A stretch of 59,958 bases of DNA, counting the filler, from Bipalium vagum (Eukaryota), in the NCBI GenBank assembly GCA_037834085.1. It is 3 parts of 3 records of this genome, joined end to end, with 100 filler letters (N's around TTAATTAATTAA, not from the genome) between each part and the next. Parts side by side here need not be neighbours in the genome. Positions count along the whole stretch, not along the records: positions 1 to 21,473 come from JBBMKC010236800.1; 2 more parts are not named here. One strand, written 5' to 3'. How positions within the stretch are numbered: the first letter of the stretch is position 1; the number at the start of each line of letters is the position of its first letter. This document shows, piece after piece, positions 1-59,958 of the stretch. Below the pieces are notes generated by a model. That model was not told where the DNA came from. It saw nothing but the letters and a program-made list of their open reading frames with translations, and ran no database searches. Made by a program: the position numbers and the translations under genes.

Positions 1-109
1 TTTGGGATCACAAATGGGATTGTTTAACAGTATTTGTTGTTGTTCCTTTTGCTGCTATCAGAGGTATCGGCTGAGATGGCTTTGATGAATGAACTCCTCG
101 TAGTCTCCA

Positions 110-2875
110 CAAAACCAACAAAATATATTTTTCCAGATCCAGGATCAAAAATAAATTTTACAAATTATAAATATAAATTAAGAATTCCATTTGTAATTTA
201 TGTAGGTATTGAATGCATCAATCAATCAATAAATTAAATAAAATTACAAAGTAATTATCGAGAAATATTATTAAATGAACCAAGCTTTAATCCAATTGAA
301 AAAATAATAATAATAATTATATTATTAATTATAACAAGGTTCTAAATACAAATATAAATATATGTAAAAAATATTTACAAATACATTTATAAAATTTCAA
401 CAAAAACCATTTTGTATATTTTTAGTTTATTTCTTAGTATCCAAATTTAATTGAAAATTCTGAAAATTATTAAAACTAGAAAATTGTGTGAAAGAGTTTT
501 GTAAATGGCTTATAAATTTTCAATCTTATATACAAAATTTATTAAAAACAAATATTCAACATAACTTATCAAAAGAAAAAGAAAAATATGAAAAAAACAA
601 ATTTGTGGTTTTTGTGAAAAAGAAATTTAGGATATAAATGAAAAAGTGATTGGTTATGATAATTATGAATAAAATTATAAAGGTCCTGCACATTCAAATT
701 GTAGCATTCAGGTAAATGCTTCAAAATCTGAACAAATATTTTTTTCATAATGGATTAGGATATTATTTTCATTTAAAAGATTTAGCAGATGAAAATCAAA
801 TTAATGAAAATACCTCAAATCTAAATGATGCATTTAATTTAATTCTAAAAACATATTGAAAATATATTTCATTTACTATTAATAAAACTTTTAAAGTTTT
901 AGACTCCTTAAGATTTCTTTAGATGGAGCAGCAAAACCATTAGATGAAATTGATAAAGAATATTTAAAAGAATTTGCTTGCGAAGATTTTAATTTAAGAA
1001 ATACAAAGGGAATTTATTCATATGAATATTTCACAGATTTTGAAAAATTTAGTGGAATAAAATTATTAACAAAAGAAGTACTTTATTCCATGTTAAATAA
1101 ATCAAATATTTCTGATGAAGAATATGAAAGATATAAAACAGTTTATACAAAGTTTTGTAATAAGTCATTGGAATAATACAATTTTATATTTAAAACAAGA
1201 TGTGATTTTACTAACAGATATTTTTGAAAAATTTAGAAAAAAAAATTAAAAATTAAGATTCTTGCCATTTTGTTTTTAAATCTGGTTTAACATGGCAACT
1301 AGGATTATTAAAAACAAAAATAGAATTAGATTTAATCTCTGATCAAAATATGTTTGAAACATTACAGGTGAAATCTCAGGAATTCTTGGAACTAGGTATA
1401 TTAAAGCTCATAATAAATATACAGAAAAATCAAAGAATTATTTTGAATTAGTTAAATTGGAAAAATATAAAATTCTGAAAAAATTAGAAAAAGGAAGAAA
1501 TTTATCAAAATTTTTAAAACAAATTATTTATTTTATATTGATGAATCATTGTCATATAAAGATTTTAAATATTAATATAATAAAAATTCAAATAGGAAAA
1601 AATTTTATTTTACAGAAGAAGAATATTGAATATTAATTGATCATTTTTTAAATCAATGTGGGTATAAAATTAAGTGTGACTGTAAAAGGGACTGTAAATG
1701 TGAAATAACATTTGGAATAATTTTTGAAGATGATTAAGAATATAAAAATAAAAAAATGAAAAAATATTGTCAATTGTTCCCATTAGCCCCAATTTCTAGA
1801 AAAGTAGAAGATGAAGAATTACCAGATTATCAAAAAGATTTATTAGAAATAAATAATCAAGCTCATACAAAAGTTTCAAAAATAATTTTAGATATGAAAC
1901 CAAAATGAATTATATAGTTCATTATAAATTTTTTAATTTTTTTGAGCTTTATGAAAGTCACAAAAGTTCATTCAAGAATATCTTTTAAACAAAAACCTTG
2001 GTTAAAAGAATATATAGATCACAATACAAATTTAATTGAAAGAAGCAGCAGCTGATTTCAAAAAAGATCATTATAATTAATGAATTATTCTTTCTTTGGA
2101 ATAACTATGGAAAACGTTAGAAAAAGAGTAAGTGTGAAATTATTCATAAAAAAAGAAGAATCAAAGAAACAAATAAGTAAACCAATATTTCTAAGAATAG
2201 AAAAATTTTTTTAAAACTTAATGGCAATTCATTATACAAAGATCAAACAAAAATGGATAAACCAATTTATTTAGAATTTTGTATTTTATAATTATCAAAA
2301 CTAATTATGCATAAATTTTATTATGATATTTTAAAACTAAAATATAATGAAAATATTGAATTAATTTATCAAGATATTGAATCATTTGTATTAATTATAA
2401 AAACAGAAGATCTTTATGAAGATTTAAATGAATTTAAAAATTGGATGGATTTTTCTGAATATAAAGAAAATGAATTCCCTTCTACTTTAAAACTAAAAAA
2501 AGAGGATTATATAAAAAATAAAAAAGTATTAGGAAATTTATAGATGAAATAAAGGGAGAAATATTAATAGAATTTGTAGCATTAAAATCAAAATCATATG
2601 CCTGTTAAACTAAAAAATTTCAAGTAATCAATTAACAAAAAAATATAAAAATAAAGGTATACAAAAATGTGTTTTAAAACAAGAAATGAAGTTAGAGGAT
2701 TTTAAAAATAAATCAATAAATCAAATTATAACAGAAAAAGATTTTTGAATAAATACAAATATTAGATCTGAGAAACATGATATATTTCTTTTACAACAAA
2801 ATAAAAAATCATTGGATCAATTTGATGACAAAAGATTTTAATTAAATAATATTGAATCTACTCCTGAGGATTAAA
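110..2875 (+). pseudogene. Protein-primed family B DNA polymerase (pPolB) of Polinton type, multiply frameshifted
   Basis: Collinear motifs: FTNYKYKLRIPFVIY, CGFC..YKGPAHSNC (endonuclease VII-like Zn finger), FHNGLGY, LDSLRF, KGIYSYEY, DVILLTDIFEKFR, ISFKQKPWLKEYIDHNT, LMNYSFFGITMENVRKR, degenerate motif C YQDIES (normally YxDTDS), EFVALKSKSYA, FDDKRF. Many stops and frameshifts. Confidence 0.92.
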
Positions 2876-3379
2876 AAACATTTAAAAAAATAGACAGATT
2901 TCTAGGCAATAAAAATGTAGTAAAATTTTAAATATTTTAAGAAAATAGTAAATGATTAATTCAAATCTCTTGATGGAAAAAATGTATTTTTTATTTATTT
3001 ATTTCTTGTTTATTTTTTTATAAAATTAAAAGTAATTTCTTTACCTCAGATTTTTAGAAAAATATCAATAAAAGAATGAAATTAAAAACTAAATTAATAA
3101 ATTATAAAAAATATTAAAATTTTTAAAATTATAAAAAATAAAAAAAATCATTTTTTTTCACCTTTGAAAAAACTCCCCTTTTACACTTAAACGTCATTTT
3201 ACCAACCATTTATTCTAATTTTGAAAAATTAAATTTTTTGAAAATTTTTGAAATCTATATTTTGTGATTGGAAATTTTGTGAATTTTTTAAAAAAATTAT
3301 GTTGAAAGATTTTCTGATTTTCAAAATTTTTACAAATTCTTAATGAATTTTTCAATCTTTTTCACCTACACAAATTTTG

Positions 3380-3660
3380 TTACAAAAATTAAAAGAATTT
3401 TTATCTTCTTTGTGAATTTTATTTGATTTTTTCATGGGTACATCATAAGAATAAAAAGATTTAACTTCTAAATCTTGTCTGATTCCATTTAATGTAGAAA
3501 CAGATATTTCAAACTTTTTAGTAATTTTTTCTTGTGTTAAACTAGGATTTCAAATTATTATTTTTGTAAAATGATCTCAGAAATGTAACTTTTCCAATTT
3601 TATAAAATTAGCAGAATTAAAATTGTCAACATTTTCATAAACATCTAAGAAATTACAAAA
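3380..3660 (-). pseudogene. Small helix-turn-helix protein remnant, probably Polinton-encoded
   Basis: Minus-strand translation NPSLTQEKITKKFEISVSTLNGIRQDL fits an HTH pattern. It has internal stops and is convergent with pPolB. Confidence 0.5.
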
Positions 3661-5689
3661 CTACTTTTTTAAAAAATAATTTTCACTTTAAAATAAATTT
3701 AACAATTCAAAATCATTCAAAATTGCTCACTTATATTTTTAAAATACAAAAATTGATCATAAAAATGAAATTGACAAGCGTAAATAAATAATTAATAATT
3801 AAATTTTAAAAAAATCTATGAATGAACAATTGAAAGTGCCTGAATCTCAGTTAATTAAAAAAGAAAAAAGTCAAATGCAGATAAACAGATGAATAGTCAT
3901 AAAAAAGAAAAAACAGAAAAAGACCAACAATTTTAAAAATCTGTAGATACGGATAATTTAGAAATAGCAACCAAAGGAGCTGTCCGGAACTTTTGGTATT
4001 CAAACTAGAATAATGAAATTCCTGAAAGAACGGCATTTGAATAAGGAACTTTCTTTTCTTTCTATTCAGGAAATTATGAAGGAAATGAAGGAAGACTTTC
4101 CTTCTGACATAATAACGCATTTAACATCCGTAAGTAATATTTAATAATAATAATTTAATATTTATTACTTAATGTTAAAATTAAATTTTTAATAATAAAA
4201 TAAAATTTTTCAGTTAATTTTAAGATACATAAAATTGTTATCTCTGTTTAAATTTAACTTTTTACTAATTTTACTTTAATTTGGTGAATTTTTTAGAATA
4301 AATGATATAAACATTAGGAACAAAGTTTATAATTTTTATATTTAATGAAAATATCAGTTTTATATAAAGTACTAAAATTTCAATTTTTGAAAAAATCTTA
4401 GGAATTTGTTAATTTCATTTATAAAAATGAAAAATAAGTTATTCTTAAAAATCAAATAATTATACTTGCACACAAAAAAATATTAAAAAATATTTAAAAA
4501 CTATTTATCAATATTTCAAATTATAATGTTTATAAATTTATTCAAAAATATAATTATATATAATTATTAAATATATTTTTATTGTAGTTCTTTATTAAAA
4601 ATTTGAAACTCGAAATCGAGAATAGCTGCTATCGCTTCAAACCTCGATATCAAATCAGCAATAGACAAGACCTTCTCCACATAGTCAGAACGCAACATTA
4701 CCTTGGTTTCAAGGTTTTTCAAGATGGTGTATTAGAGGCCAATAAGAAAAGATCCGTCTTCATTAAGAAATTAATCAAATATAAAAAAATATGTTCGTTT
4801 GAGACTAAACGGGAACATAAAATTATTCTAACTTATAGGCTAAAGATAATGCCATCAATTGAAAGTAAATATAATTGTAATGTATTTATAATTATTTTTC
4901 TATTTAGATATAGACAGAAAAGTTTAGAAATTTGTATTTTACAACAAAGATTAGCCTGCATGATAGAGAAAGATACAAAAACAGTTCACAAAATGTAGTA
5001 AAAAGAGCTTTCATCAGACCATTGGGATCTAGAACAAAGAATAGGAAAAGACTAGCTGTCATTAAATCAAATACACTTTTGAAGGATCCGTTGATGGATT
5101 ATTAATTTCTTATATTTGGCAAATAAATATATTATTATTATAAATTAAATTTATTTCTTTTCACTGAAAATTAAAATTAAGTAACAGTCAGTTCAAGATT
5201 GATTAAAAAATGGAAGATGGTTTTAAAGTCAACATAAATTGTTAAAAAAGTTTAATCCGATATACTTGTTTTGTCAATTACGCAGTACTTACGCTTAAGT
5301 ATGTAATTAATTAAAAATTAATTCTTGAAACAAACCCAACCTTAACCCTCAAATTTATTATTTTAAAATTTTGGTAGCCATATAAGTAGTTGTATCTCTA
5401 GCATTTGCCGCATCTTTAAAAAAATTTTTTTGCATTCACGTGTGCGTTGCACAGGCTCACTCAAAAAGTATTTTTGGCTGGAAACGTTAGAGATATAAAA
5501 TAAATAAAAATAAGTAAAAATATTTTTTAAAAAATAAGTAACCAAACTTTTTTCAAATCTCCTTTTTTGACGATTTTTTCATCATTTTGATAATTTTTTG
5601 ACTAATAGCACATTTTTAAAAAAGTGAAAAAGATAAGTAAAATAAATACTAAACAAATAAATAGTAAAAAGTAAATAATAAAAAAATAC

Positions 5690-6900
5690 TAAGGTTCGCT
5701 TCTTGAGAGACAGTCTCTAAATGACTTATTATTTGACTTACTATTTGAACTTGTTTGAGGTGCAGGTTGCAGCCTTTGGTTTAGAGGACAAAGTCCTCGC
5801 AAAGCAAACTAGGCTTAGGCTCTAGCACCATTGGTGCGCCTTATTGAAAGCAGGTTAAACCTGCTTTAAATGCAACTTCGTCTTAACTCGCAGACAATAG
5901 TCCGCTGTGAACTGAAGGTTCATCAAACTTGTTTGAGGTGAATTTTAAAACTAATTTCTTCTCCATTAAAGTCTATTAATTCTCTGTTATCACCAGCCAT
6001 CAAATCAACCAGAAATTGGATATTCTAACAGACGCCCAGTGACTATAAAAGCAATTGATAAATCATTCAAATGGAAGAAGGAGAAAACAAAAGCAACCGA
6101 ATCGTGTCAAAAGCAGTTATACCAGATTCAGATTGTATCAACATTTATCCAGACTAGAACTGAGATCATTTAGACGTATCTACGAAGACAAAGAATCAGA
6201 CAAGGTCACCGTTATTCACAGGATCAATCAAGAAAGGAACACTTGTCACCGTTATTCACCGGATCAGTCAAAAAAGGAACACTTGTAAAAAGTTACTTTA
6301 GTTATATGTTTTCTTTATTTTACTATTTCAATTTGACTACATATTGAAAATTGTAAAATATTTAAATAACTCTAACTGCTTATTAAAATCATACCGGAAT
6401 TAAACAATTGGATAGCTCCCCAATTGTTATTCCAACATCAAAATCATCTTTTTATTTTACTTCTTTTTTATTTTTTGCTTCCTCTTCGTCAAGTAGGGCG
6501 GAGGAGCGCATTTTGAACATCGAGGGCTCTTTTAGCAAGGCTTGCAAAGAGCATATCATAACCTTTTACGGGACTTATCATTAATAATTGCGTTATTGTT
6601 TTGAAATTTGGTTTTGTTCGACAAAATATTTTTAAAAGGTTTTGAATCGTTAAAAAATAAAAGTATTTCGATTAAAATTAAAATTTTTTTGATTTGACTT
6701 AGTGAAATACAGTTTTATATTTTATCACAGTCGCATTTTGAGTTATATTTATTAATCGCACATACACGACCATTACCCAGTCGATTTTAAAATAAACATA
6801 TTTATAAACGCAACCTTTCACACAATCTGAACGTTACACTCAATAAAATCCTTCTGATCTTAATACGAGCCCGTTAAGTTTTGGAACGACAGTTAAAATT
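5690..6900 (+). repeat. LTR-like interspersed repeat inserted in the Polinton
   Basis: GC-richer non-coding block with TATA-like CTATAAAA (~6043) and internal duplications. It shares AAGTAGGGCGG and GCAACCTT..TTACAC motifs with 21840-22120. Ends not defined. Confidence 0.45.
6207..6286 (+). repeat. Tandem duplication of a 40-bp unit (2 copies)
   Basis: caccgttattcacaggatcaatcaagaaaggaacacttgt followed by caccgttattcaccggatcagtcaaaaaaggaacacttgt. Confidence 0.9.
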
Positions 6901-6999
6901 GAAATTAATTAAACTATTACCTTTATATTATAATCAAAACTTAACAATAATATAATTTATTTTTTTTTAATGGTACTAGCTTTTTATCATATATTTAAA

Positions 7000-7330
7000 T
7001 TGGTACTCAACTGAATTAGATATTTCCGAAAATTCGTATGCTCCAGGAGTTAGTTTGAAATTTACTTTTTTATTTTTTCCTTATGAATCTGTAATTTCTA
7101 AATCAATTCAATTATTTTTTTCAGTAATATTCAAAATTGAATTATAAGTTGAATAATAAACTAAACCTAATTCATAGTTTACATTGTTTTTAAGTTTTAA
7201 AGGAAAATCTAATCTGAAGTTTATTTCTGAACTTTTACTTTTTACGATAAATGAATTTGAAAATTTTTGAGATAAAAGGTTTGTTATTTTTCTAACGATT
7301 CTGAAGCAATGTTAGTAACACTTGCGTTCA
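7000..7330 (-). pseudogene. Polinton minor capsid (penton) protein, N-terminal part
   Basis: SFIVKSKSSEINFRLDFPLKLKNNVNYELGLVYYSTYNSILNITEKNN...FKLTPGAYEFSEI matches the Polinton mCP N-terminal pattern (YELGL..F.TYNSI.NI...NN...P.GSYE). It is truncated near 7000. Confidence 0.8.
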
Positions 7331-7439
7331 TTTTTAAAATAAAAAAGAAAAATTTATAGATTTTATTTTTTCAAAATATTTTCATAAACCTTTGGTTTAT
7401 TTTTTTTTGCTTTTTTAATTTATTTAAAATTTTTAAAAT

Positions 7440-7880
7440 TATATGATCAAGATCATCATGACCAGCCATTTTGTAGATAAATATTTTCTTAAAGTTATAA
7501 ATTGATGCAACGAAGTTACTGAAATCAGTTTTCTGAGTTTCTTTTACTTTTTGAACAGCTTTTACAACACCATCTGAAACTCCACCAGCTGCTCCTAAAC
7601 CTGCAAAGATAGCACCAAAAATTGGAATTAATGGAAGAACACCACCTTCATGTAATCCTTCAGATTTTTCTTCATAAGTTTGAACACCTTGGGTGTTTGC
7701 AGCTGCGCTGTGATCCTCAATTTTATTAATAATAATTTTTAATAATAATTTTTAATAATATCTTTAATTTGATTAATTATTATTTTAGATAGATAATATT
7801 TTTCTTCCTTGAAAGTAATATACTTAGGTTTTCCTACATCGATTATGTTTTGTAATTTATCCTCAGTGATTTTTTTATTC
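7440..7880 (-). pseudogene. Adenovirus pX-like / Polinton core protein
   Basis: EGGVLPLIPIFGAIFAGLGAAGGVSDGVVKAVQ (~7555-7650) resembles the GGFLPLIP..A..GA..G...V signature of adenovirus pX and related Polinton ORFs. Confidence 0.7.
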
Positions 7881-8079
7881 ATTTTTTTGAAACAAATTTA
7901 ATTTTTCTCATTAATATTTAGAAAAATAACAAAACTGCTTGATGTTTGGATGGTGGTCTCTCTTTCTCAACTCTTTCCTCTTCTTTTCTCCATCAAGCAG
8001 TTCCAAACACCATTCTTTTCAGTGCTAGCACTTTTTTACTTTTTTATTTTCTTTTTATTTATTTATTTTTTGTTTTGTG

Positions 8080-8970
8080 CTAACACTTTTTCAACTTCAT
8101 GTTTAATAATTAAAAACGATGATTTCTGAAGTTCTGAGCTGCAATTCATTTTTATGAAATCTACCCAAAATCTTTTCACCATTTAAATCTATTAGTACAT
8201 AAACAGTCGGATTTGTAAAATAAATTTCATCTATAATAAAAATTACTTCAGACTATTTTGTTGTATATCCTTTTTCAAATTTATTTTAATATTTAAAAAT
8301 TCTTACATGATCACCAATTGATCACCTCTTGCCAGATTTGTTGGTAATTTGGTTTAGGTTAATTGTGAAACGGGAGAAATTTTATCAGTTTTCAATTTTT
8401 CTGGATTAGCCGAAGACTCTAACAACTTCGTTGGATATTTATTTGCTTCATTAGGGGTTATTCCAATTGATCTATGAATTTTATTATTATAAAAATTAAT
8501 TAAGTTTGGTAAAAAATATAAACATTTTCTATTCCCTTGTTCTGTAAATTTTTTGAACATCCTTTTTTAAGAGTTCTATTAATTCTTTCTATAGCAACTG
8601 CTTTTCCTTCATTTTCTGTTGAATAAATTTATATTTCATTATCATCACAAAAATCTTCAAATGTTTTATAGTAAACTTCTGTGCCTTTATCAACCCAAAG
8701 TTTTTCGGGGACCCTATTTGAATCTGTTACTCGAATATTTTATCAGACGCATCTGTAATTGATTGACTTGTTTTATTTTTTAGAGGAACAGCGAAAGCAA
8801 AAAAAGTATATAAATCGATAACTGTTAGAATTATTTTGTAATCTTTTTCTCCTGGAACAAAAGTTAAATTTGCTGACTAAATATCATCCTTATTAACATT
8901 TTAACTTTAAGAAACATTTTTTGAATTTCTAAACTATTTATGAAGTTCATTTGGTAATTGTTCTCTTTTA
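8080..8970 (-). pseudogene. Polinton retroviral-like (rve) integrase with possible C-terminal chromodomain start
   Basis: ELHK..KDDI*SANL, FAFAVPLKNK, PEKLWVDKGTEVY, GKAVAIERINRTLK, YNNKIHRSIGITPNEA, GDHVRI..KFEKGYT, GRFHKNELQ, then HEVEKVLA. Confidence 0.92.
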
Positions 8971-9069
8971 TTTGGTGAGAGAATTTTTGAATTTTCATAA
9001 AGTTTCTCATTAGCGAGCGTCTTCTACGTTCTAACCAAAGGTGCAAGCAACTTTGATTCTCTTGGTAAA

Positions 9070-9450
9070 CCTAATCATATACATATCTTTACTTTCATAA
9101 TTAATTTTACAATTGCTCATTCTAGTTTTTCTCTTGGAGTTGGATTTTGGATGTTGTTCATTTCATGAATTATTTCTACATCTGCAACATGTCTATCTTT
9201 TAAATCTGTTAACATATATTTTACATCATGTTTCATTGCTGCTTGATCTATTCGATTTATTGGAATTGAATCATGTTTTGGAATTGGAGAAATATTTTAA
9301 GTTTTATTTTCTTCATAATTATTTACTATCTCATCATAGTTTTCTAATCTTTTATCTATATGAGTCCTGGCCCAATGAAATTCGCGACCGGATTTGTTTT
9401 ATTAAAAGAATTTAAAGATTTTAAATGAAATTCTCATGGATATTTTCCTG
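9070..9450 (-). pseudogene. Parvovirus-type phospholipase A2 (PLA2X) domain
   Basis: EFHL..NFIGPG/THIDKRL (one frameshift; Ca-binding loop), PINRIDQAAMKHDVKY (catalytic HD at 9225-9230), DRHVADVEI, and C-terminal MKVKICI*LGL. Confidence 0.85.
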
Positions 9451-10769
9451 TTGTAAATTTATTTAAAAATTTGTTGTTTGTTACAGCTTCACAAAATTAG
9501 TGACTATTTTATTCTAAAAAATATTCAACATCATAAGCAAAAATAAAAAGTATTTTTTCAAATTACATATATTTATTAACATTTTAAGCCAAATTTTAAG
9601 TTACGAATTAGGTAATATTTACGAATTGATAATATTAAAGTTAAATAAACACCAAATCGATTATTAAACACTGAATTGGATCAATCGAAATATAAATCAA
9701 ACACTGACTCGAATTATTAACTAAGAAAAAAAATTTTATTAAATATATTTTTAATAAATTTGACAATAAGATTTATAATTACAATTAAAATTTGTGATGA
9801 AATCCGGAGAAGAAGGTTAACTTAAGACATTATTACATTAATTAATTAATAACCTATAATCCGTAAAAGAATGATAGTTTTTAATTTTGTATTTTTATTT
9901 AATAATCGGTTCAATGTGAAACTAAAAGTTCATTATTAATTATATTTAAATATTTAGTAATAAGTTATTATAGATTTAAAATCAAATCTAATAAACAGAG
10001 AAATAAAATATTTTTACTATTTTGATAATTGGAGTCGATTTCTGTTTCCTTTCTCCTTGCATCTACGTAGTAGCAATTGTTTTCATCTACTTGCTTCTTT
10101 GGTTAAACTTTTAGTGATATATTTTGCGTCCTCTTCCTGATTTGTTTTTGGTCGTTTTCAAACTGAAAAGCTTTAGAAATTATGTTATCTTATTTTTTGT
10201 ATTTTCTAAAGTTTGTAACCTAATGTTACTATTTTTAGATTTTACTTAAAAATTTGTTACTATAAATTTTGTACTTAAACTTTATTTAAAATTTTAGTTA
10301 AATAATTATTTATACAGACTCTATGTTACTGATTAATTTTTCCAAATTAATAATCGAAATTATTACTTTTTAATTATCATAATAATAATATAAAGGATAC
10401 AAGGATTTTAGGTGTCTACGGGTTTTAACTTTTACAATAAAAACAACAAACAAAACTACACAAAATTATATTTTTTATGCATAATAACAAAAAAATTTTT
10501 CATAATTATTTTTCCCTTTAATGCATTTTCATAATCAATTAAATCAGTTTTTACTGCTTTATTTATTCCCTTCATTCTGTTTAGTTTGCCAAGGACACGA
10601 ATTTAAAGGTTATTTGAAATCTTTTTATTGCTTTTGAAAAAAGAAATTTGATCAAATGTAAAATTCGGAAATGTTGGGATTGACAATAGCAAATCATTTA
10701 TTTATATTGACCATCATAAGAATCCAGTGCATATGGTCACTGACCCTAAAAATATATAACCACTATATA

Positions 10770-11410
10770 TACTGCCAGTCAATATTTTTCGCACTGTAAG
10801 TATAATACAATATTAAAAAAATAAGTAAGAGTTAGAAAATTGATACTTTCAGTAATAAATGTTAAACTTCAATAAATTGTTATTGTGAAATAAATTTAAT
10901 ATTTATGTAATTTTTTGAATAATATAAGTAGTAATAAAAATTTTCAAAATTTTAAAAGTGGACAAATTTTTTCGCACAGATAAATATTTTAGTATTTATA
11001 AAAAACAGAATTATTTCAGACATGGTTTATGATGGACCACAATTTAACAATCTGATATTATCCAATCACAGATATTATCCATATAATAAACAATGAAAAA
11101 AGACAAAAAATAATTGATTTATATGGATCACTGAGAGCTCGTTTTAACTTCCAAAGGGAATTTGTACAATGTGTAATATTTTGTTAATAAATAAAAGGTG
11201 TGCGAAAAATTTTGTCCTTTTTTAATTTTCAGTATTTGAATTTCTTAACTTTATATATATATTACAAACATTATTTTAAGATTACTTACTTAAAATTTAC
11301 ATAACTAATGTATATTACTAAATATCGCTTATGGATAGATTTCATTTCATTCACACAGTAACAAAATTCATATAAAATAGTAACTGCGCGAAAATTTTTA
11401 TCCGGCAGTA
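10770..11410. mobile_element. Non-autonomous Tc1-like element with IR-DR architecture
   Basis: Flanked by TA. Outer IR tactgccagtcaatatttttcgcac vs (rc) tactgccggataaaaattttcgcgc. Inner IR ggacaaattttttcgcaca (10960-10978) vs tgtgcgaaaaattttgtcc (11199-11217). Confidence 0.8.
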
Positions 11411-11582
11411 TACGATATTTTAATAAATACTTCTTAATTTCATGTAAAAATATTCCATTGATCCGTCTCCTGTCGAACTATTTCCTGATTCCTTCTCCAC
11501 AATCAAAACCACTTTCCAAAAAAATGAGATTTTTAATGTAAACAATTTGAATGCAAATTAAGAATTTTATAAATTTAATAAA

Positions 11583-12518
11583 TGTTACAGCACTCTTACA
11601 AAATACTATAAACTGCAATTCAAAATATGACCCAAAAACAATACTTATAAAAAACTACAGATAAAAAACTAAAGATTCTTGATTATTTCCATCTACACCA
11701 ATGTTTGAGCCCTACGGAAAAGCTTTTTAACTTCCGCAATCAAAAAACTCTTTTGGTAGACGATTCTCCAGATACTACTTGACACCACAAAAATCTAAAT
11801 CGTGTGAACTGCAGGTTTCAATCGGGCTCTATCTCGGCGTGGAGATATAATTTGATTAATGGCTATTAGGGAAAATAGCTGTCTCTAAGCGTAGAGATTG
11901 GTGATGGTAGACCAATACGCCTATATAAATAGACGGCTATTCCCAGAAAGCCGCCCCGAAATTTTAGTATTGTTTATATTCGTTGGAAGTGGAAAAAATA
12001 TTCAAGACTTTTACGATTGAGAGGATTCATTACCAAAAAGACGTTATATTTCTACGAAGAAGATTTTTGTCACGAAGTGGATTATTCGAAAGATTCAGTA
12101 ATGATTTTTAGCTTATGAATCCCTAGGAGACCTGAAAAGGGCCTAGTGGACCACCCAGGGACCCCTTGTCGCTCCTGGTTTTATTTTCTTTATTTTTAGG
12201 ATTAATATAAACTTCCTTTTATCATTTTGAATTTGTGATTTTGGATTATTTGTTTTTTTCTTTGATTATCAGATAACTGAACGTATTGATTTTAGACCTT
12301 TGACGATTTTGACTGTGACTTTACGACGTGTAGTGATTGTTTTTGCGTTATTCAATAAAGTTTAATCGTGATTGTTTTCATTCAATTAGGCTGCGGATAA
12401 AGTATTATTGTGGGAGTTTTGATTCAAATCGAGTTTAAATTTGTGCAGCGACAATAGAATTACGAACGCAACACATTAAAGTGATGAGTTTTTAATATAC
12501 GAGTGCAAGTTACTTACA
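11583..12518 (+). repeat. Probable solo LTR
   Basis: Begins TGTTAC and ends TTACA, with TATA box CTATATAAAT (~11921), AATAAA (~12354) and higher GC than the flanks. No matching target-site duplication found. Confidence 0.4.
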
Positions 12519-12926
12519 AAGTATAATATTATAATCAGAAATTTAAATGCTATTCATTATAGGCCAATGGTATTGATATTTATTACTGAGATAAAGCGAG
12601 AATATTTCAGAAATGGAAATAAAGATGATTAAACATGAGACTCAATTAATAACAATCATAACTAAGTTTCTATTTTTAAAACAAACAATTTATCAAATTC
12701 AAGTTTTTTGATTTATAAAAATTGAAATGGACTTAATAATGGCTTTCCTATTGGTAAATCTCAACACAAATAAATAGCTTTAGATAGGTATACTTTTTTT
12801 TTCAAAGATTTTGAAAATAAAATTTTTTTGTTTTGCAAAATTCTTTTTTACAATGAAATATTACAATTAATTATTTTTGGGTTCATTTTTTGTTTAAGCC
12901 TAGTGCATTGTAAGTTCATTCCTACT

Positions 12927-13254
12927 TTGGTCGTCTATTTTTAGACGAAGACCTTTTAAGTATTTGAGTTGGTTTGATGTATTCTCTGCTGTAGACTTTG
13001 TGGCTTTAGAACCATCAAATGAAGCCTAATATTTAACCAGGTTAATTTATGACGATCACGTAATCATCCATAAATGAAAACCTATAACTTTTTATCGTAA
13101 TTATTATTAAATTGTTTTTCAAAATTAATGTTTAAAAATTATTTTAATTAAGATATATAATATTTCGAATTTAGTTAATTATTAGTTTTTAGGATTTTAA
13201 GTTAAAGACCAACTCCAATACGTAAAAGATCTTCGTTTAAAAATAGATGACCAA
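12927..13254. mobile_element. MITE-like element with ~50-bp terminal inverted repeats
   Basis: ttggtcgtctatttttagacgaagaccttttaagtatttgagttggt vs rc of right end ttggtcatctatttttaaacgaagatcttttacgtattggagttggt. Confidence 0.8.
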
Positions 13255-13503
13255 TTGGAACGCGCTAACTAAAAGTTATTAAAAGCTGTGATCAAATTTT
13301 GAAAAAATCATTTTATTTAATTATAAATTTCCACATAAATCAATATACAATAAAAATACTGACATTACCGCAAATATCCTCTTTCTAATAAAACTATTTT
13401 ACTAAATAAAATATTCACACATCAAACAAAGACGTGAATCGAGAGACAATAAAACGATAGCAACTCAAAATTATACATGAAAGCTTATTGACATAAAAAT
13501 TCA

Positions 13504-16404
13504 TCATTTAGATAACAGTGATATGGAATAGGAACGACCGTTGGGATTGTGAATTGCAGTGATCTCTGGTTGAGTGCAGGCCCACTCATACCAAACCGCG
13601 TGATTGTTACTGACTCTCCAAATATGGAATTTTAAAATTGACTCGGCTTTCACTTGAATCGGTTTGATGACAGGGAATACTATCGGGAACCAGGAAAACA
13701 TGTCTGGAGAATGCCAATCAGGGTGAATACCTTTAATTTGGTAAGAGATATGATCAAAAATTCTTTTTAAAAATCGTTTTATAGGCTTACTCATGGTTAT
13801 GTCTTTATAAAGAATGCAATGAAAAAATCCAGCGAATCCATGGATTACACCGTCTTCCTTGATTTCAAATTGAATGGCCTCGTATCTATCATTTGACTGC
13901 GTTAAATCCTTTCTGGGATGGTTGAACGTGAATACTGGTTGAACTGGGGCCAACAAGTGACAATTCAATAATCTCACAACATAAGGAGTTTCCATAGAGG
14001 CCTGAAAATCATTTTTAGTAATTTAATAAAATTAATTCCTTTTTCAAGATATTAAATATTCTGTTTTACTAATTTCTAATCTCATTCATTTTTTAATCAA
14101 TAAATATATAAAATATCATTCAAATACTGATATTTTTAAATAAACAAAAATAAAATTATATACATGATCTTTGATTCTATTACTTCAATTCATTTAAATT
14201 AATTAATAATGCTTACATATTTATTCTTTTTTACACATCTAGGTGCCTTTTGGTTACTCATAAACGAATACAGCTTTGTGGATTGCAAAGGAGCGATATA
14301 AGAGGTATAACTAGATGGAATCGAAATTCCACCTGGTTTCAGAAAATGTTGAGCCCCATCAAGACATTCTGGACTAAGTTCATTGTCCCCGAACGATCCC
14401 AGAAGTTCGCTAATAAAAATATCGGCTTTGGTAGGCAAAGTGACTTCTCTCATATCACCGGGAAATAACTCCACGTCTCGATCGACCCAATCTTTTTTTA
14501 CCCTCTTTGTTAGATATGAAACAGCGTTAGGGTTCTTTTCCACAATATAAATTTTCACATCACAGTTGGCTTTGTCAGCCGCTCGCAGAGCTGAGTCAAC
14601 CAACGGACCACGACCAGCTCCAAGAACCATTATTGCTACTTTTTCTTCTTCTAATGTCACAACATCTGAGCCACCGATTACACTGACAAATGTCTTTGTA
14701 TCGACTTTTTCTGTTTTGACTTTTTTTCGTCTCTCAACGACATCATTGATGGCCAACACCGTGGCTTTTTCGTACGCATCGTACTTGTATGGATCCAGCT
14801 CAAAGATCGAATACGTGGAACTGGGTAAGTGATCAGCTAGTGGCTGGAGAGGATCTTGCAAAAAATCTTCCATGTCTTTACTGTGCTTTTCATACGCTGT
14901 CATCGGGTCGCGATTTGTCCACAGCCATGTGAGATATTGTCGGTAAGACAAGTAACCGTGGGGATTGGAAACATCACCGGACACGACAACTTGTATTTTC
15001 ATCTGAGGTTCGATAATAAATAGTTTAAGAATTTAGTGAAAGAAAATACCTTGAAAAATCGATTTATCAATTGTTGACATGCTGTCGATAATACTGGATA
15101 TCCTTTCTTGTTTGTCAGAAATCGATCGGTTTTAATTTCCAGTGCTGCAATCGGTTCCGAGTACCAATGATTAATTACATTCTCTGACATGTCGCATTTT
15201 GGAATCGTCAACATAAGTTTGAAATTATGGATGGAATCTCCAAGTAAAATTGAGAACTCGCGCCACCAATCCAATGGCGTATTTTCTATATCTATTTTTG
15301 GCAAAAATTGGTTACAACAATATTATAAACGAAACAATTACCTTTGTTCCCGTTGATGCAATCAAATTCGCTTTCGTAGCACATTGGTATTCCTATCCAA
15401 ACCTAATGAAAAATTTGAATTTATGGAAAATGAATTTAAATGTTATTTTAAAAAATCTTACTCTAAAGGAAATATAATCATTTGACATGAAACTTGCTAA
15501 TACTCGTGCTAAGTTAGCATTGTTTCCTTTAGTCAGTCTGATAAGCACAGCTGGAAATCCTTGATAGGATGCCCATTCTAATTCCTCTATTAGAGCCTTT
15601 AAAAAAATTATCGTGTGGTTTTATAAATATTTATTTTACTTTTTCCGATGTTTTGCGAAAACTTGGAAGATGATGATCCAAGTCTATCCATGATGATGTT
15701 TTGGCCACAAGTCCATTAATTATCGACGAGTCTGAATAAAAATTAATAAGGAAACGAAATATAAAATATCAAGCATGCTAAATTTTATTATACCACTGTT
15801 CAATATTTTGTCAGTTCTAGAGAAAGTCTATTCGATTGAACAGAAAAATGTAAGCTTGCTTTTCTTAAATTTCAGTTAATATCAACTGATAACAATATTT
15901 TACTTCATCAAACAAAGCTAATTAATAATCATCTATATGTAAAATTAAAAGGCTAATTTATGTTTAACTCATGTTATGCTTATTAAGAATTTAAATAAAA
16001 TTTTGTTTCTTAGATTTTATATATAAAAAATAATTTCAAATAAAGAACGTTAAGAGCACTATTATTGTAACACTAAAATTATTCATTCAGAAAAAATTAA
16101 ATAAGCACGTGGCTCCACAAGATCAATAAAACTAATTAAGGCCTTATGTAAAATATTCAATCCTTACTATTGGTTTGTAGGAAGTTAAGTCCAGATGATT
16201 TTTCAGTTCTTGAATCAATATCAATATTTGAGTTAAACCTTTCAGAACCTTTATAGATATCAGCGAAAATAAAACCGTACCTAAATACAACTTAGTTTAA
16301 GATTTTATCAACTTAATCTACCCTAAAGAGCACGCCCATCTGTGATCATCTTCAATATTTTCGACTAACTGAATATCAGCTCCAAACAATGATTTTACGT
16401 TCAT
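13504..16404 (-). CDS. PRMT5: Protein arginine N-methyltransferase 5 (multi-exon)
   Basis: ATG at 16404. TIM-barrel exons (FSRTDKIL, AKTSSWIDLD, EELEWASY, FLTNKKGYPVLS), Rossmann fold (PLQPLADHL..TY.IFE.DPYKY, MVLGAGRGPLV, SELLGSFGDNELSPECLDGAQ) and beta-barrel (HGFAGFF, MFSWFPI, HNPNGRSYSI). GT-AG introns, e.g. 16281-16321, 15003-15049, 14002-14216, 13731-13790. Confidence 0.97.
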
Positions 16405-18454
16405 CGTGAATTTTAAATTATAAATTACTTAAAACAAATTAAGCTAAAATGGTTAATATAAATTTTATTTACATATCTTTTATTAAAAATATTATAGTAT
16501 AAATTCTCTTTATACATTAATTGTAATATGAACAATTTAGAAATAGAATTTTTTCGATGTTTTTATGTCAATAATAAAAATAAATTTATCAAAAGTATAT
16601 TTTCAAATTATATTTGTAGAAATCTGATAAATTACAAAAAACAATATATTGCTATGTAGTGGCAGCTAATTCTAGTGTTAATTAACTAATGATTCCAAAA
16701 CCAATGAATAGGAAGTTTGAAATCATGCGTTTATTTCAGAGTAGATGTTTACTATGGAATATGGTGTTTAAAATTTTCTTTCTTTTAAGTCTTCGCCCGC
16801 CTCTTAGAATGTTGCTCGCGAATATCAGTCTTTCCTTTGATATCAGAATGCTCAATTTATTGGTTTGGTTATCCTGGTGTGGGGCTTGTACACTGATCAA
16901 TCTAAATGATTTTATTTTCCTCACATTATTCTATTGATAGGATTCTCAAATATGTTGGGTTTTGGAGCAATAATAATGGTAATAGTAATTATACTAATAT
17001 TGAAAATAATAATTAGTAGTAATAATAAAAATTAATTATATTACTTTATTTGGAAAGTTAATAATAATAATAATTTCTAATTATTAATAATAATAATGAT
17101 AATAATAATAATAATTTTTTTATTAATAATAATATTTTTTTTATTAATAATAATAATTTTTTAAATAGATTTTTTTCGTGTCATTTTTATAATGACAAAA
17201 TCCCGCTGTGGGATTATTTTTTGATGAAGCTAATGGATTCCTATTGGACCCTATGACCTCTAGGGTAATTTTGAAATCTATCTCCGGAAGACTTTGATTG
17301 AATCAATTCAAAAAGATCACAATTGAATGAAGATAGGGAAGTTCATTTAGCATTTCAAGACTTTACTTAACAAGCTATTATATCTTTTAAATGATAGTAT
17401 GACCAAAGTAAACTGCTCATAGACATGGTTTTCTACAAGGCTGTGCATAATTTCCGTTCCTGCTTCATTTTTAGAATGAGTCATTCCATAAAAACCATGT
17501 CTCGAAAATCCTCGCAGAACAGAATCAGTAGGCAACACGGGATTCAATCTGATTATTTGTCGTTCACTGTTTTTCATTGTGAGATTATCGGAATTCCAAT
17601 GAAACAGAATCATGTAGAACCACGTAAGACAATACAATGATTATTACAATGGCAATATAAGACTGATTTTAAAAAAAAGCATTGTCTTTATAAACAATCA
17701 TGATTTTGGGCCCTAAAGAGGACCTTATTTCGTTCTCAAAATTTAACTTACAAAAATTAATGTATATTAACAAAAGGTGACCATGAAAAAATCAGGCACC
17801 TAGTTTATATATTAACCGACTAGATAAACAAAAGTGACCCTGGGAGTATGAGAACGGAATTTTAACCCAAAAGGATTTTTTAAATGATACTATCACAAAA
17901 ATAACAAATGATAATGAATACCTTTATAAATCAATAAATAATATTAAAATTAAATTAAAAAGTTTATTTGCAGTTGATAATTATAAAAACATGTATGAAA
18001 AAATTACACCTATAGTCTGTTGGTATTCTTCTTGGAAATTTTCAACAGTAGATATTATAAATTCCAAAAACTTGTAAATCAATTTAACAAAGTTAGGATA
18101 TTTGGTTGGAGAAAATTCTTTTTTCAAAAAGAGAATTTACAAAAATATTAATTGCTGACAAAAGTTAATACATTATCAACAATGTTATAAATTTTGGAAA
18201 GAGTTTCATAATGCACTACAAAGTGGTTTTATAATAAATGAAAAACCTTCAATAGATTTTAATATACAACCTATTTTACCATCTTTAACTTTGGATTTAA
18301 ATACTTCTAATTTAACGAAATCCATTACTCCATCAATTATAGGTAACACATTAATAATAAATAAAATCCCAGTTTTAATTATTAAAGAAAAAGAAATAGC
18401 ATTTTTAAAGTATAGTAATCCAAATGATCCAAAATCAGATAAATTTTATAATTC

Positions 18455-19720
18455 TTTCCCCATTCGCATTTTGTGGGTTTTATTATAAAACCTGCTATTT
18501 TAATCCTCTTTAACACTTCTTCCATGTCTCTCATATGTGTTTCAAAATCTGGGGAAAAAACGATGATGTCATCTATATATACCATGGCATGAGCAATATA
18601 TATTAACATGAGATTTATAGCTCTTTGAAATGTTGCAGGTGCTTCTTTAAGACCGAATGGCATGTTGTTAAATTCATACAAGCCATTTTCAGTTATAAAT
18701 GCTGTTGCTTCTCGTGATTGCTCGGCTACTTTGATGTTTATATAACCTGATTGTAGGTCAGTTGTGGTAAACAGTTTTAGCTGTCCTCAATCACTGGAAG
18801 TAAGTAGTTATCTTTTACGGTGACTTCGTTCAGTTTAAGGTTATCGATGCATACATGCCATTCACCACACTTCTTTTTTACTTCTATCGTTGGTGAAGAC
18901 CAGGGTGATGAACTGGGGCTGATAATACCTGTTTCTAGCCAGTAAGCTATTTGCTTATCCGCCTCTGGTTTTAAAGTGTGCGGGGTACGGTAAGCACGTT
19001 GGTTAATTGGTTGTGGATTGGTGATGCGTATTTCGTGTTGTAAGATATTGGATGTGCCGACATCAAATTCATGTTTAGCAAATGCATCTCAATAAATTCT
19101 TAACAACTGGATAAATTGCTTTTGTTGAATGCATGTAAGGGTAGGTGTAGTGACTTGAACCGGTCCATAGATATTTTTGGCTGGAGTTGTAGTATCTGTG
19201 TGTGGAACATATTCATTAATAGTTCCCACTCTCATACCTTGATGTATTTTTCGTGGCAGTGTCAAAATTTTTTATTCATGTGGGGATTCGGTTACGATTT
19301 ACTACAGCCAAGGTTGCTTGTGTTGTTAAAGTGTTGCTCTTAACAAATCTCTCCGATTGTTCAAAAATCATCTCTTGTCCATTCGGCAGATTTGTATCTA
19401 GTATGAATATTTGTTCATGTCGTTTATGGCTTTGTCTAGAACAATAGCTATGTGATCTTCATTTCTTACCGCATTTTTATATCGTCTTGGGTGTATCTTG
19501 TATTTGTATCTTCATATACAATCCTGCAGAATGATGAATCCTTTTCTGTCTACCACAGCTGGACTCAAAATTTGTAATTTTTGGTGCATATCGTTGATTT
19601 GCTGACAGTAACTGTTGGACGCTGAACTGTTTTGTTCACGCTTCCTATGCCCCATACTGCATTAATATTTAGTGCTGTTTCCGCAGCGCTTCTGCTTAAC
19701 TTGAACTCATAAAAATATAT
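18455..19720 (-). mobile_element. Degenerate Ty3/Gypsy LTR retrotransposon fragment (gag remnant plus reverse transcriptase)
   Basis: QPINQRAYRTP, GIISPSSSPWSSP, TDLQSGY, TAFITENGLYEFNNMPFGLKEAPATFQR, VYIDDIIVFS, IKPTKCEW. It is truncated after RT, and the gag part is weakly supported. Confidence 0.9.
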
Positions 19721-20099
19721 TTTACGGAAGTCCTTTTTCGAAATCTAAAACACAGTTTTCATTTCTAAATAAATTATGAAATATTTAAATTTTACTTTAA
19801 ATTATTTTTTAATTATTGCTCTTAAACAAGTGAATATTAGTAAGAATAACAATTAGATTTTAAAAAGTGTATTGTTTAGTTACAAAATGCTTTAGTTAAA
19901 CAATGCAAAAAGATGCATTATTTTTGTACAAACCTAATATTAATGTCAATGTATAACAAACTTTAGCTATAAATTCAAATTATTGCGATATTTAATAATA
20001 AAATGATTGATTTAAGCTAACAGAGAAAACTAATGCATATATCTCTTAATTGTAAGAAATGATAGTAAAATAAATAAGTAATTACATGTTTCTGTTTTT

Positions 20100-20292
20100 C
20101 TAGGGATGGTCAATAATTATGCACACCTGAAAAATAAATTTTGTAAATTCCAAATGAAGAAGTTCAAAACTATATTTTATAAGTGCGAAAAAATAATATC
20201 TAACATTTTCCGAAAAAAATATTTAAAAGAAAAGTTATTTATATTGAAAAATTGACATTTTTAGGGTGGTCAAAAAATTTTTTCATCAGTAT
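20100..20292. mobile_element. Probable single end of an IR-DR Tc1-like element
   Basis: Direct repeats tagggatggtcaataa (~20101) and tagggtggtcaaaaa (~20262), ending CAGTA-TA. The partner end was not found. Confidence 0.4.
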
Positions 20293-21473
20293 AGTAATTT
20301 TAAGGAGTAAGATAAATTTAATAAATGATATAATGAATAGAAACGTTTTTAATTAGTACAATGATTAACTGAAAATACCGGAACAATGATAATAGCCATC
20401 TCCTTGTAAACGATAACTGTTTGGCAAATCTATATTTTCTCCTCTTTTTTCTTTTCTTCTGGGTGGCATTCTTGAAATAGCCATCTCTATATAGTCGTAC
20501 AGATTGTTCTACAATTAATAATCCCTACGCTTTGAGACGCTTATTTCCTTCAATAGCCCATTATTTTAATTTTATCTCCACCCCGAGATGAAGTTAGTGA
20601 AATAATTAGAATTCATTGACCCGACGGCGGGACACAACTTATAAAAGAATCAAATCATCAATATCATATTCCTCAAATATATCAAAATTTCGACTATAAA
20701 TATAATTTTTATCATTCACCATCTTAGCGGTTTGTGCCTTTGAAAAACCCAACACTTGATATACACTTGTGGAGACTCCCACCTACTGACCAACCAATTC
20801 AAAACCCTTCAAAAACTTCGATCCCAAAGCAATCCAAATCTTCGAAACAATAACATTATTGATTTTAAACATTTTAGTGATTATTTAGTAATTCATTTGA
20901 TGTATAAAAAACAATATATAATTTGTGTAATTTTATTTATTTATTTATTTGTAAAAGTTAAAACCCGGAATTTGATTTTAATAATTCTCTTTCTCGTCTG
21001 TTTAATATCAAAATATAAAATAGAATATAAAATATAAAACAAAATAATAAAATAATAAATATAAAATATAAAAATTAGTATCATTATAATTAATTTAAAA
21101 AATAATCATTTTGATGATTAATTTATATAATATTTAGAAAAAATTGTTTAGAAATAAAAAGTTACTATAAATAATTTTTTCAGTAAAAATTTTAATCAAT
21201 GTTACTATAAATAAATTTATAAGGAGAAATTTTAACTGAAAATCTAAAAATAGTAACACAGAGTTACTATAATTAAAAATATAAAAAAATAAAATAATAT
21301 AAATACTGAAGTATTTCAGTAGTGACACATAAAAAATAGTCACAAGAAGGACAATAATAAATACGAAAAACAGTTGGAAGCAATAAAGCGGTCAGGAAGA
21401 AAACCCGAAGAATTCCAGAGAAAAGCAGAACAATTATCAGCCATATTTGGGGACATTTCTCAATCCTATTCGA

Positions 21474-21573
21474 NNNNNNNNNNNNNNNNNNNNNNNNNNN
21501 NNNNNNNNNNNNNNNNNTTAATTAATTAANNNNNNNNNNNNNNNNNNNNNNNNNNNNNNNNNNNNNNNNNNNN
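21474..21573. other. Artificial contig-joining spacer
   Basis: N44-TTAATTAATTAA-N44, exactly 100 bp, with stop codons in all six frames. Confidence 0.97.
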
Positions 21574-21779
21574 TAGTATAGTATTTTATATATCTGATAT
21601 CCAGTAATATAATATAAGTTGGCTTATAATTTAAAATTATAAGACTGACTTCGACATAAGTAAATACATTGTTATTATATTTATTTTCATATATTTTAAA
21701 TAACCAATTGTGTTTTGCAGCCAGAACATAAATTGTAGTAAATAATAATAATTAAATTCTCAGACCAGGATCTGAGAAT

Positions 21780-22150
21780 TAAATAATTTTTTAAGAATCA
21801 TTTTCTTAGTTATACCTTTTATGGTTTTCTGTTCGTATTTCACACGCTAAGTAGGGCGGTGAAATACATTTGTTTTTCTTTATTGAGGACCTCTGAGCAT
21901 AAGAGCGAAAGGATTTTTATAATTAATAAATATAAATAATAAAATCATTTTTTATATTAAAAAAGAAAATCGGTCAGAATTGTCTCAACCATTGTAATTT
22001 AATAACGATTTGAATAAAAGTATTAAATCAAAATTTGTTTTCTCAGTGAATTTTAATTAAAACGAACACGCACAAAAGCAACCTTCAACCGTTGAGACCT
22101 AAGTCATTACACGCTCCGATCTTTGACAACCTTTTTAACCATCAACTTAG
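21780..22150 (+). repeat. LTR-like repeat fragment related to 6480-6870
   Basis: Shared AAGTAGGGCGG, GAGG.C.CT..AGCA and GCAACCTT..TTACAC motifs in the same order. Confidence 0.4.
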
Positions 22151-22164
22151 GATCTTAACAGTTC

Positions 22165-22556
22165 TTTGTTGCGAAATTTCCAAGAATTAGTGATACTAAG
22201 CTGAAGGAAAGAATTTTAGTTCGATTCTAACTAATCATGAACGAGGAGCATATGTGAAATTTCAGTGGATATTTAAAAAATGTTATTGTAAACCAGAAGT
22301 ATAAGATAATACAGTAGAAAGAAATGTTCATTTTCATTAATTAAAATTATAACATTTTTGAAATCTGCACCCAAAACTGATCTAGAAATACAATTTTTTG
22401 TTAACCATTGTAAATACCAATATCTATTCTGCCAAACGAATCTTCAATGAGACCCATGAAGATGAACTATGAGTAAAAATAAATTTATTGATTTAAGTTG
22501 TAGACTTTAAAATTCTTTTAAAAGAATGCAATTAAGCACATTTCATGGTTAACGTG
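22165..22556 (+). mobile_element. Highly degenerate CMC/Chapaev3-like transposase 3' fragment
   Basis: KFPRISDTKLKERILV resembles KFPxLSDAKLKEGIFVGP. Possible terminus ...GTTAACGTG. Confidence 0.45.
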
Positions 22557-23958
22557 CAATGATTTTAGCTGAATACAAAATCTGCAATAAAAAATAATGT
22601 AATCAGTATTTTTGCATGAAGAGAGATTATAACATTTAACTTAAAACGGAGTATAATTTTCGAATTACAATTTCATAATTTATACTACCATTTCTGCAAG
22701 CGAGACATACACAGTTATCGAAAATATGAAAAATCAAATTTCTTGGCTCTCATTATAGATTTAAAAAACCATATTAATAAAATTAATCTAATGTTACCCT
22801 AAAGATAATTATTAACCTTTAAGTCAATAAAATTGTTATCATATTCATCTCAAATTAATAAATAAAATTTAAACAAAATATTGCAACTTGAGAAAACTAA
22901 GTCCAAGAACGTATACTTATTTCTAAAAACAAAAAATGGAAAATTTTAAAATTATTAGTGAAAATAAATCAAATATCTCTATCATTATCATCATGGTTAA
23001 TATCTTATCATCACGACAGTCCCATGCAATCACCAATCGATATTTATATGAATATTGTTTTGTTAGAAAACAGAAAAAAGTATGTCAAAATACAATAATT
23101 AAAAGTTTCAGCTTCACCATCTGAAGGACAAAAAAGGTTTTCGACTAACAGTGACCAATTGAGATGAGGCAGTGATTGGACTGTGTAATATGGAAATATA
23201 TATATGAGAGCCAAATTTATTAAATCTCTGTACAAACTCAAATTCAATACACAAATTTTTGGGTGTTTGTGTGTGTGTGATATTATCATCTGCAGTTTGA
23301 CAAAAATAAAAGATTCTCTCGACAGAACGAAAAACACATAAAAAAAGATAACCCAATAAATGACACAACTCAAATCCACGATAATATATGAATGAAGCCA
23401 GGTGAAAACTGCCAATCGAACAGCGATAAAACATCAATATTAATGATAATAACAACAATAAAAAATAATAATAACAGTGGTATCATTTTAGGATCAGTAA
23501 ACTTGGAAACATTTTTTATCGATATCTTCAATAATCAATAATAAATAGAAAATTTCACATTCATACCGACACAGAAAAACGAAAAAATCTTTACACATGT
23601 AATACTTTAAAAATAGAACTTTTATAGATCGATGGAGAAACCGGTAGATATAAATATAAACGATGAAAATCTTTGTTCCAAATAGTTTACCAATGAAATC
23701 TTTAAGAGGTCTCTCCTCTCTGGGCTCTATAGTTAAAAATATATATGAGGCGAGCTTTGTGCTGACAATGGGAAACAAAAAGTGAATGTCATCCTTTATC
23801 ATCTCACTAAATGCTCTCTCTTTCATTTATCTTTTTAATCAATATTAACACACACACAACATGCTTTATAAATTCTATTAATAGTAACAACACTCAGAAA
23901 TCTCTTCTCTCGCTCTGTATCTGTCTGTCTTTTAATTGACGATCGAAGGACAAGGAAC

Positions 23959-26900
23959 TCACCCGTTACCTTTTCTGATATAAACCTCCAGAAGACGAGC
24001 CTGAAAAACAATATATCAATTGACTGGAAAATTCAAAATTCTATTTCCATTTTCAAAATCAGTTTAAATTTAAGAGATACAAATTTAAAAAATGGTTCTC
24101 AAGTATGCAAAATATTTTTTACTTTGATTATAATAATAATCAATAATTACTAAAATGGTAAATATTAATTTTAAAAAATTCTGATAAAAGAATTATTAAT
24201 AATTAGGAATATAAATATATACTAATTAATAAAAAAATCAATAACACTAAAAAATTCCTAAAAATTAAATTATAATAAAAAACTAATTATGAAAAAAAAT
24301 AATAAAAATAATATTTAATTAATAGGTAAAAATTAAAACCCTAAATATTACTTTTAATTTTTTATATCGATGACGTAAATTAATAAATCTAAATTTTTTT
24401 AAAAAAAAACCAAAATTTATCAAAAAATAAAAACTCAAAGATTCATTTTAAATAATCAATACAAAAAAATTATAAATTAAGATAATAAATAAATATAAAA
24501 AAACTAAGAATAATGAAATAATCAATAAATCTTAACATTAACTAATAAAATTAATAATGAATAGTTATTAATTAATAACTCAAATAAAAATGTCAAAAAA
24601 TAATAATTATAAATTATGTGATGAAATAAATAAATCAAAACAATAAATAAATAAATTTTTACTTGTGAATTATTTAACTTTAAAAGTGTCCAAATGTCAT
24701 CACGAATAATTTTGTGCAATTCAACCATACAAAGAACTGATTCTTTTCTGACTTGACTTTCTTTATGGTTCACCACCTATTCGGAAAAAAGACCATTACC
24801 TGAGATTAATCACAAATAAAAAGGTCTTGTACTATCGATAATGCTTGACATAAACTGATCACATCAGCCTCGATTGAATTGCGATTTGAATTTTTAATAA
24901 GCTTGATCAACATTTTCAAAGCCGGCAAGCATAACTGGTTTTCCGATCCATCAGAGATGACATCGATCAGCATTTTGAGGCACACTTTACGTGGCATTGT
25001 TGACGTCAACACTCGACTACATTCTTCAGCAGCTTTGATTACAGATTTTTCCGAATCTTTGTGAGCTTCAAGAACTTTCAAAATCGTCAATTGGGTATAT
25101 TCCATAAATCGAGGAGCTTGACTTTTTGCCAATTCTTGTAAGACTCTTAACGATTGCGCTCGGATGTCGGACTGTAGGTTTAGTGAAAAGGTTAATAATT
25201 TACAATAATAAACAAAAATCAAATATTATAAATCAAAACAAAATATCATTTTTCAAATCAATAATAATAAAACTGTTATTATTGAAATTAGTAATAATAA
25301 AATAAATTAATGGAAAACATTAAAAAATGTTATTATATTTTAAATACAGCTTTACAATAGCAAAAGTCTGCAAAAATTAATTCGAAAACAAAATATAATC
25401 TCTCACATGAATCAAATAGATTGGGAGTTCAAATAACAATTTCTTAAGTGAAAAATATTGATCGAAAAGAAAATCTAAGAAATTATATTTCGAAATGTAA
25501 ACATTATGAAATGTAAAAAGTTCAAAAGGAAAACACTTACCGAAACATAGTAGAAACAGCTTATAAAGGACAATACAAAAAAATCAAGAAAACCCCAATG
25601 TGAAAATTACCCGTATCAATTCTTAAAAAATGGAAATTAATTTCTCCCTAGGGTTTTAATAAAATGATAATTAAATTTTTTCCTTTTCCCAATTTTACAA
25701 AAATTAGATAATAATTACAGAAAAATGAGGAATGTTTGTACTTAAAATGAAAGGTCAAATGTACAGATTATTTTTTATTTATTATTCCAATGTTATTATT
25801 TATATAAAGTTAGAAAAGCAACAATAATTTAAGAAAAAAATTGATTATTATTGAATTAGGTTGGAAAATATTAAAAATAAATCAAATAAAAATTCCACCC
25901 TGGAGGTTACAGCCATTTCCTAATATATGAAAATGTTTTGAATCTTAATAAATTTTAAAAGAATAACATAAAATAACACTGTAAAAATAAAAAAGATCAG
26001 AATAAATTTTTTATCAATAATCAAAATAAATTGATTAATATTAATATTATTATTATTACCAAAACCGATATCAAGATTTTCCAAAAACTTTTCGTTTTAT
26101 TACGACAGAATAATCGCAATAATACAGTCCCTAACAAAATGTACCAACTTATTACAATATCCATTGGCATTTCACTTATCGAAAAAACATTATTCTTATT
26201 CAACTAATTGTTTCGATAACAATGAAACATGAATCAATTTTTAATATTTTCTCGTCGGATTCTATTGATAGTTTAACGTTCACACGTTATTATTATTATT
26301 ATTCAGTGATTAAGAGAAAAAGAAATATTTTTATTAAATGTATATAAAAAGATCTGTAATCAAAGTATCGAGAGAAGACAAATAATATTTAGGTTCTTCT
26401 TTTCTAATTTATATTAACAAGATTTATGTCCAAAATGTCAACAGAAAATATTTTTAGTATAAATACAATGATTAAAATCGCCAATTATTTATAAATATTT
26501 GTGAACTTTAAGAAAAATCAATTTGAAATATTTATATCAATATTTTAATCAGAGTCAATAAAAATAAAGTTCAGTTCAATTTTATAATATTATATTGGAG
26601 AAATTTTTAATTTTGAACTCAAATCCCCGGGGAATAGGAAAAGCAAATCAATCTCCATGACCATTTTTTAAATAATTATGAGGAAAAAAATCCATAAAAT
26701 CAATAGTAAACAAACTTTTATTTTCTGATGTTCTAAATTAACCTAAATTGAATCAAATAAGTTCACAGTATTTTAACAAAATCAATCAAAATTAATTAAT
26801 AATAAACTCTTCAAGTAAATACCTCATTATCTCCCATGGTTTCCAGTAACAGAAAGAGTAATGTTTTAAAATGTTCATCCCAATCAGTTGGTGTATTTTC

Positions 26901-29900
26901 TCTGAACATTTTAATAAGGCGAAAGAGACATGCTTTTCTTTCTTCGTGTCTGTTAACAAAAATAATAACTCCAAGTAAATATCGATTTTTCCAAAAATAA
27001 AATTTAAACCTATCATTGTGATTTGACAATTCCTTCAAGATCTCAGACATCATATCTTCAGGAGCCAGTTCTAGTTATTTCATAAAATTATATCAATTAA
27101 ATTCACACATTGGTTTTATGATTGTCAAGCGCAAGGAAAACATGTACAATATCAAATTCTCTAGACCAAAGTCTACCTCCAAATTATGATAACGCAAAGT
27201 GAGGAGGAGAAAAACTTTAACAGAAACAACACAAGATCACATTACAATTATTATACAAAAAATCAATAATCCAATAAAATTAGAGACTTAATCAAAAAAT
27301 AAGTAATTAATATATGCAAAAAAGTTATGCGCAACAAATAAATCCCATAAAAAAATAATTGAGAACATTATTTAATGACGGGAAATACAACTTGGCAACA
27401 ATAGAAATTGATCTGAAATATCTGGGCACCAATAAATGAAAATAATTGATTCAATATATGCAGACAATTAATTCATTACTTTCACTGGATTTTAAAATTA
27501 AAATCCAGCTACAAAAGGAATTTTTTTCGAATTATTGATTAATTTAAACATGCTCTCTACAGCGGAGAAAAATAATACTTTTCCATGCAAACATACATTT
27601 TGTTATACATCGATCTTACCCGCTATTTTACGCAATGTCTGATAACCAATAACCGGTTTCAGAATTTTGGAGACATGACCTGTTTAAACATAATTATATA
27701 TAGTAAAAATGTGTAATACTTGAACTGGAATCAAGTGGTGAATACGAACAAATCCAAAAACATTACATAAAACAAAAAACAATTTTTTGTATTAAAATGG
27801 TATAGAAAACAATATCGGATAATTGTAAGAATAATCGTGGAAAAGAGGCAGAATACATTCCATCTTTGCAGCTTCCTATTTCTTTTTCAAAAATGGAAAG
27901 AAACCAAAAAAGTTCACAATAAAATTCCAAATCAATTTTATCACAAAATGTATCAATTTTTTATGGGAAATTATATTAAAAAAATATCTAAATAAACCGA
28001 ATATTTTCACATTTTCGTTACTTTAAGTATCTCAAAAATTCCATAACCAATCGAATATACAAATATTTGTAATACTTATTTTAATAAAATTTGGAAAAGA
28101 AGAAAAATATTTTTCAAAAAAATTTTACAAAAATCTGAAAATTTATTTATTTTAGCTTCTACTTTTATAAATAATAAAAATAATAAAATTAATTAATTAC
28201 TAAAATTTGTTGAAATAATATTTAAAATTAGTAATAATAATTATTATTACAATTATAAAAGGTAAGGAATATTTTTTCATTTCACATTACTTGACCAAAA
28301 AAATTAGACAAAAAATCTAAATTTTGTTTAAAAATCCCTAATGCAAAAAAATTTTCAATAAATTCTCTAAAAAACAAACGCAAAACTTTGAATTTGAATC
28401 TAAAATAAAAAATCTTTTCGATAAATAATTGAAACAGCGGATTTACAGAATTTGATTTATCCTCTCCACATAAAATTACAAAATAATAATTTAATATTAT
28501 TCAAACCAATAGCAATTATGTCCAACAAAGAAGCCGATATTACGATGTATATATAAAATCAATTGAAACAATAAAATTGTGATTATAACAAAATGATTCA
28601 AATATACGATAAAATGTGAAAAATTCTCAAATTAAATATTTTTATAGTAAATAAATTATGATCAATATATTAAACACGATATCCGGCCAATATTGTTTTG
28701 ATAAAAATTATCAATATTTTTTAACATTAATTCTCGTTTGATGATCTATTGTAATCGTTTATCGATTATTATCAGGGTTTTTTAAATAAACATCAGTGAC
28801 CAAATATCAACAAATTGGTGGCAAGGGTTTCACTGTGTCAAATGCAAAAAACAACAAGAAAAAATATTTGATTGATATTTCTCACAATCCATAATGTCAG
28901 AGACACAAACGAAACCAGAAGTATCAACTCAACGTTTTTGTAAATATATTTTCGATTATTAAAAATTCCTTTGATTTTAAAAAATTTTTTTCGATTATTA
29001 TTGGAAAATATAATATAATATATTGGAAAATAAATAATCCATGATTTCTGCCAATGCCTAATTTTATCATCATTTAATTTTATTTATATATCTTAAAAAA
29101 TCATTTAATAATTATAAAAGCTGAAATATTTTACCTGTATTATTTTGTGGTACATCTCCTCTGTTCGAATGAATGGATGTATCAATCTGAAGAGAAACGA
29201 AAAAAGTTACCGATAGAAAAGTATCTTAAAAACCAATTACCGGTCCGCTGCTATAGTATTCTGGATTGTATTTATTGTCCACATTGCTTTCGTTACTTGT
29301 TGACGGATAGAGACTCGAAGAAACATTGGAGTCTCCATTATCAATGGATAATTCAGGGTGCGAATTCTGAGGTGACAAGAACTTCTGTATATTTGTGTTA
29401 TCGTACAGGTAATTCGGAGAAAAGTTCGGAACTTGTCTTGGAGTTGGAATTTGACTTGTTTTCGTTTGATAATACGGGTTCTGACTGGCTCCTTTTTGGT
29501 ATGTTCCCTGAAACGGTCGACCGAGATATTTCATTTGGAAAATTACAATTAAACTTAATACCCAATGACTGTTCGGAATGGTTACAGATTTATTAGAATT
29601 GTTTGACAGAACAGAACTTTTATCGAAATTATCGCAATTTAACGACAAATTCTGCAGAGCTTCCGTATTGATTTTGATAAAATCCGATGCTCTATCGGAA
29701 TCGATTTTCGATTTGGGTAGCCTATGACAAAATAATCAAACACGTGCTTTCGAAAATAATTTTTTAAAATTCAATATATTAAGGATTTTTCTAAAAATAA
29801 ATTACAAAATTAATCCATGCCAAAATACACATTGACGCACAACAAAGAAATGGAAAAAATCTAAATTAGCATTCACAACATTTCTACCATCCACTAACCT

Positions 29901-32900
29901 TTTGTGAAATGAAGTTGATGATGTATTGGAATTATGAGAACCATATGTGCTATTAGAAATTGTTTTCTTAACACTATAACCCTTTGTTGTTTTATGATGG
30001 AAAGAATTGGATCTATTAAATCCACTCGATGATTTCTCAGATATTCTAGAGATGTCAACGAAATTATGTACCAAATTATTATTTTTATTAATACTTTAAG
30101 TGCTATTATTATTTTAGTAGGATAATGATCATCATTATCATTATTGTTATTATGGTACACCAAAGTGAAGTGTGTAATTGTAATTATTACTGTGATTATT
30201 ATGAAAATATTTTTACATATTATTAATTTACAACCAACTAAATGACAATTCCTCTGTGTGGTTTTGCAATAAAGTGGCACAAGTCGCAATCCATTTAAAT
30301 AATGAATGAAAAAATTAAGTAAGAATTCTTTGCTGTGATGAAATATTTGTCTTAGATTCACAAAATAATTAACAAACTTTCACTGAAAACTGCATTAGAA
30401 GAACTAATTAAAATTTCTCCATCATTTTTGCCAGTGCCTAATTTTACCAAATCATTTAATTTTGTATTATTAAGACAAACGATCATCTCTTAATTAATAT
30501 AGACTCGTTGTTTAATGATTGATTTATCTATCTAAGAAAGTCTGGTGCTATAAATTTTCTCTTCTTCAAATTCAAAAGGAAGAAAAATCACAGATACAGC
30601 CTGTAAATAAAATAGTATTTACCCTAAAATACATAAATTCTTTTTTAAAATGGTTCTGGTTAAATAGATTAATAAAGATTAATGTCCTTTTTTAAAATTT
30701 AAGGATGACCATTGCGGAGTGATTATTGGTTTTTATAAAAAAATTTCATAATTTAGAGCATAATAAAACATAAACTTCTTTTACATTGTTGGTTTTAAAA
30801 ATAATCAATATTTTTTAATATTCAAGGAGATTATTTCTGAATATAAAAATTATTTGAACAGTTTAAAATGTAAACAAATGCTGAGACGATGTGACTACAA
30901 CCACGACTTTTATGGGAATATATTGTTTTAAACAAATAATTGATAAATGAAATTAATCAATGAAATTCTGATATTTTAATAATTATCAAAAAATCTCGTC
31001 AACTCAAATATAATCAAATTCAGGCCTGTTTGATCACCATAAACTTCAGTATTAGTAAAAATTCGATATTTACCAGACACGAAAGATAGTAAATTATTAT
31101 AAAACAAATATAATGGATAACAATTAAAGTTTCCCTTAAAGTTTTTTAGATTCTAAGAAGCCACTGCATCTTATGATCTGAATATCGAAAGATATAACCG
31201 AGAGTTTCTTTTAAATAAGTCAATTAAAAGAAATGTAAGGAAAATGAGGAAAAATAGGGTGGCAATATTTGTTACTTCTGTCGGATTAAAACAGAACAGT
31301 TGATGAAAGACTCCTTTAGACAATTTATATATTTATTGAAACAATGCTGTTAAAAAAGAGGAAATATCTGGACAAAACACATAAATTGTGAATGTAATAA
31401 TCGATTTTTTGGATAAACCTTGTACACATTACCAGAAACAAAAAACTACATTTTAAAACATAAAAATTAATAATACAATAAAAATTCAAAAAATATATAA
31501 ACTAATAATAATCATAATACTAATAATTACTAAAATAATAATTATATATCAGTTTATCACTAGAAATCCATTAAAACTTATTAAAATAATTATTAAGTGT
31601 CATTTAATTGACAGAAATATTTATTTTAATATTAAAATAAATATTAAAAAATTATACCTGCTATCACCAACATCAGATGCGGTCTCTGTATGGTCTTTTG
31701 ATGTATATTGCGAGGATATGTAAGCATTTAAAATATTAGTAGCTCTATCTTGAAAGTTACTTGGTAACACTTTTAATAATCTGGAGAACTGAGCAGAATT
31801 AAGATCAAACAACTTAATTACGATATTGCTAGAGACCTAAAAATTTTAGTTTTAGCTTTGTATTAGTTAATATCAAATAACGTCACTTTACGAAGATCGG
31901 TAGATTTGGTTTCTACTGTCCAAAAGAGAATATTAGCTAATGTCGGACCAAGATCAGGACTATTAGTATCGAGGAGACTTGGTTGTGCAAATGAAAGAAT
32001 GCTTTTCATATACTCAAGAAGACAAATTCGAACTTTAATTGTAGATTCGTTGGACTTATCAGTAACAAATTTACAACAAAGCATAAACATTGGGTTTGGA
32101 CTGAAATGCTCTCTGTAATGAATGATGATGAGAAATTTCAAGTCACAATAAAAAAATTATACATCAAAAGATTGAGTATTTTCTGAACTTCCAATTTACA
32201 ACTTTTCACTCTTTCGTTTGCCTGCACCCCCAAAAGCTTTATCAACAAAGGATAAAGCCAATCAGAAAGATGACCATGACACTTATCGATAAATGCGTAC
32301 AATACAATTAAGAATCTCTTGATAACCTGATTTTTCAATATATAAATATATTTTATGGAAAGGTGTAAAATAATTATCAAAAAAAAGGAATATGAATTCT
32401 GACAAAAATAAAACAGCACAAATGAAGATAAATGATAAGAAAATGACATTAAGCAGACTTTAAATTATTTGAATCATAAGATTCAGCGTCATTATTCTAT
32501 ATGGTTCTAATGTTTATAATAAAATTATCAAAATGAATTCAATCAATCTATAAAATTGATTTTCAAAATTTTTCAAAAGTGGAATTTAAAGATATTTATA
32601 ATTTTAGTAAAAAAATTACATTAAAATATACATCACAAGAAAATAATTATTATTCTTAATTTTTAAATTAAATATATTAAACTATTAATTCTGAAAACAA
32701 TTAATGATTAAATCATCTGAAAAATATATTCTCAACAATAAAGTTATGACTCAATAATTGATGTGAATGAAATAAAAACTAATTATTTTGGAAACAGTTC
32801 AATAATAACGTTATAAAAATGTTCTTAATTCATTTCAGATTTAATTTTTATGTATAATAATAATAAAATAAATGATATATATAATATTAATAATAATAAT

Positions 32901-35900
32901 AATTGTAAAATAAATTAAACAAAATATTAATATTAACTTAATAATAATACCTTTAAAAAATATTTTTATATTTTTAATTTTATTTATATTTCTTTAACAA
33001 AAAGGAAATAGTGATCAATAACAACAATTGATTTTTGATCTGAAAAATTTTTATTTTAACTTAATAAAAAAATCGACAAAAAAACTATTTGATATTGACC
33101 AACGTGTATTCTTTTTCTTATTTTGCAAATCTCTTTTCTTTAAACATAATCAAAACCAATAAATAGTGCTATCACCACTCAAAAATGTGTGTGGTCAGAG
33201 CACTTTATCAAAATGAAGTGTAACTTTATTGGAATTGTGTTATTAATGAATGAGATCAAAATTGTTATCGATTATCAATTAATTTATCTAAAATAAACAA
33301 TTTACAAAAATCACGCATTATCTTACCGCACTTTGATTTTCTAAAAACATATCATTGAATATATTTTTCAGGGTTTGCCTTTCAGATGGTCTAAAATGGA
33401 AATTAAATATGAAAAAAATGAAATTTTAGGAAGCAAAACATTTTAAAAATCTATTTTCACAATCCATAACAAATTGGAGACATTTCAATAAGGTAAAAAT
33501 AAAGAAAATATCTCTTTGATAATTGACCACTTATCCTTTACGTCAACATAATAATTATTCAATAATGAAGAAATCAATTAGGAAAATTTACGTAACATAT
33601 TGAAAGAAAATGAATTTTTTTAATAACGAGAATGTGGTCATCTAAAACATTCCAGAGATTTGCATTCCTTTAAAATAATAATCTTTAAAAATGTAGTTAT
33701 TTAATCAAAGAATTTGAAAATTTTCTTCGAAATAGTTTAAGAATTTAGTAGGAATGTTGTTTAAAACATGAAATTATCAAAAGAAAACAACACATTTAAT
33801 GTTCTCCACCGAACTCATACGAACAAAAAAAAATATCAATCGTATTAATTCCGAGAAGGCATGGGAAGAAAATTATTGTAAGTTATTATAATTATTTTTT
33901 TAAATCTGATAAGCGTAAATTTCAATCACATATTGACTAAAGCATAAAATTTATTTTTCAGAATTTACACCGTTGACCTCGTTGACATATGAAAAAGATC
34001 ACAATGGAAAGTGGTTCTTACACAGAAACTAAATACAATACAAAAAATGAATACAAAAAATTAATGACGATAATGATGAATGAAAAGATCAAAAAATATA
34101 TTCATAATGATATCTAAATAATTCAGTTTATTATGCTTACATTGCGCATTTAAATACATTGAATCCATGCTCTTGAAATAATCAATTAACATTTGATATG
34201 ATAGAAGTGAGTTCAGTGGAAAAAATTATTATTATTATTTTTAAAAAACAAAAGAAAGTATTTTGAAATTATAAAAAAACATACTTAATATATTAATAAT
34301 TTTTATCATTTTGATAATGATATTAATAATAATAAATATTGTACATATATAATGACAATTTCACTAATAGATGAGCAAATTTTAATTAAGTTCGTCAATC
34401 GAATTAAATTAAGATGCAATCATTTAAATGGTAATAAAAATGGAATTCGATGGAATTCATTAAATTAAACAATAACAAAGATTTTAATTTAAAAAAATAA
34501 CGAAACAATTCACTCATTATTCATTCAACTGTCGTTTATCGATTATAAATAACTTTTATAAAAATATTGATTTTTTAAAAACTTTTTACTATTTAACTTT
34601 GACTAAATTTGATATATATATATATATAGTGGAACCTCTATATAACAATAGTTTGGCCGTTCCCGAGTGGTGTCGTTATAAAGAGGTTTAACTGTATAAA
34701 AGAAAAAAGACAATTTGATAATTGTAAATAAATCCCAAAAACTGAAGTTTTTTTTAAAAATCAAGAAATATTTTTATAAATAAATATTAAAGTTAATGAT
34801 TTCTTTAAAAATAAATGATAATTATAAAATCGATAATTCTGTCATTCTCAAAGTCGTTTTCAAAATTTAGAGATAGAACTTATATAAAGAATCATGGTCA
34901 CATTTTTACCAATCTATTTTACGTTTTTATTGAACCTTAATATGACGATCGCCTAAACACAAGTAACACTAGTGGAAATAACCATTGATTAGATTAACCA
35001 TTAAATAGATTAATATTTCAAAATCGATTAAAATTAATCAAACAAACTTCAAAGGAACGTCCAGAATGTATTTTTCTGTTTTACTCAATCCTCGTTTGCG
35101 TTCATTCCAATTTTTGCTATTCAATAACACAATAATGTCCTGCAAATCGAAGAAAAAAAGAAATTCACGCAACCAATAACGCAATGTGTCTTACATGAAA
35201 TGAAGGCAATTGGTCGGACACAACGGATGAAGTTTCACTGGTATTATCGTCCGACTGGTAAGGTTCGTGACTGTTTCTGCGGGTTTTTTTCAACTGAGCA
35301 CAAAATGATTTAATTTCATTAGGAAATTTTTTATAATTGATTGAAAGAAATTGACGAATTGTTTTTTTAAGAAAAATGGATTTCCATTAATTAAAGCACA
35401 GTATTTTCGGTTAGAGTTTAAATCGATTAATAGTTTCAATTGTTAAAAATAGAAAAAAATATCGATTTTTCGAAAATATTATTAAGCAAAAATATTTTAA
35501 AATATTTAAAAAGAAAATCTTACTCCCTCAACAACTTGACTTTCAAAAGCATCTTAAATGAAAAGGATGTATTAATTGGAATGATTTTGATAGTACACAC
35601 GAAAAAACCTTTATATCGTAAACTGCTGTACGTATTAGGGGAGGCTTTTTTCTGGAAATTATTTGTGTATTTGTAATCGTTTGCACCGTTTGAATAAGTA
35701 ATGTAACCAGACTTGCAGCTTGGAGATGGTTCTCGAGTGGAGGCTGTGAAACATGAAAATATCATTACTAAGAAGTTAAAGCCGTATAAATTCCATTTGG
35801 AAATGTAATTTTAAATGATGGGTAGGAATTAGAACAAACAGTAAAAAAACCAAACGCAAATTAAGAAGTTTGATTTACATGATTTGACATTATCGGAACT

Positions 35901-38900
35901 GCTCACATATCGAAGGCCAGGCTTGATGAAGCTGCTGGCTAGTTCCCAATCTCCAGTTGTTAGAACATGGATCGGATCATAATCGTCTTTATGAACTGTT
36001 TCCAACAGTAAATTAATTGACAAAATTTATTTTATCGACTTAATGTTCCAAGAATGAAAATATTTTCATCAATTTTGCCAAAAATATTATTATAAATCAA
36101 TTGTCTTGTAAAGAAAAAAATAATAAATTAAACAAATAATAATAAAGATAATTTCAATTTTTATAAGAAATAAATCAATAGAAAACTTTTAAAACTAAAT
36201 CATTGATCATGGTAATGAAAAATTTGAGAGGATCACGAGAAACTACTTATTTTATAATCGATTATTTAAAAAAATGGATTGATAAACAAAGCGATTTTCA
36301 TTTAGTCCAGAATCCAAAAAATTAAGACTTTCCATTTCAATTCATTATATAATGACAACACAGAAAAATTAATTTTCTATTTCGGCAATGTCATTTAAGA
36401 TTGAATTTCAATGTCAATCTTTGAAATAAATAAAAAATAATTCGCAAATTTTTTTAGAAAATAAGGAAAGCGAAGAGTAGTTTACAAAATGTTAATTGGT
36501 AGAAAATGTCTAATGAAAATAATCTCTTATTCAATTAATAAAAACAAAAATTAATATTTTGAAATTATAAAAATAACCTACTTAATATATTAATAATATT
36601 CTTATTAATATTTAGTAATATATTATTAAAAATATTTTTAATAATAACAAAATTTTAACGATCATCAATAAAACTTTAATAATCATTGTGCCAATAAAAA
36701 AGATTAAAAATAAATAAAATTAAAATTATTAATAAAATTATTAAAAGTTAAGAATTACGTTGTGATTGGGAAACTTTTGGATGCCTTCCTCTGGAATCAC
36801 CAGTATCAACTCTTGCACTGACAACTTTAGGCTTTGCTAAAAAGAGATAATTAACGTTTGAAAATTAGTTAGAAATTTTACAACGAACAGAGATGGCGAA
36901 AAATCGTTATAATAGTTATAATTCAGTGAACACAATTCCAAATACAACACAACATGAATAACATAACAATAATAATAAAGTGGTGATTAAAGAAATTATA
37001 GTTAATTGCAATCATCGTGTGCCACCTACCAGAACGCCATCCAAAGTTTGATTGTGGCTTAGAATAAAGGTGCTCACTAGAATTATTTGCTGAATGAAAA
37101 AAAGTACAATATTATTAATTATTTCTCTGTAGAAAACAAGAACCAATAATTTATGCATTTTCAGTCATTATTATAATTGAAAAAGTATACGAAAAAAATG
37201 TGTTGGCATCAATTATTTTGCATATGAAATCCGTCCTATTTATAACTCTGGATTGAGACAATGGGATAGACAGTTGGTGTTATTGATTTATAATGGTTTA
37301 CTTTCATCAATCTGAGTTAAGATGTATATTGAAAATCAGTGATAAAAAAATTGGAGACTGGTTCGATCTGATTATTATTTCATCCAGTTAGTACTGATGA
37401 AAGAAAGATATTATGAGAGCAAGGACAAAGAGATAGAAAACATTAAAAAAAATTAATACACCAAGGCAAAAGTAACAAGATTTTTTTTCAAGAAATATCA
37501 AGTTGTATTACAGGTTATGCGACTGCATTGTAAGATTTGTCAAGAAGAGAAAATTGTCACATAAAAAAGAATTTTTTTTCAATATTAATCTTATTCAAAG
37601 ATGAAATGAGTCGTCTTGTTCACCTACCCATGCAGGAAAGGTGTAAGCCTGTGAAGAGATTCTCTTTTTTCTTGAGGAAGAATTAATCAGAAACTTCAAC
37701 GAATTGAACGATTTTTCAAAGAACAATCGACAAACTTCAAATATATCAATAAATAATAATTAATGTGACTAGACCAATAAAAAAGGGCTACGAAAAATTA
37801 ATATTTAATAAAATATATCATAAAAAAATTGATGATATTATTGATTCATCAACGTGATTTGTGCCATATCGGTAAATACCAATGCATCTGAACTTATCAA
37901 CCCTTTATTCGCTCTAGTACAAAGTACTTTCACTCAGACATATCACAGAAAGGAATTCCATAACAAACTGGATTGCAGCACAGTGACACACTGAATTTCG
38001 TTCATAATCAATCACATCTGATAAATCTTCTTAGTAAATCATAAAAAAGAAAAAAGTACTAAATTTTTAACTAAGAAATCTAATCATATTAAAGAAAAGA
38101 AAACTTGACTATTTGTCAACTATCCTTTTCGACGAAACCCCTTCACTGATCATCAAATTAAAACACAAATATAACAAAACTGATCTGAGAAGTGTTTCGA
38201 AATTCGAAAAAACTGACTATTGGTTTCTTAGATTGGTTTTTTGTACAATACCTTAGCACAACTATTTGGATTTTAATCAATAGATGTTCAATTATGTTAT
38301 CTTTTGTTTATTGCTGATTAGTTTTTATAAAGATCAAATTGAAAAACGCTACTTTTTGGATAATATCTTGAGCAAATTTCCAAAGTTCAATGAAAAAGAG
38401 TCAAAATAGTGCCGAAGTTGATGATTGGATTTTCAGAAAAGCAAGTAACATTTAAGAAGTGACAATTTTGAAAGAAAAATGTCTGCTAGAGTGATTTTTA
38501 ATAAGTGATTGATAAATTAATAAAAGTTAATTTAATTGTCAAAATAATTGATCTCATAATTAATCGGTGGTGATGGACCTTTTATTTGATAACAACAGCT
38601 GTTGACAAAATAGTGCAATAGAAACAGAAATCAGTCTTCATGTTGTCATTAAAAAAATTCCTTGGGACACAAAACCAAACCGTTTATGTTATAAAAAAAA
38701 GAAATCAATTAGGTAAATAAGCATTTTAAGGATCTGCATTATTTTTTTCTTTTTGAAATGAAGACAAAAGTGTTTTATAGACTGATTTTCTTTTTCCGTG
38801 TTCAAAATTTAAGTTCAAAAATGACTAAATTATTAATGATACAACGTGAAAATAGAAAATAAGAATTTTATAGATAAATATTTTGATTAAATACTGAAAT

Positions 38901-40329
38901 AAGATGTTCGGAATGTGTGAAACGTGATTTCCTTATAATTAAAAACACAAGCAAAGTTAGAACAAGACAAAGTCGATTGAGAAATGTGATATTTATGTTA
39001 AAAGAACAGTCATGAATACCAAAAAACCGGATAAAAAAATGAGGAGTTAAATATTTTTACGAGAAAAGAGATCAAACTCTTACCTGATTGGTTTTCGCTT
39101 TTGGCCGAGTTTATTCGATATCGGCTCGCAGTGTTGACGGGCTTAGCAGTGGTTCTGGCCAACGCTTTAGTAACGGTGGCTGAAGGAATTTTGAATGCGT
39201 TGTCGGGTTCATCGCCTTTGAAGAGAGATAGCTCTTTTTGCAGAGCTTTTTGTTTAGTCGAATCCAAGCTTTGCAGCAACTTTTCAGCCAGTTTGGGAAA
39301 CTTAGAATCGAACCAGCAGAACGCTCTAATTGGATTTCAGAAAAATCAATCAAATCAAAGACCATGAGAACAAGATGGTTACTCTCGAGAGTGAGCGCGC
39401 GCCTGTTCATCAGCATCGTTCACACCCTTTTTCAAAGCCTCCGCAATATTGGTCGAACTCTTTTCCAGATATTTTACGTTCCAGTTCTCACAGATGATTT
39501 TAATCAGTTCGCACGAATACTGTCTCAGTGCGGTCGACTTTGATGTTGTCATTGAGGTTATAAAAAATGGAAGGATCCGTACACTGTTTGTATTCTAAAA
39601 GAACATAAACTGAACACAAAATCTTGGATGAAACATTTTTTTGTTACATATACAATGTATTTCAGAGCAATCTTTCCACTGGTGGACATGATCCGAACTC
39701 CGTTCGGTACTAAATTCATCAGATTCTCAATGAGTTGTTCCAGGAAATAATCTAATTTGTTTTTGATTTCTTTTGAGAGAAAACTTCAAATGACTTATGA
39801 AGAATACTTAATAAAAGCCAGATACTTACGCTACAGTTATACAAGCTTCTCGGACAACTTGAGATCTCAAATCACTAATACAGCTCTTCAGTTCTATGTC
39901 AATTGGTTTAATATTCTGTACAATATCGTCAACTGTGAATTTGTTAGCTTTCACTACGCCTCGCAATAGTCGAAGCTAATGAAGTTATTAAGATTTAAAA
40001 CTACAATATTTATATGATACATTTTCAACTCTTTGCTGCCAATCATCTGAATGGAGCTTTCCATTTATACTATTTAAGTTTTCTTTGAGTTCTCTTAAAG
40101 TTCCAATCTAAATCATCACGGTCACATGTTTTAAAAATAACAATATTAAGAATGCCTCAAGTTCTGTAGTTTGTTCAAATGCCAATTCAAAATCTTCTTC
40201 CGTTACTGCACCAACTACAAATAACAAAAAAAATTTTAAAATTAATTAAGTTGAAGAGATATAAACTATCATTTAGAAACAAAGGATATTTAAATATTCA
40301 TAAAACTAACACTCTTGCTTTTTACTCAT
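23959..40329 (-). CDS. CLASP: CLIP-associating protein CLASP (Orbit/Mast), multi-exon
   Basis: TOG2 (GAVTEEDFELAF, DWQQRVE, DLRSQVVREACITVA, KKGVNDADEQAR), linker (KVSQSQ, STREPSP), TOG3 (NWNERKRGL, LSDWLYPLLIKLL), TEALQNLS, and CLIP-interacting domain (ILKELSNHND-RHEERK, WDEHFKTLLFLLLETMGD, LKVLEAHKD, ESQVRKESVLCMV, RLLEVYI). Stop TGA at 23959-23961. The ATG at 40329 is tentative. Confidence 0.95.
34627..34694. mobile_element. 68-bp pogo/Tigger-like MITE in a CLASP intron
   Basis: tagtggaacctctatataac ... gttataaagaggtttaactg, flanked by TA and adjacent to a (TA)n run. Confidence 0.75.
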
Positions 40330-41509
40330 AATTATATGATAAAAATGCCTATCTTATAATATTTTTAGAGATAAATTCCAATAATGCAATTTTAATAGTT
40401 AACGTTAGGCAAAATATTTTTTAAAATTATTTGTTTGCTGCTGTAAGATTTTATAAATTTAAAAAATTTAAACAAAATTTGGCATTTCTTATTTAGGAAT
40501 AATGTAAATAATTTATTTTAGATATTGTTATTAAAATTATTTAACTTTAAATATGTTAAGTTGAGAATTTAAAGGAAAATTTTATATTGTTATCTTGTAT
40601 GAATCTAAACATAAAAAAGAATTTTTAATAAAAAGTACTAAGAAATTAATCAATAAATATTTATAAATCATAATTAAATTCCTAATACCTTTTTATTCCA
40701 TTATATTTTCAAATTGGAATAAATTAAATATTATAGTAGTATTAATTTAAAGTAATAAATAATATATTACGGTAAATAAAAAAGGAAATCATGTACTTAA
40801 TATCATTTTTATGAGAAATATAAAATCTAGTGAATTAAATATTTTCGGTGATCCTGAAGTCTTAGGATTCCAAGGTCGGAAACATACAGAAATAACATTT
40901 TAATTGCATGATATTGTTAATATTTCAATATAATAGACAACTTCATTAATTTAACTCCAAAAATCTTTTATTACCATTAAGTTTACTATAACCATGTTAG
41001 TGAACTAAAATGAAAATTGATAATAGTGGGTAATAATAATACTCAAAAATTTTTAAAAATAAATTGAACTTAAATTATTTTTAAGTAAAAGAAAATTTCT
41101 AGAATACGTTTATTTTTGAATATAAAAAAATATATTTGTGGAGACTACGACCAAGTCTAAATCCACAAGGAGCAGCGTCCAAGAATTGAGCAATCCCAAA
41201 ACCATCGGTCAATCAATAAATTGATTTATTTGAAACTTATAAACTTGTAACATACTTGTGATCCATTTGTGTTTTATTGTTTTTATTGTTATGTGTCATA
41301 TTGTTATGTGAATGTAATATATATGTATTAAATGTAAAATCGAATTTGATTGATAAAATATTAAAAAAATAAAGTGATAATTAACTAATAATAAATATAA
41401 TAAGAAATAATTAAAAATAAATGAAATAGGTATAATAATGATAAATATATATGAATAATAATATTAATAAATAGGATAAATAGTATTAATATGTATTAGT
41501 AATAATTAT

Positions 41510-41609
41510 NNNNNNNNNNNNNNNNNNNNNNNNNNNNNNNNNNNNNNNNNNNNTTAATTAATTAANNNNNNNNNNNNNNNNNNNNNNNNNNNNNNNNNNN
41601 NNNNNNNNN
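41510..41609. other. Artificial contig-joining spacer
   Basis: N44-TTAATTAATTAA-N44, identical to the first spacer. Confidence 0.97.

Positions 41610-41681
<72 letters not shown>
41610..41681 (+). repeat. (ATT)n microsatellite at contig edge
   Basis: About 24 perfect ATT units. Confidence 0.97.
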
Positions 41682-42498
41682 GTGGGCAGGATCAGATATC
41701 ATTCATTAATAGATATTGAGAATTATTCTTGTGGGAGAATAAAAGTGACTTTTTCAGATAATTGGGAAAAAGAACGGTAATCAAATGTAGATCAAATGTA
41801 GATAAAGTCTTATTTCACGACAAATTATTTCGTGAAGCTCGATCATAGAAAACAATGAAGATCAAAAGCTGAAGATAAATCATGAAAAGTGATCGATTCC
41901 AGACAGAAAAGGCACTCTAAAAGCCGAACGAAATTGTTTTATAATTGGTTTTGAATACACTTTTCTGCTTCATAAGAATGAGCAAGGGCACGGCTGTCCA
42001 TTTGCAACTATTCTTCAGATCAGCAAAGCAAAGTCAGCCTGTCATCACAAAAGATAATATCTATTTTTCGTTTAAAACAAATCTTTAATTTCATGAAATA
42101 ATATTATTTGTATTAATGAAATATTTTTGGAATAAATTGGAAATATTATATATATAATATATAATGCGAATATTTTTCTATCTTTATTATCTTCTTTTTA
42201 TAATGACTAATTCTTCAATTATTTTTAATTAATTGTTATTCTACTCATATTTTCTCTGCAGATCATACCTCTGTAACCTTATTATTATCTGAGCTATTAT
42301 AGTTTTTAATATATTTTAATTTTGATATTATTTATTTATAAATATTTCGACAATTAATCATATCCTTGAATTATGTTCATTAATTTGTTATATTTTTGTA
42401 AAATATTTTTCATTAAAATTAATTGCAATACTAAATACAATATTTTCAACCAATAAAATACAATGTAAATTAACAATATATCTAACATGCATAAATGC

Positions 42499-43122
42499 TT
42501 AGGTATAACGTCTATTGATTATGCATTTCATTTTTGAAATTTGTGCTGTTGTTTATATGAAGTACTATTTGGGCGCTATATACATCGTATAATTAAAAAC
42601 AACACGTTTGCCTCTATGAGGAGATTTGTGCTCAAAAAGCGCTGCTGTCTTGTTAAAATTCGTGTTAAAGTATTATATTATCCGGTGCACAAATCACTGG
42701 AAAAGTTATCCTAACATGATATTTTATGGAAACAGTTTTTTTCTATATCTTGAATACTTTCCTAATGTTTGCACAGATTTGTTGCACAAAATAGTTTCAG
42801 TGTTGTTAAATAATGAATTCAGGCCACCTTTTGGCAGGAAGGTAATATTGGTACATGACAATCTCCGGCATCATGTTGTAAAACAATATAACAAGAACAT
42901 TAAAAATCTGAGATGGAATGAAATATATCTCCTCCAGAATTATGTGTCTATATGATTGGATTTTCTGGAAAACCTCAATTGTTCTATGATGAATTCATAA
43001 ATTTGACAAAACATTTGAAAATGGTTCTATTAATGAGGGAAGTTATTGGTGAGAAATATCTGCTTTGATTACACTCAATATCCATGCATTTTTAACTAAA
43101 CAAAAGTCGAAGTCATATTTGT
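42499..43122 (+). mobile_element. Degenerate mariner remnant
   Basis: VILVHDNLRHHVVK...LRWNE resembles LLHDNARPHVA..LGWE. The 3' end ...TTGTGTACCTAATA resembles a mariner TIR. Confidence 0.6.
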
Positions 43123-43330
43123 GTACCTAATAATATTAATTATATTAATACTTGACCGAAATTAGTTAAAATTTGATAAGAATACATTTTTAATGATTAA
43201 TTTTCGTATTCCTCCGGTCCAAAAATGGCACCACTTAGGTTTTAAATATAAAAATTATTTATATAAAAATTATATATAAATTATTAATTTTATATTAATA
43301 CTAAATGTAATTAATACTTTTTATTATTAT

Positions 43331-43914
43331 TAAGTATAATCCTCTTGATATGACCTCATTTATTGTCGTGACCCATTTAATATCGGATAAAAATGAAAAA
43401 ATTGCTTTATCTCATTGAAATAATAAAATGTTACCTTCTGAAAGTTATCTGGCATTATCACTGGTTTCTGCTTAATGTTACAAATTGTAAATTTGTTTAA
43501 ATAATTGGAACTTTTGAAAACTATTTGAAAACATTAATACATTATGAAATAAGGTTTTGGAAATAGTCAACAAATTTCATAGGAGATAAGTGAAAAATTG
43601 GTTGAAAATTCAGTTAGAAAAAGAGAAATTATTGAGCAAATTGAAAGTGACCGAAAGACACCTTTCGCTTCAATAGCTAAAACATTTAAAATTGATTCAT
43701 TAAAATTTTAAAAACAAAGAATATTGAACTTGTTGGTGCAGAAAATATCAACCGAAAACAACACCGTTTCAGTAATTTTGCTTTACATCGACGGTTACAC
43801 AAAAAAATTACAAAAGCTGAGAAATACAAAAAATAATGATATAAAGTCGGTTTCTCGTTAAAATCTATATTTTCTCTGAAACGGACGTCGTGATATTAAG
43901 CGAGTTGCGCTGTA
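43331..43914 (+). mobile_element. Internally deleted pogo/Tigger-like element
   Basis: CENP-B-type HTH remnant SVRKKREIIEQIES..FASIAKTFKI. Right end gtgatattaagcgagttgcgctgta; left end is degenerate. Confidence 0.5.
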
Positions 43915-44668
43915 CTGTTATAATCCTTAATTTCTTATTGTTGTAATTTCCTTTAATTGGAGGGACATTTTATTCTTACCTTTTAGCAAAGCATTATATG
44001 AATTATTTTTTTAAGGTTCCTCCTTCTCAAATATTTCAATTTCTCCAGTATTTTTACTGTGAATTGTAACTCGGACTCGTTTATATTTTTCACTTTGAAC
44101 GAATTTCTAAATCGCTCTGTTAAATATTAATTAAATAAACTTTCTACTGAGCTCTTTCAATGGATATTGTCAAAATGAAATGCGACATTAATTATGTATT
44201 TTTAATTATTAACATAATATTTTAGAAATTCTGCATTAATAATAATTAAAATGAAAATAATAATTATTAAAAATACATGCGTTTATGAAAAATAATTAAA
44301 ATCGTCTGCACAGTGAAATTATGTTTTATTTCGAAATTATGAATACATTTGCGTTAGTTGAGTGTCGAAATTCTTAATCAAAAAGTAAATGAGGCCTGCG
44401 GATTTATTTTATTTATTATAATTAAATTTATTCATAATAATACATTATGTAAAAAATCTTTTTATTTGCAAATCGACGTTCACATAGAATATCCTCTGTA
44501 TCATTTGCACAGGGACGATTGGTATAAATCGATTATTATTTATTTTTTCTTTTTCAATTAGCTCACACTACTTTTTGTTGGTAGTTTTTCTTATTTTCAA
44601 GTGTTTTATTTCTCGCACTTAATACTGATTTCAACAAGGTTTCAGTTGAAATCTGTTTTTTCTCTCGA

Positions 44669-44842
44669 NNNNNNNNNNNNNNNNNNNNNNNNNNNNNNNN
44701 NNNNNNNNNNNNNNNNNNNNNNNNNNNNNNNNNNNNNNNNNNNNNNNNNNNNNNNNNNNNNNNNNNNNNNNNNNNNNNNNNNNNNNNNNNNNNNNNNNNN
44801 NNNNNNNNNNNNNNNNNNNNNNNNNNNNNNNNNNNNNNNNNN
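44669..44842. other. Assembly gap (N run)
   Basis: 174 Ns with no linker. Confidence 0.98.
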
Positions 44843-47599
44843 TAAATAATAATTTTTAAGGGTATTCTAAAAAATTAAAATTTTTCTCCTTTTCCTTCGT
44901 ATGAAATTAATTAGTTTAATTAATTTATTAATTATTTCTTCTAAAATGACTTATCTACTCTCCTTATAATTTCCTCAAAATTCTGACAGGACCTCTTGAA
45001 AGACAAACTTTTATTATAATTTTAAAAATGCGATTAAAAAATCTCAATTTAATTCCGTCTTTTAACTCAGAAATTCATGTGATAATAAATTTATTATTTA
45101 TTTTCTGTTTAATTTTATTTGAAGATTGAAATTTTAATATTTAAAGCTTCAACATTTTATAAAATTCAAGTCGACTTTGGCTAAATTTCAGCATAGTTTT
45201 CAATATAAGCAAGACTCAGGTGTAAATAATCGACACTCAATTGGCAAAGTTTGGGTCGAGCTCGAGACAGTAACAAACTGTTTCCGACATTTTATTTCCA
45301 CACAATTCTTGCAAAACCAACCACAGAAGGTATGGCAGGACAATGCACTGAGAACATTTATGATCGGACAATATATGAATTTGGAGTTTCCGATTTCACG
45401 CAGTATATCGACGTAGATACTGATCTAATCACCTGAAAGTAGCCAGGAGCAGATAAAATGTAATAATTAACATGAAACTTTATTTTCCATGGAGATATGG
45501 ATAATTCCATATTCATTAGAGTTCGTCCAGAACATAATTTCATATGCAAATCATTGCTGAATTGAATTCACAAAGGTACCACATGCCTGATCATTAGACC
45601 ATTAAATGTAACGCAAATATGAAGGTAGATTTCTTGTAAAATGCTCCACATATAATCCGTAATTAAATTCACCTGTCATTTTCAAACAGTATGATGCCAT
45701 TGCATCCCGTTATAATTAGGCCTGACACGTTTATTTTATAATAATGAACGTTGTCGTTAACTGGACGCAAGTTGTAAATTTTACAACTTTTAACTTTCAC
45801 ACAGAGAACCTGTCCGTTTATAATACGAAAAATGTCATAAAATAAATTTCTTTTAGACAAATTTGTTTATAGACAAACCGGCTTTTTACTGATAAAAACA
45901 TAACCATATCGCATTCTTATTGATGGTAAAGCAAAATTTACCGATTTCTGTTAAAAAGTTAATAAAATCAAGTTACAAAATCTATTTTTAAAGAGCCGGT
46001 TATTTCTCTCTGTCACTTCTTTGTAAAATACAGATTTATAAAGAAAATAAACCGTGGTCTTCGTCTTCCAGAAATCTTATTAAAATTTGCAAAACAGTAT
46101 AAATGTTGCATGAAATGATGGCTTTTCTTTCAGCTGTTACAAGATTTTGTAATCGCTTTAATCTTGATCTTTGCTTCAACATGTTAATAATAAAATTTCA
46201 TTTACTGATGACGACTCCCACGTGGTTAGATCGGTATTCATGCCGGCATGTCGCATGAAATCTGAGTCCAAATTCATCTATTATCAGATCACAAATGTTC
46301 CCTTTGTATTGTGCAGTTACAATTACTGTTGTAAGATTTCACTATTCATGTGGATTGCATTATGCTGGAAGCAGTTTGTCACCCCCGTAGCCTTATTCAA
46401 TGACTCCTTTAAAATATAAACTTTAAATAGTTGATGGCTTTCGATAGCTGAAATCATTCTTCATACCAAGTCCAACTTAAAGTAATGCTTAACATTTCGA
46501 ATTGTCCCACATCCATTGGTTGGAGTTTTTGCAGGCAATATGAACAGAGTAATATTAGTCAAGTTCTCAATTTTTAGTGACACAGACAGTTATCTAAGAT
46601 CAAGGCAATGTGAAATTAAAATCTCTTTTTAAAGGATTTTTTTCATAATTTTATTTAAAATGAAGTTAAACCAATTATTAAACCAATTGCTACCAGATAA
46701 TTCATGATATCTGACTATTAAACGAATCTTGTTACTAAACCAATTTTTAATACTGCAATTTCAGGGTACGTTTTTTCTGTTATCAAACAGCATAAATACA
46801 AAAGTTTAAATCTCAATTACGAATTTAATGAAACGGTTGTATTGTGACGACATATTTGAATTTATTTGAAATAGTTAAACAAACTCTTTAAATTAATAAA
46901 TATTTTAATTTTACATAATTAAATTAAAATTGATACTGAAATTATGCTTGATCAGATTACCCCTACTACAAATATTATGATATTTAATTCAGTGTAACAT
47001 ATTTTAAGCAAAAATCTTAATTGATTAATTATCAACTTTAACATCTGTGAAATGAAGTATACAGAAATAATGATTTTTTCCAAATTGATATTTTTGGGTA
47101 TGTACACTTAAAAATATAAAAACGATGTCAATATTGTCCTCAAAATTTCTGCAACTATGTTAAACTTCTTATACGAATCAATTCTCTAAATGTAATGTTA
47201 TTCAACTATTTTTCTTGATATTTTTCATCATTTAAATGATCTTAATAACAAATAATTATGTTTCAACTACAAATGATATATAATTACTAACTCTATTTAC
47301 ATGAAATTGAGCAACATGCTGCAGCAATTTAATATAAATGTTAGCCATTTTTATTTTTATATTTTTTATTTATGGATTCTCCAGATCGAGATATTGTTAT
47401 TTTTATATTTCATAAAAAGAATTATAAATGTGTAAATATAACAAGTTTTTGATGTGTAAAAGGTTGGCGAAAAAGTGATGTCTTGTTTTATAAGTATTAT
47501 ATTTATAAAAATTTTAGAATAAATTTTTAGTTTATTAAAACAATTATATCCTTAGACCCGTACATAAATAAAAGCGCTACTGACACGAAACTTTGTATT

Positions 47600-48620
47600 T
47601 AGGACAAGGAAACTACATAGGTAAATAAACTTAATCACTTTCTATATAACCACATTCTGCTTCCGGGCATTTCGGCCATCGAGTTATCACAAAAGAGACC
47701 ATTTTCGAAGAAAGTGGTAGGCTTTTCATTGAAAATATCTTGAACTATTCGTTTAAGATCATCTTTAGACTCAATTCTCTGACCTCGCTTCTTTTAGAAA
47801 TGAAACAAGAAAATCAATATGAGCCAAATCAGGGCTATAAGGTGGATGTAAAACCAGCACAAATCCTTGTAACCGTATGACATCCATAGTTCGATTAGCT
47901 GTATGCCAGAGATTTTTTGATTCTTTGGCTTCTGTTGCAGCCTTATCAGATCACTAAGCAGTGCACAGTAGTAGTGAGATTCGATGTTTCCTTGGACAAA
48001 GTCAATTTTGATCACAACTTTTGAATCCCAGAATACACTGAAAGTTAGGCATTTCAGGTGAGACGTCCCTGAACGAAGTATGTTTGGTGCACTTTCGTCA
48101 GGAAATACCCATTCACGAGACTCACGCCTATTGTATGGAATGTAAAGACTCAATAGAGTCTCGTCCTCTGTTACAATATTCTTCAAAAAACTCTGTCCAA
48201 GAGAATGAAATAAGTGCAGATTGTCTTGACAAGCTTTCATGCGGTATTGTCGCATCTCCACTGTCAAAAATCGTGGAAAAACCTACTACTTAATTTTCTG
48301 ACTTACCGACATGTTTCTCAATTAAGTTTAGTTGACAGCTCTTTCTGGGAAATTCGCCTCTCTTCTTTGTCAATTATCTTCGATTTTTAAAATTTTTGTT
48401 CCCCAATTTCTGTAGGTCGTCCACTTGTTCTCGTCAAGCACATTGTTTCTGTCACAGGAAAACTCTCTGATCCAATTGTATACAGTCGCTTTGCATGGTG
48501 CTTCATTCCTATATGCTTCCTCCTGTTGAGAAATAATTTTCTTCTTTTTTGTCATTTTCAATTGCAATAATTGTATGACGCTTCGGAGTTCCACTTGATG
48601 ATACATTTTTTTCAAAAAGT
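47600..48620 (-). mobile_element. Near full-length but disrupted mariner (DD34D) transposase
   Basis: HTH ELRSVIQLL..EAPCKATVYNWIREF, IVTEDETLL, SREWV, SVFWDSKVVI, HPPYSPDLA. Confidence 0.9.
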
Positions 48621-48779
48621 CTTACCTAATGTCAACAAAGCTTGATGAAAAGTAGTCGTTATAAAAGTAATATAAAATTTGTACGACTAAGATTAATTTA
48701 ATAAAACTATATTTATTTAAAACAATTTATATACAGAAAACAAATTCTAATGATATTTAACAAAATATCTTAACTCAGA

Positions 48780-49580
48780 AAAAATTGGTGAAATTTTCTT
48801 TTTACTCTTCCCATCAACATCTGCGCAGTCATTCTAGTTACCTTACCAATTGATTCCTTCCACTTTCTTTTAAATTCTGTTTCATTCTTTGCAGCCCTCT
48901 AGATGCTACTTATGTTACGTTTCACAATTGCCCAAGATTTTTATATTGGTCGGAGTTCTAGGCACTAATGAGAATTGGCTTGTCAATAATTTCAAATAAT
49001 TTGTCAAATAATTTATAATAATTGTCAAATAATTGTCAAATATTTTGTTTTGTACCATTCTAATGTATCTTTAGTATAATAAGAACTTGTAAGATGGAGC
49101 CACAACAGAGTAAGACAATCATACTTATTAATAAAAGCCAATAAACATTTTTGAAGGTACTCTTTGAAGTAAATATCTTGATTCGTTCCATTTTTGATGA
49201 AAATTACTTTTTTTTCATTTGTACAAATGGCTTGCTACACGAGATTCAGTCTACCCTCTTCGATTTACCACTTCTAATTTTTTCCTATAAATAAAAAATC
49301 ATACACATTTTAAGGCTTTATTCTAATTTTTATGTTTTTATGTAATCATTTTCCCTCTAATTTTTTCCAATTTTTTCAAGGTACCTGATTGTGGTAAATA
49401 TTAGAGGGTAGACTGTATTTCTTTGGGAATTTTAGGAGCTTTTTCATCCTAAATCTTTAAGCAACCACGTCTTACCCTCTGCAACATAGTAATTCTGACC
49501 TGACATTTGTTTGATGTGTCCCTTAATGTAAAAATCTTACTAATCCTCACAAGTTACTTAAAAGATTCCATAAAACATTT
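48780..49580 (-). mobile_element. Degenerate Tc1/mariner-superfamily transposase, ITmD37E-like
   Basis: GTNQDIYFKEYLQKCLL, LWLHLTSSYYTKDTLEWY (cf. FWPDLASCHY) and CLELRPI*KSWAIVKR. Confidence 0.7.
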
Positions 49581-51689
49581 CTCTGACGTATTATGTAATA
49601 CTAATTATAAAAATAATATAAATATTATTATAAAAATCAAAATAAAAAACATTATTTTTGTCTGAAAATAGTTTAAAATTAATTTCCAATTATAAAATAT
49701 CCTGAAATTCGAATAATATTTAATGATATGCCTTTCATGGTTTATTAAATCTTATATAATAAATATATAAATAATAAATTTAATTATTTTTTAGTCACAT
49801 TTCAATTTTGTTTCCTTTCATTCTGAACACATGGAGCTTTAACAATTGATATTATTTTAAAATAAAAACATTAACTTTTATATATAAAATACTTTTGATG
49901 GTTTTTAATATCATTTCAATTTATTTATTATTATTTTTTTCAATTATTAAGTATGGCCAACAAGCCAGAGTTAATTATTAAAATTATTAATCATAAACAA
50001 ATTAAAGAAATTGTTTTGAATAATTTTAAAGATATGAAAAATAAAAATCCTTTTTAATTACCTAAAATAGGCGATTAATCTTTTTCTTTGGAAATTTAAT
50101 TTGCCCTCTTACAGGCAATTATTAACATTAACTAATCGTCAAAGGAGGAAGCTCTTAATGGACAAAATTATTTTTAAAAATTTCTTTTTTGAAATTTTTG
50201 AAGAAAATTTTTTTATTGTTTTAATCGTGATCATACCAAGTCAAGGTTTTCCCCAATATTTTTCACGTGAAGAAGCATGTTAGTTCTAAGAAATAACAAA
50301 AAAGCTGCAAAGGTTTTATTAAGATTATCAGTGATCATTGGTATAGAGTGGGTTTAATATTTATTGTTACTCTTTACAATATGGAAAAATATAAATAAAA
50401 AATAATAATCTAATTTAAGTTTAAAAAGTATAGTAATTGAAAAAAATACAGTTTACAATATACAAATATGGAAAATGGAGAGATACGGAAAAGATGTATC
50501 AAAAGTGATTGAAAATTTCAAAGTTCTTGTCTTATTCTTAGAATATAAACATAACAGTAGAAAATCGATACGGATTTTTCACAATGTAAATGAATAACCT
50601 TAGAATTACAATAACAATTATAGATGATTAACTTAGTATTTCCTGTCAAAGATACTGTCCTGTCATCCATTACCCTGACGTCCAACATACCTTCTATAAA
50701 TGGCACTAAAGTCTTGGGTTTTTTAAGCTAAGAAATATATATCTTTTTCATTTCTGCAAATAAATAATTCTGAACTGGAATCAAATAATTCTTGACTGCA
50801 CAAATTATATGGATACGACATTTCCAAAAAACCTCCGATGTACCTATTATCGAATGACGTTGGTTTCAAGATGAAATTCCTAAAAATTAAAAAAGTTCTA
50901 ATCACTATTAGCTCTTGTAAGATTTATATTACCTTTCGGGAAATCAAAAACAATTTTAAATTATTATTTTGTATAAAGTTTACATTAACATTATTCAACT
51001 TTATCTACGGTGCTACAATCACTTCTGTTCACGACGAAAACCTGTTGACGGTTTTATCTATGCTTGATTCAAATTTTTTATTATCTTCTTGACAGCATGC
51101 TGTAATGACTTGATAGTCCTGTGAACTTTTGTATTGATCTGTGCCTTGACTACATCTCATAATTAATGACACAAATCGGAAAGGAGATCACAAACCGGGT
51201 GATTAACAGTGGCTTAGATTTTCAAAAAGTTATTTTTGAGTGTTTCTTTCTTTATGAGCCACAGTTGAGAATTGTCCCCCACCGCTACCTTATCAATTCA
51301 GGGTTTCACAACCATCGCTGGTATGTTTATATATATGTCTGCTTAGATTACAAGGCCTCTCTCGAAAAAAAATGTAACAGATACTGGAAACGTAGAATGC
51401 ATAACCGTCGGGAAGAAGAAGACAGATCAGTGATTGTATTGCCGATTGATTTTTCTGTTTTTAACAAAGTTTTTCTCATCAGAGAGCCTTTAAATATATT
51501 ACTATTATTCTTGATGTCATTAACGAAAGCATGTATCTTAACTTTACAGTTTTACTTTGTCTTTTTAGTCAAAGCACATATGATTTGTATCAAATTTCTT
51601 GCCTGAATATTGCTACGCTAACTTTTCACTTGATCACGTTCATTTCCTTTAATAGGTAAACAATATTTTTGGAACGATAAGCATCAAAC

Positions 51690-52075
51690 TTCTTTTTAAA
51701 ATAGGCATTGAAATTTGGATTCCTTTGAAGTCATCATCTTTTTTAAAATTATAGCGATGTTGTAAAATGTCTTTCTATATCCAAAACAATCAATAATTTT
51801 TTTTCGAGGTTTCCAAGCACCGAACAATTTTAGCACTGCTGCTTTTCTGTTGTATTCCACATATCTAAAACTATAAGATTTATTTATCCTTAATTAATTT
51901 TAGATATAAATTAGCTTAGTTAAGCAAATGAGGGTTAGACGAATTTTAAATAAACCATTGTTTAATTATTAACCGTTGTTTAATAAACCATTGAAAATAT
52001 TTTTGATTTATCCCTAACAACTTGCAGTGACAAATCGAAGCGTACAATTTCATGATATTCCTTGAGACCCCCGTA
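51690..52075 (-). mobile_element. 5' fragment of maT (DD37D)-like transposon
   Basis: EYNRKAAVLKL..IIDCFGY HTH remnant, and TIR-like TACGGGGGTCTCA at 52063-52075. Confidence 0.45.
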
Positions 52076-52585
52076 CTTCCATGAAATTTATTTCTAAGCC
52101 TTTCGAAATCAATTTTTCAGAATTATTTCATCGACCTATGTTTTGACCTGAATATTGCGTCTGTATTTTTTATTTGATCTAATTTCTTCATGCTGAAAAA
52201 TTAGTCAAGAAAACTTAAGTTTGGATTGCAATCAAGACTAAGATTAAGTTTTAAGATTAACATTTGACCATGAATCTTTTTTAATTAAAGTTTTTAATAT
52301 CGTTCTACGAATGAGAGAAAGGTGCAAATTACAATAGGGGTTCATGTCTTATATTTTATTATATAAACGGAAAAAATGGGAAAGAACTTTCCAAAGCCTG
52401 CTTTGTGTATTGATATAATATCTAGTTTAAAGAGCTATTAGGTTGGAAACAAAGTTCTCGCACTATTTTGTTAAATGCCTTTTTAAAATTATTTATAACT
52501 AATTGATTTAAATATAGATATATATTTTGATACAATATATTGTTTAAATATTACTTTTTATTTTAGCGCACATTTTAATATCCAA

Positions 52586-52710
52586 TATGGCTGATTAATC
52601 ATCTTATCTCACGAACAATTGAGTATGTTTTTATTATATGATTTCAAATCCGGTATAAACGCAATCCAGTCGCATTGTTATTTATAAGGATATATTGAAG
52701 ATGATATTTA
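52586..52710 (+). mobile_element. Mariner N-terminal fragment
   Basis: LLYDFKSGINAIQSH resembles the mariner HTH start. Confidence 0.45.
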
Positions 52711-53134
52711 TTTTAGTTTAGTTTAGTCTTTTCAACTATTCTCCTCTCTTTTCTTTCATTATTATTAAAATAAATAAAAAGGTATCTCATTTGATATTGA
52801 ATCCTCTATATTTTATTCTTACGTTGGTTACGAAAACAAGTTATAAAAATGAATTTTACGATTGATTGTTTTAATCTTTGAAAGGAAAAGACCCTCGCCT
52901 TCAGTTTTCTTCATTTTACCTAATAATTTAGTGTCAAAATTTTATTAATAAATATATATGTGGAAAAGGAATTTTATTTTTATTTAACAATTTAAAAAGA
53001 AAAAAGAAACAAAAACAACATTTCGTAAAGTTTAAAACTTAACATTTCGATTTAGTAAATAGTTTTTGTTGTTTTAATAAACGTCTGAAATCTAATTCTT
53101 AATTAAAAATAATGTAATAAATAATCTCACTAAC

Positions 53135-55576
53135 CTCGGATTCCAGACTATCGTTGCCTCTTCTGTCTGCTGCGATCAAAGTAACATGCAGATTTCGAAT
53201 TATCTTAGGAACATGATTAACACAAATAATGGTTTGTGAATCTTCAGAAAGACTTAGGAGACCATTAAAATCTTGTTTTAATCTTAAAAAGCAGCAAGAA
53301 TTCATTCCTCCATTGTCATCAGCGTCTTCGATAAGAAACGGTATGGGTTCACAGACCTGACCCTGTTGTAACATTTCTATGGAGATCATGAGTCTGGATT
53401 TTGATGGGTCAATAAGACGAAACGTTGGTGGACTATCATTAAGATCACGAACGGTTATGACAACCATTGCTTCATGGATCACATCATTGTTGAGTGGACT
53501 TGGGTTTCTCGATTCAACAGCAAATGTGATTGTGGACACCTTTTCTCTATCAATAGACTGTCGAGTTCTTATTTGTCCCGTTACTGAATCTAAGGTTATT
53601 AGTTTACTAGCTCGATTTAAGGGGTCCGGTTTAATATAGAATCTGATATCTTTATTTTCAGCCAAAGAATCTTTATCTGTTGCATTAATTTGACCAATTA
53701 AGTAACCAATTTCTACATTTTCAAACATTGAAAAAGCAAAATGGCTTTGAGAAAACTGGGGTGCATTGTCATTCTGATCCTTTATCCTAATGATAACGGT
53801 TGCTGAACTGCTCAATCGATGAGTATAGCCTTGATCGGTGGCCACTACGAGGAAAGTAAAAAACGATTCCTTTTCGTAATCAAAAGAATGCAAATTGTAC
53901 AGTCTTCCGTGTTGAGAATCGATTCTGAAAAATACAATATTGGAACGGTTTTGGAAGTCGGCTAAATGATAAGCAACTTTTCCGTTCAGATGTAAATCCC
54001 TATCTGTGGCCTGAATAGCCGAATGCATGGTAACCTCTTGGTTGGCCACATTTTCATAAAGGTAACCATTGTAAATGTTTTGTGAAAACTTTGGGGCATT
54101 GTCATTAATATCGTTTATCATGATAAATATACTGCCATTGGTACTGAGAGGAATCTCGTTATCATGATCTTCACAATGAATGACAACGCTTATCTTGGAA
54201 TCAATTAATAATGGATCATTCGCTTCACGATCCAGAATCTGAATAGTTTTCATTTGATACTGTTTGTATAGATTTGCAGGATGACGAATTCTGGATTCGG
54301 TAATCATCAGCATATTTCGAGGAGATATCAACGAACATTGCAATTGATTCGTTGGAGAATCGGAGTCACTGACTTGGATATAAGTCAAAATCGTATTGCT
54401 CGGTGTTCCTTCATCGACCGAGAATCCCCCAGTAATCTGCTGTCCATTTCTTACAAATCTAATTTCCGGACCCATGTCATTGACATTTACAATCTGAATT
54501 CTAATCGATGCAGTTGATGACAACGAGTTCCTTCCAGCGTCTTGAGCAACAATCTTGAACTCGAAAGAATGATAAAGCTGTTCATAGTCTAGAGAAATTA
54601 TGGCTCTAATTTGTGCTTGAACTTTACCTATGGAATGATCAACTATATCAAGAGTAAAGATTTTTCTGATCCATTCATGTCCCAGACTGACCAACTTAAG
54701 ATCAATTCTCCCGTTTTCATCTTCATCTTCATCCGTCACTAAAATAGTAAATATGGGGTCCACAATTACGTTCTCCTTTAACGTTGCTATATAAACGGGC
54801 TTTTCAAATTTCGGGGTATTGTCATTAATGTCTCTGATCTTAATCGTTATCTCCGTTATCCCCGAATTTCGGTTTTCTTCAACTCCATCTACGGCAATTA
54901 AATTGAAACTGTACATAGACGTTTTTTCTCTATCTAGAATGGCTGAGACCATCAAATAAGGTGCCCCGTCTTTCAAATTATTGACCAATTCAAAATCGCT
55001 AGAATTTCCTATTCTGAAAGGAGTCTGTAGCTTATAATAAGCTATACCGTATTTAGTGTCATCAAGATCTTGAGCTACGGGAAGAGAAATTCGGTACCCT
55101 AGTGGTTTGTTTTCTTCTATAAAACAGTATGGAGACTGTACCAAAGGAAATACAGGACGATTGTCATTTTCATCGTCCACAAAAATACGAAGAAAATTAT
55201 ACTGAATCTCCTCGTTGGGATAAGAGAATTGAAATTCTAGTATATGGCAGCAGGTGTGAGCCGATCCACAAAGCTTGATGAATTCCGACATTTTCAGATG
55301 AGGACAGAGCTCTTCTCGGTCAATGTGCTTGGAAACTTTAAGATTGGAATCAGAATCCAAAACAAACAAGCCATTATTGATCACATTACTTATATATATT
55401 TTATAATCACTTGCTTTGGTCGAGTCAATTTTGTTTTTGGAAATCAACAGGTTTTTGAGATTAAGAACAGTCTTATAAATCATTGAATTTTCAGCGATGT
55501 GAAATTCATGAATAAACTGACAATATGTTAAGACTGAAAAAACCAAAATCTGAACAATAATGATAATAATTTGCAT
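53135..55576 (-). CDS. Protocadherin, large first coding exon (signal peptide plus 6 full and a 7th divergent cadherin repeat)
   Basis: Hydrophobic N-terminus, IDREELC, and linkers DENDNRPVF, DINDNTPKF, NVNDMGP, DINDNAPKF, DQNDNAPQF, DLNDSPPTF. Donor GAG|GTTAGT at 53134. TM and cytoplasmic exons not located. Confidence 0.93.
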
Positions 55577-58189
55577 TACTAAATTGAATAAAATGATAAA
55601 AATTCAGATAAAAAATTAAGTTTGGAGAAAAGTAAACATGGAATATTGAGTTTTGCCTAATGTAATTATCTTGTAACAATATTTAATATTATTTCACAAA
55701 TAACCAACGAGGAAAATGATTGGACAAATTTCAGCCAATCAAAAATTTTAAATCTATTTTTAATGTTTCTTTCTAATTACTAAAAAATAAATATCAAGAT
55801 TATTTTTAATTTATTTATTATATAAAGGTTTAAGCGTATTATTACTTGTTTTAAAATGTTTCCGTTATAAAATATTGAACTTTAACAATTTATGCTGGTT
55901 ACAGTTACTAAATACAAATATTAAATGATGATGGAAATATAGTATGATAAAAAATATTTGTAACTGAATATTTAATTCTTAAGTTCATAACTTCTGAACT
56001 ATTATCATAGTAATAATTCATTATTATTATTTTGAATCAACCTACCGTCTTATTTTTCTATTTGTAACTAAACCAAATAACATAAGAAGTCAAAAGTAAA
56101 TTTATCGACATTAACAAAGTTTATGATTATGGTTTGAAAATACATACTTTAAATACTTTGTTAACATAAAACCAAATATTGATTCTCTTTATAACACTCA
56201 AAATCACAAAAGGCTAATTTTCAGTTTGAATATTCTCAAATGATTCCTTGATTTTCTGTTTCATTTCAAACAGAGTGGTATGTAAATGATCAGCATATAT
56301 GGTCTCCTTCAACGGATTCCACTATCAGAAATGACATGGTATGAAATCACAGCTACATGCAGGTATTCTATTGTGAATCCTTTACTAATGACTTGGTTAA
56401 TATTGAAATTGGAGGTAAGCAGGATTTTTGTAGTAATATCATTATGAGAATACCTCCATCCTGTTGTATAATCGCTTTACTAAAATTCCATAAAATACTG
56501 TGGAATGAGATGATCATCAATCATTTGTCGACATATGTCACAATTTACTGATATAGGATTTCCGTTTTCCTCAAAGAAGAATGGTTCAATAATATAGATA
56601 TTATTGAATTCAGAAAATAACGTTATTGATGGGGAAAATAGAAACATATAGATTATTAGTCCATCATATTCTCCTTTAGTTCAATAAAGAATAATGTGCA
56701 TATTTGGTAAGATATGAATAGGAAATTTTGACTCATCGTTCATCCGATATTGTTCAGGATCGTCTCACTAATCTCAAATTTGGAAATAAATTTTTGAAAA
56801 AATGATAGACGGTTCATTTGGCTAGTTTCAGATAACAATTTACCAATTTGTAATTTAGAAAGATTAAGTTTTAATTAATTCAGTAATAAATCTCCATACA
56901 GTTGTATGTGGCACGCCAGATATGTTGTCAATGGTAGCTTATAGACATTAAAGGCAAAGTTTGCTCTGCAACTGACCTTAGGATGTCTCATTTTTGATTT
57001 CGCTTATTTCTCCGATAATCATGAACTGTTTCATATTTCTTAAATTTTGTTATCAGCACATGGACAGTATGATGTTTAGACAAGTGCTATCGCATTTTGG
57101 TATTTCGTGTTGTTCCAAATTCTCGAATACTTTTTTCAATAGATTCACCTTACATGTAGTACAGCTTTATAAGACATACACGGTCTTCATTTGACAAAAT
57201 TTTCATTTATTTAAAAATCAGCGTTATTGCTTTAGATAAACAAATATCTTCTTTTTTTAAAAAATTCTACCCATTTAAATAAAAAATAAAGACGTTAAGT
57301 TAATTTTAATGACCCGGTATATAAAATAATAGAAAATAACATTAATAAAATATAAGTAGTAACCTATTTCAACATAAAAGTATAATAAAATAAAAATTAA
57401 ATCTTTTCTCTAAACTTTTACTTTTAAGCTTGCATAAATTCTTTTATAATCTGGTATAAATAATGAATGAAAATAATAAAATAACAAAATTCTGTGTTCA
57501 TTTATTTACAATAGCAAATAAATTAAATCTTTAAAAAACTAAATTCAAACAAATTCTTTCCTCTGGGATTCATTTTAAATAAATAAGTCTTTTATGTCAA
57601 CAGAATTCTGTCAATTAATCAAATAACAAGGAGAAGAATCGTACAAATTTTTAAGAAAAAAGAAGAACGAGATATGGGTTTGTTTACATATGATTTTCGT
57701 TTTTTTGTCATTTCGTCTGATAACCCTGCGATTCGCATTAATGCAATTAATCTGATGGAGAGATTCAAGATTTCAAGAGATTCGAGCAGAGATTATCAAA
57801 TGATATTTGTAGGAGGTTACACATTTTCCAGTTTTTAGACAAACTTTAGTGAAAACTGGACTGGCCCGTTGAAAGACTCGTGTAAAACCTCTCGATAACT
57901 TAAAATAAAAGAATATTATCAGCAAATTTTGTTTGAATAATATTTCAATTTAAAAATTTAATTGAAAAATATTTATTAGAAAATAAATTTAATTAAATTT
58001 TGAGAGTAAATTTTAAATCTAATTAAATTCTAATGCTTGTTCTATGGTAATTTTAATTAATTTTCTTTATTATTTGTTGAGGGAAATATATTTTCTCTCT
58101 TTTATTTCATTTTTCAATGATAAAGATAAATAAATTTAAAATTGTATTTAACATTATTTTTTAAAATATTAAATTTTTTTGTTGGGATT

Positions 58190-58800
58190 TGCTATTTAAA
58201 AAAGAAAAGATCGACTTTATGGCCTCTATAACGGCATGGGAACCACTTGAATTCCCCTTGTTCTTTTGTGAAATTTGGTCATTCATGATACTTAACCTGC
58301 GGATCCTTTCACGAGTACCAGAAGATATTATATATTATTGTGAAGTGAACCTTGTTGGTTACATAAGGCAAACAACATTACTTATTGTGATGAACTCTTA
58401 TAATGTCTACAGATGTTTTTGCCTGAAAAAGTAAACCTTTGTAAATTCTTGAACACTAATCATGAGTAATTCTCTCTTACATAATCTTTTCAGAAAATAA
58501 TTTAACTATTTCTCAGAACTCACACATTGACTTTGTTATCATTGGGGTTCAACACTTTGCCAAGCTTCTTAAGGAGTGTGGTGGTAGTAAGTTTGATTAC
58601 ATTTAATTACTATTTTTGGAGTGTTTGTGAAGGAGAAGCAAGCAAACAACCCCATTCAAATATAAAAGCTGTTAAAATATTAAAGATGTTAAAATATTCA
58701 TGGATACAAAAAATCTAATTAAAGAGTGTTCAAGATTTCGAAGTCGAGTTGAGCCTATCATTACAACAAATGGAAACCTTTTTGAAAAATTCGAAAGGAA
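58190..58800 (+). mobile_element. Degenerate maT (DD37D)-like transposase
   Basis: RVPEDIIY, FNYYFWSVCEGEASKQPHSN (cf. LDYYVWGVVE...PH.N) and CSRFRSRVEPIITTNGNLFE. Confidence 0.7.
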
Positions 58801-58929
58801 ATAACTATTTTCGTGTATTTATAGACAGCAATTTATTTATATAATAATATAATATATAAGACTTCTAAACGATGCTGTTTCATTTATTTTTGTCAATCTA
58901 TCGCGCTCGTCTTGGATATTAATCTTTAT

Positions 58930-59200
58930 TTTATTCCAAAAAAATACTACCATTGCTTTCGATTACCGGTTTTCAACGTGGTAGTAAGCCTGTCATGCTA
59001 ATTTCATTTAACATTCGGAGTTATTATTCAAATACTCCCTGTCATCCTCAATTGAAGCAGGTCGTTGTATCTCCCGATTATTTTGAATTGATAGGAATAG
59101 ATGAAAATCTGAAAGAGTACATCTGTCGAGTACGATGAGCGCTACATTGTTTCCCAAACGAGGTCAGATAGTTTGTGTTTGGTTGCTATTAATAAATTTT
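58930..59200 (-). mobile_element. Mariner C-terminal fragment
   Basis: SYSTDV/SDFHLFLSIQN (cf. PYSPDLAPSDFHLFRSLQN) and R*KPVIESNG. Confidence 0.65.
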
Positions 59201-59958
59201 CATTATAAACAAATTTGAATAATTATGCAATACTTTAATATTTGATTATTATAAATAATATATTATCTAGTTTGTTTATGTTTACGTGGAGTTTGGGCTA
59301 CCGTAGGTCAATATGATTCAGAACCAAAAATAAAATAAAATAATGCAATTATATTAAAGCAATAAAATTATTATTGAAATAATAGATATCTTGAAAAAAG
59401 TTTTACAAAATTAAATAATCGTGAGGTAAATTTGATAAATATTTATTTTATTAATTTAATTTGTTTTTATGCAATTTAATGTCAATAATTTTTATTTCGA
59501 TTTAACGATCTTAAAGTGTGACAATAACGTTATTAGTTAAAGTGTCTTAAAAATATTGATTTTTATCACTGTGGAAAATTAAGCGACGATAAATTTGCGG
59601 GTGATATCTGAGAAAAATGTTGAGGACTCAAATATTTTCCTATTTAAACACGTTAAAGAAAAACAAAAAATGAAAATATATTTAGGTTGGATGATCCTAT
59701 TTCATTGATAGGATCAAATTATGGTCGACATCTCAAGGATCAGTAACCGATCTATCTTTGTTAAAGCTAAAATTTTAACTTCTTAGCTCAATAAACTTAA
59801 TAAACGATATAACTATCTCTATTAAATTCTTTACTTCATTATTTTTTATTTTAATATATTTGTTTTTTTTTAATACAAATTGCCATTAATATGTAGGTTG
59901 TAGCAAAACCGAGAAAATAAACTTGTTTGTCAATTTATTTTATAAAATTATTTTTTAT

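What the first reader, a model, noticed from the sequence alone, without database searches (positions are those of the whole stretch)
110..9450. Endogenous adintovirus-like Polinton with virion genes in an AT-rich invertebrate genome
Seen: pPolB on + converging on a minus-strand cassette PLA2-INT > pX-like > penton > (gap) > HTH. The ORF track shows almost none of this because every gene is broken. Known: penton, pX-like and PLA2 genes mark virion-forming Polintons. Inference: this is a fossil of a dsDNA virus lineage of this host, and intact relatives may exist elsewhere in the genome.
Basis: partly seen in the sequence, partly recalled or inferred. Interest (0 to 1): 0.72.

Follow-up and report, generated by a model that had tools for sequence, protein, structure and literature searches.

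The report
Decayed Polinton virus relic in planarian
This stretch is the broken remnant of a virus-like jumping element of a well-known kind (Polinton/Maverick) in a planarian flatworm; its only unusual points are an integrase fused to a phospholipase domain and a spliced, host-type transcription-factor gene lying in its middle.

Summary
The gene calls are right. A protein-primed DNA polymerase (+, ~50-2850) faces PLA2-integrase, pX-like and penton genes (-, 9490-5926). All are broken (35 lesions in pPolB, 18 in PLA2-INT). The host is a triclad planarian, where Mavericks are known and abundant. The same gene families are linked in intact viral contigs (pPolB+INT+PLA2+penton in 6 of 33). Major capsid, ATPase and protease were not found in the window, so this copy cannot form virions.

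(1) The 'gap' holds a spliced TFIIE-beta-like gene (3818-5105), so the cassette is not continuous.
(2) The penton's middle is replaced by ~1 kb of unrelated DNA.
(3) The HTH is unverified and has no homologue in relatives.
(4) PLA2 is fused to the integrase, not to pX as in described adintoviruses. This fusion forms one clade of 22 database proteins that I did not find in print.

Whether TFIIE-beta is a live host gene between two relics or a decayed passenger of one element could not be settled, because no genome is held. Verdict: a real but ordinary fossil, with a minor new gene architecture.

The parts
47..2850 (+). [quoted passage not shown]
   Evidence: 14 frameshifts, 21 stops; a relative's model matches bidnavirus and adintovirus PolB best; relatives hit PF03175 and/or PF02945
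3352..3549 (-). Open 65-codon frame with a helix-turn-helix-like look; not shown to belong to the element
   Evidence: Atlas leads only, 0.80-0.84; no Pfam hit; no homologue
3818..5105 (+). Spliced TFIIE-beta (GTF2E2)-like gene: exons about 3968-4129, 4588-4864 and 4918-5105; the 5' part (3818-3995) is uncertain, with apparent frame changes and a stop
   Evidence: Two exons hit adjacent residues of PDB 1d8j TFIIE-beta (10-41, E 1.1; 60-80, E 0.61); GT-AG phases give 208 open codons; exon GC 0.30-0.32 against intron 0.12, strong donors at 4130 and 4865; no Pfam TFIIE hit
5748..5940 (.). Exact 15-bp direct repeat (5748-5762 and 5926-5940) around a 163-bp GC-rich, hairpin-rich insert at the penton's 3' end; probably a small later insertion with target-site duplication
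   Evidence: D20; fold z = -4.5, 0 of 200 shuffles; no Rfam match
5926..5991 (-). Penton (minor capsid) last 22 codons
   Evidence: 18 of 24 full-length homologues align here; score 57.8 against shuffled maximum 21.8
5995..7005 (.). About 1 kb of unassigned DNA replacing the penton middle; holds a 40-bp tandem duplication (6205-6286)
   Evidence: Middle penton columns score at shuffle level; no Pfam hit
7006..7300 (-). Penton N-terminal ~98 codons (two stops)
   Evidence: 43 homologues; fold of homologue P0091 matches mavirus and adenovirus pentons
7366..7501 (-). C-terminal tail of a conserved unknown gene that precedes the penton in relative L003; here it follows pX directly, which implies an internal deletion that removed the ATPase
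   Evidence: 0 of 100 shuffles; best hit of that profile in the window, E 0.09; gene order of L003
7524..7880 (-). pX-like (adenovirus mu/protein X-like) gene, 5' part, one frameshift
   Evidence: relatives hit Adeno_PX weakly
8003..8101 (-). Probable chromodomain remnant directly after the integrase
   Evidence: Score 30.1, 0 of 100 shuffles; no Pfam hit
8139..9490 (-). PLA2-integrase fusion pseudogene (PLA2 domain about 9266-9087)
   Evidence: closest intact relative P0001 is 43-68% identical per segment and aligns in one piece across PLA2, linker and integrase start

Best explanation
The region is the decayed, incomplete relic of a Polinton/Maverick of the Alpha-adintovirus-like kind that integrated into a planarian germline. 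Shown: the pPolB, PLA2-INT, pX-like and penton pseudogenes, their linkage in intact relatives, and no detectable capsid, ATPase or protease gene in the window. From established knowledge: the ancestor integrated with its rve integrase, copied itself with the protein-primed polymerase and probably packaged into a double-jelly-roll virion. Inferred: in this lineage the PLA2 gene, which lies just upstream of INT in relatives L039 and L046, fused to INT, so a membrane-lytic domain rides on the integrase, perhaps packaged with the genome and used at entry. Also inferred: after integration the copy lost its capsid and ATPase genes by deletion and gathered insertions. I favour one original element (about 60%) into which an intron-bearing TFIIE-beta copy came by capture, later insertion or local rearrangement, over two relics flanking a live host gene (about 35%). 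Today the viral genes are inert.
For: Profile scores far above shuffles. The two intact contigs that carry PLA2 directly before INT (L039, L046) rank 1st and 3rd for the window's pPolB and 1st and 2nd for INT and for PLA2 among the 33 pPolB-bearing viral loci. L010 links an integrase of the fused clade to this pPolB type. L003 has PLA2-INT, capsid (PF21738, E 4e-28), pX, A32 ATPase, the unknown gene and penton, and the window keeps the same order with gaps. The two halves have complementary genes and a similar decay density (about 1 lesion per 80 and per 75 bp; arithmetic). No other Polinton fragment lies in the 60 kb. The lesions are not assembly noise: an 834-codon protocadherin exon is open and 7 of 8 PRMT5 alignments are stop-free, the eighth crossing an intron.
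Against: No terminal inverted repeat or target-site duplication was found, and the left end lies outside the window. The fusion was not found on the same contig as a pPolB (0 of 33 loci; L010's integrase is cut before its PLA2 part). The TFIIE-beta core is open over 208 codons, where about 8 lesions would be expected at the viral rate; this fits a gene under selection and so two separate relics. The nearest intact relatives are only about 30-40% identical in pPolB, so gene order is borrowed from distant kin. The role of the PLA2 domain is inference only.
Confidence: 0.8

Rival explanations
1. Two independent Polinton relics of the same or related families landed on either side of the live, single-copy host TFIIE-beta gene; the 'cassette' is a chance juxtaposition in a Maverick-rich genome.
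For: The TFIIE-beta core is open with canonical splice sites and its long intron is host-like (GC 0.12). Mavericks are expanded in Dugesia (passages of 10.64898/2025.12.11.693146). The region is gene-dense (PRMT5 lies 8 kb away).
Against: The halves are complementary, equally decayed and point to the same relatives, and no other fragment lies in 60 kb. The first ~180 bp of the TFIIE-beta reading shows apparent frame changes and a stop, and the protein gives no Pfam TFIIE hit at E<=1, which is odd for a working orthologue.
Confidence: 0.35
2. The element carried the spliced TFIIE-beta gene as cargo while it was still mobile, and the gene served or steered transcription of viral genes.
For: The gene lies between two convergent viral blocks, is strongly diverged and is damaged at its 5' end. 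Nematode Mavericks carry intron-bearing cargo (passages of 10.1101/2022.07.12.499685). Unchecked notes of this scan report Mavericks with TBP/TFIIB and a spliced Bcl-2 in a flatworm Polinton (leads only).
Against: No translated alignment with any fetched locus was found in this stretch, and a viral-contig scan found no relative. The gene is much less decayed than the viral genes. In nematodes cargo sits between the TIR and the integrase, not in the middle.
Confidence: 0.2
3. The stops and frameshifts are assembly errors and the element is intact or recent.
For: Many lesions sit in A/T runs (seen directly). The one listed run held only 53% of the sampled words.
Against: Neighbouring host exons are clean. 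There are 33 in-frame stops besides the frameshifts, and whole genes are missing or interrupted.
Confidence: 0.03

Closest known systems
Alpha adintoviruses (Starrett et al. 2021, PMC8502044; Mayetiola class) and insect Mavericks such as Sf Maverick 1/2 (PMC5803895)
   Same: Bidnavirus-related pPolB; an endonuclease-VII-like insert as listed for the Sf Mavericks; rve integrase with a probable chromodomain remnant; parvovirus-like PLA2; pX-like gene; single-jelly-roll penton. Degraded germline copies are stated to be widespread in animals (abstract).
   Different: PLA2 is fused to the N-terminus of the integrase and pX is a separate gene, whereas the described form is PLA2X (PLA2 plus pX). Hexon, ATPase and adenain were not found in this copy. 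Alpha placement rests on the bidnavirus link and shared gene families, not on a direct comparison with the Mayetiola reference.
Polintons/Mavericks of planarians (Schmidtea: PMC8532177; Dugesia: 10.64898/2025.12.11.693146)
   Same: Same host group and element class; known piRNA targets in Schmidtea, expanded in Dugesia (passages).
   Different: The passages I read give no gene-level anatomy, so whether they are this family was not tested.
Unnamed intact relatives L003, L005, L006 (metagenome contigs) and L039, L046 (IMG/VR contigs)
   Same: L003, L005 and L006 carry the PLA2-INT fusion, pX and ATPase; L003 also carries capsid and penton in the window's order. L039 and L046 carry the most similar pPolB with PLA2 directly upstream of INT.
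   Different: They are intact and 30-55% identical. The fused relatives end without a chromodomain, while the window seems to keep a remnant. None showed a TFIIE-beta-like gene.

Membership tests
Polinton/Maverick | [quoted passage not shown] | tested here: met
   (pseudogene)
Polinton/Maverick | Retrovirus-like (rve) integrase | tested here: met
   (pseudogene)
Polinton/Maverick | Terminal inverted repeats and 6-bp target-site duplication (recalled definition) | tested here: inconclusive
   None found; the left end is outside the window
Polinton/Maverick | Minor capsid (penton) | tested here: met
   split by ~1 kb of foreign DNA
Polinton/Maverick (virion-forming) | Double-jelly-roll major capsid, packaging ATPase, adenovirus-like protease | tested here: not met
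   Best window hits E 0.65, 0.34 and 0.6 with profiles of 6, 10 and 4 relatives; present in 8, 22 and 16 of 33 relatives. A weak ATPase-like score at 8101-7901 (3 of 100 shuffles) overlaps the chromodomain remnant and was not accepted
Adintovirus (Starrett 2021; Buck 2024 definition) | PolB with N-terminal OTU-like domain | not testable with these tools
   The N-terminal part lies left of the window and no genome is held
Adintovirus | Hexon reciprocally recognisable by BLASTp | tested here: not met
   No capsid gene detected in the window; so this copy is not filed as a member
Adintovirus | Integrase with C-terminal chromodomain | tested here: inconclusive
   Remnant at 8101-8003, 0 of 100 shuffles, but E 1 in the whole-window search and no Pfam hit
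Alpha adintovirus virion module | PLA2X (PLA2 with C-terminal pX) | tested here: not met
   PLA2 is fused to INT and pX is separate; PLA2X is seen in relatives L044, L049, L063 and L065
Alpha adintovirus | Alpha-class (bidnavirus-related) PolB | tested here: inconclusive
   A relative's model ranks bidnavirus-like and adintovirus PolBs first (E 1e-40 to 1e-34, only 15-23% identity); relatives hit PF03175 modestly or not at all; not compared with the reference sequences
TFIIE-beta (GTF2E2) | Winged-helix core homologous to human TFIIE-beta | tested here: inconclusive
   Two colinear weak PDB hits (E 1.1 and 0.61), the only protein common to both searches of 177,635 sequences; no Pfam hit; the last exon gave no PDB hit

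The most novel reading that the evidence does not exclude
A planarian Polinton lineage with a PLA2-integrase fusion captured an intron-bearing TFIIE-beta gene as cargo while mobile, so that a small integrating DNA virus carried its own RNA polymerase II general transcription factor.
Probability: 0.2. Interest if true: 0.7.

Novelty: new variant of a known kind. Interest (0 to 1): 0.36.

Why it matters
As a fossil it matters little: degraded adintovirus-like sequences are common in animals and Mavericks are abundant in planarians. Two side results have some value. The PLA2-integrase fusion marks a clade of at least 22 unnamed database proteins, with unfused PLA2-then-INT relatives that suggest how it arose; it predicts that the integrase is a virion protein with a role at entry, which can be tested on an intact natural protein. 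If the TFIIE-beta copy proves to be cargo, it would add a Pol II initiation factor to the known Maverick cargo; if it is the live host gene, it has virus relics within a few hundred bases on both sides.

Tried and rejected
Genome-wide search: impossible, no genome held. Read mapping on the one listed run was not obtained, so other copies and the lesions were not checked on reads; no RNA holder was listed. Whole-frame Pfam scans found only PLA2 in 1 of 18 frames. Viral-contig scans with single queries found nothing useful. The prokaryote-genome scan gave 7 plain-integrase contigs, not used further. A major capsid start at 6070-6200, suspected by eye, was rejected. A penton middle hidden by frameshifts or introns was rejected. 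An ATPase remnant between INT and pX was not accepted (E 0.03 with a 3-sequence profile; not among the best three hits with 10 sequences). GC-rich hairpins as a family trait were rejected: relatives show no excess. A structured-RNA family for the 163-bp insert: no Rfam match. My first guess that the polymerase is Beta-class was dropped. PARP1, JetB and galectin hits in the PDB searches were each seen for one exon only and treated as chance. The integrase tree is the quick version; the careful search did not finish, 1 of 64 rows was dropped for a short core, and the window's own sequence was not in it. Literature: searches for a PLA2-integrase fusion, for TFIIE with Polinton or planarian and for adintovirus with planarian found no description. 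The library lacks most subscription papers and Repbase, and the Starrett supplement was held only as one cut file, so its protein sets and maps may show the fusion.
Full report
Observation. The region is about 19-29% GC per kb and has no long ORF. Six-frame translation shows short motifs of a polymerase on + and of PLA2, integrase, pX and penton on -. Because every viral gene is broken, I searched single frames with stops as X, collected intact relatives and mapped them back onto the window.

Polymerase. A search with part of one frame gave 9 proteins among 5088 candidates. They align in many pieces and changing frames from about 400 to 2860. A frameshift-aware profile alignment spans 47-2850, score 649 against a shuffled maximum of 31 (8 shuffles), with 14 frameshifts and 21 stops; about the first 250 of 1087 columns fall left of the window. 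A model of a relative (L010, pLDDT 76) matches bidnavirus-like and adintovirus PolBs best. Starrett et al. tie bidnavirus similarity to Alpha PolB (PMC8502044, parts 1-2 of 6 read). Relatives carry an endonuclease-VII-like insert, as Sf Mavericks do (PMC5803895, passages). Alpha placement is probable, not shown.

PLA2-integrase. The search gave 49 proteins among 1884 candidates, and 21 of 49 carry both PF00665 and PF08398. The closest, P0001, aligns at 9487-8127, in one piece across PLA2, linker and integrase start, so the fusion is real in the window too. The gene has 6 frameshifts and 12 stops. In a quick tree of 63 intact integrase cores, all 22 motif-defined fused proteins fall in one clade (SH-aLRT 92) together with the L010 integrase, which is linked to this pPolB type; 7 rows without the motif also lie inside. 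Two intact viral contigs (L039, L046) have a separate PLA2 gene directly upstream of INT on the same strand, a likely pre-fusion state (inference). A chromodomain-like remnant follows the integrase (0 of 100 shuffles), although the fused relatives lack one.

Structural genes. The penton piece found 43 homologues. Of 24 full-length ones, all align to about 7300-7000 and 18 also to the last codons at 5991-5926; the middle is not detectable in the ~1 kb between. A homologue folds like mavirus and adenovirus pentons. The pX-like gene (7864-7524) and the tail of a conserved unknown gene (7501-7366) beat all shuffles. Metagenome contig L003 has PLA2-INT, capsid, pX, ATPase, that unknown gene and penton. 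The window keeps this order without capsid and ATPase, which points to deletions. Profiles of capsid, ATPase and protease found nothing in the 60 kb (best E 0.65, 0.34, 0.6). The HTH could not be tied to the element.

Linkage. Among 33 viral contigs with this pPolB type, 23 have INT, 10 PLA2, 18 penton, 8 capsid, 22 ATPase and 16 protease; 6 have pPolB, INT, PLA2 and penton together, and none has the fusion. The loci are cut at 10 kb flanks, so these counts are lower bounds. L039 and L046 rank 1st and 3rd for the window's pPolB and 1st and 2nd for its INT and PLA2 among these loci. Both halves of the window thus point to the same subgroup.

Host. The neighbouring PRMT5 is 75% identical to Schmidtea mediterranea and 55% or less to all other listed hits, so the host is a triclad planarian. 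Polintons are piRNA targets in Schmidtea (PMC8532177, passages) and expanded in Dugesia (10.64898/2025.12.11.693146, passages). Host exons nearby are clean, so the lesions are real decay.

The gap holds a spliced gene on +. Two exons each hit human TFIIE-beta weakly, at adjacent residues of one chain (1d8j 10-41, E 1.1; 60-80, E 0.61). It is the only protein common to both searches. I had recognised the gene from memory before running them. Canonical GT-AG junctions give 208 open codons ending at 5105 (the last acceptor was chosen among five candidates), and GC content and strong donors match these exons. Against a simple reading as a live gene: there is no Pfam TFIIE hit, the last exon has no PDB hit, and the coding-like stretch 3818-3995 seems to change frame twice and holds a stop, unless it is intron. 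For a live gene: about 8 lesions would be expected in the core at the viral rate and none is seen. One element with a nested copy (captured, inserted or rearranged in) and two relics around a live gene both remain open. Intron-bearing Maverick cargo is known in nematodes (10.1101/2022.07.12.499685, passages). Unchecked notes of this scan mention TBP/TFIIB and Bcl-2 cargo; they raised my odds on cargo a little and are not evidence.

Mechanism. Shown: an inert, incomplete relic. From established knowledge (PMC4028283 and PMC6431247, passages): the ancestor integrated by its rve integrase, replicated by protein priming and encoded jelly-roll virion proteins. Inferred: the PLA2 on the integrase acted at membrane entry, like the parvovirus VP1 domain; after integration, deletions removed capsid and ATPase, and insertions split the penton and added a 163-bp piece between 15-bp direct repeats.

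Comparison and novelty. It derives from, and once worked like, an Alpha-adintovirus-type Polinton. It is not filed as an adintovirus, because the hexon was not found and the OTU domain could not be tested (definition in PMC11071296, section 16 read). It differs from the described PLA2X form. I found no description of a PLA2-integrase fusion (passages of PMC3671162, PMC11071308, 10.1101/2023.08.22.554363 with section 8, and 10.64898/2026.10.13.758929). The library is incomplete and the Starrett supplement was cut.

Verdict. A real fossil of a known class in a host group where it is expected, with a small new architecture and one open question about the nested TFIIE-beta gene. Interest 0.36.

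Noticed in passing
window 13504-16404 (-): Intact spliced PRMT5 gene, 54-79% identical per exon to Schmidtea mediterranea.
   Followed up: yes
window 53099-55603 (-): Open 834-codon protocadherin-like exon with five cadherin repeats.
   Followed up: partly
window 18382-19199 (-): Broken Ty3/gypsy-like reverse transcriptase fragment (Pfam RVT_1, E 8e-22).
   Followed up: partly
window 10162-10482 and 20900-21320: Two inverted copies of a ~320-bp dispersed repeat, about 71-81% identical.
   Followed up: no
window 10952-11225 and 12927-13254: Two MITE-like pieces with 27-bp and 47-bp terminal inverted repeats, each 89% complementary.
   Followed up: no
window 42620-42955 (+) and 47794-48282 (-): Frames that look like mariner transposase remnants (name from recall, not tested).
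   Followed up: no
window about 24800-39400 (-): Exons that look like a CLASP-type HEAT-repeat gene (name from recall, not tested).
   Followed up: no
window 21474-21573 and 41510-41609: Assembly gaps of 100 bases with a 12-base all-frame-stop spacer in the middle; a scaffolding artefact that makes a false inverted repeat.
   Followed up: no
L020 (14,284 bp): Metagenome contig that joins this pPolB type and an integrase with chromodomain to virion-like genes unrelated to the L003 capsid and penton profiles; may be a virophage-like hybrid.
   Followed up: no
L071-L076: Polinton-type integrase, penton and ATPase genes on contigs filed in bacterial MAGs; probably mis-binned eukaryotic virus DNA.
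   Followed up: no
L039:8011-8532 and L046:2150-2845: Stand-alone PLA2 genes with an N-terminal DUF5679 domain directly upstream of the integrase; fused relatives such as L003 have a zinc-finger-like start instead.
   Followed up: partly

Follow-up and report, generated by a model that had tools for sequence, protein, structure and literature searches.

Relic of a predicted phospholipase A2-integrase gene in a dead Maverick of Bipalium vagum

Introduction

Does the integrase of a Maverick (Polinton/adintovirus) travel inside the virus particle? A gene in which an entry enzyme is joined to the integrase bears on this question. A Maverick virion is described as not observed in the available part of one report (10.64898/2026.06.19.733378). 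The window, i.e. the whole stretch of DNA analysed here, is 59,958 nt of the Bipalium vagum genome (GCA_037834085.1), with filler included; it consists of three parts joined end to end, and positions 1–21,473 are from JBBMKC010236800.1. An earlier note on this DNA proposed that a PLA2 domain and an integrase on the minus strand lie in one reading frame and represent a PLA2X-integrase polyprotein, possibly with a chromodomain. The questions raised by the locus are whether the ancestral element encoded such a single protein, and what a fusion of this kind would mean for the virus.

The gene relic and the Maverick around it

The window is 26% GC and of an animal type of DNA. A decayed Maverick spans positions from about 900 to 9500, with PolB motifs on the plus strand and the PLA2-integrase, a protein-X-like (pX-like) open reading frame and a penton relic on the minus strand. 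P0003, an intact relative of 449 residues, served as a query for the gene at positions 8127–9487. The features are as follows.

9365–9487, minus strand: N-terminal piece of PLA2 with the calcium-loop motif, out of frame with the core (tblastn of P0003 residues 10–50, 68% identity, E = 1.7e-13)
9075–9374, minus strand: PLA2 catalytic core and C-terminal helices, three stop codons (PF08398, E = 1.4e-4)
8958–9074, minus strand: junction, with a Gly-x-Gly-type candidate protease site and the linker, one stop codon, in frame with both domains
8703–8957, minus strand: integrase start with the leading part of the catalytic core, in the PLA2 frame, five stop codons (rve, E = 0.025; tblastn)
8566–8715, minus strand: middle of the integrase core with the second and third catalytic positions, shifted frame (P0003 residues 266–315, 48%, E = 6e-9)
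8378–8560, minus strand: end of the integrase core and connector, shifted frame (P0003 residues 318–378, 42%)
8127–8318, minus strand: integrase C-terminal SH3-like domain (P0003 residues 386–448, 55%; beta-barrel matches for model residues 380–449)
7371–7751, minus strand: separate open reading frame in which a Gly-Gly motif is followed by a hydrophobic stretch resembling protein X (assignment at the level of a lead)
6994–7299, minus strand: penton (minor capsid protein) relic (tblastn of the penton-like open reading frame of locus L001, E = 2e-6, 26% over 102 aa)
895–2900, plus strand: protein-primed PolB relic with approximate limits, probably starting further left (by-eye match of several motifs to PolBa of Adinto6405)

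The minus-strand frame from 9374 to 8703 (P0001, with stops read as X) displays PF08398 at residues 37–96 (E = 1.4e-4) and the start of the rve core at residues 170–217 (E = 0.025), and there is no frameshift between the two. The His-Asp of the PLA2 core is at position 9230 and the second Asp motif starts at 9194. The linker begins with a sequence of the type G.G.PR.(A/S)K, as it does in 9 of 11 relatives checked, and from the junction (9074) to the first catalytic position of the integrase the window frame is free of Met codons. The main tblastn piece scores 183 bits with P0003 versus a best score of 25.4 bits on ten shuffled windows, thus the match across the junction is not due to chance.

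The frame has nine stop codons in 224 codons. All nine are in columns where intact relatives carry a residue, and eight are one base away from a codon for the commonest residue; they therefore have the look of point decay. P0003 aligns from residue 10 to residue 448 in five pieces (9487–9365, 9398–8646, 8715–8566, 8560–8378 and 8318–8127), which gives four frameshifts, near 9370, 8710 and 8563 and between 8375 and 8320. One of these is inside the PLA2 domain, and the calcium-loop motif is consequently in another frame. The other four pieces contain at least four further stops, for at least 13 in the whole gene. Because of the four frameshifts and these stops, the single reading frame proposed in the note is limited to the junction, i.e. 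the PLA2 core, the linker and the integrase start.

The 9365–9487 piece has a clade-specific insert in common with P0003, P0004 and P0007. About the first nine codons are not recognisable, and the 5′ end of the window's PLA2 appears to be lost or altered beyond recognition. Of the integrase's three catalytic positions, one carries a substitution in this copy. Judged from its sequence, the gene is dead, and the window copy in itself is an ordinary dead relic. The ancestral gene almost certainly encoded one protein of about 440–450 residues. By homology, this protein started with a parvovirus-type PLA2, which a short linker joined to an rve integrase core with an SH3-like tail. In the nearest intact relatives the region corresponds to one colinear open reading frame, which bears out the ancestral fusion proposed in the note; these relatives have neither a fixed stop after the PLA2 domain nor a separate integrase start.

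The name given in the note does not hold in two respects. The pX-like stretch belongs to a separate downstream open reading frame (7371–7751), and 22 of the 24 proteins of the window's clade terminate four residues beyond the last integrase motif. A search of three frames of positions 7700–8300 with an HMM built here found no chromodomain behind the integrase (best E = 0.72; positive control E = 6.5e-9), nor is there one in the window's clade. The protein is therefore termed a PLA2-integrase rather than a PLA2X-integrase-chromodomain.

The 7371–7751 sequence has by-eye likeness to PLA2X C-termini and ESM Atlas matches of 0.86–0.87, in Preplasmiviricota, with one cluster at 20% Adeno_PX; Pfam gives no match and BLASTP to the pX-like open reading frame of L001 gives E = 0.17. 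This reading frame may have begun near 7880 in another frame (minus strand, 7371–7880). Pfam searches of the six X-read frames of positions 1–13400 found PF08398 alone, and the X-read PolB pieces gave no PolB match. No major capsid, packaging ATPase or protease gene was found in the window with queries from L001, L002, P0066 and P0129 (best E = 0.14); the element may run off the left end of the window, or there may have been a deletion. The window has no inverted repeat pair enclosing the relic, and the other end of the element is probably outside the window. A protein-mode search of a phage collection gave no match. By its gene content the region is a dead Maverick (Polinton/adintovirus) copy.

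Fused proteins in intact relatives

The note anticipated that similar fusions may already exist, and this is the case. Two adintovirus proteins are labelled "PLA2-integrase" in the part of the Buck et al. 2024 supplement (PMC11071296) available to us. Among the matches listed in the searches described below, 191 proteins have PLA2 before the integrase in one chain; most are full-length, some are truncated and two are without the integrase start.

The first search for relatives gave 48 matches among 1689 candidates. Precomputed annotation shows both Pfam families in 21 of the 48, and the HMMs built here find both domains in 28 of the 48, with a chromodomain in none of the 28. Alignment A2 has 23 members, each with a match to both Pfam families. 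A profile search gave 56,899 proteins at E ≤ 0.001, and 34 of the best 150, which were examined, have both domains, one of them in reverse order. The nearest relatives of the window sequence are P0003 and P0007, and these share the PLA2 inserts of the window sequence, as does P0004.

A second and more distant fused family is represented by P0053. A search with its N-terminal 140 residues gave 230 matches; all 120 of the matches listed are fused and 104 of these 120 display a chromodomain. In the ESM Atlas, three clusters of 184, 111 and 72 members have both families; the taxa are mostly Preplasmiviricota, from few records. By these matches the PLA2-integrase design is common among such viruses.

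The integrase appears to have another partner as well. Three integrase-chromodomain proteins (P0066, P0093 and P0129) lie behind an adenain-like protease at a Gly-x-Gly, with weak Peptidase_C5 matches (E = 0.014–0.092), which points to the occurrence of protease-integrase fusions.

Several proteins have additional features. The order is reversed in P0116, which has the integrase, then a chromodomain and a C-terminal PLA2. P0002, P0006, P0008, P0009, P0011, P0018, P0022 and P0025 display an N-terminal C2H2/U1-like zinc finger followed by a Gly-Gly motif; zf-U1 is matched in 3 of 23 fused proteins, and the other such zinc fingers were assigned by eye. Stand-alone PLA2s often begin with DUF5679.

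Catalytic residues and structural models

Fifty-nine fused proteins were examined for catalytic residues. Among the 55 that cover the PLA2 site, 52 keep all four of the His-Asp/Tyr/Asp residues. The calcium-loop Gly-x-Gly is kept in 33 of 52 proteins. The integrase triad is complete in all 55 of the 59 proteins that cover it. Both halves thus look active in relatives, as far as sequence can tell.

The AlphaFold model of P0003 (pLDDT 79, pTM 0.50) has two domains, joined by a linker of low confidence at residues 166–175, where pLDDT is below 50; there is no confident packing between the halves. The integrase half resembles foamy virus integrase (Z = 19.2, rmsd 4.7, 236 aligned residues) and Ty3 integrase (Z = 18.6, rmsd 5.1, 238 aligned residues), and fold matches among viral models include the MELD virus integrase and mavirus MV02 (E = 5.7e-11). 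Whole-model fold searches were taken up by integrase matches and are hardly informative on the PLA2 half. The model of the stand-alone PLA2 P0267 ranks a rice PLA2 first (Z = 7.8, rmsd 4.2, 91 aligned residues), which is in the noise range.

The junction and a proposed mechanism

The junction displays Gly-x-Gly or Gly-Gly in 183 of the 191 proteins. The linker varies from a few to over 200 residues, and in the shortest fused forms the integrase begins directly after Gly-x-Gly. The motif also ends stand-alone PLA2s, the PLA2 of locus L002 (where an ATPase gene is next) and canonical PLA2X, and because it is found at the end of PLA2 without an integrase it is not specific evidence for cleavage. 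Four positions ahead of the presumed cut, Lys or Arg predominates, which is unlike the adenovirus protease rule. For both of these reasons, cleavage at the junction is considered plausible only.

The proposed mechanism is packaging of the integrase by fusion and its release by the viral protease. The PLA2 half would be a capsid-core protein that carries the integrase into the assembling particle. At maturation, an adenain-type viral protease would cut at the Gly-x-Gly that ends the PLA2 domain. On infection the PLA2 would breach the endosome, and the freed integrase, already beside the genome, could integrate it without new gene expression. The mechanism as a whole is judged somewhat probable. 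Adinto6405 carries the fusion and also encodes adenain, which is in favor. In the accessible part of Born et al. 2018 (PMC6048507), native mavirus virions hold the rve integrase MV02 together with MV13, a hydrolase in cleaved form, and the mavirus protease has GG|X and GX|G as cleavage sites. Against the mechanism are the retention of the calcium-loop Gly-x-Gly in 33 of 52 proteins only and the window itself, in which the searches for a protease, an ATPase and a major capsid gene gave no match. Integration does not depend on fusion, since 116 of the best 150 integrase matches are without PLA2.

It is possible, if unlikely, that the protein is not cut. PLA2 would then stay on in place of the helical N-terminal domain of other Maverick integrases, and may aid membrane passage of the genome-integrase complex or oligomerisation. 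The integrase of the window's clade has no N-terminal domain of its own, at a location where 39 of 135 PLA2-less integrases have an extension of 21–74 residues, and the basic residue before the presumed cut is a misfit with the adenovirus rule. However, 74 of the same 135 start within 20 residues of the same motif and therefore are also without an N-terminal domain, whereas P0063 and P0068 have both PLA2 and the extension. The length of the linker is free, and the P0003 model, with its pTM of 0.50 and linker pLDDT of less than 50, gives no confident contact between the halves.

The fusion may also be a tolerated compaction, in which PLA2 and integrase genes, which often adjoin, fuse by loss of a stop codon, an existing protease site separates the products again, and packaging gains nothing. 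The two genes adjoin or overlap in L001, as they do in P0267/P0040; the tree described below has fused forms mixed among unfused ones; and unfused PLA2s also bear the junction motif. Yet the fusion is retained in entire diverse clades, the window's clade having it in 30 of 32 rows. The integrase is also fused to a protease and once, in P0116, is joined to PLA2 in reverse order, and the partners with known domains are virion proteins, several long extensions of an unknown kind aside. This explanation appears improbable.

That the window element had separate genes with a frame shared by chance or decay, as the stop at the junction (9077) and the heavy decay of the copy might suggest, is very improbable and is refuted by the nearest intact relatives, which are single colinear open reading frames with a homologous linker, as well as by the lack of a Met after the junction.

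An entry enzyme joined to the integrase, with catalytic residues intact in many diverged relatives, is genetic evidence for spread by particles and for integration straight after entry.

History of the fusion and a possible frameshift

A FastTree tree was made from 85 integrase domains sampled from the collected set, 43 fused and 42 unfused. The fused/unfused label requires eight changes on the tree, and at least three of the changes are forced by strong branches. The fused forms do not share one origin according to an AU test on 42 of the 85 rows (LG+G4, quick search), which rejects a single fused clade at p = 0.0011, although some "unfused" rows are truncated gene calls, e.g. P0075, which has a PLA2 remnant. 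Gain and loss of the fusion are indistinguishable because the tree is unrooted.

A genome scan matched 27 stretches, of which three were confirmed, at two loci (L001 and L002), and the genomic context rests on these two. L002 (JBBAFU010000024.1, positions 7881–13665) is in a Castellaniella bin, probably mis-binned; it is Polinton-like and has PLA2, ATPase, protease, capsid and penton-like genes in a row. L001 (CBDDTI010000304.1, region 8001–9432) is an intact-looking Maverick on a contig in a bacterial bin. Its PLA2 open reading frame (8001–8519) has a stop codon just beyond the junction motif. The integrase frame, which is +1, opens at 8467 and overlaps the end of PLA2 across a run of seven A residues at 8496. 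It has no ATG before 8623, a position past the first catalytic residue; near-cognate codons are at 8485, 8524 and 8575. RNA structure downstream of the A run is weaker than in shuffled sequences (z = +1.2 to +1.9), which speaks against a structure-stimulated shift.

The tails of stand-alone PLA2s were examined for an integrase start in another frame. A first test gave 4 of 50, which by count is at chance level. A second test covered 42 distinct tails, and another frame of 10 of them could code for the integrase start motif; at p ≤ 0.05 there are six in +1 and six in −1, with two in both, compared to 2.1 expected per frame, and control tails gave 6 of 40 and 1 of 40. The second test is post hoc, as the motif was picked after the result of the first was seen. 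The pair P0267/P0040, the sole one among 109 × 92, displays an exact −1 overlap of 12 codons (none in three shuffles), and the P0040 integrase has a Met of its own. Lys-Lys is found behind the motif in 29 of 58 stand-alone PLA2s versus 5 of 166 fused proteins, which fits A runs and also the basic tail of PLA2X.

The L001 overlap is a lead for programmed frameshifting, which would occur in relatives and not in the window's clade; homopolymer error, a private mutation or independent initiation would also account for the frameshift data. A broader proposal, which is tentative, is that a large group of animal Mavericks deliver integrase in the manner of retroviruses, as the tail of a virion precursor. 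There would be several routes to this. The integrase would be joined in frame to PLA2, in at least two lineages, or in frame to the maturation protease; where PLA2 seems to stand alone, it would be reached by +1 or −1 recoding on a run of A residues immediately after the protease site. One Gly-x-Gly release site would serve all. If this is true, many of the integrase genes that are taken as "separate" and lack a start codon would be frameshift products. For annotation, there are Maverick integrase gene calls, that in L001 being one, which start past a catalytic residue and are possibly truncated.

Comparison with known systems

In retroviruses and LTR retrotransposons, integrase is synthesised at the C-terminal end of Gag-Pol, a virion precursor. 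The integrase fold described here is shared with foamy virus and Ty3, and the proposed mechanism would parallel the Gag-Pol polyprotein. The differences are that this is a DNA virus, that a phospholipase or a cysteine protease takes the place of Gag as carrier, that there is no reverse transcriptase, and that processing is only predicted.

The two records in the Buck et al. 2024 supplement are Adintovirus nemertoderma6405 (Adinto6405, BK066529), from an acoel worm data set, and Adintovirus sediment15303 (Adinto15303, BK066759), from sediment. Among 59 "PLA2" entries examined in the supplement there are two PLA2-integrase and four PLA2X-Adenain proteins; the term "PLA2" has no occurrences in the main text as available. 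In the same partial text (PMC11071296), a −1 slippage is proposed for Penton and Hexon-Adenain and not for integrase, and the canonical adintovirus integrase is defined with a C-terminal chromodomain. The ancestral window protein was like the BK066529 and BK066759 proteins in having PLA2, a Gly-x-Gly junction, an rve core and an SH3-like tail with no chromodomain. Those two proteins are intact and have very short linkers, while the window copy is dead; unlike them, the window's subgroup (P0003, P0004 and P0007) carries two inserts in PLA2, and its linker is longer. On visual comparison, the Adinto6405 protein is similar to P0019 and P0020 of the window's clade, and its element has an Alpha PolB, as apparently does the window relic.

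PLA2X of Alpha adintoviruses is defined by Starrett et al. 2021 (PMC8502044), where the word "fused" is not used in the available portion. It has the same parvovirus-type PLA2 domain as the window gene and the same terminal Lys-x-Lys-x-Gly-x-Gly motif. The PLA2X chain, however, runs on into a basic region and a protein-X domain, whereas in the window the integrase follows and the pX-like open reading frame is separate. Mavirus MV02 and MV13 (Born et al. 2018, PMC6048507, seen in part) are alike in that the particle of a related virus holds both an integrase and a hydrolase that is processed; they differ in being encoded by separate genes, in the alpha/beta hydrolase fold of MV13, which is another hydrolase fold, and in the protist host.

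The fusion is not shown in the available parts of PMC3671162, 10.64898/2026.06.19.733378, PMC11131425, PMC5803895, PMC11161782, PMC12220804, PMC4061559 and PMC8097293. "PLA2-integrase" has no occurrences in the main texts searched, and a discussion could be held in subscription papers, Repbase or other supplements. PLA2-integrase is therefore not new, being labelled in two records, and apparently it is not discussed in the literature searched, to the extent that this was accessible. The additions made here are that the fused forms are not one clade, the protease-integrase fusions, and the start-less integrase frame of L001 as a lead for frameshifting.

Other sequences in the window

Other sequences are present outside of the relic. 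Host PRMT5 exons are at 13504–15322 (minus strand; PF05185, E = 3e-61) and an LTR-type reverse transcriptase fragment is at 18382–19088 (minus strand; RVT_1, E = 8e-22). Both are flanked by two inverted repeat pairs about 10.5 kb apart, 10162–10269/21213–21320 (74%) and 10419–10482/20900–20967 (81%), which are possibly two copies of a small transposon. The N runs at 21474–21573 and 41510–41609 have an identical 12-base AT linker in the middle and are an artefact, not genomic sequence. Further along are a HEAT-repeat exon at 24806–25225 (minus strand; E = 5e-7), a mariner-type transposase fragment at 47794–48282 (minus strand; Transposase_1, E = 5e-6) and a single-exon cadherin-repeat (protocadherin-like) open reading frame of 834 codons at 53099–55603 (minus strand), the last assigned by eye.
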